DNA of 64,000 bases from NCBI GenBank assembly GCA_023387755.1, contig JAEWHO010000030.1, forward strand, positions 3,802-67,801, written 5' to 3'. Shown one piece after another: positions 1 through 64,000 of this stretch. Numbering within the stretch: the stretch's first letter is position 1; every line of letters begins with the position of its first letter. The stretch is from Actinomycetes bacterium. GTDB taxonomy: Bacteria; Actinomycetota; Actinomycetes; Actinomycetales; Actinomycetaceae. The notes under the pieces were generated by a model that worked only from the letters and a program-made list of their open reading frames with translations, was not told the origin of the DNA and did not search any database. A program made the position numbers and the translations under genes.

Positions 1-1073
1 AGACGACGGCGCGCCACCGCAATCGCATCCATCCGAGCGACGGTAGCCGCCAGCGTGCTGTCTAATGCCAATTGCCGAATCTCACGCTCAACATCGGCGT
101 TAATGAACGGCGTATCACCGCCCACCTGGGCGATGGCCACATCGCGATACAAGGAGAGAAGATCAACGAGGATGCGGTCGAGCATATCGCGCTCATAACG
201 GGTGGCGCGGCGTTTTTGGTCCTCTTCCAGCTGCCGCACGCGGGCGCGCACACTGGGTGGCAGGCGGGTGCCACCGTCCTCAACGCCGAGGTCTCGCAGG
301 AGCTTTTCCCGTTCCTGCTGGTTGCGCTCCTCATTGGCCTGCTGCGCATTTTCCCGCGCTGCTTCCACGAGTGCATTAGCATCACGTACCGCATCAGCCA
401 CAGACCTGACCTGTAGCGGCAGGCGCACTACGCGCTCACGCCACTGCCGGGCCTGGGGATTGCGCGCTAGCCGCCGGGCCATCCCCACATGGCATTGCGC
501 CGCCTGGGCGGCGGCTCGCGCCGTCGCCTCATCAATCCCGTCCTCCTCCACGAGCAGCCGCACCACATCCTCCAGGGGCGGGATCCGCAAACCCACGTGA
601 CGGCACCGGGAACGAATGGTGGTAATAACGTCATCCGGGGAGGGGGCGCACAGCAGCCAGACGGTACGCTCCGGGGGTTCCTCAATGGATTTCAGCAGCA
701 CATTGGAGGTGCGTTCCACCATGCGGTCGGCGTCCTCCATAACGATCACACGCCAACGCCCATGTGCCGGCGCTCGCTGCGCCACCCCTACGAGGTCACG
801 CACTTCCTCCATGGAAATAATGACTTTTTCGGTGGTAATCCGGGTGACGTCCGGGTGGGAGCCCGCGAGCGCGCTACGGCATTGCTGGCAGGTTCCACAC
901 CCGCCCTGGTCACATTGCAGCGCTGCCGCGAACGCCAATGCGGCCACTGACCGCCCCGATCCGGGCGGGCCGGTAAATAGCCACGCATGGGTCATGGCCC
1001 CGGGCTCGCTAAGGGCGTGGCGTAGCTGCCCGACCACTTTCTCTTGGCCGATCAGCGCATCAAAAACGCTCAT
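1..1073 (-). CDS. holB: DNA polymerase III subunit delta' (partial; 3' end lies beyond the window start)
   Basis: The reading frame is open from ATG at 1073 to position 1, so it is absent from the ORF track (no stop in window). My translation is MSVFDALIGQEKVV...HAWLFTGPPGSGRS...CGTCQQCR...TIRSRC. This shows an AAA+ clamp-loader P-loop-like box, a zinc module and an SRC motif. The topA-tmk-holB synteny is typical of Actinobacteria. Confidence 0.85.
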   Translation of the reverse strand, partial: MSVFDALIGQEKVVGQLRHALSEPGAMTHAWLFTGPPGSGRSVAALAFAAALQCDQGGCGTCQQCRSALAGSHPDVTRITTEKVIISMEEVRDLVGVAQRAPAHGRWRVIVMEDADRMVERTSNVLLKSIEEPPERTVWLLCAPSPDDVITTIRSRCRHVGLRIPPLEDVVRLLVEEDGIDEATARAAAQAAQCHVGMARRLARNPQARQWRERVVRLPLQVRSVADAVRDANALVEAARENAQQANEERNQQEREKLLRDLGVEDGGTRLPPSVRARVRQLEEDQKRRATRYERDMLDRILVDLLSLYRDVAIAQVGGDTPFINADVEREIRQLALDSTLAATVARMDAIAVARRR

Positions 1074-1134
1074 ACGCCCTCCGCTTCTTCCTGGCTACGC
1101 CGTTGCTCGCTGGTGGCTACCCTACTTTTCCCGC

Positions 1135-1803
1135 CTACGCCTTACCGCGCTCCGGGGCGCACAGTTGCGGCAGTCGCTCCCGCAGCACGGCCTGGATTTG
1201 CGCGGTCACCTCGTCAACCGATCGGCTAGCGTCAATAATCGCAAAACGTTCCGGCTCCACCCGGGCCGCTTGCAGATAATTCGCCCGCACTCGTTCGTGG
1301 AATGCGGCCGGTTCCCGCTCTAGGCGGTCCGGCTCCCCGGTTTGGCGGGCCGCGCCGATGCGTGGATCCAGATCAAAGAGCAGCGTGAGGTCGGGCAGCA
1401 GCCCGCCGGTGGCCCACAGGGAGAGGTCCCTAATCTCAGCCGTCCCCAGTTGCCGAGCCGCGCCCTGGTAGGCCACGGAAGAGTCCAAGTACCGATCACA
1501 GACGACGACGGCGCCTCGCGCCAAGGCTGGCGCGACTACACGCTGCACATGCTCAGCGCGATCAGCGGCATACAGGAGCGCTTCGGTACGGGCGTGGATA
1601 TCTCCGGAATGCTGGATCAGCCGGCGCAGTTCCTGCCCGAGCTCCCCCTCCCCCGGTTCGAAGGTCGTCACGACCTCACGCCCGCCTGCCTCCAGGAAGG
1701 TTTTCAGTCGGGCAATCTGAGTGCTCTTACCGGCCCCGTCGCCACCTTCACAGGTGATGAAGACGCCGCCTTCTAGGGTTGGTGTCGCTCGGGAGGTGTC
1801 CAC
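1135..1803 (-). CDS. tmk: dTMP (thymidylate) kinase
   Basis: It has the P-loop FITCEGGDGAGKST and a CDRYLDSS (DRY-like) motif. The start overlaps the topA stop by 1 nt. Confidence 0.9.
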   Translation of the reverse strand: MDTSRATPTLEGGVFITCEGGDGAGKSTQIARLKTFLEAGGREVVTTFEPGEGELGQELRRLIQHSGDIHARTEALLYAADRAEHVQRVVAPALARGAVVVCDRYLDSSVAYQGAARQLGTAEIRDLSLWATGGLLPDLTLLFDLDPRIGAARQTGEPDRLEREPAAFHERVRANYLQAARVEPERFAIIDASRSVDEVTAQIQAVLRERLPQLCAPERGKA

Positions 1804-4604
1804 TATTCGTCGCCGTCCGTCGCGCTCTTCTTGGTGGCCGTCTTCTTGGCAGCCGTTTTCTTAGCAGTGGACGTTTTCGCGGCGGTTGTCTTGGCGGCTG
1901 CGGTCTTCGCCGTCGTCTTTTTCGCCGTCGTCTTCGTGGCCGTCTTCTTGGCGGTGGTCTTCTTGGCTGCCGTCTTCCGCTTGGCCGCCGTCTTTCGCTT
2001 GGCCGGGCCCTTTGCACGCTTGTCAGCGAGGAGTTCATAGGCCCGCTCAGCGGTGATCCCGTCCACGGATTCGCTGCGCGGCACGGTGACGTTGGTGGTG
2101 CCATCGGTGATATATGGCCCGAATCGGCCGTCCTTAATAACCACCGGTTTCTCGCTAGCCGGGTCGGTCCCAAGTTCCCGCAGCGGAGGTTTAGCAGTTT
2201 GGCCGCGCCGCATCTTCGGCTGGGCATAGATCTGGAGGGCTTCTTCCTCGGTGATCGTGAAGATCTGTTCCTCGCTGCTCAGGGAGCGTGAATCCGTGCC
2301 CTTCTTCAGATACGGCCCGTACCGGCCGTTTTGCGCGGTGATCTCGTTGCCCTCTGCATCCTTGCCAACTACGCGTGGCAGGCTGAGTAGCTGCAAAGCC
2401 GTATCGAGATCAACGGTTGCCAGGTTCATCGACTTAAACAGTGAGGCCGTGCGCGGCTTGGGTTTGCGTTTCGGTTTTTCTTCCGGCTCCGGCAGCACCT
2501 CGGTCACGTAGGGCCCAAAACGCCCATTCTTGGCCACAATCGTGTGACCGCTCTCGGGATCGACGCCGAGCTCACGCCCATCATCCGCGCTGGCTTCCAG
2601 CAGTTCCCGAGCCTTTTCTACCGTCAGCTCATCGGGGGCGATATCGTCCGGTACGGAGGCGCGCTTCGGCTCCTCTTTACCGTCCCCATCAACTTCCAGG
2701 TAGGGGCCGTACCGCCCCACTCGCAGGGTGATGCCGGGGGCGATATCTACCGAGTTGATAGCGCGCGCGTCAATATCCCCTAGGCCTTCGACCTGGCCTT
2801 GCAGGCCATCACCGGCTGCCTGCGGCCCAAAGTAGAAATCGGTCAACCACTGCACGCGGTCGCGTTCACCGGCGGCAATTTGGTCTAGGTCCGATTCCAT
2901 TTCCGCGGTGAAATCGTAGTCCACCAGTCGGGGCAGGTTTTCTTCCAATAACCGCACGACGGCGAAAGCCAGCCAGGTGGGGATCAGGGCTTGCCCGCGC
3001 CGCACCACATAGCCGCGATCAGCGATCACACTCATGGTGGCGGCATAGGTGGAAGGCCGCCCGATCCCGCGTTCTTCCAGTGCTCGCACCAGGGAGGCTT
3101 CAGTGTAGCGCGGTGGCGGGGTGGTGGAGTGGCCATCTGCGGACGCATCCGCCACCGTCACCGTTTGCCCCTCACTAAGGGTAGGCAGACGGCCGGAGTC
3201 GGCGTCGTCGCGCTCATGCCGGCCGGCGTCGCGGCCTTCTTCATAGACGGCCAGGAAGCCGCGGTGGGTGATGACCGTGCCGGAGGCGGAAAACTCGAGC
3301 TCCTGCCCGGAGGCCGCTACCTGCAGGCGCACGCTGGCGGTTTGCCCGAGCGCATCAGTCATCTGGGAGGCGAGGGTGCGCCGCCAGATGAGGTCATAGA
3401 GTTTCAGCTGGCTCGTCGATAGTTCTCCGGCCACCTGATCTGGGGAGCGGAAGGTGGAGCCGGCCGGGCGGATAGCCTCGTGCGCCTCCTGGGCACCTTT
3501 GGCTTTCTTCTGGTAGATCCGGGGTTTATCGGCCACATTCTTAGCGCCGAACAGTTCTTGGGCCTGCTTGCGGGCGGCCGCAATCGCCTGCCCGGACAGC
3601 GCCGAGGAGTCGGTACGCATATAGGTGATGTAACCGTTTTCGTACAGCGACTGGGCGGTGCGCATCGTCTCGCGTGCGCTCATCCGTAGTTTGCGGGAGG
3701 CCTCCTGTTGCAGAGTGGAGGTGGTGAAGGGCGCGGCCGGACGGCGCTTGTACGGTTTCGTCTCCACCGCTGCCACTCGTGCCTGCTCCTGCGCGGCAGA
3801 CAGCGCCTGCGCAATCGCGAGGGCACCGGCTTCATCTAGGACCCGGACTCCGGCCTTGGTTGCCTTGGCGCTGAGGGCGCCGTCGTCACCGAAATCCCGA
3901 CCTACGGCCAGGCGGACGCCGTCAATACTGGTGAGCCGCGCAGTAAAGTCGGGGTCGTCACTACCGGCGGTGAAGGTGGCCGTTAAGTCCCAGTAGTCGG
4001 CGGCGGTGAACGCCATCCGTTCACGTTCACGCTCCACTACCAGTCGGGTGGCGACCGATTGGACGCGCCCGGCGGAGATACCCGCCTTCACCTTGCGCCA
4101 CAGCAGGGGGGAGACTTCGTAGCCGACGAGGCGGTCTAGAATCCGGCGGGTTTCTTGGGCGTCAACCAGGCGGAGGTCCACATCCCGCGTAGCAGCCTTG
4201 GCAGCCTCGATGGCCTCCGGGGTGATCTCATGAAAGACCATCCGTTTAACCGGGACCTTCGGTTTGAGCACCTCCAGTAGATGCCAGGCAATGGCCTCCC
4301 CTTCGCGGTCCTCATCAGTGGCCAGGATGAGTTCATCGGCGTCCTTTAACTTGCGCCGCAGCTCGGTGACCTTCTTTTTCTTATCGGCGTGCACCACATA
4401 GTAGGGGTCGAAGCCATTATCGACGTCGACGGCGAAACGACCGTAGGACCCCTTCTTCATATCCGCCGGAAGCTCGGATGGTTGGGGTAGGTCCCGAATG
4501 TGTCCCACCGATGCTTCCACCACGTAGTCGCTGCCCAAATACTGGCCGATCGTGCGCGCTTTCGCGGGCGATTCGACGATCACGAGTGAACGGGTCTGTG
4601 ACAC
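1803..4604 (-). CDS. topA: DNA topoisomerase I (type IA) with Lys/Ala/Thr-rich C-terminal tail
   Basis: The product is 933 aa. It has a TOPRIM N-terminus (LVIVESPAKA) and an active-site region YITYMRTDS. There are no Cys4 zinc fingers. The C-terminus is made of AKKT-type repeats. Confidence 0.95.
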   Translation of the reverse strand: MSQTRSLVIVESPAKARTIGQYLGSDYVVEASVGHIRDLPQPSELPADMKKGSYGRFAVDVDNGFDPYYVVHADKKKKVTELRRKLKDADELILATDEDREGEAIAWHLLEVLKPKVPVKRMVFHEITPEAIEAAKAATRDVDLRLVDAQETRRILDRLVGYEVSPLLWRKVKAGISAGRVQSVATRLVVERERERMAFTAADYWDLTATFTAGSDDPDFTARLTSIDGVRLAVGRDFGDDGALSAKATKAGVRVLDEAGALAIAQALSAAQEQARVAAVETKPYKRRPAAPFTTSTLQQEASRKLRMSARETMRTAQSLYENGYITYMRTDSSALSGQAIAAARKQAQELFGAKNVADKPRIYQKKAKGAQEAHEAIRPAGSTFRSPDQVAGELSTSQLKLYDLIWRRTLASQMTDALGQTASVRLQVAASGQELEFSASGTVITHRGFLAVYEEGRDAGRHERDDADSGRLPTLSEGQTVTVADASADGHSTTPPPRYTEASLVRALEERGIGRPSTYAATMSVIADRGYVVRRGQALIPTWLAFAVVRLLEENLPRLVDYDFTAEMESDLDQIAAGERDRVQWLTDFYFGPQAAGDGLQGQVEGLGDIDARAINSVDIAPGITLRVGRYGPYLEVDGDGKEEPKRASVPDDIAPDELTVEKARELLEASADDGRELGVDPESGHTIVAKNGRFGPYVTEVLPEPEEKPKRKPKPRTASLFKSMNLATVDLDTALQLLSLPRVVGKDAEGNEITAQNGRYGPYLKKGTDSRSLSSEEQIFTITEEEALQIYAQPKMRRGQTAKPPLRELGTDPASEKPVVIKDGRFGPYITDGTTNVTVPRSESVDGITAERAYELLADKRAKGPAKRKTAAKRKTAAKKTTAKKTATKTTAKKTTAKTAAAKTTAAKTSTAKKTAAKKTATKKSATDGDE

Positions 4605-4787
4605 GGGGCTTCCTTAGGTACGTCAATTGTGTGGTGGAACCAGCGGTTCCTACGCCTGGGCGAGAATACGCCCACCCAGCCATATTAAGAGTAGTGCCAG
4701 AATACGCGCTGTTTCGCAAAACGAAACGCGCCGATCCACCGCTACTACCGCATACCCTACACACCCCCACGGCCCTCCTCACCCTCT

Positions 4788-4809
4788 TTATTCACAGGGT
4801 TTATTCACA
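4788..4809 (+). promoter_or_regulatory. Two direct TTATTCACA repeats (match to DnaA-box consensus TTATNCACA) upstream of topA
   Basis: TTATTCACA occurs at 4788-4796 and again at 4801-4809. A third near-match (CTGTCCACA on the minus strand) lies at 4846-4854. The region is intergenic, about 185-250 nt upstream of the topA ATG. Confidence 0.35.
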
Positions 4810-4876
4810 ACCGTGTGCACAGGAACGGCTTTATGCCCCTCCCTTTGTGGACAGTTCCGAAACGCTCCGATTAGAC

Positions 4877-4906
4877 GCACGTTTTCCGCATGATTTCGCG
4901 GAAAAC
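4877..4906. repeat. Palindromic element copy A (CGTTTTCCGC-ATGATTTC-GCGGAAAACG)
   Basis: It is a perfect 10-bp inverted repeat with an 8-nt spacer. The core TTTTCCGCATGaTTtCGCGGAAAA is 22/24 identical to the element at 29891-29930. It lies downstream of the CPBP gene stop and upstream of topA. Confidence 0.6.
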
Positions 4907-4987
4907 GCGATTAAAGGTTAGAGCGTCAATTCACGGGTGTGCCGGTGTGCTCTACTGCGGAACGCCGAAGTTATCCACCGCACCGCG

Positions 4988-5974
4988 TTATGTGTGGGCA
5001 ATCGCACGGGTCGGTGCGCGGAACTCTCCGCGCCACCAGATCACAGCCACGAGCAGTGCGGGTACGATCCACCCGCAAACGCCAAGAATCGTGGCGCGAG
5101 TCGTGTCGATAGCGGCCACCGGGGTGTGAGCTAGTACCAGAGCCAAGCCGGCTGAGGCGTTAAGTGCCCCATGCCCGACGGCTGCCGGCCACACGCTGCC
5201 ACTGCGTAAGCGCACCCAATACAGCAGTGCTCCAATGAGGGTACACATTCCAACCATGGCTCCGGCTGCCGCCAGCGGCGTCGCTCCCGGATAGTTATAG
5301 CCCAGCAGCAGCAAGGGCAGGTGCCACAGCCCCCACAGCACCCCGCTAATGAGGATCGTGGGGGCAGTGCCAAGCGTGGCTAGCTGAGGCATGAGCCAGC
5401 CACGCCACCCGATCTCCTCCCCCAGAGCAGGCAGAATATTGAGCAGCGAAAAGAAGATTACCGAGATTACTTGGGCAAAAAGAATCTCGTGCATGGTGGC
5501 CATCTGAGAGGTGTCCTGCCCGGTGATCAGCGCCTCAGCTAAGACGATCTCCCGTAAGCCGGATAGCTCAGCAAGATCGAAACGGTAGACCCCGCATAGC
5601 GCAGAGGTTCCCAAGGCTGCCACCACCAGCAGAATCATCCCGAGCCAGGCGAGCACAAACCAGAAGAAGAACCGTTTATAGGGCGGGCGCACCAGGATAC
5701 CGAGCCGAGCCCAAGCATCCTTGAGGGGAATCTTCTGCACCCATAGGCTCACCACCACCGCCGCGATCATGGGGGTGGTCATCATGGCCACCAGGATGGG
5801 AGTTAAGAATCCGTGGGCCAGCCCCTGCCCAGAGGTGTAGAGCGGCAGAGCGATCAGCCAGGATGAGCCGTAGGCGACCGCCACGAAGATCGCTACCGGC
5901 AGCCACAGGTCGCGGCCTGTACGCTCCGGCTGGCGCGGCTGGGCCGCGCCAGCGCCGTCGTCGGGAGTGCTCAT
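4988..5974 (-). CDS. CPBP family intramembrane glutamic endopeptidase (CAAX protease/Abi-like)
   Basis: It is polytopic. It carries the EEIGWRG (EExxxR), LWHLP and GHGALN motifs characteristic of the CPBP family. Its start overlaps the purQ stop by 4 nt. Confidence 0.8.
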
Positions 5975-6777
5975 CGAGTTTCGAGGAGGGTGGCTACCAG
6001 CGAGTGGAAGAACCCGGCGCCGTCAGTGCCGGTGCGTGGGCCGAGGGGGCCGTCGGGCCCGTAGCCGGCTTCCACCGCGTGTTCGGGGTGCGGCATGAGT
6101 CCGACGACGTTGCCCGCCTCATTGCATATCCCGGCAATATCATTGACCGACCCGTTCGGGTTGAAGCCTTGGTAGCGGAAGACGACGCGGCCCGCCTCCT
6201 CCAGCTCGCGCACGGTTGCCTCATCGGCCACGTACTGGCCCTCCCCGTTTTTCAGCGGGATGGTGATGGTCTGGCCGGCGCTGAATGAGCGGGTGAAGGG
6301 GGTGCCGGCGTTGTCCACGCGCAGCTGCTGGTCGCGGCAAATGAAATGCTGGTGGTCATTGCGCACCAGAGCCCCGGGCAGCAGGTGGGATTCACACAGG
6401 ATCTGGAATCCGTTGCAGATCCCGAGCACCGGCATACCGCCGCGGGCGGCGTCCACGATCGCGTCCATAATGGGCGCGAAGCGCGCGATCGCGCCGCAGC
6501 GCAGGTAGTCGCCGTAGGAGAAGCCGCCCGGCAGGATGACGGCATCGATCTCGGCTACCGAATCATCGGCATGCCACAGCGGCACCGCCTGGGCGCCGGT
6601 TAGGCGTACGGCCCGCAACGCGTCTTGATCGTCGAGGGTTCCGGGAAAGGTAACCACGCCAATCCGCAGCGCCGCGACGGCTTGCTCATCAAAGGAGGCA
6701 TCCTGGTTCAGGGCCATGTTGGTGGTTACGGGAGCGTCAAGATCCAGACCGCTCAAATCGGTTGCGGATGCACACAT
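5971..6777 (-). CDS. purQ: Phosphoribosylformylglycinamidine synthase, glutamine amidotransferase subunit PurQ
   Basis: It has the class I GATase motifs GICNGFQ (nucleophile Cys) and MPHPE. The ATG at 6777 overlaps the purS stop (TAATG). An alternative start is the ATG at 6717. Confidence 0.9.
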
Positions 6778-7034
6778 TAGCGCTGGTCCTCGCTGACGTA
6801 CACGCCCACGACGTCTTCAATGACGGGGTTTGACAGGGTGGTGGCAGCAACCTCACGGGCGTGCTCCAAGTGTTCGTCGGTGACGTCCCCGTCCACCGTC
6901 AGCTCGAAACGCCGCCCCTGCCGTACCGCGGTGAATAGGGAGTCACCGGCGCGGTTGAGGGCACCGTGAATGGCCTTGCCCTGGGGATCGAGAATCTCCG
7001 GCTTGGGCATAACTTCCACAATGATCCGACCCAT
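6777..7034 (-). CDS. purS: Phosphoribosylformylglycinamidine synthase subunit PurS
   Basis: The product is 85 aa, which is PurS-sized. It sits immediately upstream of purQ and is translationally coupled to it. Confidence 0.85.
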
Positions 7035-7126
7035 TGTTCCTCTTTCGTTTGGCGTCCAGCACTCACCCTAATGGGTTGGGGGTGGCAGAACTAGACTTCT
7101 TTTAAAACTGTCCTACCTGCTGGACA

Positions 7127-8032
7127 TTACAGTTCCGGGTCCTGCCCGGTCAGGCGCTGGTAGGCCTCCAGGTAGCGTTGCCGGGTGGCGTCTACGATCT
7201 CGGCGGGGAGCGCGGGTGGCGGCTCGGCTCCGGTACGGTCCCACCCGGAGGCCTGGGAGGTGAGCCAGTCACGCAAGTACTGTTTATCGAACGACGGCGT
7301 GGCCCGCCCCGGCTGCCACTCCTCGGCGGGCCAGAAGCGGGATGAATCCGGGGTGAGCACCTCATCGCCCAGAATAATGTTTTCGGCGGCGGGCTCGGGG
7401 TGCTGGCCGAATTCGAATTTCGTATCCGCCAAGATTATGCCGCGCTCGGCGGTAACGGCGGCTGCGCGCGAATACAGTTCCAGGGTCGTGTACCGCAGTT
7501 TCTCGGCGGCCTGCCTGCCCACCCGCTGAACGACCTCATCGAAGGTGATGTTCTCGTCATGCCCGCCTACGTGGGCTTTGGCGGCGGGGGTGAAGATCGG
7601 TTCGGGGAGTTGGTCGCCTTCCCGCAGGCCGTCCGGCAGGCGTACCCCGCAGATTTGGCCGGTGGCGCGGTATTCGCTGAGGGCGGCACCGGTAAGGTAT
7701 CCGCGGGCCACACACTCAATGGGGTACATGTGCAGGTGCCGGCAGATCATGGCCCGCCCACGCACCTGCTCGGGCACGTCCAAGGAGACCACATGGTGCG
7801 AGGTGAGGGCACTGAGTTGGCGAAACCACCACAGCGATAGTTGGGTGAGGATCTTGCCCTTATCCGGGATTTCAGTGGGCATGATGTGGTCGTAGGCGCT
7901 AATACGGTCCGAGGCCACCACCAGCACGACGTCCCCGTGGCTGGAAACGGAGGAGTCCTGGGGAACGTAGAGATCGCGTACTTTCCCCGAATATGTATGT
8001 GCCCAACCGTCTAAATCAAGCATGACGCCCAC
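7127..8032 (-). CDS. purC: Phosphoribosylaminoimidazole-succinocarboxamide (SAICAR) synthase
   Basis: It has the blocks YSGKVRDLY and ILADTKFEFG typical of long-form PurC. It lies in a pur gene context. Confidence 0.9.
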   Translation of the reverse strand: MGVMLDLDGWAHTYSGKVRDLYVPQDSSVSSHGDVVLVVASDRISAYDHIMPTEIPDKGKILTQLSLWWFRQLSALTSHHVVSLDVPEQVRGRAMICRHLHMYPIECVARGYLTGAALSEYRATGQICGVRLPDGLREGDQLPEPIFTPAAKAHVGGHDENITFDEVVQRVGRQAAEKLRYTTLELYSRAAAVTAERGIILADTKFEFGQHPEPAAENIILGDEVLTPDSSRFWPAEEWQPGRATPSFDKQYLRDWLTSQASGWDRTGAEPPPALPAEIVDATRQRYLEAYQRLTGQDPEL

Positions 8033-8043
8033 CTCAACTCGTC

Positions 8044-9324
8044 TTACTGCTCATCCTGCCATGTGGCGGCCGTGGTGGCTATGCCTGTCCGCGAATAATC
8101 TGCGGCAATATCGCGCCGGTAGTGGCTGCCGGCTAGCTGTATGCGTTCAAGGATGCCGTAGGCGTGAGCGCGGGCGGATTCGACGTCGTCGCCGCTACCA
8201 ACGACCCCCAAAACCCGGCCGCCGGCGCTAACGAGTGCACCATCCTTCCAGGCGGTTCCGGCGTGACGCAGGTGCGGGTCGGCGGCGTCGATTCCGGTGA
8301 TCGGGTCTCCGAGGGTGGGGGTGGCAGGGTACCCGGCGGCGGCGAGTACGACGACGACGGCCGCGCCATCGCGCCAGCGCGGAGCGGGTTGGCTGGCCAG
8401 GGTGCCGGTGGCACAGGCGTGGAGCAGCTCGGCCAGGTTTGATTCCAGCATCTCTAGGACGACCTGCGTCTCCGGGTCCCCAAAACGGGCGTTAAACTCG
8501 ATGACTTTCACTCCGCCGGGCGTGATCGCAAGCCCGCAGTACAGCAATCCGCTGAAGGGGGTGCCGCTGGCGCGCATATGGTCCACGACCGGTTGGGCCA
8601 CCCGCTGCACAACCTCATCTGTGAGGCCCGCCGGCAGCCACGGTAGCGGCGTGTACGCCCCCATGCCGCCGGTGTTGGGGCCAGTGTTGCCCTCACCTAC
8701 GCGTTTGAAATCCTGCGCGGGCAGCAGGGGGATCACGGTGGTGCCGTCGGTTAAGCAGAAGAGGGAAACTTCGGGGCCGTCGAGGAATTCTTCGACGACG
8801 ACGCTCCCGCCCTGGCGGATACACGCCTCGGCATGGCTCAATGCGGCGTCTTTGTCGGTGGTGACGATGACGCCTTTTCCGGCGGCTAGGCCGTCATCTT
8901 TGACCACATAGGGGCTGCCGAATTCCCGTAGCGCGTCGTCTACCTGTTCTAGGTTCAGGCAGGTGTGGGCGGCGGCGGTGGGGACGCCGGCGGCGGCCAT
9001 GACGTTCTTGGCAAAGGACTTGGAGGCTTCTAATTCGGCGGCGGCTTTGCTGGGGCCGAAGACGGCAATACCGGCCTCGCGCAGGGCGTCGGAGACGCCA
9101 GCGACGAGCGGGGCTTCTGGGCCGATCACCACCAGGTCAATCCGGTGCTGACGGGCGGCGTCGACCACGGCGGCAGCGTTGGTAGCGTCCAGGGCGAGGT
9201 TCTGGCCGATGGTGGCGGTGCCCGGGTTTCCGGGGGCGGTGTAGAGGACGGTGGCGGGATCGCGGCGGAGGGCGACGGCGAGGGCATGTTCACGCCCGCC
9301 GGAGCCGAGGAGGAGGATTCTCAC
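8044..9324 (-). CDS. purD: Phosphoribosylamine-glycine ligase
   Basis: It is an ATP-grasp enzyme. GTG at 9324 gives the canonical N-terminus VRILLLGSGGREHAL. The ORF track extends this to 9360. Confidence 0.9.
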   Translation of the reverse strand: MRILLLGSGGREHALAVALRRDPATVLYTAPGNPGTATIGQNLALDATNAAAVVDAARQHRIDLVVIGPEAPLVAGVSDALREAGIAVFGPSKAAAELEASKSFAKNVMAAAGVPTAAAHTCLNLEQVDDALREFGSPYVVKDDGLAAGKGVIVTTDKDAALSHAEACIRQGGSVVVEEFLDGPEVSLFCLTDGTTVIPLLPAQDFKRVGEGNTGPNTGGMGAYTPLPWLPAGLTDEVVQRVAQPVVDHMRASGTPFSGLLYCGLAITPGGVKVIEFNARFGDPETQVVLEMLESNLAELLHACATGTLASQPAPRWRDGAAVVVVLAAAGYPATPTLGDPITGIDAADPHLRHAGTAWKDGALVSAGGRVLGVVGSGDDVESARAHAYGILERIQLAGSHYRRDIAADYSRTGIATTAATWQDEQ

Positions 9325-9447
9325 ACTGGCACAGTAGCCCAGATCACCCGCTCGACCCAAACGCGGGTGGATTCATACGCGGCGAGGCCGGGCCCTGCCG
9401 GACCCGGCCTCATTCACGTGGGCGCTTATGGGAGCGCGCGTTGAACT

Positions 9448-11298
9448 TTAGGCGTTCTTGGCGGCTTCCATGCGTTCGCGCATCTTCTTCAGCTGCTCGT
9501 TGATGCGAGCGGGGACCTTATCCCCGAACTGAGCGAAGTATTCCTCGGTCAGATCGACTTCCTTCATCCAGGCTTCCGGATCGATCTCGTAGAGCTTGTT
9601 CCAGTCTTCTTCGCTGAAGCCCTCCAGGCCTTCAGAGTTGAAGTCTTCGAACTTCGGGTAGCGGCCGGTCGGGCCGTCTACGGCCTCAACTTCACCGCCG
9701 GCGCGGCGCACGATCCAGTCGAGTACGCGGGAGTTGTCGCCGAAGCCGGGCCACAGGAACTTGCCGTCTTCATCCTTGCGGAACCAGTTGACCTGGTAGA
9801 CCTTGGGGAATTTCTCGCCGAGTTCGTCCTGCATATCCAGCCAGTGGCCCCAGTAGTCGGCCATGTTGTAGCCACAGAAGGGCAGCATGGCGAAGGGATC
9901 GTGGCGCAGGGAGCCAACCGAGCCTTCCGCAGCAGCGGTCTGTTCGGAGGCGACGGAAGCGCCGATGAACACGCCGTGTGCGCCGTCGTACTGTTCGGCA
10001 ACCAGCGGCACGTTGGTGGCGCGGCGGCCACCGAAGAGGATCGCGTCCACCGGCACACCCTGGGGGGCTTCCCAGTCCTCGCAGATGATGGGGCACTGCG
10101 AGGCGGGGGTGGTGAAGCGGGAGTTCGGGTGGGCGGCCAGTTCGCCACTGTTGGGCGTCCAGTCGTTGCCATGCCAGTCGATGAGGTGTTCGGGCGTTTC
10201 GCCGTCGATACCTTCCCACCACACATCGCCGTCGTCGGTCAGAGCGACGTTGGTGAAGATGGTGTTCTCGCGCATGGTGTCCATGGCCATCGGGTTGGTC
10301 TTGTAGGACGTACCGGGGGCGACGCCGAAGAAGCCGGCCTCCGGGTTGATGGCGTACAGGCGACCGTCCGGGCCGGGGCGCATCCAGGCGATGTCATCGC
10401 CCACGGTCTCGACCTTGTAACCCGGGATGGTGGGCTGCAGCATGGCGAGGTTCGTCTTGCCACAGGCGGACGGGAAGGCAGCGGTGACGTGGTACTGCTT
10501 GCCGGACTTCTCGTCGGTCAGGCGCAGGATGAGCATATGCTCGGCCATCCAGCCATCGCGGCGAGCCATGGTGGAGGCGATGCGCAGGGCAAAGCACTTC
10601 TTGCCCAGCAGCGCGTTGCCGCCGTAACCGGACCCGTAGGACCAGATTTCGTTGGTTTCCGGGAAGTGGGTGATGTACTTTTCGTCGTTGCACGGCCAGC
10701 TGGTGTCTTCCTGGCCGGGCTCCAGCGGCGCCCCCACAGAGTGGACGGCGGGTACCCACGGCTTACCTTCGCCGATGAGTTTGAGGGCTGGGGTGCCCAT
10801 GCGGGTCATGATCCGCATGTTGACGACGACGTAGGGCGAGTCGGTCAGCTCAATGCCGAGCTGGGAGATGGGGCCGCCTACCGGGCCCATCGAGAAGGGA
10901 ATAACGTACATGGGACGGCCGCGCATGGCGCCGTCGAAAACCCTGCGTAGCGTTTCCTTCATTTCCTTCGGATCGGCCCAGTTGTTGGTGGGGCCGGCGT
11001 CTTCTTCCTTCTCCGAGCAGATGAAGGTGCGTGATTCCACGCGCGCAACGTCTGAGGGCAGGGATCGGGCCAAGAAGCTATTGGGGCGCTTTTCCGGGTT
11101 GAGGCGGGTAAACATCCCGGACTCGACCATCTGGGTCGTCAAGCGATCCCATTCTTCCTCGGAGCCATCACACCAGATGACTTCCTCCGGCTTGGTCAGT
11201 TCGGCTACCTGCGCAACCCAGTCAACGAGCTCCTTCGGCGCGATTTCAGGTGCGCCTTCAGCAATCTGAGTGGCGTCTACGGTCATTTTCTCCTCCAT
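9448..11298 (-). CDS. pckG: Phosphoenolpyruvate carboxykinase (GTP)
   Basis: The product is 616 aa. It has the kinase-1a motif FPSACGKTN and GTP-PEPCK blocks ([15 protein letters not shown]). Confidence 0.95.
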
Positions 11299-11667
11299 TA
11301 TCGCCTCCGGGGGCGGCTCCTCCGAGGCTGGGTGTTGAGACCAGGTTTGTACCGCTGCCTCTATTTTTCCGTGCCTGCGACTCCATCGGTGGAGACGAAG
11401 GGCCCAGATCGGCGCGGCACCTCCCTTAGTATCTCAACAAACCGGTCAAATAAGCCCACTGTTTCGGGCTTCCGAAATTTTCCTGCGACTATTCTCACCC
11501 CTAATGATGCGGCTCCAAGCGGCACTTCGCTGGTAGCTGACGCGCTGCGGGAGGTGGATCCCACGGTGCTCCCGGCGCGCTGCTGCTCACCATTGCGCCA
11601 CGAATCGTTAACCAAAGTGCGGCTCCGCTCGCTTTCCATAGTTGCGCGAATATAGCAGGATAGCTAT

Positions 11668-12774
11668 ATGAATACTTCCCACCAGAAAATGACGAGTCGG
11701 CGCTTCCTCGCCGTGCTCCTCCTTCCCCTCATCCTGTTCTTGGCCTCCTGTAAGATCCACGCCGCCATCGAAGTGGTGGACGAGAACACCGCCAACACCA
11801 CGGTGACCATGGAGATGCCGAAGGATGCCGTCTCCGGTTTCGGCATCACCTCCTGCGATGATCTCAAGTCCGAGATGCTGGACGGCAAGAATGAGGGCGC
11901 CAACCTCACGGATAATTCCGATGACTCCACCATTCGTTGCGTCATCGAGGAGAAAGGGCAGTCTCTCGACAAGGTCGAAGGTGACGGGCTCACCATTGAG
12001 CATAAGGACGGCAAGTATATTGCTAAGGCCGCGGGCGATACGGAAGCCGCGGGCATGTCCGGTATGCTTTCCGGCTTCGATTTCACCCTCGAATTCACCT
12101 TCCCCGGCGCTGTTGAGAAGGTAGAAACCACCGCCGGTGAGGACTCCTACTCGATCAGCGGCAACACTGTTACGTTCAAATCCATTAAGGCCATGGCGGA
12201 AGGTTTCACGATCACGGCGGCTGAGTCCGGTGGCGGTTCATCTACCCTGTGGATCATTATCGGTATCGTTCTCGCGCTCATTCTCATCGCTGTAGTGGTG
12301 GCACTGGTGCTGCTGAAGAAGAAGGGCAAGTCCGATCCGAATGCCGCACAGGGCCCCAGCGACTTCCCCGGCTCCGGTAATTATGGCGGCCCGCAGGGCC
12401 CGGGCGCTCCGCAAGGCCCGAGTAATTATGGTGCCCCGCAAGGCCCCGGTACGGCGGGCAACTACGGCGGCCCCCAAGCCGGGTACACCAGCCCGCAGGG
12501 TGGGCCCCAGCAGCCGATGACCGGTGGCCCGACGCCGGGATATCAGCCTGGCTCACAAACGTATGGGCAGCCGTCTAGCGGCCAGTCTCCTTACGCCCAG
12601 CCGTCTGCTAACCAGGCTCCCTATGGTCAGCCGAATCAGCAGCCCGGCGCTGCCCCGCAACAGTCCGGCTGGCAGCAGCCCGGCTCGCAGCAACCTGGCC
12701 CTGAGCAGCCGCGCCCGGGTGAGCCGACCGATCCGTCCACCGGCTTTACCGAGCCGCGTAACCCGAACGTTTAG
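11668..12774 (+). CDS. Lipoprotein with C-terminal TM anchor and Pro/Gln/Gly/Tyr-rich disordered tail (possibly LppM/DUF3153-like)
   Basis: It has a signal peptide with the lipobox LFLASC. A beta-rich middle region is followed by the TM helix LWIIIGIVLALILIAVVVALVLL, then KKKGK, then about 145 aa of low-complexity (GPQGPGAPQGPSNYG...) sequence. Confidence 0.6.
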   Translation: MNTSHQKMTSRRFLAVLLLPLILFLASCKIHAAIEVVDENTANTTVTMEMPKDAVSGFGITSCDDLKSEMLDGKNEGANLTDNSDDSTIRCVIEEKGQSLDKVEGDGLTIEHKDGKYIAKAAGDTEAAGMSGMLSGFDFTLEFTFPGAVEKVETTAGEDSYSISGNTVTFKSIKAMAEGFTITAAESGGGSSTLWIIIGIVLALILIAVVVALVLLKKKGKSDPNAAQGPSDFPGSGNYGGPQGPGAPQGPSNYGAPQGPGTAGNYGGPQAGYTSPQGGPQQPMTGGPTPGYQPGSQTYGQPSSGQSPYAQPSANQAPYGQPNQQPGAAPQQSGWQQPGSQQPGPEQPRPGEPTDPSTGFTEPRNPNV

Positions 12775-12827
12775 GACGCCATAGCGGCTAGCTAGCTTCA
12801 ACCGAGACTAGCTCGAGTTGCAGACAC

Positions 12828-12862
12828 AAAGCTGGGGGCGGGTTTCACCCGCCCCCAGCTTT
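12828..12862. terminator. Bidirectional hairpin terminator between the convergent lipoprotein gene and purA
   Basis: It forms a perfect 16-bp stem (aaagctgggggcgggt / acccgcccccagcttt) with a 3-nt loop. A TTT run lies on the plus side. Confidence 0.65.
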
Positions 12863-12933
12863 ACGTCGTCGTCGGGAAGTATGACTGGTAGGTGCGCCGC
12901 CCTCGGGCGAGCGCGCGACCCGCACCGAGCCCG

Positions 12934-14250
<1,317 letters not shown>

Positions 14251-14490
14251 CTAGCGGGCGTTTGCCGCCCGTCCCAGCGTACCCAATTCAGAGGCTTACA
14301 GGGGCTGTGTCTCACGTCCCACGTCCACCCGCGCCCAACCGGTGCGAGCGATTATGCCACCGGATATGGTGCGGTTCCTGTTCGACGTTACCGGCCTGAG
14401 CGAGAGTATCGCTATCCTCGATAAGGATCCCGGGTTTCCCGCCTGAGCCGGGGCCTAACCTGCGTCTTAATTACGCGCGTTTAGCCACGC

Positions 14491-16611
14491 CTACTGCTGC
14501 ACCGCTGCCGCAGACCGCGCGGGCACCACAATATGGCCCGTCACTGCCTGGCCGGTGAGCAGATCAGTGCCCACAATCCCAGAAATCTGCGCCGCCGTAT
14601 CGGCGTGATTGAGTAGGAACGTCACCGCCCCACGCTGTACGCGCTCCACACCAGCAGGCATACCGGCCCGCGGGGAGGTAAGCCGCTGGCGGGCTTGCGC
14701 CACCTGGAAGATCGCGCTGCGCCCCGCTGAGGAAAGGTCGGTCGCAATATAGGTGGCCGCGCCCTGACCGCAGCGCCGGTGTGTAATCGCCGGTTGGGCA
14801 GTGAGGTCGCCCGCCGCGAATTCTGCCCATACGGTGACGCCGTCGTCGAGGAGTAATTCCTCCGCCCACAGTGCCCCGGCGAGCGCCGGCCGGGGCCGCG
14901 CCATCCGATCGAGGGCGCGATCCAGCGGAGTACCCCGCACGGCCTCCAATACCACCTCATCAACGCGGGCCGGATGGCTGATCGCCGCTGAAATCGCGTC
15001 CGTGCGCGGATCGACCTCCGGCCCCAGGGGCGCCACCGCGCTGCCCGCCGGCAGGTGATGGTCAGCCACCCGCACGCCGGTCAGTGAGCGTAAGGATCGC
15101 CCGTAACCGCCCGTGGCCACTTTTCCGGTTTCATCGCAGATTCCCGACGGCGCCGCCACGATCACGTCTGCTCCCGCATCAGCCGCAGCCTGCAGGCGCT
15201 TAGCGAGGGCGTCACTGAGCGCATAGAGTTCCGGCACCACAATGACCTGATACCCGGAGAAGTCTGAATCCGGGAAAAGAAAGTCCACCGGCCACCCGGC
15301 CTCGAACGCCGTTGCGTGCCAGGCGCGGATCGCCTCGATCCCGCGGTCCGGTCCGGGGCCGACCGCGGCCTGCCGATGCCACAGGGACTCCCAATCGATC
15401 AGCAGCCCGATGGGGGTATCCACGCGCGCCCCCACGACCGGTGCCAGCCGCCCGAGCGCACGGCCCAGCTGCACAACCTCTGCCCAGGTGCGCGAATCGC
15501 GCCCGGCGTGCGGGACTATTGCGGAATGGAATGCCTCCGCGCCGCGCACGGACTGGCGCCACTGGAACTGCATGATTCCATCGGCGCCGTGGGCCACCCG
15601 TTGCAAAGACTGCAAGGTAAAAACACCGGGGCGTTTGCGGGCGTTGCGGTCCCGCCACTGCACCATACCGGTGACTTGCTCCATCAGCAGGAAGGGCTGC
15701 CCGTCGCGTAAAGAGCGGGACAAATCCGAAACAAAGGCAGTTTCGCGGGCCGCCGTCGTCGTTCCCGGATCCGGGTAGGAGTCATCACTGACCACGTCTA
15801 CCTCCGGTGCCCACCGGCGATAATTTGTGGGCTCGAATAGCCCCATGAAATTAGTGGTGATGGGTTTATCGCTATGCTCCCGGATAGCTGCTTTTTCAGC
15901 CAGATAACACGCCCGCAAGGCGTCGTCACTGAAAGCGGCAAAGTCGGCCACCTGGCCGGGGTTCGGGAAGGTCGGCATAGCTGCCGGCGTATGGACCTGC
16001 GTGAAATCAGTGTAGTGCTGGGACCAGAACGCGGTACCCCACGCGTCGTTGAGCGCCTCAATTGTGCCGTAGCGGTTGCGCAGCCACCGCTGAAAATCCC
16101 GGGTGGACTCAGCGCAGTGACACTGGGCCACATGGCAGCCGTACTCATTCGAGATATGCCACAGCCGTAGCGCTGGATGGTCCGCGTACCGCTGTGCCAA
16201 GGCGCCAGCCAGGCGAGTGGCGAACTCGCGGAAGATCGGGGAGGAGGGGCAGTACTGTTGCCGCGAACCTACCCCCAACCGCCGCCCGTGCGCATCCACG
16301 GGGAGTGTCTCGGGGAATTCGCGCGCCATCCACACCGGCGGGGAGGCGGTAGCGGTAGCCAGATCGACGGCGATACCTCCTGCCGCCAGTTCATCGAGGA
16401 CCCGATCGAGCCACGCGAAGTCATAACGCCCCGGTTCTGGTTCTAGCAACCCCCAGGAGAACACGCCGACCGTCACCATTGTGACGCCCGCTTCTTGCAT
16501 CAGCGCAATATCCTCGGCCAAGGTTTCGGCAGGCCACTGTTCCGGATTGTAATCGGCCCCATACGCGAGGAAGGTACCGAAATCACCGGGAAGCTGGGTG
16601 GGGGACGTCAT
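14491..16611 (-). CDS. Beta-galactosidase, glycoside hydrolase family 42
   Basis: It has a GH42-type N-terminus (YGADYNPEQW) and the HISNEYG acid/base region, at about 700 aa. ATG at 16611 is preceded by GAAAGG. The ORF track's extension to 16704 runs into the fbaA terminator hairpin. Confidence 0.85.
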   Translation of the reverse strand: MTSPTQLPGDFGTFLAYGADYNPEQWPAETLAEDIALMQEAGVTMVTVGVFSWGLLEPEPGRYDFAWLDRVLDELAAGGIAVDLATATASPPVWMAREFPETLPVDAHGRRLGVGSRQQYCPSSPIFREFATRLAGALAQRYADHPALRLWHISNEYGCHVAQCHCAESTRDFQRWLRNRYGTIEALNDAWGTAFWSQHYTDFTQVHTPAAMPTFPNPGQVADFAAFSDDALRACYLAEKAAIREHSDKPITTNFMGLFEPTNYRRWAPEVDVVSDDSYPDPGTTTAARETAFVSDLSRSLRDGQPFLLMEQVTGMVQWRDRNARKRPGVFTLQSLQRVAHGADGIMQFQWRQSVRGAEAFHSAIVPHAGRDSRTWAEVVQLGRALGRLAPVVGARVDTPIGLLIDWESLWHRQAAVGPGPDRGIEAIRAWHATAFEAGWPVDFLFPDSDFSGYQVIVVPELYALSDALAKRLQAAADAGADVIVAAPSGICDETGKVATGGYGRSLRSLTGVRVADHHLPAGSAVAPLGPEVDPRTDAISAAISHPARVDEVVLEAVRGTPLDRALDRMARPRPALAGALWAEELLLDDGVTVWAEFAAGDLTAQPAITHRRCGQGAATYIATDLSSAGRSAIFQVAQARQRLTSPRAGMPAGVERVQRGAVTFLLNHADTAAQISGIVGTDLLTGQAVTGHIVVPARSAAAVQQ

Positions 16612-16677
16612 GGAGAGCCTTTCTGGAGCTAGCGAGGGTACTAGAGCGGGACGGCACAATATCTCCGGGCATAGAGC

Positions 16678-16704
16678 GTGGGGCCTCCCGGCGGGAGGCC
16701 CCAC
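16678..16704 (-). terminator. Hairpin terminator downstream of fbaA
   Basis: It has a 12-bp GC stem (gtggggcctccc / gggaggccccac) with a 3-nt loop. It lies 22 nt after the fbaA stop. Confidence 0.5.
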
Positions 16705-16725
16705 GGCTATCGCATTGGGATAGGT

Positions 16726-17745
16726 TTACATCTTGGTGCCGGTGGAGCCGAGGCGTTCACAAGCCTCCACTACCCGGTCTGCCATACCCTTCTCGGCAGC
16801 CTTACCCCAGGAGCGCGGATCGTACATCTTCTTGTTGCCGACCTCGCCGTCAATCTTCAGCACGCCGTCGTAGTTGCGCAGCATATGCTCCACGACGGGG
16901 CGGGTGAAGGCGTACTGGGTGTCCGTATCCACGTTCATCTTGATGACGCCGTTGCGGACCGCGGTGGCGATCTCCTCAGCGGAGGAGCCGGAGCCACCGT
17001 GCATGACCAGGTCGAAGGGCATATCCTTGCCGACCTTCTGGCCCACCTCTTCCTGGATTTCACCGAGCAGCTCCGGGCGCAGCTTCACGTGGCCCGGCTT
17101 GTACACGCCGTGTACGTTACCGAAGGTCAGGGCAGTGATGTAGCGGCCCTTCTCCCCCAGGCCGAGAGCCTCGACGGTCTTCAGGCCGTCTTCCGCAGTG
17201 GTGTAAAGCTTGTCGTTGATTTCCCCGACGACGCCGTCTTCCTCCCCACCAACAACACCGATCTCAACTTCCAGAATGGTGTTGGCTTTCTGGGAGAGTT
17301 CCAGCATCTCCTGGGCAATCTCCAGGTTCTCTGCCAGCGGCACTGCTGAACCATCCCACATGTGGGACTGGAAGAACGGGAGCCGGCCAGCTTTAACTTC
17401 CTCAGCTTCCAGCTCCATGAGCGGGCGGATCCAGGAATCAATATTCTGCTTGGCGCAGTGGTCGGTGTGCAGAGCCACGGTTACGTTGTAGTTCTTGGCA
17501 ACCTCGCGGGCGTAGGCAGCCATCGCGAGTGAGCCGGCCACCCGGTCCTTAACGGTGGAGCCGGACCAGTATTCCGCGCCACCGACTGAAACCTGGATGA
17601 TGCCGTCGGATTCCGCTTCCGCAAACCCCTGCAGCGCAGCAGTGAGAGTCTGGGATGACGTCACGTTGATGGCCGGGTAGGCGAACTTGCCCGCCTTCGC
17701 CCGGTCGAGCATCTCGTTGTAAACCTCGGGAGTTGCAATGGGCAC
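16726..17745 (-). CDS. fbaA: Class II fructose-bisphosphate aldolase
   Basis: It has the class II FBA metal-site motifs LHTDHC and VMHGGSG. The length is 339 aa. Confidence 0.95.
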   Translation of the reverse strand: MPIATPEVYNEMLDRAKAGKFAYPAINVTSSQTLTAALQGFAEAESDGIIQVSVGGAEYWSGSTVKDRVAGSLAMAAYAREVAKNYNVTVALHTDHCAKQNIDSWIRPLMELEAEEVKAGRLPFFQSHMWDGSAVPLAENLEIAQEMLELSQKANTILEVEIGVVGGEEDGVVGEINDKLYTTAEDGLKTVEALGLGEKGRYITALTFGNVHGVYKPGHVKLRPELLGEIQEEVGQKVGKDMPFDLVMHGGSGSSAEEIATAVRNGVIKMNVDTDTQYAFTRPVVEHMLRNYDGVLKIDGEVGNKKMYDPRSWGKAAEKGMADRVVEACERLGSTGTKM

Positions 17746-17833
17746 GATGGCCTCCTAATGGACTCGAATAGGTACGTTCCTATTGTTCCATGACTCGCCA
17801 CTTTCGGTCATAGGACCTAGCGCCCGAAACTAC

Positions 17834-18535
17834 TTAAGGTGACCCTTCTGACCCTCCTGGGCCGAATTTCGGAGGATATTGCTGGGTCCACGCCCACATT
17901 GCAATGGCGGCCGCGTGGCCTACATTCATGGAGCGTGTGGAACCGTATTGGCTGATATGCAGCACCCTGGTGCATGCCTGGATCATCTCTGTTGACAATC
18001 CACGCGATTCGGAGCCAAAAATAAGGGCACAATGACGCGGCAGTTCCGCAGTCTCCAGGGGACGCGAGCCCGGGATATTATCAATCCCCACCGGGGTGAT
18101 TTCCCGTTCCTCGCACCACTGTGCGAAGGCGCCGGCGTCCGAATGGTGGAAAACATGCTGATAGCGGTCGGTGACCATCGCGCCGCGTTTATTCCACCGC
18201 CGCCGCCCCACAATATGGACTGCCGCCACCGCAAGCGCGTTCGCAGTGCGCACGATGCTACCGATATTGAAATCGTGGTCGAGATTTTCGACGGCGATAT
18301 GGAGCGGCTGCCGCCGCTGGTCGATATCGGCGACGATAGCCTCCATAGTCCAATAGCGGTAATGGTCTTCTACATTGCGGGCATCGCCTTGCAGTAAGAG
18401 GTCGCGATCATAACGCTTGTCCTGCTGCCACAGACGATCGCCGTCGGGATGCGGGCCAACACCGCGCCCGGCATCCGGATGAGGGGCCACAGCCCCGACT
18501 ACCTCCGCGGGTGGGCCCGATACCCTATCGACCAT
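17834..18535 (-). CDS. TrmH/SpoU family RNA 2'-O-methyltransferase
   Basis: It has SpoU motifs (NIGSIVRTA; LIFGSESRGL; MNVGHAAAIAMW). ATG at 18535 was chosen to minimise overlap with the LemA gene. The ORF track extends this to 18613. Confidence 0.75.
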   Translation of the reverse strand: MVDRVSGPPAEVVGAVAPHPDAGRGVGPHPDGDRLWQQDKRYDRDLLLQGDARNVEDHYRYWTMEAIVADIDQRRQPLHIAVENLDHDFNIGSIVRTANALAVAAVHIVGRRRWNKRGAMVTDRYQHVFHHSDAGAFAQWCEEREITPVGIDNIPGSRPLETAELPRHCALIFGSESRGLSTEMIQACTRVLHISQYGSTRSMNVGHAAAIAMWAWTQQYPPKFGPGGSEGSP

Positions 18536-19184
18536 CGTTGCTTTCGCGCATATCTCGCTGTTGGGCAAAGGTCGCGTTCGGGGCGGCCCGCACTGCCGGG
18601 TCGGTTGATTCAAAGAGTTCCGTTTGGCTTAGAGGTCCCGCGATCATGGGCCAGCCGTAGACAGCTTTCTTGGCCAGGGCGTGGGCATCCTTGACCTGGG
18701 TGTTGTAGTAGCGACGCCCAGCCGCAATCCGATCCTCGGTGTTGGTGAGTTGAGCCTGTAGTACCTGGAAGTCCTCGCTGTTGCGCACTGCGCCGTATTC
18801 ATCGGTGAGTTTAAACAAGTCTTCCAGTGCCTCCGAGAGCGCATTTTCTCGCTGCGCCTGTTCAACCGGCCCCACCCCGGTGCCTGGTTGCTCCATCACA
18901 CGAGTACGGAATTCGCTATCTTCATCCCGCCGCCGCGCTTGGGCGAGGGTCCCCTCCACTCGGGTGAGCACATCCTGAGCAGGGCCGGGAATCTCACGCC
19001 GCACCAGTGCCACCAGTTCGGGCACCACATCGTAGCGGCGGTCCAGCTCCACCTCCACCTGCCGCCAGGCCTCTTGCACCTGCGTCATCTTTTTAGCCCC
19101 ATTACGCCGCAGTAGGAGAGCAAATATGACTGCCGGGATGACTACGGCCGCCACCACCACCAGGGCGATACTCATGTAATTCAC
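18525..19184 (-). CDS. LemA family membrane protein
   Basis: It has an N-terminal TM helix. It also has the LemA blocks AWRQVEVELDRRYDVVPELV and RIAAGRRYYN. Confidence 0.8.
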   Translation of the reverse strand: MNYMSIALVVVAAVVIPAVIFALLLRRNGAKKMTQVQEAWRQVEVELDRRYDVVPELVALVRREIPGPAQDVLTRVEGTLAQARRRDEDSEFRTRVMEQPGTGVGPVEQAQRENALSEALEDLFKLTDEYGAVRNSEDFQVLQAQLTNTEDRIAAGRRYYNTQVKDAHALAKKAVYGWPMIAGPLSQTELFESTDPAVRAAPNATFAQQRDMRESNDGR

Positions 19185-19221
19185 GGGACCTCCTGACCCG
19201 GCTGGTTATCTTGACTCGAAT

Positions 19222-19794
19222 CTAGTCGCTTAGACCCAGATCAGCGAGGCCAAGCGCGGCGAAGTAGGGAACTTCGAGCGCCTCAATTTTTTCCTTCGCC
19301 CCCGTGTTTCTATCCACAACGACGGCGCACGCCACCACCTCAGCTCCCGCAGCGCGGGCGGCTTCAATCGCGGTAATCGGCGAACCACCGGTGGTGGACG
19401 TATCCTCCACTACCACCACGCGACGACCAGCAATATCTGGCCCCTCAATCTGCCGCTGCATCCCGTGAGTTTTCGCGCTCTTGCGAACAACAAACGCATC
19501 AATACTGAGCCCGCGGGAAGCGGCTGCGTGCATAATCGCGCCCGCTACCGGGTCGGCCCCCATGGTCAGGCCGCCGACTGCGTCAAAGTCGTAGGGCGGG
19601 ACGTCATGGTCTTCTAGCAGATCTAACATGACATGCCCGATCAGCGGGGCGGCCTCATGGTGGAGGGTGGCGCGCCGCAGATCAACGTAGTAGTCGGAGG
19701 TCAGGCCGGATGCCAACGTGACCTCCCCGTGAATAACGCTTAACTCGCGTACTAGTTGGGCCAACCGGGCCTTGGGGGTGTCATTAGTGCTCAC
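19222..19794 (-). CDS. pyrE: Orotate phosphoribosyltransferase
   Basis: It has the PRPP-binding motif VVVVEDTSTTGGS. The length is 190 aa. Confidence 0.9.
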   Translation of the reverse strand: MSTNDTPKARLAQLVRELSVIHGEVTLASGLTSDYYVDLRRATLHHEAAPLIGHVMLDLLEDHDVPPYDFDAVGGLTMGADPVAGAIMHAAASRGLSIDAFVVRKSAKTHGMQRQIEGPDIAGRRVVVVEDTSTTGGSPITAIEAARAAGAEVVACAVVVDRNTGAKEKIEALEVPYFAALGLADLGLSD

Positions 19795-19867
19795 GCCGCC
19801 ATTGTAGTTGTTCAGACAACAACAGCGGCAGCCGGGTTCGGCTGCCGCTGCGTCGTCGTCGGAAAAT

Positions 19868-20773
19868 CTATCCCTTGACCGAACCTGCTGCCAGGCCGGA
19901 CTGCCAGAAACGCTGCAGTACCAGGAAGATAATGACCAGCGGGATTACGCCCAGCAGGGAGCCCATCAATACAGACCCATACTCGGGGGTGTTGTTCTGC
20001 GCCATCATGCCGTACATACCCAGCGTGACCGGCTTCAACTCATTCGAGCTGATCATCATTAACGGCAGGAGGAAGTTATTCCACGTGGCCACGAAGATGA
20101 ACAGGAAGATCGTCACCATCGCGGGGGCGAGTAGACGCAGCACCATGGTGAAGAAAATACGGAACTCGCCGGCACCGTCGATGCGGGCCGCTTCAATCAG
20201 CTCATCAGGCACCGAGGTATCCGCGTACATACGCCCCAGGAATACACCGAACGGGGAGACGCAGGAGGGGATGATGACGGCGGCCATAGTGTTGGTCAGC
20301 CCCAGGCCGTGGAATACCAGGTAGAGCGGGACGGTTAGCAGCGCGATCGGTAGGAGCAGACCGGCCAGTACGGACAGTTGAATAGCATTACGCCCTGGGA
20401 AGGCAAATTTAGCGAGCCCATACCCGGCCGAAACGCTTAACAACGTGCCGATGACGCCGGCGGTAGTGGAATAAATAATCGAGTTCGCTACCCAACGCCA
20501 GTAGTCATGACGGGACCAGGTCATCAGGCCGTCATAGTTGCTCTGCACCGAGTTGTCCGCGAACCACAGAGATGAGCTTTGTAGGAGGTCCGGGTTGTCC
20601 TTAGTGGAGGAGATAATGAGCCAGTAGATGGGGAAGAGGAAGTAGATCGCCACGATCACCAGCACAATGCGGGTAACGATCTTCGCGGCTGCGGAAGGAT
20701 CGAGGGAGCGCGGATGATTCCCGACGCTGGGACGGTAGGTGCGGCCATCAGGCAGCGTAGCTAGGCGTGCCAT
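19868..20773 (-). CDS. Carbohydrate ABC transporter permease (MalG-like)
   Basis: It has 6 TM segments and the EAA loop EAARIDGAGEFRIFF. Its start is coupled (ATGA-type overlap) to the upstream permease. Confidence 0.85.
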   Translation of the reverse strand: MARLATLPDGRTYRPSVGNHPRSLDPSAAAKIVTRIVLVIVAIYFLFPIYWLIISSTKDNPDLLQSSSLWFADNSVQSNYDGLMTWSRHDYWRWVANSIIYSTTAGVIGTLLSVSAGYGLAKFAFPGRNAIQLSVLAGLLLPIALLTVPLYLVFHGLGLTNTMAAVIIPSCVSPFGVFLGRMYADTSVPDELIEAARIDGAGEFRIFFTMVLRLLAPAMVTIFLFIFVATWNNFLLPLMMISSNELKPVTLGMYGMMAQNNTPEYGSVLMGSLLGVIPLVIIFLVLQRFWQSGLAAGSVKG

Positions 20774-21858
20774 CAGTCAACCTTCCTTTGTGCAAAAGCG
20801 TAGATTGCCGCCAGGACTGCAGCGATCAGAGCCATAACGATAGATACTGCTGAGGCCGGGCCGGCACCGGAGGGCGAGAGCTGGCCCATCATGGTGTTGT
20901 AGGCCATCATCATCGGGGTGTAGTCCGCCCCCATCCAGGTGTTCTGCGTGTACATCACCTGGGGTTCGTTGAAGAGCTGGATCGTGCCGATAATTGAGAG
21001 CAGCACCGCCAGGAGCGCTGCCGGGCGCAGCAGGGGGATTTTAATCTTGGTGATAACTTGCCAACCGGTAGCACCATCGATCCGGGCGGCTTCATATAGC
21101 TCGCTGGGAACAGAGTGGAGTGCGGCTAGGAAAATGAGCATGTTATAGCCGGTGAAGGTCCAGGTGGTCATATTGGCCATGGACGCCAAGATGATATTTC
21201 GGTCAAAGAAATTGACGTCGAATCCGAGCTGTTGCAGCCCATAGACGATGGGGCTCATCTGCGGGTTGTAGAGATACAGCCACACCATGGCGGCGATAAT
21301 GCCGGGGATAGCGTAGGGAAGGAAGAAACCCAACCGGTAGGCGCTAATCCTACGGATGAGGAGGGAATCCAGCAGCAGCGCCAAGGCCAGGGCTCCCAGG
21401 ATCATCACCGGGATTTGGAAGGCACCGAAGAGGAGTACCCGGCCAATCCCCCGCCAGAAGCGGGCATTCATCACTACTTCTTCGTAGTTTTGCAACCCTA
21501 CAAACTGTTCCACACTCTCCCCGCCACCGTACAGGCCGCCTCCCTTGGGCACGAGCTTGAAGAAGGAGCTGCGGATGGAAACGAGGATGGGGATGACAAA
21601 GCTGATAGTGAAGAAGATCGCGAAGGGCGCTAAGAAGGTCCACCCGAAGCGAGCTTCGCGCCGCCGACGAGCGCGGATTGACTTCTTATTCTGCTCGCTG
21701 GAAGCGGGCACATTTGCGGTACTACCGCTGGCGAGGTCCGTGGTAGCCGGCATCTGGGCGACCCCGGGCAGGTGGGCGGGGGTGTGGACGGCGCTGCCGT
21801 CCTCCCCAGCCTCTGCCTGCATCGGTTCACCCGTGGGGGGTGTTGATCGTGATGTCAT
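20773..21858 (-). CDS. Carbohydrate ABC transporter permease (MalF-like)
   Basis: It has the EAA loop EAARIDGATGWQVITKI. The N-terminal about 60 aa are low complexity, so the true start may be downstream. Confidence 0.8.
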   Translation of the reverse strand: MTSRSTPPTGEPMQAEAGEDGSAVHTPAHLPGVAQMPATTDLASGSTANVPASSEQNKKSIRARRRREARFGWTFLAPFAIFFTISFVIPILVSIRSSFFKLVPKGGGLYGGGESVEQFVGLQNYEEVVMNARFWRGIGRVLLFGAFQIPVMILGALALALLLDSLLIRRISAYRLGFFLPYAIPGIIAAMVWLYLYNPQMSPIVYGLQQLGFDVNFFDRNIILASMANMTTWTFTGYNMLIFLAALHSVPSELYEAARIDGATGWQVITKIKIPLLRPAALLAVLLSIIGTIQLFNEPQVMYTQNTWMGADYTPMMMAYNTMMGQLSPSGAGPASAVSIVMALIAAVLAAIYAFAQRKVD

Positions 21859-21921
21859 TGCGTGGGTGCTCCCCTCATCTAACTGCGTGGGTTACTCCCA
21901 CGCAATGATGGACGATCAGTA

Positions 21922-23265
21922 TTACTCGGCTACGCTGATTCCAGCAGCCTTCAAGGACTCGATGGCTTCCTTCTGAGCTGCTTCGAAGATGTCAGCCACC
22001 TTAGCGCTACCTTCCTTCACATTGCCACCAATTTCGTTCATCTTGGTGCCAACAGCAGGCCAGGTAGGAGCGTAGGGGAAGTTCGGGTTCATGGCTTCGT
22101 TAGCCTTCATAAGCTCGGCGTAGACGTCCTGCCCGCCAAAGTTCTTCTTCCAGGCCTCCGGGGTTTCCCCCTTCTCGGTGTTAGTAGCAACAACCAGACC
22201 CTGCGATACCAGATCCTTCACCTGGGTGTTGTACCAGTTCGCGAATTCCACGGCTTCCTTGGGGTGGGCACAGCCCTTGATCACGCCGATACCGGAGCCA
22301 CCGTCGGAACCGGTGGAGGGGGTGCCGGGGTTAAATTCGGGCAGCGGAGCAACCTGCCACTGTAAGCCAGCGTCACCAGCCTCCTTGGCGAGCTCATCCA
22401 GCATGAAGGCGGGTTCCCAACCGGCGGCAACAGTACCAATAATGGTGCCATCGAGCAGCTTGGCATTGAAATCATCGGACCAGCGGTCGATCTTCAGCAT
22501 GAGATCGTTGTCAAGCATGTCCTGAACGATGCCCGCCACCTTCTGCGAGGCCTCACCGTTCACATCCACCTTCCAGGCGTCGCTAGCGGCGTCAAACCAG
22601 GTACCGCCGGCGGCCGCAGCCAGACCGGACATCCGGTACTGGGTTTCATCACCCTGCCAGGTATCGATGTACTTGCCAGCAGCCTTAGCCTTTTCAGCGG
22701 CGGCCTTCATCTCATCCCAGTTGGTGGGGGCGGTGATGCCGAGCTCATCAAAGGCGGCCTTATCGTAAACATAGATAAGGGGGCCGGTATCCTGGGGCAG
22801 ACCGACGACGGCCTCGCCGAGCTTCATCATGCCCATGGCGCCAGCGGAGTAGTTGCCCTCGTATTCCTTGGTGAATTCGGCGACGTCCATGAGGTCGCCC
22901 TTGACGAATTCGGAGGCCACCTCACCGTAACCGATCTGTGCCAAGCAGGGGGCGTTACCCGCCTTTACGGCCTGCTCAATCTTGGCGTAAGACTCCTGCG
23001 GCTTACCTTCGAACTTCTGGGATTTCACCTGGATATTCGGGTGCTCCTCATTCCAGCGAGCAACCGATTCTTCCACCTTGACCATGCCATCGTTATCCGG
23101 CAGGCGGTGCCAGTATTCAATCTCAATCTTTTCGCCATCGGAAGCGCTTGGCGCCGCGGAATTCCCGCCTTCGGCCTTTCCGCCACCGCATCCCGCGAGC
23201 ACGAGGGCCGCTGCTGCCAGCGCGCCCACCATAGCCGGAGTCCGGCTGAATTTCTTGTCAGACAT
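21922..23265 (-). CDS. Carbohydrate ABC transporter substrate-binding lipoprotein
   Basis: It has the lipobox LAGCGG. Its size and composition fit a family-1 solute-binding protein. It is the first gene of a 3-gene transporter operon. Confidence 0.85.
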   Translation of the reverse strand: MSDKKFSRTPAMVGALAAAALVLAGCGGGKAEGGNSAAPSASDGEKIEIEYWHRLPDNDGMVKVEESVARWNEEHPNIQVKSQKFEGKPQESYAKIEQAVKAGNAPCLAQIGYGEVASEFVKGDLMDVAEFTKEYEGNYSAGAMGMMKLGEAVVGLPQDTGPLIYVYDKAAFDELGITAPTNWDEMKAAAEKAKAAGKYIDTWQGDETQYRMSGLAAAAGGTWFDAASDAWKVDVNGEASQKVAGIVQDMLDNDLMLKIDRWSDDFNAKLLDGTIIGTVAAGWEPAFMLDELAKEAGDAGLQWQVAPLPEFNPGTPSTGSDGGSGIGVIKGCAHPKEAVEFANWYNTQVKDLVSQGLVVATNTEKGETPEAWKKNFGGQDVYAELMKANEAMNPNFPYAPTWPAVGTKMNEIGGNVKEGSAKVADIFEAAQKEAIESLKAAGISVAE

Positions 23266-23513
23266 CTCGTCGACCTCTCCGTCGATCCTCGTTGTGAGTC
23301 GCGCGGTTTTGCGCGCTTTCTATGAGCGACATGCGTGGCATCTCGCCTTGTACCACCATCTTACGAAAGATTGTGCGCGTTTCCTAGTTATGTTTGATAT
23401 CAATTCGGCCGCAATCTACCACAACCGAACATCTACGGTGGTTTGCGCGCGTATTCTCGCCGTAAACCAACACCCGTCATTCGACGCTGGACGACGCAAA
23501 CTAAGCTGGAGCC

Positions 23514-24311
23514 ATGAAAATCGCTACCTGGAACGTCAACTCCATCCGCACCCGCATCAACCGCGTTATCGCCTTCCTAGAACGCGAACAGGTAGATGCG
23601 CTTGCAATTCAGGAGCTGAAATGCCGCGAACATCAGTTCCCCTTCGAGGCCTTCACGCAGGCCGGCTATGAAGTCGCGATGGTCGGCTACAACCAGTGGA
23701 ATGGGGTCGCAATTGCCTCGCGGATCGGCCTAACAGCCGCCGACCCCGGATTTCCTGGCATGCCCGGGTGGGGCGATGGAGCCGAGAGTGAAGCCCGGGC
23801 GCTATCCGCCGTCGTCGGGAATGACGATAGCGGGAAGGTGGAGATCTGGAGCCTATATGTACCCAACGGCCGCGAACTCGATCACCCGCACTACACCTAT
23901 AAATTGCAGTGGCTGGCGGCGTTAAAAGAATATATGGCGCAGCGGGTGGACGCTGACCCGCAAGCAAAGATTGCCCTCATGGGTGATTGGAATGTGGCAC
24001 CGCTCGATGAGGACGTGTGGTCGATGGAGTTCTTTGCCGGCAAAACCCACGTCAGCGCCCCCGAGCGGGCGGCTTTTAATGCTTTTGGGGAAGCCGGGTT
24101 CACCGAGGTGACGCGCCCGCACGTCACGCAGTACACGTACTGGGATTACCAGCAGCTACGCTTTCCACGCAACGAGGGGATGCGGATCGACTTTGTCCAG
24201 TGCTCGCCAGCCCTCACCCCGCTGGTGACGACCGCGCGGATTGACCGAGATGAACGCAAGGGCAAGGGCGCATCCGACCATGTGCCCGTGATTGTAGAGC
24301 TAGAGTTTTAG
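23514..24311 (+). CDS. xthA: Exodeoxyribonuclease III
   Basis: It starts with MKIATWNVNSIR and has a C-terminal SDHVPV (catalytic His). The length is 265 aa. Confidence 0.9.
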   Translation: MKIATWNVNSIRTRINRVIAFLEREQVDALAIQELKCREHQFPFEAFTQAGYEVAMVGYNQWNGVAIASRIGLTAADPGFPGMPGWGDGAESEARALSAVVGNDDSGKVEIWSLYVPNGRELDHPHYTYKLQWLAALKEYMAQRVDADPQAKIALMGDWNVAPLDEDVWSMEFFAGKTHVSAPERAAFNAFGEAGFTEVTRPHVTQYTYWDYQQLRFPRNEGMRIDFVQCSPALTPLVTTARIDRDERKGKGASDHVPVIVELEF

Positions 24312-24316
24312 GCTCA

Positions 24317-25171
24317 CTAGCGGTTATCGACGAATTCGCAGATACGGGTGTTAAGGTCCGTCCACTTGGCGTGGTGCTCCTTGTTATAGGGTTCAGCCCC
24401 TAGGAATGCCGCCCCGACGCCGCGCTTCGGATCGACCCACGCGAAGGAGCCGGACGCACCAAAATGCCCGAAGGTTTCAGGACTGTGTGCGGGCGAAAGC
24501 CAGTGAGGATCCTTATGGGCGTGGATCTCGAAGCCGAGGCCCCAGGCATTTTCTTTATGCCGCCCGTAACTGGGTACGACGCCGTCGAGCCCAGGGAATT
24601 GGATCGAGGTGGCGGCGCGGAAACTCTCTGGTGAGACGAGGGTTGGCCGCATCCATTCGCGCACCAGTTCCGCGAGCGCCCGGGCGGTCCCATGAGCCCC
24701 GTAGGCCGGCGACCCGGTGAAGATGAGGTCGGCAATCCCGAGCGGGGTAAGCACCTGTTCATCCACCCAGGTTTGGATGTCGATGCCGGTTTCCTCCTCG
24801 AACCGCTCCCCCATCACTTCGATCCCCACATTGGAGTAGACGCGGTGGCGTTCGGGCCGCTGCGCCGGGTAGCCGGCTTCGAAGGGCAGGCCGGACGCGT
24901 GGGACATCAAATGCCGGATCGTCGCCCCGGGAGCGCGGGGCCCGGCGGGGGCGTCGAGGTCGAGTAGATGCCGGTCGACGGCGATCATCGCCGCGTAGAC
25001 GGCGAGCGGTTTGGTCACGGACGCGAACGGGTAGTCAGTGGTGGTGACCCCTTCTTCATGGAGGATGCCCTCAGCGTCGACGACGACCAGGCCGCAGTCG
25101 AAACTCCACTCGCCCAGGATCGAGATGGCGGGCTCGGCGGATGCTGCGGCGGGCTGGGATGGGTGCGTCAT
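24317..25171 (-). CDS. Serine hydrolase, beta-lactamase/PBP-like family
   Basis: It has an S-x-x-K motif (FASVTKPL). Its size fits a class C-like esterase or beta-lactamase fold. Confidence 0.7.
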   Translation of the reverse strand: MTHPSQPAAASAEPAISILGEWSFDCGLVVVDAEGILHEEGVTTTDYPFASVTKPLAVYAAMIAVDRHLLDLDAPAGPRAPGATIRHLMSHASGLPFEAGYPAQRPERHRVYSNVGIEVMGERFEEETGIDIQTWVDEQVLTPLGIADLIFTGSPAYGAHGTARALAELVREWMRPTLVSPESFRAATSIQFPGLDGVVPSYGRHKENAWGLGFEIHAHKDPHWLSPAHSPETFGHFGASGSFAWVDPKRGVGAAFLGAEPYNKEHHAKWTDLNTRICEFVDNR

Positions 25172-25187
25172 GCACCTATCCTAAACA

Positions 25188-25215
25188 GCTCGGCCCTACC
25201 GAAGCAGGGCCGAGC
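25188..25215 (-). terminator. Hairpin terminator downstream of clpB
   Basis: It has a 10-bp stem (gctcggccct / agggccgagc) and an 8-nt loop. It is followed on the minus strand by UGUUUAGG. Confidence 0.55.
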
Positions 25216-25220
25216 AGCCG

Positions 25221-27815
25221 TTAGGCGCGCTGGAGGGTGAGCCCATCCTCGGCGCGTTCGACAGCCACCGTATCGCCGTCGTCAACCTCTCCCCCAATAA
25301 TCATGCGGGCCAGAGCGTCACCGATTTGCTGCTGCACCAGGCGGCGCAGCGGGCGGGCGCCGTAGGCCGGATCGTAACCGGCTTCGGCCAGCCAAGCGCG
25401 GGCGTCATCGCTGACCTCCAGGCGAATCCGGCGGGCGCGCAAACGTTGCGCCATCGCCGCCACTTGCAGATCAACAATCCGCGCCAGTTCGGTTTGGCTG
25501 AGCGGATCGAAGATCAGCACTTCATCCAGGCGGTTGAGGAATTCGGGTTTGAACGCCTGCCGTACCGCGGCCATGACGGCCTCGTGTTTGGCGGCGGCGT
25601 CGAGCTCCTCAGAGACGAGGAACTGGGAGCCGAGGTTCGAGGTGAGCACCAAGATGGTATTGCGGAAGTCCACGGTGCGGCCCTGCCCGTCGGTCAGGCG
25701 GCCGTCGTCGAGCACCTGCAGGAGGATATCGAAGACCTCGGGATGGGCTTTTTCCACCTCGTCCAGGAGTACGACCGAGTAGGGACGGCGGCGCACAGCC
25801 TCGGTCAGCTGCCCGCCTTCGTCATACCCGACGTACCCGGGAGGTGCCCCGACCAGGCGGGAGACCGAATGCTTCTCCGAGTATTCGCTCATATCGATCC
25901 GCACGATGGCGTGCTCATCATCGAAGAGGAAATCGGCCAGGGACTTAGCCAGTTCCGTCTTCCCCACCCCGGTGGGGCCGAGGAAGAGGAAAGAGCCAGT
26001 AGGCCGATTCGGGTCCGCTACTCCTGCCCGCGAGCGCCGCACCGCATCGGAGACGGCCTGCACGGCCTTGTGCTGGCCGATCAGGCGTTCGCCAATGATC
26101 GTTTCCATGCTCAGCAGCTTTTCCATCTCCCCCTGCAGCAGCCGCCCAGTGGGGATACCGGTCCACGATTCTACGACTTCCGCCACTTCACCCGGCCCGA
26201 CTTTCTCAGCGATCATCGGGGCCTGCTCGGTGGGTGCGTCGGCTTCTTCGGCTTCTGCCTGGGCGATCTCCCGCTCAACCGCGGGGATCTCGCCATTTTG
26301 CAGCCGGCCAGCTTCTTCCCACCGGCCCTCACGCATGGCCACATCCAACTGGGTGCGCAACTCGTCGAGCTGCACGCGCAGATCCCCCACCCGGTTGCGG
26401 CCAGCTTTCTCAGCCTCCCACCGGGCGGTCAACGCCCGCAGCTCCTCGGAGCGGTCGGCCAGTTCGGCCCGCACCTTCTCCAGCTGCGCCGCCGTCGTGG
26501 CGTCAGTGTTATCCGGATCGGACTCGGTTAAATACGACTCTTCCATACGCAAGCGGTCCACCTGCCGGGTGAGCACGTCAATCTCCACCGGGGAGGAATC
26601 TAGTTCCATTCGCAGCCGGGAGGCGGCCTCGTCGATCAGGTCAATGGCCTTATCGGGCAGTTGCCGCCCGCTGATATAGCGGTCAGACAGCTCCGCGGCT
26701 GCCACGAGTGCGCCGTCGGAAATCGTCACTTTATGGTGGGCCTCGTACTTCGGCGCGATCCCACGCAGAATCGCAACGGTATCCTCCACACTCGGCTCAC
26801 CCACAAAGACCTGCTGGAAACGGCGCTCCAGGGCGGGATCTTTTTCGATATTTTCGCGGTATTCGTCCAGGGTGGTGGCCCCGACCATCCGCAGTTCCCC
26901 GCGCGCAAGCATAGGTTTGAGCATATTGCCGGCGTCCATCGCACCCTCGGAGCCGCCGCCCGCACCCACCATGGTGTGGAGCTCGTCGATAAAAGTAATA
27001 ACCTCGCCGTCGGCGCCCTTAATCTCGTTCAGGACAGCCTTGAGGCGTTCCTCGAACTCCCCGCGGTATTTAGCGCCGGCCACCATGGCGGATAGATCCA
27101 GCGCGATGAGGCGTTTATTTTTCAGGGATTCGGGGACGTCTCCGGCCACGATCCGTTGGGCTAGCCCTTCGACGACGGCGGTTTTCCCCACGCCGGGTTC
27201 CCCGATGAGTACCGGATTATTCTTAGTGCGCCGGGACAGTACCTGCACGACGCGGCGAATTTCGCTATCGCGGCCGATGACCGGATCGAGTTTGCCATCC
27301 CGAGCCACTTCGGTGAGGTCTCGCCCGTACTTTTTGAGGGCCTCAAAGGTGCCCTCCGGGTTCGCGGAGGTTACCGGATTGGGGCGAAGCTGCGGCAGCA
27401 CCTGTTCGAGACGGGCCGGATCCGCGCCCGCGCCAGCGAGTAACCGGCCGGCTTCGGAATCGCTGGCTGCCAGGGCCAGCAGGAGGTGTTCAGTAGAGAC
27501 GTACTCGTCGCCCATCTGGCGGGCGCGTTCCCCGGCGTCGCTCAGAACGGTGAGAACTTCACGGGCGGTCTGTGGTTCGGCCACCGAACTCCCCGTGGAG
27601 GACGGCAGGGCGGTTAGGGCTCGCCGTACCCGCGCACCGATTTCGGTACGGGAAGCACCGACGGCTTCGAGCAAGGAGAGGGCGATCCCTTCTTCTTGGT
27701 CGAGCAGGGCGTAAAGCAGGTGCAGGTTGGTGATCTGCGGATTACCCGCAGCCTGCGCGGTTTGCAGGGCAGCCGCAATCGTTTCTTGCGACCGAGTGGT
27801 GTAGCGATCGTTCAT
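25221..27815 (-). CDS. clpB: ATP-dependent chaperone ClpB
   Basis: The product is 864 aa. It has two AAA+ modules (GEPGVGKT and GPTGVGKT) separated by a long coiled-coil M-domain. Confidence 0.97.
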
Positions 27816-27903
27816 GCAGAGTCCTTAAAGTATGGTCCGCAACGGCGGGCGTGGTTCAGTATCTGCTTCCTTCAACACCACTACACGCAGTTATATTCCC
27901 AAA

Positions 27904-27924
27904 GTTGAGCTTAGGTGACTCAAC
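27904..27924. promoter_or_regulatory. HspR-associated inverted repeat (HAIR) upstream of clpB
   Basis: The sequence GTTGAGC-ttaggtg-ACTCAAC compares with the HAIR consensus CTTGAGT-N7-ACTCAAG. It lies about 90-110 nt upstream of the clpB ATG. Confidence 0.6.
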
Positions 27925-27932
27925 CTATGGTT

Positions 27933-29846
27933 TTAAGCGGCTTTTGCCTGCTCCGTCATTGTCGGCACGGCCTCAACCAGGGTGGCAGGCTCCGTTTCGA
28001 GTGCAATCTCGCGTTGCCCGGGCCGCATAGCCCTTAGCGCCCACAGAATACACGCGAGGTCTACCAATTCCTGGGACGCCGCCCCCACGATCGCGGGCAG
28101 GTATCCGGCTACCGCCACTGCCATCAACCCCAGCGACATCGCCACGCCAATCCCGATGGCCTGCAACGCCACCCGGGTGGTGTGCCGCCCAATACTGACA
28201 GCCACCGCGGCCCGGTGCACATCCTCTTTCATAATGACGACGTCGGCGCTTTCCGAGGCGGCGGAAGCGCCGCGTGCTCCCATGGCCACGCCCACATCGG
28301 CTGCCGCCAATACGGGCGCATCATTAACGCCGTCGCCCACCATCATGACGGGGTGGGCCTCAGTCTGCTGCACGATCCGCAGTTTGTCTTCCGGCAACAG
28401 TCCGCTTTGTACTGACGTGATCCCCACCTGTTCAGCAATCGGCGCTGCCCCGGCAGCACCATCCCCGGTCAGCATCATTACCTCACGCACACTCAGCCGA
28501 TGCAGGTCACTCACGGTACTGGCAGCCTCGGGCCGGACTGTGTCCGCAATAGCGATAGCGCCGGCATAGTGGTCATCGGCTAGGACGTGTACCAGGCTGG
28601 CACCGGCGGGAGCCGGAATGGCGCCCGCCGCGGCGTCGTCGTACTTCCCCACTCGAATCCGCAACTGAGCCTGTTCCACCGTGCCTTCAACGCCCACAGC
28701 CGGGATTTCACTCACCCCGCACACCGAGTAGGTGGGCAGGCGGCGTTGGCGTGCGGCTGCCACGATGGCGGCGGCAAGCGGGTGAGTAGATAGGTTCTCG
28801 ACGGCGGCGGCCCACGCGAGGAGGTCGTCAGCGTCGTACCCGGTGCTCGGAAGGATAGCGGTCACCTGGGGTTCGCCGCGGGTGAGGGTTCCAGTTTTGT
28901 CGAATGCCACCGTGCGGATGCGCGAGAGCCGCTCGATAGTGCCGCCGTCTTTGACGATAATGCCGCCGCGGGCGGCACGTGACATCCCACCCATAAACGC
29001 CACCGGCGCGGCGATAAGGAGCGGGCAGGGCGTAGCCACGACAAGCACCTGCGCGGCCCGCAGCGCCTCCCCACTCATCCACCAAGCAAAAGCTGCAATC
29101 ACGAGCGCCGCCACCGTGAACGGAACCGCAATTTTGTCGGCCAAACGGACCATCGGGGAGCGGGATTCGGCGGCCTGTTTCACTAGCGCCATAATCTGCT
29201 GGTACTGCGAATCGGCGGCCCGCGCCGTCGCGCGTACCCGCACCGCTTGGGCACCGTTCACCGCGCCGGACATCACCGTATCCCCACGCACGCGCTCCAC
29301 CGGTAGGGATTCACCGGTGAGGGACGATTCATCCATGGAGGCAGCCGCATCGAGGAGTTCCCCATCGACCGGGACCACATCATTAGGCCGGATCATCAGG
29401 ATTTGGCCGACCTCAACGTCCTCAACCGGCACGGTGCGGGTGGTGCCGTCCGCGGTGAGAAGGTGGGCTTCTCGCGGCGCGCGGGAGAGCAGCGCCGTCA
29501 ATTCCCCGCGGGCCCGGCCGGCGGCGTAATCCTCCAGCGCTTCCCCGCCGGACAGCATCAGGCAGACGACCAGCGCCGCCCAGTACTCCCCGACCGCCAC
29601 GGTGGCCACAATCGCGACAATGGCGAGGATGTCGATCCCCCACGCGCCCTCCATGAGGTCGCGCACCATCCCGCGGAATTGGTCGGCAGCGACGACGAGC
29701 GCGAATCCGCTCACCCAGACTTGGGCGGCACTCAGATTCCCGACGACGCTCCCCGGCCAGGCGAGTAGCAGGAAGCCGACCGCGGCCACGGCTAGGCACG
29801 CGATCACCCAGGGGTAGGAGCGCAGGGTGTTCCAAGCCTTTGTCAT
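27933..29846 (-). CDS. Heavy-metal translocating P1B-type ATPase, TPCP (PCP) transmembrane motif, no N-terminal metal-binding domain
   Basis: It has TGES, DKTGTLT, SxHP (STHPLA), GDGVNDAP and the TM motif VVATPCPLLIAAP. The first about 110 aa are TM helices only, with no CxxC ferredoxin-like domain. Confidence 0.85.
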   Translation of the reverse strand: MTKAWNTLRSYPWVIACLAVAAVGFLLLAWPGSVVGNLSAAQVWVSGFALVVAADQFRGMVRDLMEGAWGIDILAIVAIVATVAVGEYWAALVVCLMLSGGEALEDYAAGRARGELTALLSRAPREAHLLTADGTTRTVPVEDVEVGQILMIRPNDVVPVDGELLDAAASMDESSLTGESLPVERVRGDTVMSGAVNGAQAVRVRATARAADSQYQQIMALVKQAAESRSPMVRLADKIAVPFTVAALVIAAFAWWMSGEALRAAQVLVVATPCPLLIAAPVAFMGGMSRAARGGIIVKDGGTIERLSRIRTVAFDKTGTLTRGEPQVTAILPSTGYDADDLLAWAAAVENLSTHPLAAAIVAAARQRRLPTYSVCGVSEIPAVGVEGTVEQAQLRIRVGKYDDAAAGAIPAPAGASLVHVLADDHYAGAIAIADTVRPEAASTVSDLHRLSVREVMMLTGDGAAGAAPIAEQVGITSVQSGLLPEDKLRIVQQTEAHPVMMVGDGVNDAPVLAAADVGVAMGARGASAASESADVVIMKEDVHRAAVAVSIGRHTTRVALQAIGIGVAMSLGLMAVAVAGYLPAIVGAASQELVDLACILWALRAMRPGQREIALETEPATLVEAVPTMTEQAKAA

Positions 29847-29890
29847 ACCCCTACTGTGCGCTTACACAGCGTCCCTCACAACCTTGCTAA

Positions 29891-29930
29891 GCCTGCCCTT
29901 TTCCGCATGGTTACGCGGAAAAGGGCAGGC
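29891..29930. repeat. Palindromic element copy B (GCCTGCCCTTTTCCGC-ATGGTTAC-GCGGAAAAGGGCAGGC)
   Basis: It is a perfect 16-bp inverted repeat with an 8-nt spacer. Its core is shared with 4877-4906. It lies between the amidase stop (30045) and the ATPase start (29846). Confidence 0.6.
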
Positions 29931-30044
29931 TTACCTGGCTGGTTCCTGGGCTGGTTACCCTTACCTTGGCAGCGGCGGGCCAACAGCAGGGGGCGCTAGC
30001 GGGAGGCGTGCGTTGGGGCATGCAGCGTTGGGAGCATACCGGCG

Positions 30045-31523
30045 CTAACGGAATGCGGGCGCGATTAGCGGCCAAGGATCGCGGACTTCCAGCAGCCGCG
30101 CCAAACGCAGGAGCAGCCCCTCCTCACCGGGCCGCACCGCGCCCACATGGACGCCGCACGGCAGCGGGGTATCAGTGGGATGAATAGGCACGGAGATCGC
30201 CGGCGCCCCCGTCATATTCCAAACACTCCCCCACGGTGTAAACCGTTTTTGGGCCTCAAAATCGGCTGCCGGGTCAGCCAGCTGCAGCTGTTCCGGGGGC
30301 ACGGCCGGGCTGCTGAGGGTGGGGCTAATAATGACGTCAAACTGCTTCCAGTGCCGGTAGATTTGCCGGCTGAGCCGCTGTAATTCAGTTATTGCCGCCG
30401 CATATTCTTGGCCGCTCACGCCCACCCCTTGTACCCGCAGCCACCGCGTAAGAGGCATGAGCTCACCCTCGCGTTCTGGCGGCACCGGTACACTGGCCGC
30501 CCCCACCGCCCACAGCGGCGTGAAGCTCTCCCACTGTTCGGCAGTGATCGCGCGGCTGGTTTCTTCCACCTCACACCCGGCTGCTTGCACATGCTCGATG
30601 GCGCGAGTGAGTGCCGCCCGTGTGCCCGGATGTAGCTCCACGTCGGGCACATTCAACGGTTCGGTCAGAACTCCGACTCGCACCGCCCGCCCGTGATGGC
30701 GCGCCAACTCCCCGGCCGCCTCGGCAGCGACCAGCGCGGCTGCCCACCCCTCGCCTTCCCCGCCGGGTGCGGTGAAGTAATCATCCGGCCCGGAGCCGGC
30801 AATCGCGTCCAACGCGAGCGCCGCATCGGTGACGGTGCGAGTAAGCACCCCGTCGGTCACTAGTCCCGGCCCGGCAGTGTTGTAGGGCCCGGGAGACACC
30901 CGCCCGCGGCTGGGTTTCAGCCCGACGACGCCGCAGCACGCTGCGGGGATGCGGATCGATCCGCCGCCGTCACTGCCGTGGGCCAGGGGCGTGTAGCCGG
31001 CGGCGAGGGCGGCGGCTGCGCCGCCGGAGGAGCCGCCCGCCGTCGTCGATATATCCCACGGATTGCGGGCCGGGCATTGCCCACGTGGCTCGGTATATGC
31101 GGGGAGTCCGAACTCGGGAGTGGTGGTTTTGCCGAGCATCACCGTACCGGCGTCCGCCAAGCGGGCGGCAATACCATCGGTTATCTGGGCCCGGTTTCCG
31201 CGCAGTATTGGCGTACCCGCTTCGAAGGGTTCCCCGGCCACCTGAGTGAGGTCTTTGATGGGGCAGGGCACTCCGAGCAGGGGCCGGGGATCGCCGTCGT
31301 GGATCGCCTGCCGGGCCGTTTCCGCATCCTGCAGTGCGCGCTCCCGGCTCACATGCACGAAAGCACCGGTGAGGTGGTTGGTGTCGTCAATGCGATCTAG
31401 CAAATGCCGGGTGACCTCAACGGGGTCCATATCCCCACGCCGATAGGCGGCGGCGAGTTCACTGGCGGACATGTGGGCGATCTGAGTGGGGAGGTCTCGC
31501 CCTGGCTCAGGTGACACAATCAT
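30045..31523 (-). CDS. Amidase (amidase-signature family)
   Basis: It has the AS-family GGSSGG block and a Ser-cisSer-Lys type sequence context. The start is ATG 31523 or 31472. The ORF track's start at 31565 would cover the upstream terminator hairpin. Confidence 0.8.
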
Positions 31524-31536
31524 GGTGATAAAACAC

Positions 31537-31567
31537 GTGTGCTGACACCGCTGAGGTGTCAGCACAC
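31537..31567 (-). terminator. Rho-independent terminator of the 31625-32410 gene
   Basis: It has a 13-bp stem (gtgtgctgacacc / ggtgtcagcacac) and a 5-nt loop. It is followed on the minus strand by GUGUUUUAU. Confidence 0.65.
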
Positions 31568-31624
31568 GCTGCTATTAGAGGACACAGGCACCAGCGGACG
31601 GCCCGAGGGCCGATTGCTGGCAGC

Positions 31625-32410
31625 CTAGCACTTGGCCGGCAGAAGTTTGGCAGCGCTGGTGAATTTCACGAATTCGCAGCTGCCATCAGGGTACGTGGTG
31701 GAGGTGTTATTGCCGCCGGCACCACAGCTGGAGCCATTGGACCCCTCGGCCGCAGTCGCGCCGGACTGGTAGGCCCAGTTAATCTCCGGGAAGCACAGCT
31801 GGTCGCCGGACTTCGCAATGTAGTAGTGCGGCTGATTGCGGGTCTTAGAGGTAGACTTGCGCAGCGGCACTCGCCATTTCAGCGTCCCGCCGGCCCCGCC
31901 GACGCCTGCGGCCTGAATGGTAGAGGTCATGGTGGCACCGGGGACGGCCCCAAAGGCGGCGGAGTCGTAGCCCAGAATCTTAGTGCAGCCATACGTGGCC
32001 CAATCGAAGTCGCGCCGGGCTGAGATCGTGACGATAGTGGTGTTCACCTGACCCGATACGCTGGAGGTCGCGCTGGCGGTCCAGTCACCGTTAGCGGCGT
32101 AAGACAAAATCTCCCTACCCCCGCCCGGGACGACGCCGGGCACGTAGGCGGTGGAACCATCCGCGGTGATGACGATCTCCACGCACTCACCCGCCCGCAT
32201 ACTACCCACAAAGGAGTAGTAAAGGCCCATAGTTTGACCGTTGATCGAACCGCCACCATAGTCGATGCGGCACAGGCTTCCCCCGCAAGGCACGGACGCG
32301 GCAGTAACTGGCGCAGTGGATGCCACTGCGATGATGGGCGCGGCCCACGCGGCCCCCTTAGCCAAGGCGCGCCGAGATATCTCCTGAGGGCGATCATGAG
32401 AAACAGACAT
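31625..32410 (-). CDS. Secreted Cys-rich protein of unknown function with twin-arginine signal peptide
   Basis: ATG at 32410 is preceded by AAGGAAC. The signal is SRRALAKGAAWAAPIIAVASTAPVTAAS. The mature part has 8 Cys and Gly/Ser/Thr-rich stretches, and I recognise no family. Confidence 0.6.
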   Translation of the reverse strand: MSVSHDRPQEISRRALAKGAAWAAPIIAVASTAPVTAASVPCGGSLCRIDYGGGSINGQTMGLYYSFVGSMRAGECVEIVITADGSTAYVPGVVPGGGREILSYAANGDWTASATSSVSGQVNTTIVTISARRDFDWATYGCTKILGYDSAAFGAVPGATMTSTIQAAGVGGAGGTLKWRVPLRKSTSKTRNQPHYYIAKSGDQLCFPEINWAYQSGATAAEGSNGSSCGAGGNNTSTTYPDGSCEFVKFTSAAKLLPAKC

Positions 32411-32906
32411 GAAATGTTCCTTCGCAATAAGAATCGTGTGGGTACCGGGCACAGCGGAGAGCTGAACGTCCCGTCCCGCAGAGCCCGAGCGACGCTTATT
32501 TTCAGCGCTGCTCATCACCTTTAACCATCGCTAATGACCGACCTTAACAAAAACTCAACTACCAGAACACTAGCTAAGACGTTTTTGTAATCACACTTAG
32601 CATTTATTCACATCCACAAGCCCTCGCCCGCCAGAGTTTGCCACACAGGCGGGACTTTTGCCCCATATCACCCGGAAACCCCGGCCCCCTCTCGGGCAAC
32701 CAAGCCGGATTACCCGCACGTGAGATTGGCTTGACAAACCAGCATTCATATGAGCTGATCCCGGTTTGCAAGGTTTTTACCTACATATGCTGGATAAATC
32801 CCTCAGCCTGTTGGGGGTGAGGTGACCGGCGTGCGTTTATTTTGCGGGCGCGGAATGAACAGGGCATGCTTTAACCACTACATTCGTCAGCGAGGAAGGA
32901 TCCCTC

Positions 32907-33158
32907 ATGGGCTTGTCCGATTTTGTTAATAAGGCCAAGGAGCAGCTGAACTCCGACAAGGCTGAGCAGATATCTGACTCTGCGCTCGATAAAGCTGCCC
33001 AGTTCGCCTCCGAAAAAACCGGCGGGAAGTACGACGACAAGATTCAGTCGGCACGCAACGCCATTGATGATCGCATCGGTAACGCCGGCCCCACTCCGGC
33101 CTCCGCTCCGACTGACACCCCGGAAATCCCGCAACAGGGCAGCGAGCCCACCCAGTAA
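32907..33158 (+). CDS. Small hydrophilic protein resembling the MT0933/Rv0909-like 'antitoxin' family
   Basis: The product is 83 aa. The sequence MGLSDFVNKAKEQLNSDKAEQ...KTGGKYDDKIQSARNAIDD matches the characteristic KTGGKYxDKI core of that family. A Pro-rich tail follows. GGAAGG lies upstream. Confidence 0.55.
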   Translation: MGLSDFVNKAKEQLNSDKAEQISDSALDKAAQFASEKTGGKYDDKIQSARNAIDDRIGNAGPTPASAPTDTPEIPQQGSEPTQ

Positions 33159-33209
33159 CGCGACGTCCCAGGAAGGTGGCGCTGGTTATCCAGCGCCACC
33201 TTCGTCGTT

Positions 33210-34454
33210 TTGGGGGCAACCCACTACCCTAGGCTTATGACCCCGCCCGGCCGGATGACCCACCCGCAGATGCAGCGCGCCCGTATAGCCGTCACAGTTC
33301 TGTTCTTTACCAATGGCGCAATCTTTGCCAACGTCCTGCCGCGATACCCGATGGTCAAGGATGAGCTGGCCGTCAATGCCGCCACCTTCGGCGCGCTCGT
33401 TGCCTGCTTCCCAGCCGGGGCGATGATCGCGGGGTTGGCCGCCGGGCGAGTTATTCGCCGATACTCCTCGGCCAGCACCGCCGTCGTCGGAACATATATC
33501 GTGGCCGCCGCCCTCGCCGGGGCCGCCCTCGCGCTCCAGATCCACCCGCTCCTTTTCGGGGCCGCCATGTTCCTCGGCGGGGCCGCCGACGCCATCGTGG
33601 ACGTCGCCCAAAACGCACACGGTATGCGCGTACAACGCCATTACGGCCGCTCGATTATTAACGGGTTTCACGCCGCCTGGTCCGCCGGAGCCGTCACCGG
33701 CGGGCTGTGTGGATCCGCCGCCCAAACCGCCGGCTTACCGCTGGTGGCCCACCTGGCGATATCGGGGATTATTTTTGCCGGGGCTGCCCTGGCGGTACGC
33801 AGATGGGCCCTGCCGGGTTTAGATACCGATGAGGTCACGCTCGACGACGCCGCGCCCGCTCGCCCCGCTGCCTCGCCGCGGCTATCCCAATCCGCAGGCA
33901 CCGTACTGGCAGCACTCGCGGTAGTGGCCCTGGCCGGGACCTTCGTTGAAGATGCCGGCAACACCTGGTCAGCCATCTATATGCGCGATGTTGCGCTGGC
34001 TCCCGGCCACCTCACCGGCCTAGCGTTCGTAGCTATGGTAGGCGCCCAGTTCGTGGGCCGCCTGACCGGGGATCGCCTGACTGACCGGTTCGGGGCCCGC
34101 GCGGTCGCCGTCGTCGGGGGTATCCTCATCGCTGCCGGGTTCATCCCCATGCTCACCTGGCCCCACGCCGCCTCCACGATCGCGGCCTTCACGCTAGCCG
34201 GATTCGGGTGCGCCACTCTAGTTCCAGCGGCCTTCGACGCCGCCGACCGGCTGCCCGGCCTACCGGTCGGCACCGGGCTAACGCTCATCGGTTGGCTTAT
34301 GCGCCTGGCTTTCCTGGCAGGGCCACCGGTGATCGGCTGGATTGCAGACGCCGTAAGCCTGCGTGCAGGCCTTGCGATTATCCCCATGGGTGCACTCGCT
34401 CTTTTATTCGCTTCTCGCGTCTTGCCAGGCCGCCATGGCAGACTTACCCCATGA
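33210..34454 (+). CDS. MFS transporter
   Basis: The product is about 400 aa with 12 predicted hydrophobic helices, Ala/Gly-rich. The stop overlaps the next gene's start (ATGA). Confidence 0.8.
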   Translation: MGATHYPRLMTPPGRMTHPQMQRARIAVTVLFFTNGAIFANVLPRYPMVKDELAVNAATFGALVACFPAGAMIAGLAAGRVIRRYSSASTAVVGTYIVAAALAGAALALQIHPLLFGAAMFLGGAADAIVDVAQNAHGMRVQRHYGRSIINGFHAAWSAGAVTGGLCGSAAQTAGLPLVAHLAISGIIFAGAALAVRRWALPGLDTDEVTLDDAAPARPAASPRLSQSAGTVLAALAVVALAGTFVEDAGNTWSAIYMRDVALAPGHLTGLAFVAMVGAQFVGRLTGDRLTDRFGARAVAVVGGILIAAGFIPMLTWPHAASTIAAFTLAGFGCATLVPAAFDAADRLPGLPVGTGLTLIGWLMRLAFLAGPPVIGWIADAVSLRAGLAIIPMGALALLFASRVLPGRHGRLTP

Positions 34455-36520
34455 CGAAATCTCCGGCCACCACTCCCACGCCAGCCCCCGCCGAGCATCT
34501 CGCCTTCCTGGATGAAATCGAGGGAGAGGCAGCCCTCGCCTGGGTGGACGAACGCCAAGCCGATGCCGATAGCCGCCTGGCAACCGCGCGTTTTAGGGAG
34601 CTGCAAACGGACATTCGCACCATCCTTGATTCTGACGACAAAATCCCCGGCGTCTCCGAGTGCGGCGAGTACCTCTATAACTTCTGGACCGACGCCGCCC
34701 ACCAGCGGGGCCTGTGGCGGCGGACCACGTGGGAGTCCTACCGTAGTGACAACCCGCAATGGGAGGTGCTGCTCGATATTGACGCTCTCAGTGAGGCCGA
34801 AGATACACAGTGGGTGTGGCACGGCGCCCAGGTGTTGCGCCCGAGCTGCACGCGCGCACTGGTGCATCTTTCGCGCGGCGGCTCCGATGCCGATATCACC
34901 CGTGAATTCGATCTTGAGACTAAGCAATTCCTGCCCGATGGGTTCTCCCGCGCCGAGTGTAAGGGCTTCATGGCGTGGGCGGACACTGCCGGGGATACCG
35001 TCCTCGTCGGGGCTGACTTCGGAGAGGGGACGCTCACAGACTCCGGCTATCCGCGGATCGTGAAGCGGGTGCGGCGGGGCCAGGATCTGGCCGACGGCGA
35101 GGTGCTGTTCACCGCAGACTCGACCGATATTTCCGCCGGGGCCAGTTACCACCGCCTGACCGGGCGCACCTTCGTTAGTAGCGCCGTCACCTTCTACACC
35201 AACCGCACCTATGACGTCACCTCCGGCGAACCGCTGCTTATCGACGTCCCCGAATCCGCCGACTGCCTCATCTGGCGTGACCACCTGCTGGTTTTACTGC
35301 GCCACGACTGGGAGGAGCTACAGGCTACTGCCGGGAGCGTGCTCGCTTTTGATTACGCCGATTTCCTGGCTGGTGGCCGGGATTGCACTACACTCTTCAC
35401 GCCCGATGATCACTCCACTATGGAGGACATCACCTGCACCCGCCATCACGTGCACATCACCGTCTTGCGGGACGTACACGCGCGCCCGTTCATCCACACC
35501 CCGCAGCCGGATGGCAGTTGGCACTCCCGCCCGCTCGACCTACCTGACACCCCGTTTGCCTCGCTCCACCTGGGCGCAGTCAATGCCGATGAGTCCGACG
35601 ATCTGTGGCTTTTCTCCGACTCCTTTACCACCCCCTCTAGCCTGCAGGTGGCACGCATTGATGAGGCCGGGCAGGTGCGCGAGCTGGAAACATTAAAGAC
35701 GCTGCCCGCCTATTTCGATGCCACCGGCGTTCAGGTGAGCCAGCATTTTGCGACGTCGTCGGACGGCACTCGCATCCCCTACTTTGTACTCACCCCACCC
35801 ACCGACGCCCCGGGCCCGCGCCCCACGTTGCTCTACGGGTACGGCGGTTTTGAAATTAGCCTGACCCCCGGGTATATGCCGGGTGTGGGTAAGGCGTGGC
35901 TGGAGCGCGGCGGTGTTTACGTGATCGCGAATATCCGCGGCGGCGGAGAGTACGGCCCGCGCTGGCACCAGGCGGCGCTGAAAGAAAATCGGCACCGCGC
36001 ATATGAAGATTTCGCGGCCGTCGCCCGGGATTTGGTGGAACGCGGCACGACGACGGCGTCCCAATTGGGGGCCATGGGAGGTTCTAACGGCGGTCTACTC
36101 ATGGGCATGATGCTCACCAAGTATCCCGAGCTGTTTGGGGCGATCGTATGCCAGGTGCCACTCCTGGATATGCGCCGCTACCACACACTGCTAGCCGGAG
36201 CCTCTTGGCAGGCCGAATACGGTAATCCCGATATTGACGAGCAGTGGGAGTTCATCCGCACCTTCTCGCCCTTCCACATCTTTGATCCGGAGGGCACCTA
36301 CCCGCCGGTCCTGTTCACCACCTCCACCCGCGATGACCGAGTACACCCGGCCCACGCCCGCACGATGGCATATCAGATGCTCGCGGCGGGTAAGGATGTG
36401 ACCTACGTGGAGAATAAGGAAGGCGGGCACGCCGGTGCCTCAACCAGCGAGCAGCGCGCACGGATGAGCGCCTACGCGTTCGAGTTCCTGTGGCAGAAGC
36501 TCTCCCCTTCCCACAGCTAG
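34451..36520 (+). CDS. Prolyl oligopeptidase family (S9) serine peptidase
   Basis: It has the catalytic Ser motif GGSNGGLL, a C-terminal Asp/His region (TSTRDDRVHP, GGHAG) and a beta-propeller-sized N-terminal half. ATG 34451 was chosen. The ORF track start at 34208 overlaps the MFS gene. Confidence 0.85.
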   Translation: MTKSPATTPTPAPAEHLAFLDEIEGEAALAWVDERQADADSRLATARFRELQTDIRTILDSDDKIPGVSECGEYLYNFWTDAAHQRGLWRRTTWESYRSDNPQWEVLLDIDALSEAEDTQWVWHGAQVLRPSCTRALVHLSRGGSDADITREFDLETKQFLPDGFSRAECKGFMAWADTAGDTVLVGADFGEGTLTDSGYPRIVKRVRRGQDLADGEVLFTADSTDISAGASYHRLTGRTFVSSAVTFYTNRTYDVTSGEPLLIDVPESADCLIWRDHLLVLLRHDWEELQATAGSVLAFDYADFLAGGRDCTTLFTPDDHSTMEDITCTRHHVHITVLRDVHARPFIHTPQPDGSWHSRPLDLPDTPFASLHLGAVNADESDDLWLFSDSFTTPSSLQVARIDEAGQVRELETLKTLPAYFDATGVQVSQHFATSSDGTRIPYFVLTPPTDAPGPRPTLLYGYGGFEISLTPGYMPGVGKAWLERGGVYVIANIRGGGEYGPRWHQAALKENRHRAYEDFAAVARDLVERGTTTASQLGAMGGSNGGLLMGMMLTKYPELFGAIVCQVPLLDMRRYHTLLAGASWQAEYGNPDIDEQWEFIRTFSPFHIFDPEGTYPPVLFTTSTRDDRVHPAHARTMAYQMLAAGKDVTYVENKEGGHAGASTSEQRARMSAYAFEFLWQKLSPSHS

Positions 36521-36704
36521 GAGAAGCTACCGAAGGCAGGGCCCCGTTTAGCCTTCCCGCACCTGTAACGTGCACGTGCGGCATCATCAACGACCGCAGA
36601 GCATACATGGTCGGCATGTGAGCAGAGCAACGCCACCCACACTAGGTTTTATCGACTTAGTGTCAATATAATGGCGGCAGCATATTTACCAGAAAGGATC
36701 TCTC

Positions 36705-37154
36705 ATGGACGCTGCCCCCACCCTCATCCGCTGGGCTGCCGGTTCCACTGCTGCCGGATTAGTCGCCGGTGTGGCGTATCGGGAACTGACCCGCTCCTTC
36801 GACGTCGTCCCCCACACCCAACTCTCGGTGGTGCACACTCACCTACTCACCTTGGGGACGGTGATGTTCCTCCTGTTCGCCGTCATCGAGCGCGTCTTCC
36901 ATTTTTCTGGCCACCGCCTCTACCGCCCATTCCTGTTCACCTACTGCGGCGGTTTCATTGTGACGACGGCGATGCAGTTCACCATCGGCACCCTGCAGCT
37001 CTACGGAAAGAGCCACTCTGCGGCATTGTCCGGCATCTCCGGGCTGGGGCATATCCTGCTCACGCTTGGGTTCGCGTTCTTCTTCATTGCGCTGCTGAAC
37101 GCTGTCAGTGAAAAGGATGCCCGCCCAGTTGCTCGTGATTCACGCGCTTCCTAG
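36705..37154 (+). CDS. Small 4-TM membrane protein (resembles DUF2871 family)
   Basis: The product is 149 aa with four hydrophobic helices and a conserved-looking YRELTR...VHTHLLTLG segment. AAAGGA SD lies upstream. Confidence 0.45.
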   Translation: MDAAPTLIRWAAGSTAAGLVAGVAYRELTRSFDVVPHTQLSVVHTHLLTLGTVMFLLFAVIERVFHFSGHRLYRPFLFTYCGGFIVTTAMQFTIGTLQLYGKSHSAALSGISGLGHILLTLGFAFFFIALLNAVSEKDARPVARDSRAS

Positions 37155-37228
37155 GCTAGATAGCAGCCGGCGGAGATTCCGCCGCTGCGCCGTTGCATAG
37201 ACGCAAGCGCCCTGAATGAAGGAGCGAT

Positions 37229-37672
37229 ATGTCCGAGCAGAAATCCCCATACATTGACGAAAGCATTGACCACGGCCCGCATCCGTACGTGGTGAACATC
37301 GAAGAAGAAACCCTCAATAACGAGCTGTTCCGCCAGACCATCTGGACCGGCAAGCATATCCAGGCAACCGTTATGACCATCCCCGTCGGCGGAGATATCG
37401 GCCTGGAAGTTCACGAGGAGAACGACCAGTTCATCCGTATCGAGCAGGGGCGCGGTCGCTGCCAGATGGGCCCGGCTGAGGACGACCTGTCCTTTGAGAA
37501 GGAAGTAGAGGATGATTGGTCCATCTTCGTTCCGGCCGGCCAGTGGCATAATGTCACCAATATTGGTGACGAACCGCTGAAGCTCTACACCGTCTACGGC
37601 CCGGCCGATCACCTGCCCGGTACCATCCATAAGACCCAGCAGGACGCCGAGGACGATCCGAACGAAGACTAG
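37229..37672 (+). CDS. Cupin domain protein
   Basis: It has cupin motif-like GLEVHEENDQFIRIEQG ... PAGQWHNVTNIG. The length is 147 aa. Confidence 0.7.
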   Translation: MSEQKSPYIDESIDHGPHPYVVNIEEETLNNELFRQTIWTGKHIQATVMTIPVGGDIGLEVHEENDQFIRIEQGRGRCQMGPAEDDLSFEKEVEDDWSIFVPAGQWHNVTNIGDEPLKLYTVYGPADHLPGTIHKTQQDAEDDPNED

Positions 37673-37681
37673 TCAATGACA

Positions 37682-37723
37682 ACGCGAATGGGCGGTGGGG
37701 GTATCCCCACCGCCCATTCGCGT
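37682..37723. terminator. Bidirectional terminator between the cupin gene and hspR
   Basis: It has a perfect 19-bp stem (acgcgaatgggcggtgggg / ccccaccgcccattcgcgt) with a 4-nt loop. It sits between convergent genes. Confidence 0.7.
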
Positions 37724-37834
37724 CTGTCGGCTCGCACCTGTCAGTTATTCGCCCTAGCTCGCCATTGGTCCGTCACCTCTTGCAAGCCGCCCCGTTCTGG
37801 GCCGGCGGTTGCACCGCAGGGTGGAGCCCTGTGT

Positions 37835-38284
37835 TCACCCCCAGTGGATGCTGCGCGAAGGGTGGATGATAAGTTCCTGCCCCGTGAGCGTGCGCACCCG
37901 CCGCCGCGTCCCCATGGGCACGACGACGACTTCCCCGGCCGGCCCGGCCGAGAACACCCGGTGTGACCGGCGCGCGTCGGCTTCTTCCCGCAGTCGCGCC
38001 ACCTCCCGGCGGGCCCGACGCAGCTCGCCGCGCAGCCGCATAATCTCGCGTATTCCCGCCAGGTTGATTCCTTCTTCCTGGGACAGGCGCTGGACTTCGC
38101 GCAGAGCTTCGACGTCATCGAGGGAATACCTACGGCCCCGGCCCCGAGTACGCGAAGGGATCACCAAACCCAGGCGGTCGTACTGGCGCAGGGTTTGCGG
38201 GTGCATTCCGGCCAGCTCGGCCGCCACCGAGATCACGAAGATCGGGGCGTCCGCAGGGGGTTGGGCGCGCTTATGCTCGGCCAC
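37835..38284 (-). CDS. hspR: MerR-family heat-shock repressor HspR
   Basis: It has a MerR HTH (ISVAAELAGMHPQTLRQYDRLGLV). It is the last gene of the dnaK-grpE-dnaJ-hspR operon. Confidence 0.88.
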   Translation of the reverse strand: MAEHKRAQPPADAPIFVISVAAELAGMHPQTLRQYDRLGLVIPSRTRGRGRRYSLDDVEALREVQRLSQEEGINLAGIREIMRLRGELRRARREVARLREEADARRSHRVFSAGPAGEVVVVPMGTRRRVRTLTGQELIIHPSRSIHWG

Positions 38285-38286
38285 GG

Positions 38287-39279
38287 TTACTCACCAGCCT
38301 GCCGGATCAAATCCGCGCGCGGGTCGGTGAAGCTGAGACTCTCAATCGCGGCCTTTTCCTCATCGCTGACCGTTTGCGGCACCACTACCTGGGTGGTGGC
38401 GAGCAGGTCACCGGTGCCGTTCTTGGTGGCAATCCCGCGCCCCTTCACCCGCAGCACGCGCCCGGAGGGAGTGCCCGGGCGGACCTTCACGCGGACGGTG
38501 CCGCCATCGAGGGTGGGCACAGGAACGGTAGCGCCAAGAGTGGCTTCCGCGAAGGTCAGTGGGAGGTCTACCCGCAGATCCTTACCGTCGGCGGTAAAAA
38601 CGGGATGCGGGGTTACGCTCACGCGCACGACCATATCCCCGTTCGGCCCGCCATGAGCACCGGGGTGGCCCTTGCCGCGCAGGCGGATCTTCTGCCCGTC
38701 TTTCACTCCCGCCGGGATACGCACATTGATGCTGCGGCCGCCTACCTGCAGACTCACCTGCGCACCGGCGACGGCCTCACGGAAACTAATGGTGGTGGCG
38801 GCGTTAAGGTCGGCGCCCTTTTCCGGTTGCCGGGAGAACCCGAATCCTCCGCCCCCAAAGTTTTGGGCGTCGAAGCCGCCCCGCTGGCTACCGCCAAACA
38901 TCTTTAGCAGATCATCGAGCGACGCCGCTCCCCCGCCCGAGGTCTGGAAGCGGCCACCGCCGCCCCCAAACATGCCGGAGAAGATATCTTCGAAACCGCC
39001 CGCTCCTGGCCCGCCGCTGCCAGCGGAGAAACGCGCTCCCCCACCGGCCATAGCGCGGATGGCATCATACTGCTGGCGCTGCTGGGCATCGGAGAGGACC
39101 GCGTAGGCCTCCCCCACGTCCTTGAAACGCTGCTCGGCGCTCGCATCTCCCGGGTTTTTATCCGGGTGGTACTGCCGCGCGAGTTTGCGGTAGGCCTTCT
39201 TAATGGCCGCGGGCTCGGCGTCCTTGGGCACACCTAAGATCGCGTAGAAGTCTTTATCCATCCAGTCTTGACTCGCCAA
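38287..39279 (-). CDS. dnaJ: J-domain co-chaperone DnaJ (no zinc-finger domain; CbpA-like architecture)
   Basis: It has a J-domain with YHPDKNP, a G/F-rich linker and C-terminal substrate-binding domains. The protein contains no cysteine at all. Confidence 0.9.
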
Positions 39280-39404
39280 GACGCCTCACCTCCTTTGATC
39301 GGTATTGCCGGTATCCCGGCTGTATTGAGTATCTGAAATGTTTTTCCTGCACTTGGTGGCGGTGCCGGGGGCATTGCCCCCGGCACCGGCCTGTAATGGT
39401 TCTG

Positions 39405-40097
39405 TCACTGTGGCGTCTGTACAGCCACACGTGCCGGACGCAAGATCGTCTCACCCATCTGGTAGCCGGGCTGCATCACCTGAGCAACCGTATCGACTTC
39501 CACTTCGCCAGGTGAGGCCATCAGCGCCTCGTGATGTTCGGGGTCGAAGGGATCGCCCGGAGCACCAAAGCGGGTCACCTGGAACCGCTGTTCCAGGATG
39601 TTTTCCAGCTTCTGCGCAAAGGTGGCGAAGGTGCCTTCCAAATCACCGTGTTGGCGAGCCAGTTCGATATCATCGAGCACCGAGAACAGCGCTTCGATGA
39701 CGGCGACCTTCCCGCTTTCGCGCACCGCCCCGGCTTCCTCCCGGGTACGCCGTACGAATCCGGCGTACTCCTGTTCGGTGTTGTACTGGGCAGCGCGAGC
39801 ACGGGCGAGATCATCGGACAGCCGCGCATTCTCGGCTTTCAGATCCGCGATCGACGGGCCCGCAGCTTCGGCCTCCGGGGCAGGTTTTGGCTGTTCCGGT
39901 GCTGGTTCATCTGCCTCGCTCGGCGTTGCCTGCCGAGTTGCCTCATCTGCCGCCGGAGCCGCCCCCTCCGGGGCCGTCGCGTCGGTCGCGGCCTGCGGGG
40001 CCGCGTCCGGCGTGGCCCCGGCCCCGTCAGACTTCGGGTCCGCGGCGGGCGGAGGCGGGGTCGCCTCCGCCGCGGCGTCGTCGTGAAATTCGGTCAC
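39405..40097 (-). CDS. grpE: Nucleotide exchange factor GrpE
   Basis: It has an acidic Ala/Pro-rich N-terminus followed by the GrpE core (FDPEHHEAL..., VMQPGY). The start overlaps the dnaK stop. Confidence 0.9.
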
Positions 40098-41941
40098 TTC
40101 TGCTCATCCTCGTCCACGATCTCGGCGTCCACGACGTCCTCATCGCTCTGAGTCTGGCCAGCCTGCGCGCCTGCGGCGTCGGCCTGCTGGGCCTGGGAGT
40201 ACAGGGCCTCGCCGATCTTTTGAGCCTTCTCGGTCAGATCAGCCTGAGCGGACTTCACGGCCTCAATATCGCTGCCTTCCAGCGCGGTCTTGAGGGCGGC
40301 GACGGCGTCCTTGACCGGGGTGGCTACATCGGCGGGGATCTTATCCTCGTTATCCTTCAGCAGCTTCTCGGTGCCGTAGACCTGCTGTTCGGCGCTATTG
40401 CGCACGTCAGCTTCCTCGCGGCGCTGCTTATCCTCGGCCGCGTGGGCTTCGGCCTCCTTCACCATACGGTCGATCTCGTCCTTGGGCAGGCCCGATCCGC
40501 CGGTGATGGTCATGGACTGTTCCTTGCCGGTGCCGCGGTCCTTGGCGGAGACATGCACGATACCGTTGGCGTCAATATCGAAGGTCACCTCGATCTGCGG
40601 GACGCCGCGCGGGGCGGGCGCAATCCCGGTGAGGTCGAAGTTACCCAGCGGCTTATTGTCGCGCGCGAATTCACGCTCACCCTGGTACACCTGGATCAGC
40701 ACGGAGGGCTGGTTATCCTCGGCGGTGGAGAAGATCTCCGAGCGCTTGGTGGGGATGGCGGTGTTGCGGTCGATCAGCTTGGTCATGACGCCGCCCTTGG
40801 TTTCGATTCCGAGGGAGAGCGGGGTGACGTCGATCAGCAGCACGTCTTTGCGGTCACCCTTGATGACGCCGGCCTGCAGGGCAGCACCCACGGCCACAAC
40901 CTCATCGGGGTTCACGCTCTTATTGGGCTCCTTGCCGCCGGTCAGTTCCTTCACTACCTCGGTGACGGCCGGCATACGGGTGGAGCCACCAACGAGGACG
41001 ACGTGGTCGATCTCGTTCACGGAGATGCCGGCGTCCTTAATGACGGCCTCGAAGGGCTTCTTGGTGCGCTCGAGCAGATCCTTCGTCATCTCCTCGAAGT
41101 GGGCGCGGGTGAGCTTTTCTTCCAGGTGGATCGGGCCGCCTTCACCCATGGACAGGTAGTGCAGGGAGATATCCGCGCTCATCGCGGAGGACAGCTCCTT
41201 CTTTGCCTGCTCGGCGGCGTCCTTCAAGCGCTGTAGCGCGATCTTGTCCTTGGACAAGTCCACGCCTTCCTTGCTCTTGACTTGAGATACCAGCCAGTCC
41301 ACGATCTTCTGGTCCCAGTCATCGCCACCCAGCCGGTTGTCACCATTGGTGGCGCGTACCTGGATGGTGGAGAAATCGTCGTCGTCCTTCCCTACTTCCA
41401 GCAGGGAGACGTCGAAGGTGCCGCCACCGAGGTCGAATACCAGGATGAGTTCGTCTTCCTTGCCCTTTTCCAGGCCATAGGCGAGCGCTGCAGCGGTCGG
41501 TTCATTGACGATGCGCAGCACATTCAGGCCGGCGATCTGCCCGGCATCCTTGGTGGCCTGGCGTTCGGCGTCGTTGAAGTAGGCGGGGACGGTGATGACG
41601 GCATCAGTCACGGTATCGCCCAGGTAGGACTCGGCGTCCTGCTTCAGCTTGCTGAGGATACGCGCGGAGATTTCCTGCGCGGTGTACTTCTTATCATCAA
41701 CGCTAACGGTCCAGTCCGTGCCCATATGGCGCTTAACGGAGGAAATGGTGCGGTCCACGTTGGTGACTGCCTGCCGTTTAGCGATCTCCCCGACGAGTAC
41801 CTCACCGGATTTTGAGAATGCGACGACGGAGGGGGTGGTGCGAGCGCCTTCTGCGTTCGCGATGATGGTCGGTTCGCCACCCTCAAGGACGGCGATAGCG
41901 GAGTTCGTGGTGCCGAGGTCGATACCTACTGCACGTGCCAT
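40094..41941 (-). CDS. dnaK: Molecular chaperone DnaK (Hsp70)
   Basis: ATG 41941 gives [14 protein letters not shown] and is preceded by AAGGAG. Hsp70 signatures are present throughout. Confidence 0.97.
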
Positions 41942-41962
41942 AGTTGTGGTCTCCTTAGATAG

Positions 41963-41982
41963 TTGAGTCTGCTGCACTCAAG
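41963..41982. promoter_or_regulatory. HAIR operator 1 upstream of dnaK
   Basis: TTGAGT-ctgctgc-ACTCAAG is a near-perfect match to CTTGAGT-N7-ACTCAAG. It lies 22-41 nt upstream of the dnaK ATG. Confidence 0.7.
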
Positions 41983-42025
41983 CTTTCCACGCTTGGCCGT
42001 AATGTCAAACTGGCCGACGCGGAAG

Positions 42026-42045
42026 TTGAGTCTACTAGGCTCAAC
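42026..42045. promoter_or_regulatory. HAIR operator 2 (imperfect) upstream of dnaK
   Basis: The sequence is TTGAGT-ctactag-GCTCAAC. It lies about 63 nt upstream of operator 1. Confidence 0.5.
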
Positions 42046-42168
42046 ATCTTCACCCCTCCCCTTATTCCCAGCACCCTCCCGCCGCCCTGTTTACTGCATC
42101 ACAGTCGCGGTAATACGCGGCTCACCCCCGGATCCCGCCCGCGAACGCCAACGCATTAGGCTGTAGCT

Positions 42169-43221
42169 ATGACTTCCCCGTGCGGCCGCTACGCCCCCTC
42201 CCCTTCCGGGAGGCTCCATATCGGCAATCTACGCACCGCCCTTATCGCCTGGGCACTCGCCACGAATTCCGGCCGTAACTTCGCCATCCGAGTGGAGGAT
42301 ATTGACCGCGTCAAGGCCGGAGCCGCCGAGGGGCAACTCGAGGATCTGGCTGCCCTTGGAATCACCTGGCACGAGCCAGTCCTCTTTCAATCCACCCGCC
42401 ACACCGCCCACGTGGAGGCGCTGCATGCCTTGACCGCCGCCGGGCGCACCTACGAATGCTATTGCTCTCGTAAAGATATCCAGGCCGCCCCGCGCGCCCC
42501 CCACACCCCGCCTGGAGCCTATCCGGGCACCTGCCGCAATCTGACCGAAGCCGAGCGAACTGCCGCCCGCGAGCGCCTGGCCGCCGCTGGGCGCAAGCCG
42601 TCAATCCGTTTGCGCGCCGATGTGGATACCTTCACCGTCCGCGAGCAGATCGCGGGTTTTTCCGACGACGCCGCCCGCACCCTCTCTGCCGACTCGCGAA
42701 CGCCCGCCGAATCGCGAACACGGGCCGACTCGCGGACACCGCCCAAATCGCGAACACGGGCCGACTCGCGGACACCGGCCGACCACACGCTGTTCACCGG
42801 CGCTGTGGACGACTTCGTGTTACGCCGCGGAGACGGCGTGCTTGCCTACAACCTGGTCGCCGTCGTCGACGATGCTTATCAGGGGGTGGATCAGGTATGC
42901 CGAGCCGATGACCTACTCACATCAGCCCCCCGGCAGGCCTATCTCGCGCACCTGCTCGGCTTACCCGAACCCACCTACGCACACGTGCCGCTGGTGGTCA
43001 ATGCCGAGGGTGCGCGGCTGGCTAAGCGGGATGGCGCGGTCACATTGCCGCAGCTGCGTGCACTCGGGTGGAGTATCGCCGACGTCGTAGCCTGGTGCGC
43101 GCGCTCACTCGGGCTCCCTGTGGTGTACACGGCCGCTGACTTTGCCAGCGAATGCACTCTGGCGGCTCTTCGCCAGGCTGGCGGACCGCATGTTTTTGCC
43201 GCTGCTGCCCCCACCGAGTAG
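42169..43221 (+). CDS. gluQ: Glutamyl-Q tRNA(Asp) synthetase with internal repeat insertion
   Basis: It has the class I signature [22 protein letters not shown] (HIGH-like) and [21 protein letters not shown]. It has no anticodon-binding domain, which is the GluQRS architecture. Confidence 0.85.
42689..42784 (+). repeat. In-frame 36-bp tandem repeat (about 2.7 copies) inside gluQ
   Basis: The units gccgactcgcgaacgcccgccgaatcgcgaacacgg, gccgactcgcggacaccgcccaaatcgcgaacacgg and a partial third unit encode [12 protein letters not shown] / [12 protein letters not shown] / ADSRTPAD. Confidence 0.85.
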
Positions 43222-43263
43222 GCGCGCACCCTGCCGGCCGTTCCTTATATGTAGTAGCTCAAC

Positions 43264-43834
43264 GTGAGTTCAACTCCAGCCGCCGCGAGCACTACCGCTG
43301 CCCTGGTGGCGCACCACCGGCGGGTGGTGCGCCGGCGGTGGCTCATCATCGCCGCCCTGTTCACTCTGGCTGTACTCGCATTCGTTGTCTCCACGATGGT
43401 GGGCGCGATTACGATTCCATTCGGCCAGGTGCTGCGCGGGCTGGTCAACCCCAACAGCCTCGATGACCAGACCGCCACGGTGCTGTACTCCCTGCGCCTT
43501 CCCATGGCCGCGGCCGCCATTACCACCGGGGCATCGCTGTGGCGTGGCGTAAGTGCAGAGACGATGATCTCTACTGGGGATCGGCCTGGTTTTCCTTTTT
43601 CAAGCTCTGCTCGCCCTCATCCAATACCGCGCCTCCACCGAGGCCCTCAGTCAGATCGTGTTCTGGTCGATGGGGTCCCTCACTCGCGCCACATGGATTG
43701 GCAATGCGATCCTGGCCGCTATCCTGGTGCTGGCGTTACCGATCTTTGCCGCCATCTCCTGGCAGATGACGGCCCTCGTGGGCGTACCCTTCTTCCTCTT
43801 CATCATCCTGACTAAGCGGAGGGCACAATGGTAG
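43264..43834 (+). pseudogene. Degraded FecCD/BtuC-family iron-siderophore ABC permease
   Basis: The N-terminal about 95 aa are in one frame (..ITIPFGQVLRGL..LYSLRLPMAAAAITTGASL). The frame is then lost. A second frame (43568 onward) reads LLGIGLVFLFQALLALIQY..IVFWSMGSL..ISWQMTAL and joins directly to the extreme C-terminus VGVPFFLFIILTKRR. Only about 190 of the expected about 330 aa remain. Confidence 0.75.
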
Positions 43835-44589
43835 AGGTAGCGCTGCACATCAAGAACGCACATATCGGCTACGGGGCCGCGGCGGTTCTGCGAGACCTCA
43901 CCCTTCCCCCGCTGAGCGGCGGGCGCGTCGTCGGGCTACTCGGCCCTAACGCCTCCGGTAAATCCACGCTCATCCGCACTATCACCGGCATCCACCCGTT
44001 GCAGTCCGGCGAGGTGAGTTTAGAGCTCGACGGCGTCACGTGTGGCCCGGCTGAGCGACGTAAAGCATGCGGGTACGTGCCCCAGGATTTACCGACGACG
44101 GCGAGCCTGACAGCCTTCGAAACAGCCTTGGTGGCTGCCCGCAGGCAGTGCGCCACCCCCGTCGAACGCACCGCCGAGGTATTCCACGAGCTGCAAATCG
44201 ACCATATCGCCCACCGCTATCTGGGTGAGCTTTCGGGCGGGCAATGCCAGCTGGTAGGAGCCGCCCAGATGCTGGTGGGCCAGGCCGCCGTCATGCTGCT
44301 CGACGAACCCACATCGGCTCTGGATCTACACCACCAGTTATTCCTCCTCCAGCACCTGCGCGAGCGCGCATTGCGGGAAGGCAGTCTGGTAATCGTAGCC
44401 CTACACGACGTGAACCTCGCAACCCGCTTCTGTGACACTCTGCTGCTGTTACATAACGGTCAGCTGCATAACAGTGGCACCCCGGCTGAGGTTGTGCAGC
44501 CGGAGGTGACCCGGCAGGTCTATCGGGTGGAGGCAGAGATCGTGGACTATCACGGCATGCCGATTATGACGCCGCAGCACGCCTGCTAG
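43828..44589 (+). CDS. ABC transporter ATP-binding protein (FecE/FepC-like)
   Basis: It has Walker A GPNASGKST, signature LSGGQCQ and Walker B MLLDEPTSALD. Its ATG overlaps the end of the degraded permease frame. Confidence 0.85.
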   Translation: MVEVALHIKNAHIGYGAAAVLRDLTLPPLSGGRVVGLLGPNASGKSTLIRTITGIHPLQSGEVSLELDGVTCGPAERRKACGYVPQDLPTTASLTAFETALVAARRQCATPVERTAEVFHELQIDHIAHRYLGELSGGQCQLVGAAQMLVGQAAVMLLDEPTSALDLHHQLFLLQHLRERALREGSLVIVALHDVNLATRFCDTLLLLHNGQLHNSGTPAEVVQPEVTRQVYRVEAEIVDYHGMPIMTPQHAC

Positions 44590-44685
44590 CTACGGCTACC
44601 GGTCCTGCCCCTAAGGTCCCGCACGCCTGTTCTCGATCCTGAGCGCCCTCGCTGTACCACGGAAGTACCACATCACAGGATACGC

Positions 44686-44724
44686 AAAGCCCGGGATCAG
44701 ATTTCCTCTCTGATCCCGGGCTTT
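44686..44724. terminator. Hairpin terminator downstream of tRNA-Ser (and of the convergent ABC ATPase gene)
   Basis: It has a perfect 16-bp stem (aaagcccgggatcaga / tctgatcccgggcttt) with a 7-nt loop. The minus-strand RNA ends in UUUGCG. Confidence 0.65.
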
Positions 44725-44732
44725 CCACAACG

Positions 44733-44819
44733 CGGTAGCGGTGGGATTTGAACCCACGGTGGCTGTGACACCACACAGCATTTCGAGTGCTGCACCTTCG
44801 GCCGCTCGGACACGCTACC
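44733..44819 (-). tRNA. tRNA-Ser (anticodon CGA)
   Basis: The reverse complement reads GGTAGCG-TG-TCCGAGCGGCCGAAGGT-GCAGCACTCGAAATGCTG-(long variable arm TGTGGTGTCACAGCCACC)-GTGGGTTCAAATCCCAC-CGCTACC-G. The anticodon loop is CU-CGA-AA. The long variable arm is typical of Ser. CCA is not encoded. Confidence 0.85.
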
Positions 44820-44925
44820 TTTAACGCGCTAAGCGCGCCCTCTCATCTTAGCGACAGCCCCTAAAATGCTGCAAACCCCGGATAACGGACCGGGGTTTGC
44901 AACGGACCACAGTTCGGGTCAAAAA

Positions 44926-45705
44926 TTAGCCTGCGTATGGCGGCAGCTCTGGCAGAGACTGAGAGAGCCACGCGTCGCGCGGGTTGAGGCCAGCCCACGC
45001 ATGCTTCGCATTGGTGGTGCCAGAGATGCTGTACGTCGTCAGCAGGTCACTATTCATGATGAAGTTCATGTAGTAGCCGGGGCAGTCCGGGGTGAGGGGG
45101 GACCACGGCTCCGCCACAGTACCCAGGCCACGCAAGAGGGTAAGAGTCACGGGGAAGGACATCATCAGGGTGCCGTACACCTCGCGCTGCAGCGCATTCG
45201 GAAATACCTGGTACTGCATATTGGTCTGCAAAGTACCGGTGTAAACCAAGCCACCACCGATAACGAGCGGCCCGCTATTCGGGCGCACGGTCAAACGGCC
45301 ACTCCAGGTGTCGTGACCGGCAGCGTCCTTACGACCCATGGTCCACTGAGCCGGGGTGAGGAACTTGGCACCGCCGGTCTGCACCTTCTTCACGGTGCGC
45401 AGCACGACGCCGTCGGAGGCAAAGTTCATCTTGTAGCCGGTGACCTTGACAGTATTGCCGCTGTTATCAACGACCTGGGTTTGCGCTGTCTGCCAGGTAC
45501 CCAGACGCATATCGAAAGCGGAACCAAGGCCGCCAGCGGTCGCCTTATCAGTACCAACCACGCGGGTCCAGGAAATGACGTCCGCATTCTGGGTTCCAAA
45601 GCCGAGGGTATCTGCCGGTTGGCAAGAAACGATCGGCGAGGCTGCTAGCGCAGGGGCTGCCGAGGCTACCGCCACAGCAGGAACTGCCCATGCTGCACCT
45701 TTCAT
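44926..45705 (-). CDS. Secreted protein of unknown function, paralog 1 (KGAAWAVPAVAVA signal family)
   Basis: By eye, roughly half of the aligned positions are identical to the 46001-46816 product. Shared blocks are FDMRLGTWQT, GGAKF, WTMGxKDAAGxDTW, LMMSFPV, TTYSISGTT and KHAWAGxNPRDAW..LPELPxYxG. The only in-frame start is the ATG just after the RR codons. Confidence 0.6.
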   Translation of the reverse strand: MKGAAWAVPAVAVASAAPALAASPIVSCQPADTLGFGTQNADVISWTRVVGTDKATAGGLGSAFDMRLGTWQTAQTQVVDNSGNTVKVTGYKMNFASDGVVLRTVKKVQTGGAKFLTPAQWTMGRKDAAGHDTWSGRLTVRPNSGPLVIGGGLVYTGTLQTNMQYQVFPNALQREVYGTLMMSFPVTLTLLRGLGTVAEPWSPLTPDCPGYYMNFIMNSDLLTTYSISGTTNAKHAWAGLNPRDAWLSQSLPELPPYAG

Positions 45706-46000
45706 CAGGGTACGCCGGGAAGGATTAAAAGTTTCCTACATAGAGAACTCCATTGACTTAGGGGGGTTTAGCGAATCTACGGACCTAGAATCCTCTTTAG
45801 TGTCAACACAACTATAGACAGTTGACCAGCGCTTATCGTACATTTGTTGCCCATAACACCTTCTCATATGCTTAAACCGCTGTCTTTTCATTAAACCAGG
45901 CTGGGCGGGTGATTATGAGCGCACATATGTGCGGGTGCCCGCGCGCACAAGGGGACAGAAGGCGCGCGGGCACCAAGATTTAACAAGGCACGACCTGAAA

Positions 46001-46816
46001 CTAGCCAGTGTAGGCAGGCAGCTCCGGCAGGCCATCGGACATCCAGGCGTCGCGCGGATTGAAACCCGCCCACGCATGTTTGCCTGCAGTGGTACCAGAG
46101 ATGCTGTAGGTAGTGCCGAGACCGGAGTGGTAAATGAAGTTGATGTGGTAATTGCAATCAGTGGTGTATGTGATTGCAGGATCCAGGAAGTCCAGGAGAG
46201 TGATTTCAACCGGGAAAGACATCATGAGGGTCTTGTACGCTTCCCGGTCAGGGTGGCCAGCTACGATACCGCCGAGATAAGGCATATCAGTTTGCATGCT
46301 GGCGGTAAATACCAGGCCGGCCCCGATGGCAAGCGGGAGCGGGTTGTTTTCCCAAGTGAGGTTACCCTGCCAGGTGTCATTACCGGCAGCATCCTTGGGC
46401 CCCATGGTCCATTTAGCTGGGGACTTGAACTTAGCACCCCCAGAGGCAACCTTCGCGACCGACCGAATCGTCGCCGGCTTAAAACGCATGCGGTAACCGG
46501 AAACCTTCACGGGGTTACCATTGGCGTCAGCGAACACTCGGTTAGGCGTCTGCCAGGTGCCGAGGCGCATGTCGAAGAAGGACCCCTTGCGACCCGGAAC
46601 CCCCTTGGAATCCGAGGTTCCGACAGCACGCGTGAGGGAGAGAACATCAGCATTCTGATAACGGAAGCCGAGAGCATCGGCGCTTGGGCATGGAATTTTT
46701 ACGGGAGAAGCTGCCATAGCAGGGGTTGCAGTTGCAACTGCAACAGCGGGGACGGCCCAAGCGGCCCCCTTCATCAAAGAACGCCGCGAGGGAGATAACG
46801 GTTGCTTATCGGTCAT
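46001..46816 (-). CDS. Secreted protein of unknown function, paralog 2, with twin-arginine signal peptide
   Basis: ATG 46816 is preceded by GGAG. The signal is MTDKQPLSPSRRSLMKGAAWAVPAVAVATATPAMAAS. The C-terminus is shared with paralog 1. Confidence 0.65.
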   Translation of the reverse strand: MTDKQPLSPSRRSLMKGAAWAVPAVAVATATPAMAASPVKIPCPSADALGFRYQNADVLSLTRAVGTSDSKGVPGRKGSFFDMRLGTWQTPNRVFADANGNPVKVSGYRMRFKPATIRSVAKVASGGAKFKSPAKWTMGPKDAAGNDTWQGNLTWENNPLPLAIGAGLVFTASMQTDMPYLGGIVAGHPDREAYKTLMMSFPVEITLLDFLDPAITYTTDCNYHINFIYHSGLGTTYSISGTTAGKHAWAGFNPRDAWMSDGLPELPAYTG

Positions 46817-47092
46817 ATGACACTCCGAGTGAAAGGTGCGTGCATGACGCACAAGACTTTAGGACACCTTTATCATAAGCATAACCCGTCATACTTTATT
46901 CGAGACTTACAACATAATTATGATGCTACTGTCGAAGAAAGGCGTTAACTACGACGTTTGCCGACAATCATCGTGTAACTCGTGACAATTGTCGCAGGCT
47001 TGCCTTTTGAGAATCGAATGCGCAAAACATAGAGATAGCTTACAATGCACACCTATACTAATTCTTATAGCGTACAGGCTTGTTCTCAGTGT

Positions 47093-47611
47093 TTAATCTC
47101 GCACAAAACGCGAGCGCATAAGGTGCGCGGCTTCCCGCCCACACACTCCGGCGATGACGTCCACCCGGTGATTAAGTCGCGTGTCCCGCACTAGATCGCG
47201 CACCGACCCGCACGCCCCCGTTTTTGCTTCCCACGCCCCAAAGACCACCCGATCTACCCGTGCCAGAACCGCCGCCCCGGCGCACATCGCACATGGCTCC
47301 ACCGTGACCACCAGCGTGCAGCCGTGCAGGCGCCATTGCCCACGCGCCTGACCGGCCGCCCGCAGTGCCAAAACCTCCGCGTGGGCGGTCGGGTCTGCCA
47401 GTTCCTCGCGGGCGTTAGCGGCTTCGGCCAGGACGCTGCCGGCGTCGTCGATAATCACTGCCCCAATGGGGATCTCACCGCACTCCCCCGCCGCCTTACC
47501 CAGGGCGAGGGCGCGGCGCATAGGCCACTCCCACCGGTCACGTTCGAACAGCGGCGGTGGCGGCGGCACAATGAACTCACCCTCACCGGCGGTAGCACTG
47601 TTATAACCCAC
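47093..47611 (-). CDS. tadA: tRNA-specific adenosine deaminase
   Basis: It has the CDA-fold zinc motifs HAEVLALR and PCAMCAGA. The true start may be the internal MRRALALG. Confidence 0.85.
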   Translation of the reverse strand: MGYNSATAGEGEFIVPPPPPLFERDRWEWPMRRALALGKAAGECGEIPIGAVIIDDAGSVLAEAANAREELADPTAHAEVLALRAAGQARGQWRLHGCTLVVTVEPCAMCAGAAVLARVDRVVFGAWEAKTGACGSVRDLVRDTRLNHRVDVIAGVCGREAAHLMRSRFVRD

Positions 47612-47633
47612 CCCTTAACGGTAGCGTGGAGGT

Positions 47634-48272
47634 ATGCAGCTACACGTCGTGGATCACCCGCTTATCGCCCATAAACTCACCGTCCTTCGTAAAAAAGACA
47701 CCCCATCGGCCACCTTCCGGCTCCTGGTTGATGAGCTCGTCACCCTACTCGCCTATGAGGCCACACGGGACGTTGCCACCACCACCGTGGACATCGAAAC
47801 CCCGGTGGCCACTACCACCGGCACACACCTGTCTACCCCGCGGCCGATTGTGGTGCCGATTCTGCGGGCCGGGCTGGGAATGCTCGACGGGATGACCCGC
47901 CTGCTGCCCACCGCCGAAGTGGGCTTCTTGGGTATGAAACGCGATGATGAAACCCTGCGCGTGGAAACCTATGCTAACCGCCTGCCCGATGACCTCTCCG
48001 GCCGTCAGTGCTACGTACTCGATCCGATGCTCGCGACCGGGCACACCCTTATTGCCGCGATTAACTATCTGCTGGAGCGCGGGGCCCGTGACGTCACCTG
48101 CCTGTGTCTATTGGCGGCACCCGAGGGCTTGGAGGCACTGAAACAAGAGATCGGCACCCGCGCTGAGGTCACCATCGTGACGGCCGCCGTCGACGAACGC
48201 CTCAATGAGCAGGCCTATATTGTGCCGGGCCTGGGTGACGCTGGTGACCGCCTCTACGGGATCGTTGACTAG
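47634..48272 (+). CDS. upp: Uracil phosphoribosyltransferase
   Basis: It starts [16 protein letters not shown] and has the PRPP loop [11 protein letters not shown] and a C-terminal [12 protein letters not shown]. Confidence 0.95.
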
Positions 48273-48305
48273 GCGCTAGACTCCCGGATTTTCCCGACGA
48301 CGACG

Positions 48306-48335
48306 CTCGCCCGCCGCGCTGACGCGCGGCGGGCG
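48306..48335. terminator. Bidirectional GC hairpin between convergent upp and metQ
   Basis: It has a 13-bp stem (ctcgcccgccgcg / cgcggcgggcgag) with a 4-nt loop. There is no U-tract. Confidence 0.5.
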
Positions 48336-48407
48336 AGACTCATCCAACCAGAAAACTATCCGGTCACGGTATGACGGCTAATCGAGCTGTGAAAGGCAGC
48401 CAAACCG

Positions 48408-49271
48408 TTACTTGAAGGCCGGGATAACTTCACCATTGGGCCACTTCTGTTTGATGAACTCGGCAACCTGCGAGGAGTGGAGCAGTTCATCGAGCTTTTG
48501 GAGCGCCTCCTTCTTATCCGTATCGGTGCGGTAGGCAACCACATTCGCATACGGATTGTTCTCTCCGCTCTCCAACACGATGGCATCCTCGGCTGGTTTC
48601 AAACCGGCCTCCAGCGCAAAGTTGCCGTTAATAATGGCGGCATCAACATCGGGCAGCAGACGCGGCAGGGCGGCGGCTTCAGATTCGACGAACTCGATAT
48701 TCTTCGGGTTGGCTTCCGTATTGCCCTGGTAGTCGAGGATGGAAGCGTCCTCTTTATTGGCGTCTTTCAGCACGCCCTCTTTGACCAACAGTTGCAGGGC
48801 GCGGGCCTGGTTGGAGGGGTCATTGGAAATACCCACTTTGGCCCCATCAGCCAGTTCAGCAATATCCTTGATCTTTTCGGAATACACCCCATACGGTTCA
48901 ATATGGACGCCGTCGAAATGCTCGAACTGGTACCCCTTTTCCGCCACCTCGGCTTCGAAATAGGGCACGTGCTGGAAGAAGTTAGCGTCCAGCTCCCCTT
49001 CGGATAGCGCCACATTCGGCTGCACATAGTCGGTGTACTCGACGATCTTTAAATCCAGCCCCGCATCCTTAGCAAGATTATCCTGGACGAACTGCAGGAT
49101 ATCTCCGTGCGGCACGGGGCTCGCCCCGATGGTGAGGGTAGTGGCGCCATCGGCATTCGCGGAGGAAGCGGTTGCGCCGGCGTCGTCGCCCTTATTTCCC
49201 GAACAGGCGGCGAGGGAGGCGAGGCAGACGGTGGACGCAATAGCAATGGCGCGGCGGATAAACGTTGACAT
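48408..49271 (-). CDS. metQ: Methionine ABC transporter substrate-binding lipoprotein (NlpA/MetQ family)
   Basis: It has the lipobox LAACSG and MetQ/NlpA family blocks (GASPVPHGDIL, NFFQH). It is the last gene of the metNIQ operon. Confidence 0.9.
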   Translation of the reverse strand: MSTFIRRAIAIASTVCLASLAACSGNKGDDAGATASSANADGATTLTIGASPVPHGDILQFVQDNLAKDAGLDLKIVEYTDYVQPNVALSEGELDANFFQHVPYFEAEVAEKGYQFEHFDGVHIEPYGVYSEKIKDIAELADGAKVGISNDPSNQARALQLLVKEGVLKDANKEDASILDYQGNTEANPKNIEFVESEAAALPRLLPDVDAAIINGNFALEAGLKPAEDAIVLESGENNPYANVVAYRTDTDKKEALQKLDELLHSSQVAEFIKQKWPNGEVIPAFK

Positions 49272-49337
49272 GATGATAGGTCCTTTCCAGAAGAATAATG
49301 GAGTGCTGGGGTGGAGGGTGCCCCGGTTAGCGGTTCC

Positions 49338-50075
49338 TCAGCGGTGATCCACTAACCGGCTGAGCATGTCACCCATCATCTGAACGGCCTGCACGATAAC
49401 GAGCATGATAACGACCGTGGCGATCATAGTGTCGGTCTGGTAGCGCTGGTAACCGAAGTTATAGGCGAGCGTTCCCAGACCCCCGCCCCCAAGCGCACCG
49501 GCGACGGCGGAGTATCCGACCACCGTAATCACCAGCACGGTGATCGCCTGAACGATGCCGGGGAGAGCTTCTCGCACCTGGACGGTCATGATTTGCCGTC
49601 CTGTTGCCCCCATCATGGTGGCGGCTTCCGCTTTCCCAGGGTCGACGCCGAGGATGGCGGTTTCCACCAGGCGGGCAAAGAACGGGATCGCGGCTACCGC
49701 AAGGGGCACCACCGCGGCAGTCCACCCAATCGAGGTACCCATGATTGTTCGGGTCACCGGGATCAGCGCGATCATCAAGATAATGAACGGGATCGACCGC
49801 CCCACATTCACCACGGCAGCCAACACGGCGTGGATGGTTCGCTGCGGGGTAATCCCGCGTTTGGCGGTTGCCACCAGGGCCAGGCCGAGCGGCAATCCGA
49901 TGGCCACGGTGATAAGGGAGGCGACAACGGTCATGCCGAGGGTTTCCAACGTGGCCGGTAGCAGCCGCTCGGTAATGGCTGGGTTGTCGAACCAGGTGGG
50001 TTTATCCACCCGGCCGGGGGTGAGTGGGAGGGCGGCGGGCAGTGCGCTGGGGAGCGCGAATAGCGAGTTAAGCAC
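49338..50075 (-). CDS. metI: Methionine ABC transporter permease
   Basis: It is a 5-TM MetI-type permease. GTG 50075 overlaps the metN stop (GTGCTTAA). The ORF track's longer start at 50225 lies inside metN. Confidence 0.85.
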   Translation of the reverse strand: MLNSLFALPSALPAALPLTPGRVDKPTWFDNPAITERLLPATLETLGMTVVASLITVAIGLPLGLALVATAKRGITPQRTIHAVLAAVVNVGRSIPFIILMIALIPVTRTIMGTSIGWTAAVVPLAVAAIPFFARLVETAILGVDPGKAEAATMMGATGRQIMTVQVREALPGIVQAITVLVITVVGYSAVAGALGGGGLGTLAYNFGYQRYQTDTMIATVVIMLVIVQAVQMMGDMLSRLVDHR

Positions 50076-51051
50076 TGGCAGCCACCTCCAAGACGCTGGC
50101 CGCCACACCCTGGTCAGCAAGCGCCGCGCAGGCGGCCTGCGCCGTCGGGCGGGCCACGGTAGCGATGAGCCGGCCCACCTGTGCGGTTCCGATTGTTTCG
50201 AAGGTGCCAGCGGCAATATCACCACCCAGATCCGCCACGGCGCGCAACACGCGTGCGCCGGTGGGATCTCCCGGTTCGGAGGTAAACATTAGATCTAAGG
50301 CACTCTGGTCTGCCGGGATCGGCGGTAGCGATGGCGCGGGTACGAGGGCACGCGCCAAACGCGAGGCGGGGTCAGCCACAATATCGGCTAGTGCTCCGGT
50401 TTCTGCGACGGTTCCGGCCTCCAACAGAGTGGCGGAATCACAGATTTCCCGCACCACGCCCATCTCGTGGGTCACGATGACGACGGTGACGCCGAGCCGG
50501 TCACACACATCGCGTAGCAGGTGCAAGATCGCGGCAGTGGTATCGGTATCGAGCGCTGAGGTCGGCTCATCGGCCAGCAGCACGGGCGGCCGAGTGGCCA
50601 ACGCCCGCGCGATCCCCACGCGCTGTTTCTGCCCGCCGGACAACTGCGCCGGGTAGGCATCCCCACGGCCCTGCAGGCCCACGATCTCAAGCAGTTCATG
50701 TACACGCTCGCGGATCTGCTTACTGGGCGTGCCAGTGATGGCGAGCGGGTAGGCGATATTGGCAGCGGCAGTGCGTTGGTCGAAAAGGTTGACGTGTTGG
50801 AAGACCATACCGATCCGCCGCCGCAGGGAGCGGCGGGCGCGGGAGTTAGCCGCGGACACTTCGACGTCGTCAACGATTACCCGGCCTTCATCGGGGGTCA
50901 CTAAACCGGTCAGGCAACCAACGAGGGTGGATTTCCCCGCGCCGGACGGGCCCACAATCCCGTGGATGGTGGCGCGGTCAACGGTGAGGTTGACGCCGCT
51001 GAGAGCGGTTACGGAGCCGTAGCGTTTGCCGACTCCCGCGAGGGTAATCAT
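50068..51051 (-). CDS. metN: Methionine ABC transporter ATP-binding protein with C-terminal NIL domain
   Basis: It has Walker A GPSGAGKST, signature LSGGQKQR and Walker B LLADEPTSALD. A regulatory domain of about 90 aa lies at the C-terminus. Confidence 0.9.
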   Translation of the reverse strand: MITLAGVGKRYGSVTALSGVNLTVDRATIHGIVGPSGAGKSTLVGCLTGLVTPDEGRVIVDDVEVSAANSRARRSLRRRIGMVFQHVNLFDQRTAAANIAYPLAITGTPSKQIRERVHELLEIVGLQGRGDAYPAQLSGGQKQRVGIARALATRPPVLLADEPTSALDTDTTAAILHLLRDVCDRLGVTVVIVTHEMGVVREICDSATLLEAGTVAETGALADIVADPASRLARALVPAPSLPPIPADQSALDLMFTSEPGDPTGARVLRAVADLGGDIAAGTFETIGTAQVGRLIATVARPTAQAACAALADQGVAASVLEVAASA

Positions 51052-51172
51052 GCTTCCTCCATCGGTCCCGGCGTTAGCACCTCTCCCTATGCGGCAGGTG
51101 TCTACGCCCTGGTCCGCGGGGGTTGCTGCAGCGTCATCGAGCCGGGTCTCTCAGCTGCTCTGGATGGTTGAG
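51052..51172 (-). promoter_or_regulatory. SAM riboswitch of the SAM-I clan (topology most like SAM-IV) in the metN leader
   Basis: The minus-strand leader reads CCAUC-CAGAG-CAGCUGAGAGACCCGGCUCGAUGACGCUG-CAGCAACC-CCCGCGG...CCGCAUAGGGAGA-GGUGCUAACGCCGGGACC-GAUGG-AGGAAGC-AUG. It matches the conserved AGAG, GAGxGA..GGCxCGAUGA, GCAACC and GGUGCUAA core blocks. The P1 3' strand (GAUGG) abuts and overlaps the GGAGG Shine-Dalgarno. Confidence 0.7.
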
Positions 51173-51324
51173 TACTACCATAGGCAGTCGGTCACCGGGA
51201 GGGCATATCCGTCTCCATATGTGAACACTTGTCGGGCAGAAAGCGCTCATTTAAGGTGTTTAACTAGCATCGGACAGGGCCCCGATTAAGTGTGGGCGGG
51301 GCAGCGCAATACGTGCCCACTGGG

Positions 51325-52368
51325 CTAACCGGGCAGCAGACCGGCTTCTTTTAGCTGCGCGGCAATATCGTTGATGAAGTCAGGAATGTGCTTAGCCCCT
51401 ATGATGGGCCCGCCGGAGATGGTGCGGTCTGCGCCCAGGAGGATCGCCGAGGGGTTCCCCAAACCCAGTACCCTAAAGACATATCCGTGCGTGTCAACGA
51501 CGAGGTGCCCTTCTAAATGCGGGAAGCGTTGCAGCGCTGGCTGAGCACTTTCCCGGTGAATAGCCACCACCTCAACTGCGTCACCGAGTTGTTCCTGCCA
51601 CTGTGGAATGCTTTCCACGGCCTCCTCACAAACCCCGCAATAGGCGGAAAATCCAACGAGCACCACGGGTTTCTTTTCCACCAGCTGGGCCAGGTGGATG
51701 CGCCCGTGTTCGGGGTGGTCAACGTCCAGGTCAGGCAGCGGTTGCGGCTGGTAATCCTCCGGCTCGTCCGCAGTCGGCGCGTTGGCAAGAGCCTCGCGCA
51801 TCACCTCGATTTCATCAGCCATCTGCACCTCTATGCGGCGCATCTGGTCCACCAGGTTTCGATCTCGCTCGGTTACCACCGCCCAGACCGCCAGTGCCAG
51901 CGCCGCTACCAGGAGCACCGTGGCCGCGACCGTTGCGGCGTTCAGTGGCGGAGCCGGCGCATATAGGTGCCCCGTCAACGCGAGCGCCCCCAACACGATC
52001 AGCCCAGCATTACGCCACAGCGTAAACCGCGAGACCGGCGGGCCGGCTGCGCCAAAGCATCCACAGGAGGTGATATTGCCGGCGCGCAGCGCATATCCGA
52101 CGACGACGCAAAACACGCCCAGCAAGACCAGCGCTAACAGCGCGCCCACGACGCCTGCCCATCCGGGTAGAAGCAGCAGCACGGCAACTATCACTTCCAC
52201 GACAGGTAGCAGCCGAACCGTGAAAGGCCGGGCGATCAGGGATGGGATCCCGAGCCGACGCCAGAGGGCCACGCCGTCGTCAGGGTTGGTAACAGACGCG
52301 CGCTTGCCCCACGCGGAGGCAAGGAAAACAGCGGCCAGCAGCACGCTGGCTAGATGCAGAGGGGTCAC
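51325..52368 (-). CDS. MauE/DoxX-type membrane domain fused to a thioredoxin-like (TlpA-like) domain
   Basis: The N-terminal about 165 aa form 4-5 TM helices including a CGCFG motif. The C-terminal soluble domain has a CxxC site (FSAYCGVCEE). The GTG start overlaps the TetR gene stop. Confidence 0.7.
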   Translation of the reverse strand: MTPLHLASVLLAAVFLASAWGKRASVTNPDDGVALWRRLGIPSLIARPFTVRLLPVVEVIVAVLLLLPGWAGVVGALLALVLLGVFCVVVGYALRAGNITSCGCFGAAGPPVSRFTLWRNAGLIVLGALALTGHLYAPAPPLNAATVAATVLLVAALALAVWAVVTERDRNLVDQMRRIEVQMADEIEVMREALANAPTADEPEDYQPQPLPDLDVDHPEHGRIHLAQLVEKKPVVLVGFSAYCGVCEEAVESIPQWQEQLGDAVEVVAIHRESAQPALQRFPHLEGHLVVDTHGYVFRVLGLGNPSAILLGADRTISGGPIIGAKHIPDFINDIAAQLKEAGLLPG

Positions 52369-52937
52369 AGAATTTTCTCCAGTAGTTCACGAGCAGTCGC
52401 GCGCACGTCCCGCCCTTCTGACAGCGCGGAGACAGCGGCACCGTCCACCACGGCGACCACCAGCTGCGGAGAAACATCGATTCCGCAGCGGGTGAGGACG
52501 CGAGCAAGAGCATCGTCAAGATGCCCCCGGCCCGAGGCGTAGGCGGCTGCTACAGGAGCTGTGGTAGCGGCTTCTAGGAGTTGTAGATAGTGGTTCTCAA
52601 GGGTGTCCGTCGGCGGGAGGCAGGCGCGCAAAATAACGGTGATAATGCCGGCCCGTGTGGTGGGCGGGGGAAGGAGTTCGACGTCGTCAGCCACCCGCTC
52701 GGCCCGCTGGGCCCACATGCGGATGTTGATTTTGCCAGCCTCAGCAAGGAGCTCGTCCAGCCCGGAGAAGTAGTACGTGGTGGCAGATAGGGAGCATCCG
52801 ACGCGACGCGCTACCGCGCGATGGGTAACGGCAGCCGGTCCCTCTTCTCGAATGATGGCAGCCGCAGCCTCAACCAGGGCAGCACGGCGCAGGGCGCCGC
52901 GTGCTCGCCTGGCCACCTGGGGCCCTTCTTCAGACAT
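52365..52937 (-). CDS. TetR/AcrR family transcriptional regulator
   Basis: It has an N-terminal HTH (VTHRAVARRVGCSLSATTYYF). ATG 52937 gives a typical length of about 190 aa. The ORF track extends to 53021. Confidence 0.85.
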   Translation of the reverse strand: MSEEGPQVARRARGALRRAALVEAAAAIIREEGPAAVTHRAVARRVGCSLSATTYYFSGLDELLAEAGKINIRMWAQRAERVADDVELLPPPTTRAGIITVILRACLPPTDTLENHYLQLLEAATTAPVAAAYASGRGHLDDALARVLTRCGIDVSPQLVVAVVDGAAVSALSEGRDVRATARELLEKIL

Positions 52938-53063
52938 CGTTCGCCTCGGATCCTTCCATCCGGTGGGATTCTTCAACAAGGCTATAGCCGCGTGTCCACT
53001 GAGGTCTAACCGTTGTATCATATCGCGCCGAGTGACCGTGTTAGTTTCCTCCCATACAGAGAG

Positions 53064-53090
53064 CTGCCGGGCGGTTGAGCCGCCCGGCAG
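53064..53090 (-). terminator. Hairpin terminator downstream of the MHS transporter gene
   Basis: It has an 11-bp stem (ctgccgggcgg / ccgcccggcag) with a 5-nt loop. It lies 20 nt after the stop at 53110. Confidence 0.55.
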
Positions 53091-53109
53091 GGTAAGGAAG
53101 AGTACAGAG

Positions 53110-54471
53110 CTAATCGCGTAAGGGCGCGTGTGAGCGTTCCTTGGCCGCGATCATACCGATGAGCGCGAATACGGAGATTCCCACGAGGTACCAGGCCGGG
53201 GCCATATTGGATCCGGTTACCTTCACCAGCCAGGTAGCGATGAATGGAGCACTGCCACCGAAGATCGCATTCGCCAGGTTGAAGCTGAGCGCGAAGCCGG
53301 TGTAGCGGACCTTCGTTGGGAACGTCTCTGCCAGGAAGGTCGCCAGGGTGCCGTCATTGGCGGTGAGCATGATGCAGAAGGCCACTTCGATAGCGATGAC
53401 TGCTATGAGGGTGGCGCCGTCGAGCAGCATAAATAGCGGCACGGTGAACAGAATGAAGCCGACTGAGGCGATGATGAGCATGTGGCGGCGGCCGAACTTA
53501 TCGGATAGGTGCCCCATCCCGAAGATCAGCAAGATATAGACCGCGAGCGTCACCGATTCAGCCAGGTGGGTCTGTTCCTTATCGAAGTTGAGGAACTCTT
53601 GCAGATACGTGGGCATGTAGGTGAGCAGGAGGTAGAAGGCCACGGCATTGAGGGAGGCGACGGCGAAGGCAATCAGTAGCTCGACACCGTGGTGCTTGAA
53701 GACGTAACTGAAGGGCACCGGCTCTTTACCTTCTCCGCCCTGGGCTTTTTCAGCCATCTCCCGGTAGACCGGGGAGTCCTCCAACTGGTCCAAGATGTGG
53801 CGGCCAAGCAGACCCAACGGGCCGGCTACAAGGAAGGGGATACGCCAGCCCCAGCTGTGCATGGAGGCGTCGTTGAGGAGCGCTGTGAGCAGCGCGACCG
53901 AGAGGGACCCCACGAGCAGACCGCTCGCGGTGGAGGCTGGTACGAGGCTCGTGTACATGCCGCGCTTATTGGTGGGCGCGTATTCCGCTAGGAACGTGGC
54001 CGCTCCCGCGTACTCACCAGAGGCTGAGAAACCCTGGATTAGGCGCATCACCAGCAGCAGGATGGGGGCCCAGATACCAATCATGACGTAGGGCGGAATG
54101 AGCCCAATAAGGACGGTCGCTCCGGTCATCATTAAAATCGCGACTGACAGTACCCAACGGCGGCCATAGCGGTCACCGAGCCGACCCCAGACGGCGGCAC
54201 CAATGGGCCGCACCAAAAACGATAGGGCGAAAATACCTAAAGCACCCATAAGTTTAAGAGTACGGTCTTCTCCGGGGAAGAAAACCTCAGAAATAACCAC
54301 GCTCAAATAGGTATAGGTGGCGTAATCGAACCATTCGACGAAATTGCCTACAAAAGCAGCGAGCGCGGCCTTGCGTAATGTCTCGTGCCGGGTGGCATCA
54401 TCAATAGATATCTCGGAGCTAGACACAGCGTCCGGTCCTCTCCACGCGGTTGCCGAGAAAAACATCGGCAT
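53110..54471 (-). CDS. MFS transporter, metabolite:H+ symporter (MHS) family (ProP/KgtP-like)
   Basis: It has the MHS hallmark FVGNFVEWFDYATYTYLS, GRLGDRYGRR and 12 TM segments. ATG 54471 (or 54465) was chosen because the ORF track's start at 54843 overlaps the upstream DMT gene. Confidence 0.8.
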   Translation of the reverse strand: MPMFFSATAWRGPDAVSSSEISIDDATRHETLRKAALAAFVGNFVEWFDYATYTYLSVVISEVFFPGEDRTLKLMGALGIFALSFLVRPIGAAVWGRLGDRYGRRWVLSVAILMMTGATVLIGLIPPYVMIGIWAPILLLVMRLIQGFSASGEYAGAATFLAEYAPTNKRGMYTSLVPASTASGLLVGSLSVALLTALLNDASMHSWGWRIPFLVAGPLGLLGRHILDQLEDSPVYREMAEKAQGGEGKEPVPFSYVFKHHGVELLIAFAVASLNAVAFYLLLTYMPTYLQEFLNFDKEQTHLAESVTLAVYILLIFGMGHLSDKFGRRHMLIIASVGFILFTVPLFMLLDGATLIAVIAIEVAFCIMLTANDGTLATFLAETFPTKVRYTGFALSFNLANAIFGGSAPFIATWLVKVTGSNMAPAWYLVGISVFALIGMIAAKERSHAPLRD

Positions 54472-54641
54472 ATCCGCGTCGTTACGATAGTAGGCGGCTT
54501 CTATGCCGCCTACTATCTGCGAATTCGGCTGGCACTGCACAGTTGTCACATCTGCGGGCCATGCCCCTGGGGGTTTTATCCTCCATAGGAGGGGCCATTG
54601 GCGGTGGGCCCATCCGTTGCCCACCGCCAACGGACGATGGA

Positions 54642-55691
54642 TTAGCGGACAGGTTCCTCCGCTTCCATTGTCTCGCGTCCACGCCGCCGCTGCTGCTTTT
54701 TGACGTAAAGATCGACAAAAATCGGGCCAATTCCGCCGAGAATAATCAACAAACCACCCAAAGCGGCCACGAACGTCATCGCTTCTTGGAAGAAGAAGAA
54801 TCCAAAGAGCAGCGCAACCACACATTCCCAGTAGGAAATGCACGACATTTCCACAGCCGGCAAATTACGGCCGGCAACAACGAGGAAGCCGAGCGCAATC
54901 AAACCGCAGAAGAAGAACAGTCCGCCCGCCCAAGTCCAGTTAGTGGCGCTGAGCTCGGTGATTTGCGGCCGCATGATCAGCGACAGCAGGCCGGTAGCGA
55001 CTGCTGCCCACAGGAAGTTCCAGGTTCCACGAACATCAGAATCCATATCCTGCCGGTATCCGTAGAAGAAGAGTGCTAGACCGTAGAAGACGCCAGAGCC
55101 CAATCCGACGAGGTCACCGAGTGCCTTTTGAGGGAATTCTGGTGTGGAGGCAGAAAGATCGACACCGAAGGTCCACCCACCTTCTGGCGTGTAAGCAACG
55201 AGACCGATCGTGAAGATCATGCCGATGAATACGAGCCCCAGGAAGATGCCGTTAGCTAGCGAAATCTTCTCTTTTCGGAAAATACGAGCAAGCAATGTGC
55301 AGAAAAGCGGGCCGGTATAAATCAAGAAAACAGCGTTGGCAATGGACGTTAGTAGCGTCGAAGTAATGTAAAGGGCAAGTGATGTGCCGATACATACACC
55401 GCCGGCGATTACCGAGAAGCTTAAACGAGATTGTCTGAAGGCCGCCCAGCGCTTGGTGACGAGCAGGATGATGATAAAACCGATGAGGCCGACGGTCATA
55501 CGCCCGAAAGCTAGAAAGCTGCCTAGGTATTGTTTGACATCGGGATCGAGCCCGTCCGTGGCTCCCCGAGAGAAGAAACCGACCATACCCATGCCGGTTG
55601 CAGAGATGAGCATGGCCAGGAAGCCAAGCTTTTTATTCATGACGTACGAGCCGGGAGCAGTACTCGTATTTTCCACAGTCGTGGTGGACAT
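54642..55691 (-). CDS. DMT superfamily (EamA-like) 10-TM transporter
   Basis: The product is 349 aa. It has two 5-TM halves of similar hydropathy and a basic C-terminal tail. It has no APC/ArcD-type features. Confidence 0.65.
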   Translation of the reverse strand: MSTTTVENTSTAPGSYVMNKKLGFLAMLISATGMGMVGFFSRGATDGLDPDVKQYLGSFLAFGRMTVGLIGFIIILLVTKRWAAFRQSRLSFSVIAGGVCIGTSLALYITSTLLTSIANAVFLIYTGPLFCTLLARIFRKEKISLANGIFLGLVFIGMIFTIGLVAYTPEGGWTFGVDLSASTPEFPQKALGDLVGLGSGVFYGLALFFYGYRQDMDSDVRGTWNFLWAAVATGLLSLIMRPQITELSATNWTWAGGLFFFCGLIALGFLVVAGRNLPAVEMSCISYWECVVALLFGFFFFQEAMTFVAALGGLLIILGGIGPIFVDLYVKKQQRRRGRETMEAEEPVR

Positions 55692-55753
55692 TTTTACTCA
55701 CTCTCAAGAGGGCAAATCGGGGTACGACGGACTACGCGTTGACGCCGTCGTCA

Positions 55754-55775
55754 ATAAAAAGCGCGCCCCGCGCAG
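55754..55775 (-). terminator. Rho-independent terminator between the amidinotransferase and DMT genes
   Basis: The minus strand reads GCGCG-GGG-CGCGC-UUUUUAUU. A larger 12-bp hairpin (55818-55851), followed by GCGCUUUUCAU, lies just upstream of it. Confidence 0.55.
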
Positions 55776-55901
55776 ATGCAGGAAGAGCTCAAGGTGGATA
55801 TGAAAAGCGCCGGCTGACCCGGGTGCCGCACAAGGAGACGCGGCACCCGGGAAATGCCGGTTATGGAGTTGCTGTACTGCTAAGCAGCACGCACTTCCCA
55901 A

Positions 55902-57029
55902 TTAGACGAGGGTCGGGTCCTCAACCTGGTTCGGGAAGTAGTCCTCGCAGCCGCCTTCGCGGTAAACGTCAGCGGTGGCGCAGTGCAGGGCGCCGCCGAA
56001 GGCGTAAGCGTCGCGGAACGGAACGGGGATCGGGTTCATACCGAGCTTGTCCATCTGCTCGAGCTGGTTGTGCTCGGAAGCCTCGACGATCACGTTCTTG
56101 TGGTCGAGCACGAGGCAGTTCATGGACAGCCACACCGAGGAGTAGCACAGCGGCGGCGGGGTCTCGTGAGCCGGCATCGCAGCGTCGACGATCTCCCAGT
56201 CGTTGGCTTCGAAGATCTTCCGCTGTTCTTCGGGCAGGCGGCGATGCGGGTTGTTGATGATCAGACCCGGACGCAGCGGCACGAAGGTGGCGTCGATGTG
56301 GATCGGGTAGGGGTCACCCGGGAAGTTCACAGCGTGCACCCGCAGATCCGGGTACTTGCGCTTGAACCATTCCATGGCCCGGCGGTTCGTGGTCAGGCCG
56401 TGCTGGATGAACAGGTCCTTGCCCAGACGCAGCACGTCAGCAGCGTCGAACAGGATTTCCTCTTCGGTGGTCACGAAGTCCTTGTTGGCGGTGCGCTCCA
56501 GGCGCTCCTCCAGCGAGATCTTCTCATCGTAGTAGTTGTGCTTGTAGGACTTGTCCGTCAGGCGCGGGCGCGGAGCCTGCGACCAGATGAACTCCGGGTC
56601 CTCATCGAAGTACTTGCTCAGCAGCGGCCAGTAGGCCAGGTACTCCCAGTAGCGGCAGCGGAAGGACATTGCCGCAGCAATGATCTCCGGGCCGATGGTC
56701 AGCAGCACGTCACGAGGAGGCATACAGGTCATCATCGAATCGGTACGGAAGTCCGGGGTGATGACGGGAGCGTTCCACTGCAGCGGGGTCGGACGGTCCA
56801 CCTTGACGCCGTGATCTTCGAGCACCTTGGCGAGGTTGTCGAGCTGGGCGTTAGCCTTCTCCACGGTCTCCTGCGGGCGGGGTCCCCACATGCCGCGCAT
56901 CTCGGAGTCGACCGGCACCTTTTCGGAGGTGGCAGGCTCTTCCGGTGGAATAACCGAGTTGTCGGCGCGACCCACGATCACGTGCTTCAGCGGGTCAAAG
57001 TCGTTCCATGAATTGACGATCTTCGCCAT
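55902..57029 (-). CDS. Amidinotransferase of the glycine amidinotransferase (AGAT/GATM)-StrB1 family
   Basis: ATG 57029 is preceded by AAGGAG. The sequence is collinear with my recollection of human AGAT: SWNDFDPLKHVIVGRADNSVIPP, MPPRDVLLTIGPEIIAAAMSFRCRYWEY, FVTTEEEILFDAADV (Asp), IHIDATF (His), SVWLSMNCLVLD and GGALHCATADV (Cys). All three catalytic-triad residues are present. Confidence 0.85.
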   Translation of the reverse strand: MAKIVNSWNDFDPLKHVIVGRADNSVIPPEEPATSEKVPVDSEMRGMWGPRPQETVEKANAQLDNLAKVLEDHGVKVDRPTPLQWNAPVITPDFRTDSMMTCMPPRDVLLTIGPEIIAAAMSFRCRYWEYLAYWPLLSKYFDEDPEFIWSQAPRPRLTDKSYKHNYYDEKISLEERLERTANKDFVTTEEEILFDAADVLRLGKDLFIQHGLTTNRRAMEWFKRKYPDLRVHAVNFPGDPYPIHIDATFVPLRPGLIINNPHRRLPEEQRKIFEANDWEIVDAAMPAHETPPPLCYSSVWLSMNCLVLDHKNVIVEASEHNQLEQMDKLGMNPIPVPFRDAYAFGGALHCATADVYREGGCEDYFPNQVEDPTLV

Positions 57030-57201
57030 GTTGTAACTCCTTCTTTCTCCAGGGAGCGTCTTCAGTCCCTGGTTGAGTACCGCGTCCTCGTATGCGGAGG
57101 CCACGGTGGTTCCCGCCTGTCGGAGGCGGAAGTCTTGTGGTTGGTTGCTAACCAAGCTAGCTGGGCCACGCGAGTGCGGCCCGGGCTCGGGGAGCCAGAT
57201 G

Positions 57202-57237
57202 CGGGTGGGGCACCGCGGGCACGCCGTGCCCCACCCG
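57202..57237 (-). terminator. GC hairpin immediately downstream of arcC (possible terminator or attenuator)
   Basis: It has a 12-bp stem (cgggtggggcac / gtgccccacccg) with a 12-nt loop. It lies 7 nt after the arcC stop. There is no U-tract. Confidence 0.4.
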
Positions 57238-57243
57238 GATGCT

Positions 57244-58167
57244 TTACAGCGGGTACTCGCCCGTGCGAGTGATGATGGTGCCGGCCTCTCCCGCGATGAT
57301 GGCGGGGGCATCGGCCAGGCGACCGATCGCGGCCACTTTGCCGGTCTTCTCGACGAAGCGGCACGCTGCCTCTACCTTCGGACCCATCGAGCCAGCGGCG
57401 AAGCCTTTCTCGCGCAGTTGCTGCGGCGTCGCCCGGTTGATCTCACACTGATCCGGAGTGCCCCAGTTATCCATCACGGCCGGGACGTCGGTGAGGATGA
57501 CGAACATATCTGCTTCGACTTCCTCGGACAGAATCGCACCGGAAAGATCCTTGTCGATAACCGCTTCGGTGCCGTGCAGTTTGCCCTGCTCATCGCGGTA
57601 AACGGGGATACCGCCACCACCGGAGCAGATCACCGTGACGCCGGAGTTAACCAGCTGCTTCACAACATCCGATTCGATAATCGACTTCGGATCGGGGCTG
57701 CCCACGACGCGGCGGAAGTGGGGGCCGTCAGCCTTCATCACCCATCCGCGTTCGGCTTCGAACTCCTTGGCCTGCTCTTCGGTGTAGACCTCGCCCACGA
57801 ACTTCGTCGGGTTGGCGAAGGCCGGGTCGTCCTTGTCAACCAGCGTCTGGTTGACGGTGCACACGACCTTGGCATCAGGCAGTGCGTTCCCGAACGCGTG
57901 CTGGAGCCAGTATCCAATGAGACCTTGGGTCATAGCCCCCAACGAGTCGAAGGGGTAGGGCTGGCTGAGCTTCGGATCGTTCGCGCTCTGCAGGGCGAGC
58001 ACGCCCACCTGGGGGCCGTTGCCGTGGGTAACGACGAACTCGTGCTCAGCCGCCAGCGGGGCCAATGCGTCCACCGCGATGTTCACATTCCCAATCTGAA
58101 TGTCAGCATCCGGTTTCTGCCCCCGCTCGAGCATGGCGTTTCCGCCCAGTGCTACGACGATACGCAT
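57244..58167 (-). CDS. arcC: Carbamate kinase
   Basis: It starts MRIVVALGGNAML, has GHGNGPQVG-type and GGGGIPV blocks, and is 307 aa. Its start lies 4 nt after the arcB stop. Confidence 0.92.
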   Translation of the reverse strand: MRIVVALGGNAMLERGQKPDADIQIGNVNIAVDALAPLAAEHEFVVTHGNGPQVGVLALQSANDPKLSQPYPFDSLGAMTQGLIGYWLQHAFGNALPDAKVVCTVNQTLVDKDDPAFANPTKFVGEVYTEEQAKEFEAERGWVMKADGPHFRRVVGSPDPKSIIESDVVKQLVNSGVTVICSGGGGIPVYRDEQGKLHGTEAVIDKDLSGAILSEEVEADMFVILTDVPAVMDNWGTPDQCEINRATPQQLREKGFAAGSMGPKVEAACRFVEKTGKVAAIGRLADAPAIIAGEAGTIITRTGEYPL

Positions 58168-58171
58168 CTAA

Positions 58172-59173
58172 TTACTCTCCCAGGGTTGCGACCATAACGG
58201 CCTTGATGGTGTGCATGCGGTTCTCGGCCTGATCGAAGACCACCGATGCCTCCGACTCGAAGACATCGTTGGAAACCTCCATGGATTCCAAGCCGGTCTT
58301 CTGGTAGATGTCCTCACCTACAACGGTGTTGCGGTCATGGAAGGCGGGCAGGCAGTGCAGGAACTTCACGTTCGGGTTGCCGGTGGCTTCCATCAGTTCC
58401 TTGTTGACCTGGTAGTCCTTCAGCAAGGCAATACGCTCATCCCACACTTCCTTGGGTTCGCCCATGGAAACCCATACGTCGGCGTAGAGGAAGTCACAGC
58501 CCTTCACGCCTTCCTTGGGGTCGTCGGTGTGGGTGATCTTAGCGCCGGTCTCCTTGGCGATTTCGTTCGCCTTGTCGATCCACTTCTGCTCGTTCCACAG
58601 CTCCTTCGGGCCCACGATACGGACGTCCATGCCGAGCATGGCGGCGGTGATCATCAGCGAGTTGGAGATGTTGTTGCGGCCATCGCCAAGGTAAGCGAAA
58701 GCAATCTCGTTGTAGTTCTTGCCGGAGTGCTCCTTCATGGTGAGCACGTCACAGAGCATCTGGGTGGGGTGCCAGTCATCGGTCAGACCGTTCCAGACCG
58801 GGACGCCGGAGAGCTCAGCAAGGGTCTCTACGTGCTCCTGCTTCTTACCGCGGAACTCAATGCCGTCGTAGTAGCGGCCGAGCACCCGAGCGGTGTCCTC
58901 CACGGATTCCTTGTGCCCCATCTGGGAGGAAACCGGATCGAGGTAGGTAATGTTAGCGCCCTGGTCATAGGCAGCTACCTCGAAGGAGCAGCGGGTACGG
59001 GTAGACGTCTTTTCGAAGATCAGTGCGATGTTCTTGCCCTTTAGGGTCTGCTCTTCGCGGCCTTCCTTCTTGGCAGCCTTCAGCTCTTCGGCGAGCTCTA
59101 GCAGGGACAACCATTCTGCGGGGGTGAAGTCAAGTTCCTTCAGGAAGTGACGTCCGTGCAGTTCGTGCTTCAT
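58172..59173 (-). CDS. arcB: Ornithine carbamoyltransferase (catabolic by context)
   Basis: ATG 59173 gives [17 protein letters not shown]. It has the motifs STRTR, HPTQ and HCLP. It sits between arcA and arcC. Confidence 0.92.
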
Positions 59174-59241
59174 TGCGTTCCTAACTTTGGATTGGGCATA
59201 CTGTCTGTGCGACCGAGAATCTTTCAGGTGTGCGAAACGTG

Positions 59242-60465
59242 TTAGATTCCGGTGCGCTGAGTCGGGCAGGACATGCAACGGGGGCCACCACGGCCACGGC
59301 CGAGCTCGGAGCCCGGAACTTCGAGCACCTCGATACCTTGCTGACGCAGGTACGTATTGGTTGCCACGTTGCGTTCGTAGCCCACGACCACACCGGGGCG
59401 GATCGTGAGGAAGTTGCAACCGTCATCCCACTGCTCGCGCTCAGCCTGCAGGGAATCCTGCGGGGTAGTGAGCACGCGGACCTCGGGAATATCGAGGGCA
59501 GAGGCGATGACGTCGAACATCTTGTCCGGCGAATTGTAAGTGACGTCGAGCTTGCCGGAAGACTCGCCGGGAAGGATGGTGTTAGACGCCAACATGCCCA
59601 GGTTGCCGTAGGCGGTGAAGGATTCTTCATCCAGCATCGTCATAACGGTGTCAAGGTGCATGAGAGCGCGTTCGCTCGGCATATGCAGCGCCACGACTTT
59701 TTCAGCGCGGCCGGAGTCGAAGAGCTGGCGAGCCAGACGCTCCACACCCTGCGGCGTGGTGCGTTCAGACATCCCCACCAGGACGGCTCCCTTACCAATG
59801 ACCAGGACGTCGCCGCCTTCCACGGCGGCGGGGCCTTCGTCATTTCCGAGCGACCAGCGGTTAAATTCGTCGTTTGCGAACCGTGGATGCCACCGATAGA
59901 TGGCTTCATAGTTCACCGTTTCGCGCTGGCGGGCAGGCATAGTCATCGAGTTGATGGCGACGCCGTCGTAAACCCAGCAGGAGGTGTCACGGGTGAACAG
60001 ATGGTTCGGCAACGGGGTGAGGGCGAAGTCGTCCGGTCCGAGCATGTCGAAGACGACAGACTTGGGGTCGCCCACCTCTTTAAACAGTTCCTGCTTGGTG
60101 ATACCACCAACGAGGAGTTCTGCGAGTTTATTGGACTCTAGACGGTCTGCGTAGTTGCGCAGCGCGTCGGTGGCTGACAGGCCGTACTTACGCTCGTCGA
60201 AAACGTGGTCGAGCACGTGGGTGCGGGCTTCCGGGATATCCAGAGTTTCAGCCAACAGGTCTTGGAAGAGCAGAACCTCAATACCCTCATCACGCAGCAG
60301 CTGAGCGAACTGGTCATGCTCACGCTGGGCTTCTTTCAACCAGACGATGTCATCAAAGAGCAGTTGATCTTTGTTGGTGGGGGTCAGGCGGGCCAGCTCC
60401 TGGCCGGGACGATGGAGGATAACTTGCTCCAGCTTTCCGACCTCTGAATCGACGCGGTACGTCAT
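59242..60465 (-). CDS. arcA: Arginine deiminase
   Basis: The product is 407 aa. It has an ADI N-terminus ([17 protein letters not shown]) and a C-terminal catalytic Cys region (GGPRCMSCP). GAGGGAG SD lies upstream. Confidence 0.95.
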
Positions 60466-60797
60466 TATTGCTTAGCTCCCTCACTAGCGATGTCGTTCTG
60501 ATACAAGTCTCCCTTTTCTGGTACACCCGTCCAAGGGACAAAGGTCCCAGGCCGCCCACAAGGCCCTAAATAATGCGAAAATCTCCTGGACATTTGTACC
60601 AGGAGAAAGGCTAACTCGTGAGCGCCGTTACCCTTAGCCACTACTGTCAGTCTGTCTGAGGCAACCCTAAATAGCAAGCAATTCTGCCTGGGAGTTGGCT
60701 GGGAATTACCCCGACGACGCACCTCCCCCATCGGTCTTGCCAGCGCCAGGTCAAGGGTAATCAGGACCGGTGGCACGAGACCTTAGGGCAAAGCAAA

Positions 60798-60827
60798 GGT
60801 GGGGGTTGATTACTATCAACCCCCACC
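60798..60827 (-). terminator. Rho-independent terminator of the GH101 gene
   Basis: It has a perfect 13-bp stem (ggtgggggttgat / atcaacccccacc) with a 4-nt loop. It is followed on the minus strand by UUUGCUUUG. Confidence 0.65.
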
Positions 60828-60952
60828 TGGGCCCGCCACTCACCTTGCGGAGGCGGCCTGTTTAGCCTCACAAATATCCGGGCCACTCCCCTGCACGGCG
60901 AGATGCCGAGGTCTGTTCGGCGGCGCCTGCCAGGGCAGGCACCGCCGGCTGG

Positions 60953-63900
60953 TTATGCCTGAGCGCGGTTACGGCGCATGATCAGCGCGCCTCCGCCCAG
61001 CAGCAGACCGGCGAGCATTACCATGCCGGTCAATTCTCCGCCCGTGATGGGCATACCAGGTTTACCTGGATCAGTCGGCTTGCCCGGATCAGTCGGCTTG
61101 TCCGGATCAGTCGGCATCCCCGGATCAGTCGGCATCCCCGGATCGCTCGGGGTAACGGTCGGCTCAATGGTCGGCTCGGCCGTCTCGGTGGGTTCACCTG
61201 TCGGGTCCGGGACTGGTGTCTCGGTGGGTTCCGGGCTAGGAGACTCAGTCTCCTCCGGCACGGCACATTCAACCCGCGCATCCGCCCAGTTGGCGTGATC
61301 GCTACCGACGCCGTCGCCGCCGTCGCCCACGAGCAGGGTGATGACGTTGACGCCGGTGATATCGACGTCCATCTCCTCACTCTGGCCAGCCTTCATTACG
61401 CCGGTCTTACCAAAGATGGTCTTACCATCACCCTGCACCTCGAAGGTCACTGAGCCGGCACGGCCATCTTGGACGCCTACGACGCCCTTGAGGCGCTGAC
61501 ACTGCCCGTTGAGTTGGAAGCTCACTGATGAGGGCGCGTGGGTACCCAGACCCTTTTCGTAGAGCTGGCCGCCCACCGAGATCGCCTGGCCGTCACCAGA
61601 ATCTTGCTCACCATTGGACTGGTCCCGCTCCACCGGGCCCCAACCGTTGGAAGGGTCGCCGTGGAAGGGCAGATCAGACAGGTGATTCGTGCCGTTGATA
61701 ATGCCGCGCAGCACCTGGACAGTCGTCGTGGCCTCGACCGTGCGGTCAGCGCCGTCGACCTGATAGGAGACCATCACCTTCAACTCGCCCGGTGCGGCAT
61801 TCTTGGGCGCGGTTACCTTCCAAGCCTGCTGAGTATCCGAGTTATCCGGCGAATCGACCTTCTCCACCTTCCAGCCGTCGGGAACCGTCAGCGTATGAGC
61901 CACGCCGGTTACGGCACCGGCTTCGAAGAACTCGGCGGTGGTGGTGACGTCAAACGGGGTATCCCATGCGACTGCGGCCGGGGCCTCAATGGCGGCAGCT
62001 GCACAGGCGGTCACCTCATCGGTGGCACCGAGGTCCTCGACGCGGAAATTGTCGATAACGAGATCCGCTTGGGCACCGCCACCGATTTTCTCAAAGCCAA
62101 CCCAATAGTCACCGCAGCCGCTGGCTACGAATTCTTGCGCGAGCACCGTGGTTTCGCGCACCTCGCCCACATTTTGGGTGGTGAGATTCTGCGAGACAAC
62201 CTGGCCGTTATGGAGCCGGTCATAGCCGATGACAAGCCGGTATTTATCCGCATATGCCGACTGGTGATCCATGGAAACGCGGTACTTATGGCCCGGTTTG
62301 AAATTGATCGACGCCGGGATGGTACGCATGATGAGGCCACCGTTTTCCTCGTGCATCATCAAGGACCAGGTGCCATCGAGCACGTTGTCGTTCAGCTTGC
62401 CGCCCTCGACGACCTTATCACCGATGACGCCGTACCAGCCCTTCTGCGAGTACGGTTCATGGCGCTCTGCCAACTGAGTGCGCGCATCTCCGCCCCGGTT
62501 GCCCAGGCCGGTCACGAACGGCCAGTAGCCGGTATCGACATTCTCGAAATCATCGAAGAAGATAGTCTGCTCGGTGGGTTTCGCATCCTTACCAGCTACG
62601 AAGGGAACCACCCGCAGGTCATCGACGCGAACCTTGGCCTCGCCTTCACCAGCACCCACGGTGAAGGTGACCGGGGAGCCATCCGTATGGAAGGTCACGC
62701 GCGCCCGCTGGAAGTAGGTCCGCAGTTTTTCATCCGACGCCGTGGAGTTCATGGCGGTGGAAGCGGAGAAGGACGTCGTCGGAACGCCATCCACAACTTC
62801 CTGGTACCCGGCGGCAGTCACGCCACCACCGGAGGCGGCAACCGTTACCGGGCGGGTCTGGCCTGGCTCGATCTCCACCCACGCCCAGGCGCTGTAATCG
62901 CCCGCGGGCAGGGTGAGGGTTTGAGCGAGGGAGGATTTCCCGGCCCCGAGGACGGCCTGGTAGTTCTCCAGCGCGGTCTTCTCAATGGTTACATTCCCAG
63001 CCACGGTGTATGCGTCCAGGCTTCCAGAGAAGAAACCGGGATCTACAATGTGGCTGCCCTGGCCCCAGTTCGGAGTCTTCGCCGGTGCAACCTTACCGCT
63101 GGGGTAAAGCACATAGGCGGTGTTGGCTTCCGCATTGATCGTGACCTTGCCGCCGGAGACGGCGACGTCACCCATATCTACCCGCCCGGTATCGGTCAGC
63201 TTGAACAGCTTCAACGAGCCCTGGTTCTTCCAGGAGTCGGTGAGCGTCCATGTGCTGGCACCGCCAGCCGGGTTGTAATGGTAGAGGCGGTTGCCGCCGT
63301 CGGTCCAGGGCAGCAGATAGCGGCCCTGTTCATATACGGTGGCGCCGTCATAGGTGAAGGTGCGGTTGGTGGGGACGACCTTACCGGAGACGGACTTCTC
63401 CGGGGAGGTGGCTACGGTCCCGTTTTCGAAGGTGATGCTATCGGCACCCCAACTCATAATGTTGGACTGCTGCAGGAACTTCACCGGCAGGTTACGCTGC
63501 CAGATTGTATCGATGAACAGCTTGTGGTTAATATTGCCGGCCCATCCCTCAAATTCCTTCACATTGGCGTTACCGAGGATCGGGTGCGGATTGAAGGTGT
63601 CCCGGTAGGAGTTTTCTACGAAGCGCACCAGCTGGGAGTTCAGGCCCTTGTAGTTCTGGCCACCGTAGTTCTCATCATTGGCCCAGTGAGACCATATCGA
63701 GTAGTCAGGGAACTTATCGGACCATTCCGAGGAGAGCACCCAGCCCTGCTTTTGCAGTTCCTTGCCCAGGCGCTGTCCTTCCCATCCGTCCGGGTAGTAG
63801 ACGTCAATGTAGAGCCAGTTCAGATTCTCGGGAGCTTCATCGCGGAACTGTTGGAACCGCTTGAGTACGTTCTTAGTACCCAGATCCTTCGGGCCGTCAA

Positions 63901-64000
63901 TATAGTAGGCCTGGTTCATCCAACCCCAAGCTTTCTGAGGCGGCATCCGTAGGAGTTCCTCACTAAAGGCATGGGCCTCGGAATAGGATTCCGTGACATT
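60953..64000 (-). CDS. Endo-alpha-N-acetylgalactosaminidase-like glycosidase (GH101), cell-wall anchored; 5' end lies beyond the window
   Basis: The frame stays open upstream of the ORF-track Met to position 64000. It has GH101-type catalytic-region blocks (WLYIDVYY, SSEWSD, SIWSHWAND) and an NPCBM-like module (GLGTHAPSSVSFQLNG...GSVTFEVQGDGK). It ends with a Pro-rich repeat, MPITG, a hydrophobic helix and RRNRAQA. Confidence 0.8.
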   Translation of the reverse strand, partial: NVTESYSEAHAFSEELLRMPPQKAWGWMNQAYYIDGPKDLGTKNVLKRFQQFRDEAPENLNWLYIDVYYPDGWEGQRLGKELQKQGWVLSSEWSDKFPDYSIWSHWANDENYGGQNYKGLNSQLVRFVENSYRDTFNPHPILGNANVKEFEGWAGNINHKLFIDTIWQRNLPVKFLQQSNIMSWGADSITFENGTVATSPEKSVSGKVVPTNRTFTYDGATVYEQGRYLLPWTDGGNRLYHYNPAGGASTWTLTDSWKNQGSLKLFKLTDTGRVDMGDVAVSGGKVTINAEANTAYVLYPSGKVAPAKTPNWGQGSHIVDPGFFSGSLDAYTVAGNVTIEKTALENYQAVLGAGKSSLAQTLTLPAGDYSAWAWVEIEPGQTRPVTVAASGGGVTAAGYQEVVDGVPTTSFSASTAMNSTASDEKLRTYFQRARVTFHTDGSPVTFTVGAGEGEAKVRVDDLRVVPFVAGKDAKPTEQTIFFDDFENVDTGYWPFVTGLGNRGGDARTQLAERHEPYSQKGWYGVIGDKVVEGGKLNDNVLDGTWSLMMHEENGGLIMRTIPASINFKPGHKYRVSMDHQSAYADKYRLVIGYDRLHNGQVVSQNLTTQNVGEVRETTVLAQEFVASGCGDYWVGFEKIGGGAQADLVIDNFRVEDLGATDEVTACAAAAIEAPAAVAWDTPFDVTTTAEFFEAGAVTGVAHTLTVPDGWKVEKVDSPDNSDTQQAWKVTAPKNAAPGELKVMVSYQVDGADRTVEATTTVQVLRGIINGTNHLSDLPFHGDPSNGWGPVERDQSNGEQDSGDGQAISVGGQLYEKGLGTHAPSSVSFQLNGQCQRLKGVVGVQDGRAGSVTFEVQGDGKTIFGKTGVMKAGQSEEMDVDITGVNVITLLVGDGGDGVGSDHANWADARVECAVPEETESPSPEPTETPVPDPTGEPTETAEPTIEPTVTPSDPGMPTDPGMPTDPDKPTDPGKPTDPGKPGMPITGGELTGMVMLAGLLLGGGALIMRRNRAQA
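61059..61148 (-). repeat. In-frame 18-bp tandem repeat (5 copies) encoding the (K/M)PTDPG stalk of the GH101 protein
   Basis: Units like ggcttgcccggatcagtc repeat head to tail. They translate on the minus strand to PTDPGMPTDPGMPTDPDKPTDPGKPTDPGKPG. Confidence 0.85.

Follow-up and report, generated by a model that had tools for sequence, protein, structure and literature searches.

Why do genes of the arginine deiminase (ADI) pathway, which breaks arginine down, lie beside a gene for an enzyme of the creatine-synthesis type? The question is raised by a 64,000-nucleotide stretch of an Actinomycetes genome assembly (the window), in which arcA, arcB and arcC are followed by the gene for an amidinotransferase resembling L-arginine:glycine amidinotransferase (AGAT), here AGATL, and by two transporter genes. 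A first-pass annotation had offered two answers: that arginine is regenerated from ADI-derived ornithine and an imported guanidino donor, or that arginine is diverted into an exported guanidino product. Our analysis favours the former, on the evidence of partner transporters from uptake families, creatininase in the clusters of eight lineages and a common operator.

The cluster in the window

Seven genes follow one another on the minus strand in the order arcA, arcB, arcC, AGATL, EamA/DMT, MHS and TetR (Table 1). In profile searches of the window genes, ArcA, ArcB and ArcC all exceeded their equivalog cut-offs. Re-measurement of the gaps gave the 68 nt (arcA–arcB) and 4 nt (arcB–arcC) on which arcABC had been described as tightly packed, with 214 nt between arcC and AGATL and 210 nt between AGATL and the DMT gene. 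The amidinotransferase, DMT and MHS genes described as neighbours on the same strand are all present, and the DMT protein, described as having ten transmembrane segments, has two EamA domains and about ten hydrophobic segments; the MHS gene, with its start as called in locus L001, lies outside the interval 54642–60465 originally given to the cluster. We add the TetR gene, immediately after the MHS gene, as a member of the conserved cluster. As first noted, no APC/ArcD-type antiporter and no ArgR/ArcR regulator occurs among the called genes of the window, nor does a DcuC-type transporter; the window itself has no creatininase.

Two of the three hairpins previously proposed, those after arcC and after AGATL, are significant folds and argue for separate or attenuated transcripts in the window. 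The third (55761–55773 plus a T-run) has a terminator pattern but is not significant as a fold.

Table 1 Features of the cluster, with window positions and supporting evidence
Feature	Position	Strand	Evidence or remarks
arcA, arginine deiminase, 407 aa	59242..60465	(-)	TIGR01078 equivalog 498 bits (cut-off 489); PF02274
arcB, ornithine carbamoyltransferase (OTC), 333 aa	58172..59173	(-)	NF003286 532 bits (cut-off 515); OTCace_N and OTCace domains
arcC, carbamate kinase, 307 aa	57244..58167	(-)	TIGR00746 369 bits (cut-off 358); NF009008 432 bits
AGATL, AGAT-like amidinotransferase, 375 aa	55902..57029	(-)	phmmer against PDB: human AGAT, E=3e-78
EamA/DMT transporter, 349 aa, ~10 TM	54642..55691	(-)	PF00892, two copies; hydropathy
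MHS-family (ProP-like) MFS metabolite:H+ symporter, 438 aa	53110..54426	(-)	TIGR00883 396 bits (below cut-off 443); ProP 354 bits; MFS_1, Sugar_tr
TetR-family regulator, 190 aa	52365..52937	(-)	TetR_N and TetR_C_31
Operator-like palindrome TTGGACGGGTGTACCA	60519..60534	(-)	Degenerate copy of cluster operator TGGTACGnnCGTACCA, 3 mismatches; 54 nt upstream of arcA start
Perfect 7-bp inverted repeat CTCCTGG-N9-CCAGGAG containing TGGTACAAATGT	60583..60605	(-)	Read from sequence; candidate second operator upstream of arcA
Stable hairpin after arcC, no U-tract	57202..57237	(-)	-34.3 kcal/mol, z=-4.1; possible attenuating or partial terminator
Very stable hairpin after AGATL gene	55818..55851	(-)	-39.6 kcal/mol, z=-7.5
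Short GC hairpin and T-run before DMT gene	55753..55773	(-)	Terminator-like by pattern scan; fold z=-0.5, no better than shuffled sequence

A discrete clade of AGAT-like enzymes

AGATL aligns over its full length with human AGAT at 40% identity; other PDB matches by phmmer were HsvA, SxtG and StrB1 (E=1e-45 to 1e-59). The catalytic triad, reported as intact from the start, is Cys350/His244/Asp195, corresponding to C407/H303/D254 of human AGAT. Across 84 aligned sequences, D107, D195, H244, D246, R263, S298 and C350 are invariant, so that the residues that bind the guanidino group (D170/D305) and the carboxylate (R322/S355) in the human arginine/ornithine site are retained throughout. Two flap residues are unlike those of the human enzyme (N300 to Y241 and M302 to I243). 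Members of the clade share at least 74% identity with one another (75–91% across phyla) and at most 48% with their nearest full-length relatives. Profile searches gave AGATL no Pfam or NCBIfam match, and NCBI names the clade ‘serine/threonine protein kinase’, which, judged by sequence, is a mis-annotation. AGAT is known to work in reverse, transferring the amidino group of guanidinoacetate to ornithine. We know of no characterised AGAT that takes creatine as amidino donor, so a creatine specificity of AGATL would be new.

Recurrent neighbourhoods and a putative common operator

The first-pass annotation had made a conserved amidinotransferase–arc neighbourhood its decisive check, and we found one within Actinomycetaceae and beyond. 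In a sample of 80 loci weighted towards relatives of the query (52 with full flanks), AGATL lies next to arc genes in Actinomycetaceae, Austwickia, Propioniciclava, a Micrococcales MAG, Lancefieldella, Crenobacter, Brachyspira and an unclassified 41%-GC bacterium, in at least five gene orders. The order arcABC-AGATL-DMT-MHS-TetR occurs in about 20 loci from Actinomycetales, Propionibacteriales and Micrococcales. Others are MHS-AGATL-arcB-arcC (Crenobacter), arcB-arcC-AGATL-MHS (the 41%-GC bacterium), arcABC, two genes and AGATL-DMT-MHS (Lancefieldella), and EamA-arcB-arcC-AGATL-SSS-arcA in one Brachyspira, where B. innocens has EamA-AGATL only at the same site; in this pair (L054/L060), arc genes were inserted on either side of AGATL. 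We read the arc genes as having joined AGATL independently in several phyla. Most arc-linked loci are from Actinomycetaceae, and arc genes lie within 5 kb of AGATL in only 20 of the 52 full-flank loci; most loci from Eggerthellaceae, Cutibacterium, Neisseria and marine bacteria have AGATL without adjacent arc genes, and the clade is kept far beyond ADI-containing anaerobes. A missing arcD is not a rule of the system, as the Austwickia cluster includes a bona fide arcD.

The most constant partner of AGATL is the EamA protein, which adjoins it in most loci, including those of Brachyspira and the marine ones; near the marine genes, which have no arc genes and no evident importer beside them, it is the sole partner. 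A DMT, MHS or SSS gene lies within 5 kb in 41 of the 52 full-flank loci, and MHS is present in 35. Depending on lineage, the partners are MHS/ProP-like, SSS/PutP-like or BCCT transporters, all uptake-type zwitterion families. We propose that the MHS protein imports the guanidino donor and that the EamA/DMT protein exports the product or exchanges substrate for product; the roles of both types are ambiguous. Creatininase occurs in the AGATL cluster in eight lineages (L014, L016, L028, L029, L056 (Neisseria), L066, Paraeggerthella L090/91 and Gordonibacter L092), with TIGR04448 equivalog scores of 320–340 bits against a cut-off of 235. None of these clusters showed a creatinase, and some have a second EamA type (DMT-b) in place of the usual one.

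The palindrome TGGTACGnnCGTACCA has 29 matches at up to two mismatches in 1.35 Mb of loci, and in related loci its consensus occurs almost exclusively ahead of the gene that opens the cluster. Twenty-two matches lie no more than about 215 nt before arcA, and three precede AGATL in L015 and L036, which have no arc genes; the remaining four are about the chance number estimated from motif degeneracy. The distance of the window copy TTGGACGGGTGTACCA to arcA matches that in the closest relative, L016 (70 nt versus 72 nt), and the inverted repeat further upstream resembles the second sites GTACAAATGTACC before arcA in L006 and L007. A variant, TTGTGCAnnTG[CA]ACAA, accompanies a divergent TetR subtype; it precedes AGATL in Eggerthellaceae and arcA in L004 and L012. 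Operator type thus co-varies with TetR subtype, and 26 of the 52 full-flank loci keep a TetR gene at the end of the cluster, making its product a candidate repressor of the whole cluster. Because the putative operator precedes arcA where arcABC is present and AGATL where it is absent, it points to a single regulon for arcABC and AGATL.

Proposed route, rival readings and known systems

We think it probable that the cluster serves catabolism under TetR control and extends the ADI pathway to non-arginine guanidino compounds, by passing the amidino group of imported creatine or guanidinoacetate to ornithine and the resulting arginine to the ADI enzymes. The basis is the identity of the genes, the conserved active-site and arginine/ornithine-binding residues, the recurrent clustering and the common operator; from these we infer reaction direction, donor identity and transporter roles. 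A zwitterionic guanidino compound would be imported, in this window by the ProP-like MHS symporter and in other lineages by an SSS or BCCT transporter. Most likely this would be creatine, or creatinine where creatininase is present, and otherwise guanidinoacetate, which is retained from the donors first suggested; homoarginine and 4-guanidinobutyrate now seem less likely. Working opposite to the creatine-synthesis direction through a Cys-amidine intermediate, AGATL would transfer the amidino group to ornithine, giving arginine and releasing sarcosine or glycine. ArcA would convert arginine to citrulline and NH3, ArcB would convert citrulline and Pi to carbamoyl phosphate and ornithine, and ArcC would yield ATP, CO2 and NH3, with the EamA transporter probably exporting or exchanging the deamidinated product. 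Since ArcB would regenerate ornithine, ornithine would serve as a catalytic carrier, and an arginine:ornithine antiporter would not be needed.

Creatinine, creatine and guanidinoacetate are abundant in urine. Actinobaculum massiliense, which has the same cluster (L026), showed ArcA, ArcB, ArcC and the amidinotransferase each more than 8-fold up in urinary-catheter biofilms compared with trypticase soy broth, with the amidinotransferase reaching the highest abundance among them (PMC6314084). Eggerthella lenta, which has a creatininase and no known creatine-degrading enzyme, lowered colonic creatine in gnotobiotic mice, in which sarcosine was down, not up (PMC11149096).

AGATL could instead take the amidino group from arginine and form a guanidino product, be it guanidinoacetate, a compound like creatine or the precursor of a natural product, with the arc genes adjacent only through their common arginine and with export by EamA, whose family members are often exporters. 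EamA is the only partner in marine loci, the characterised bacterial relatives among the PDB matches (HsvA, SxtG and StrB1) are all biosynthetic, and the A. massiliense authors guessed at a polyketide link (PMC6314084). We nonetheless judge such a role unlikely: MHS, SSS and BCCT partners belong to uptake families, creatininase in the cluster fits a catabolic input, no PKS, NRPS or methyltransferase genes recur near AGATL in the surveyed loci, the ornithine by-product would be useless beside a catabolic ADI operon, and the cluster’s own operator precedes arcABC. Amidinotransferases form a covalent intermediate that can be hydrolysed, and AGATL occupies the place expected of creatinase beside creatininase, as would suit a creatinase analogue or guanidino-acid amidinohydrolase releasing urea from the Cys-amidine, uncoupled from ornithine and ADI. 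This is quite improbable, given the invariant α-carboxylate binders R263 and S298 and guanidino binders and with no urease genes seen in the clusters, and it leaves recurrent arcABC adjacency and the common operator without explanation.

Somewhat more room, though still little, is left for general arginine salvage (protein synthesis or auxotrophy) or another donor–acceptor pair (canavanine, taurocyamine, agmatine-type amines or methylated arginines), arcABC adjacency in Actinomycetaceae being a lineage-specific add-on. The many loci without adjacent arc genes and the clade’s wide range fit such an account; independent arc–AGATL joining in several phyla, co-induction of the four proteins in vivo (PMC6314084) and creatininase, which points to creatine, weigh against it. 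Coincidental synteny inherited inside one family is very unlikely, the least probable of these accounts: the hairpins between genes and the preponderance of Actinomycetaceae among arc-linked loci would agree with it, whereas the different gene orders in distant phyla, the two-sided insertion in Brachyspira, the operator common to arcABC and AGATL loci and the same co-induction (PMC6314084) would not.

If the proposed catabolic route exists, this oral/nasal actinomycete, like many bacteria of the skin, gut, urinary tract and mouth, probably ferments creatine or guanidinoacetate, waste compounds of the host. We found no description of the route in the literature, in line with the earlier impression that an amidinotransferase–ADI coupling was undescribed; it would tie an extremely conserved enzyme of the creatine-synthesis type to ATP-yielding arginine breakdown.

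With the ADI operon arcABC(D), the cluster shares canonical, tightly packed genes for turning arginine into ATP, NH3 and CO2. It differs in having neither the arcD antiporter nor ArgR/ArcR in the window, in that arcABC putatively form one regulon with the genes for an amidinotransferase, TetR and two transporters from other families, and in the proposed recycling, rather than export, of ornithine. AGAT/GATM (EC 2.1.4.1; PDB 1JDW) has the same triad and arginine/ornithine binders over 40% full-length identity, and its guanidinoacetate–ornithine reverse reaction is known; AGATL, in contrast, forms a separate clade with an altered 300-flap (N300Y, M302I and one inserted residue), sits in a catabolic context beside ADI genes and importers, and would run in reverse with a possibly N-methylated donor (creatine). 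The biosynthetic amidinotransferases StrB1, CyrA, SxtG, HsvA and AmtA belong to the same fold family and have arginine in the substrate pair, but they are far more divergent from AGATL (E=1e-45 to 1e-59 versus 1e-78 for AGAT) and are located in secondary-metabolite clusters, of which there is none here. Classical creatinine/creatine degradation (creatininase, creatinase and sarcosine oxidase, or creatinine deiminase and N-methylhydantoinase) resembles the eight related clusters in the creatininase equivalog and betaine-type importers, and sarcosine would also be a product of the proposed route; however, creatinase was not seen in those eight clusters, and the amidino group would be kept in arginine to yield ATP, not urea, with no need for oxygen. 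Like the agmatine deiminase pathway (aguA, ptcA, arcC, aguD), an operon with a dedicated transporter, the cluster would channel a compound with a guanidino or ureido group into the formation of carbamoyl phosphate and ATP, but its entry enzyme would be an arginine-regenerating transferase rather than another deiminase paired with a carbamoyltransferase of its own.

The window cluster and its AGAT-like enzyme

The cluster lies in actinobacterial DNA of 59-63% GC and runs from the ADI-pathway genes arcA (arginine deiminase), arcB (OTC) and arcC (carbamate kinase) through AGATL, an AGAT-like amidinotransferase gene encoding 375 aa, to two transporter genes and a TetR-family regulator. ArcA, ArcB and ArcC were identified by curated NCBIfam equivalog or subfamily cut-offs, and a putrescine-CTase model scored ArcB far under its own cut-off. 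The MHS-type transporter (MHS family, TC 2.A.1.6) reached 396 bits, below the cut-off of 443, against TIGR00883, the model of the metabolite:H+ symporter subfamily, with ProP as its best named relative (354 bits). A very stable hairpin lies 3' of arcC (z = -4.1), another 3' of AGATL (z = -7.5) and a third, weaker terminator-like site just before the DMT gene; these hairpins may separate transcripts. No Rfam family, riboswitch or other known RNA, matched positions 52000-61200 at E up to 1, and creatininase (EC 3.5.2.10) is absent from the window.

Features of the window cluster, its surroundings and related loci
Feature	Sequence	Position	Strand	Evidence or remark
arcA	window	59242-60465	-	TIGR01078, 498 bits (cut-off 489)
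arcB	window	58172-59173	-	NF003286, 532 bits (cut-off 515)
arcC	window	57244-58167	-	TIGR00746, 369 bits (cut-off 358)
AGATL	window	55902-57029	-	PDB sequence search (human AGAT, 1JDW)
EamA/DMT transporter (DMT)	window	54642-55691	-	PF00892 in two stretches; ~10 TM by hydropathy
MHS-type MFS transporter (MHS)	window	53110-54426	-	MFS_1 and Sugar_tr above thresholds
TetR-family regulator	window	52365-52937	-	TetR_N and TetR_C_31
Degenerate TGGTACGnnCGTACCA copy	window	60519-60534		
Second palindrome	window	60583-60605		
GH101 gene	window	60953-63946		upstream of arcA
Terminator hairpin after GH101 gene	window	60797-60828		14-bp stem
MauE/DoxX-AhpC/TSA fusion gene	window	51325-52368		4-nt overlap with TetR stop codon
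NlpA-lipoprotein, permease, ATPase	window	48408-51051		downstream of cluster
arcD, Austwickia chelonae	L008	13984-15483		TIGR03810, 630 bits (cut-off 591)
Brachyspira comparison	L054	8803-12411		
Brachyspira comparison	L060	6700-15209		
Genes after TetR, Schaalia	L010	14456-17648		
Genes after TetR, Schaalia	L024	14403-15398		
186-aa protein, Gordonibacter	L092	7381-7941		
AGATL pair, Micrococcales MAG	L014	3652-4776, 8456-9580		two copies in one cluster
AGATL pair, Eggerthellaceae MAG	L066	747-1871, 5159-6283		two copies in one cluster
AGATL pair	L009	10001-11125, 14043-14522		

The first-pass annotation had described tightly packed arc genes, and the gaps between arcA and arcB (68 nt) and between arcB and arcC (4 nt) are as it gave them; the amidinotransferase triad it called intact was located at C350, H244 and D195, and its 10-TM DMT transporter carries two EamA repeats. 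The MHS gene it named is real and sits outside the interval it had drawn for the cluster, and its gene list, otherwise sound, had missed the TetR regulator. Its claim that an ArcD-type transporter and an ArgR/ArcR regulator are absent holds for the genes called in the 64-kb window, among which no APC/ArcD-type or DcuC-type transporter and no ArgR/ArcR regulator was found. An ArcD in or near the ADI operon is frequent, not universal.

The flanks hold three further features. The GH101 protein, an endo-alpha-N-acetylgalactosaminidase with NPCBM and galactose-binding domains, belongs to a family that cleaves mucin O-glycans, consistent with a mucosa-associated lifestyle. The fusion gene encodes a MauE/DoxX-like membrane domain and a thioredoxin-fold domain of the AhpC/TSA type; its overlap with the TetR gene may couple their translation. 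Beside the cluster it is conserved in no other species. The lipoprotein, permease and ATPase genes together have the make-up typical of methionine ABC importers.

No Pfam or NCBIfam model matched AGATL, even at E = 10, so its identification depends on a PDB sequence search, in which human AGAT (1JDW) aligned to residues 5-365 at E = 3e-78 (40% identity) and HsvA, SxtG and StrB1 were further full-length homologues. The triad C350/H244/D195 corresponds to human C407/H303/D254, D107/D246 to D170/D305 and R263/S298 to R322/S355, and all of these positions are invariant in 84 clade sequences; from the 1JDW structure we take D170/D305 to be guanidino binders and R322/S355 to be binders of the substrate carboxylate. 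Homology, triad and arginine/ornithine site together argue for membership of the amidinotransferase family, with amidino transfer as the predicted activity. The flap reads NFPGDPYPIHID, with N300 of human AGAT replaced by Y241, M302 replaced by I243 and one residue inserted, and is likewise invariant throughout the 84 sequences. Orthology to glycine amidinotransferase (EC 2.1.4.1) was considered and rejected, given the identity of only 40%, the altered flap and the separate clade; AGATL should not be filed as AGAT proper. A comparison of duplicated copies with each other, and of copies linked to creatininase with the rest, showed no active-site differences: all 84 sequences agree in the flap and in the catalytic residues. 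An AlphaFold2 model built on a shallow 12-sequence alignment had a pLDDT of 44, too low to use for judging the five-fold beta-beta-alpha-beta propeller fold of the family.

NCBI calls the protein 'serine/threonine protein kinase' across many genera (for example, the homologous proteins P0015, P0026 and P0121-P0123), and UniProt/UniRef call it 'inosamine-phosphate amidinotransferase' (UniRef: 'inosamine-phosphate amidinotransferase 1'). A protein identical to AGATL is recorded in a MAG of Bowdeniella nasicola (Actinomycetaceae). AGATL is an annotation blind spot of thousands of sequences.

Conservation and neighbourhoods of AGATL

Relatives with 74-91% identity to the window AGATL occur in Actinomyces, Cutibacterium, Eggerthellaceae (E. 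sinensis, Adlercreutzia, Slackia, Gordonibacter, Paraeggerthella, Raoultibacter and others), Neisseria, Wielerella, Brachyspira, Brevinema, Firmicutes, Granulosicoccaceae and sponge symbionts, so that conservation crosses Actinomycetota, Pseudomonadota, Spirochaetota and Bacillota. A sharp gap follows, the next full-length relatives being at most 48% identical in a library of 50%-identity representatives. At the same loci, ArcA is just 37-62% and ArcC 42-68% identical to the window proteins. Third-position GC of AGATL tracks the host, from 0.83 in the window to 0.20 in Brachyspira. We read the extreme conservation of AGATL as probable constraint rather than very recent transfer.

Several variations of copy number and architecture were seen within the clade. 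Two AGATL copies share a cluster in L014, L066 and L009. In Eggerthella sinensis and Adlercreutzia caecimuris, AGATL is found as a lone gene-sized contig of ~1.15 kb (L040, L047), which suggests collapsed near-identical copies. Three metagenomic proteins of 465-466 aa (P0064, P0065, P0068) are 93% identical to E. sinensis AGATL and carry an extra cytidylate-kinase-like domain (PF13189).

Neighbourhoods were compared in 80 loci with 10-kb flanks, the best 80 of >591 matches and hence a sample biased towards relatives of the query, on which homologues of the window proteins were placed by tblastn; greedy ORF clustering was noisy in high-GC loci owing to antisense ORFs and was replaced by tblastn and gene calls. 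The order arcABC-AGATL-DMT-MHS-TetR recurs in ~20 loci from Actinomyces, Schaalia, Actinobaculum, Austwickia, Propioniciclava and related MAGs, and AGATL-DMT-MHS-TetR occurs with no adjoining arc genes in Cutibacterium, many Eggerthellaceae, Neisseria, Nocardioides and Mobiluncus. Other arrangements are MHS-AGATL-arcB-arcC (Crenobacter), arcB-arcC-AGATL-MHS (a 41%-GC bacterium) and arcABC followed by two genes and AGATL-DMT-MHS (Lancefieldella). An uncultured Brachyspira has EamA-arcB-arcC-AGATL-SSS-arcA-pta (L054/L060 comparison) where B. innocens has only EamA-AGATL-pta at the same site, indicating that arc genes were gained on either side of AGATL. The pair thus displays a natural gain of ADI genes, with arcB-arcC inserted upstream of AGATL and a sodium-symporter-type (SSS) gene and arcA downstream. 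Among loci with at least 5 kb on each side, arc genes lie within 5 kb of AGATL in 20 of 52 (~40%), and an EamA, MHS or SSS transporter does so in 41 of 52. No informative conserved neighbours were found in the marine loci (Granulosicoccaceae, sponge symbionts).

The first-pass annotation had asked whether AGATL neighbours arc genes across Actinomycetaceae and whether arcD is missing from those genomes. The linkage is conserved, also in lineages outside that family. In Austwickia chelonae, a bona fide arcD directly follows arcABC-AGATL-DMT-MHS in the place of TetR. This is the sole arcD-bearing cluster among the related ones, and it means that arcD loss is not a rule.

Three observations concern genes near the cluster. 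Senegalimassilia (L053, L055) has an arcA and arcD-like pair 6-8 kb away on the opposite strand. In Schaalia, genes for a second ArcA-like protein, a second OTC and an ArgB-like kinase follow TetR (L010, L024), so that arginine-biosynthesis-type genes abut the catabolic cluster. About 14 Eggerthellaceae AGATL clusters (L092, L033-L037, L039, L045, L046, L053, L055, L069, L090, L091) share a conserved 186-aa protein, without a recorded Pfam family, whose gene sits between those for EamA and MHS (or creatininase).

Regulation, transporters and creatininase

The palindrome TGGTACGnnCGTACCA has 29 matches (≤2 mismatches) in 1.35 Mb of loci. Most lie ~55-215 nt upstream of arcA (22 of the 29). Loci L015 and L036, which lack arc genes, have three at ~190-245 nt before AGATL; the remaining four are elsewhere, about the chance number estimated from motif degeneracy. 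Every cluster in which the motif was found has a TetR with 50% identity or more to that of the window. Clusters with a divergent TetR subtype (42-51% identical) have a variant palindrome instead, TTGTGCAnnTG[CA]ACAA, which precedes AGATL in 11 Eggerthellaceae loci and arcA in L004 and L012. In the window, a degenerate copy is as far from arcA as the copy in the closest relative, and a second palindrome lies beyond it. No palindrome common to all intergenic regions was found. The repeats TTGGTTAGCAACCAA, 5' of AGATL, and TTGACGACGGCGTCAA, 5' of DMT, are not conserved in other loci; the arcA-upstream operator is the sole conserved palindrome. Because it tracks the TetR subtype and precedes the first gene of the cluster, the operator places arcABC in one regulon with AGATL and the transporters. 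This regulon would be under a dedicated TetR, presumed to bind the palindrome, and not under an arginine regulator.

The transporter beside AGATL depends on the lineage: Actinobacteria, Coriobacteriia and Neisseriales have an MHS/ProP-like symporter, Brachyspira and Firmicutes an SSS (PutP/PanF-like) one and some Actinobacteria a BCCT transporter. All three types are classical importers of small zwitterions. A creatininase gene lies inside the AGATL cluster in eight lineages, scoring 320-340 bits against the TIGR04448 equivalog (cut-off 235): a Micrococcales MAG (L014), Propioniciclava (L028), Flaviflexus (L029), Neisseria (L056), an Eggerthellaceae MAG (L066), Paraeggerthella (L090/L091), Gordonibacter (L092) and L016, which is closely related to the window organism and has the order arcABC-AGATL-DMT-DMTb-creatininase-BCCT-TetR. 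The creatininase is usually accompanied by DMT-b, a second, divergent EamA type, and DMT-b-creatininase-MHS modules also occur with no adjoining AGATL (L088/89, L094/95). No creatinase was found among the annotated neighbours in the window and related clusters (Pfam scans of selected ORFs, precomputed Pfam labels); AGATL fills the slot where a creatine-cleaving enzyme would be expected. The only Peptidase_M24 neighbour, in L094/L095, looks unlike a creatinase, having a SEC-C motif and lying on the opposite strand, outside the cluster.

DMT-b and creatininase of a Neisseria sp. (L056) and an Actinomycetaceae MAG (L016) are 74-76% identical, which suggests that this sub-module was exchanged horizontally between phyla with common animal hosts.

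Published data on two species are relevant. In Actinobaculum massiliense, whose locus (L026) has the same cluster as the window, ArcA, ArcB, ArcC and the amidinotransferase (01647-01650) were each >8-fold up in urinary-catheter biofilms versus anaerobic trypticase soy broth, the amidinotransferase being the most abundant of the four; it was called 'L-arginine:glycine amidinotransferase', with speculation on a polyketide link (PMC6314084). We infer that induction in urine and not in peptone fits creatinine, creatine or guanidinoacetate as inducer rather than arginine. Eggerthella lenta consistently reduced creatine in the colon of gnotobiotic mice, and sarcosine likewise fell; its genome has a creatininase gene, yet no known creatine-degrading enzyme (PMC11149096). 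AGATL, recorded in other named Eggerthellaceae, is putative in E. lenta, and the creatine loss is only suggestive of a route through it.

A candidate ornithine carrier cycle

The first-pass annotation had proposed that the amidinotransferase and its transporters form a guanidino shuttle feeding the ADI pathway. That proposal passes the comparison across genomes and is sharpened by the creatininase linkage, the uptake-type transporters and the operator co-varying with TetR subtype. In the mechanism we favour, a guanidino acid would be imported, AGATL would move the donor's amidino group onto ornithine to give arginine and a free amine, and ADI, OTC and carbamate kinase would convert arginine to ATP, CO2 and two NH3, returning ornithine. 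The net reaction would be donor + H2O + ADP + Pi → amine + CO2 + 2 NH3 + ATP. With ornithine as catalytic carrier, no arginine:ornithine antiporter would be needed. We consider this flow from guanidino donor through ornithine and arginine into the ADI pathway the most likely mechanism, with a probability somewhat better than even.

Other explanations are less consistent with the evidence as a whole. A biosynthetic or export role would have AGATL making a guanidino product, and this sits less well beside neighbouring transporters of the uptake type. Less consistent, too, is AGATL as a creatinase-like hydrolase, the arginine/ornithine site being invariant in the clade. General arginine salvage, or another substrate pair, agrees less closely with the findings than transfer from a guanidino donor, and coincidental synteny accords less well with a linkage conserved across lineages.

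The identity of the donor is a separate matter. AGAT-type enzymes running in reverse are known to accept guanidinoacetate as donor, and creatine would be a new specificity. Creatine is suggested by the creatininase linkage, the betaine-type importers and the constant EamA partner, the last because sarcosine would be a more plausible cargo than glycine for a dedicated exporter. Should the favoured pathway be correct, we would give creatine an even chance of being the donor and guanidinoacetate a lower, still appreciable one. The fullest version, in which AGATL is a creatine:ornithine amidinotransferase in a widespread, unrecognised anaerobic fermentation of the host waste product creatine, and of creatinine via creatininase, yielding sarcosine, ATP and two NH3 via ADI, we regard as tentative and, on balance, doubtful. 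Its hosts would include oral Actinomyces, skin Cutibacterium, urinary Actinobaculum, gut Eggerthellaceae, Neisseria and Brachyspira.

Creatine, creatinine and guanidinoacetate are among the most abundant nitrogenous solutes of urine, sweat, saliva and gut contents. If the proposal is true, the ADI pathway is not confined to arginine, and an ornithine carrier cycle lets many host-associated anaerobes draw ATP and ammonia from these three compounds. It would then explain creatine loss due to gut Coriobacteriia that lack creatinase, and oral ecology and caries research would gain a new substrate from which alkali is generated. It would also matter for the removal of creatinine by microbes in kidney disease and for the colonisation of skin and urinary tract. 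A clade of thousands of proteins, 75-91% identical across phyla, would acquire a function, and there would be a first physiological case of a catabolic AGAT-type enzyme. A full-text literature search returned no account of amidinotransferase-ADI coupling or of creatine:ornithine transamidination. Compared with known systems, this one would be a variant of the ADI pathway built on a new, mis-annotated amidinotransferase clade.
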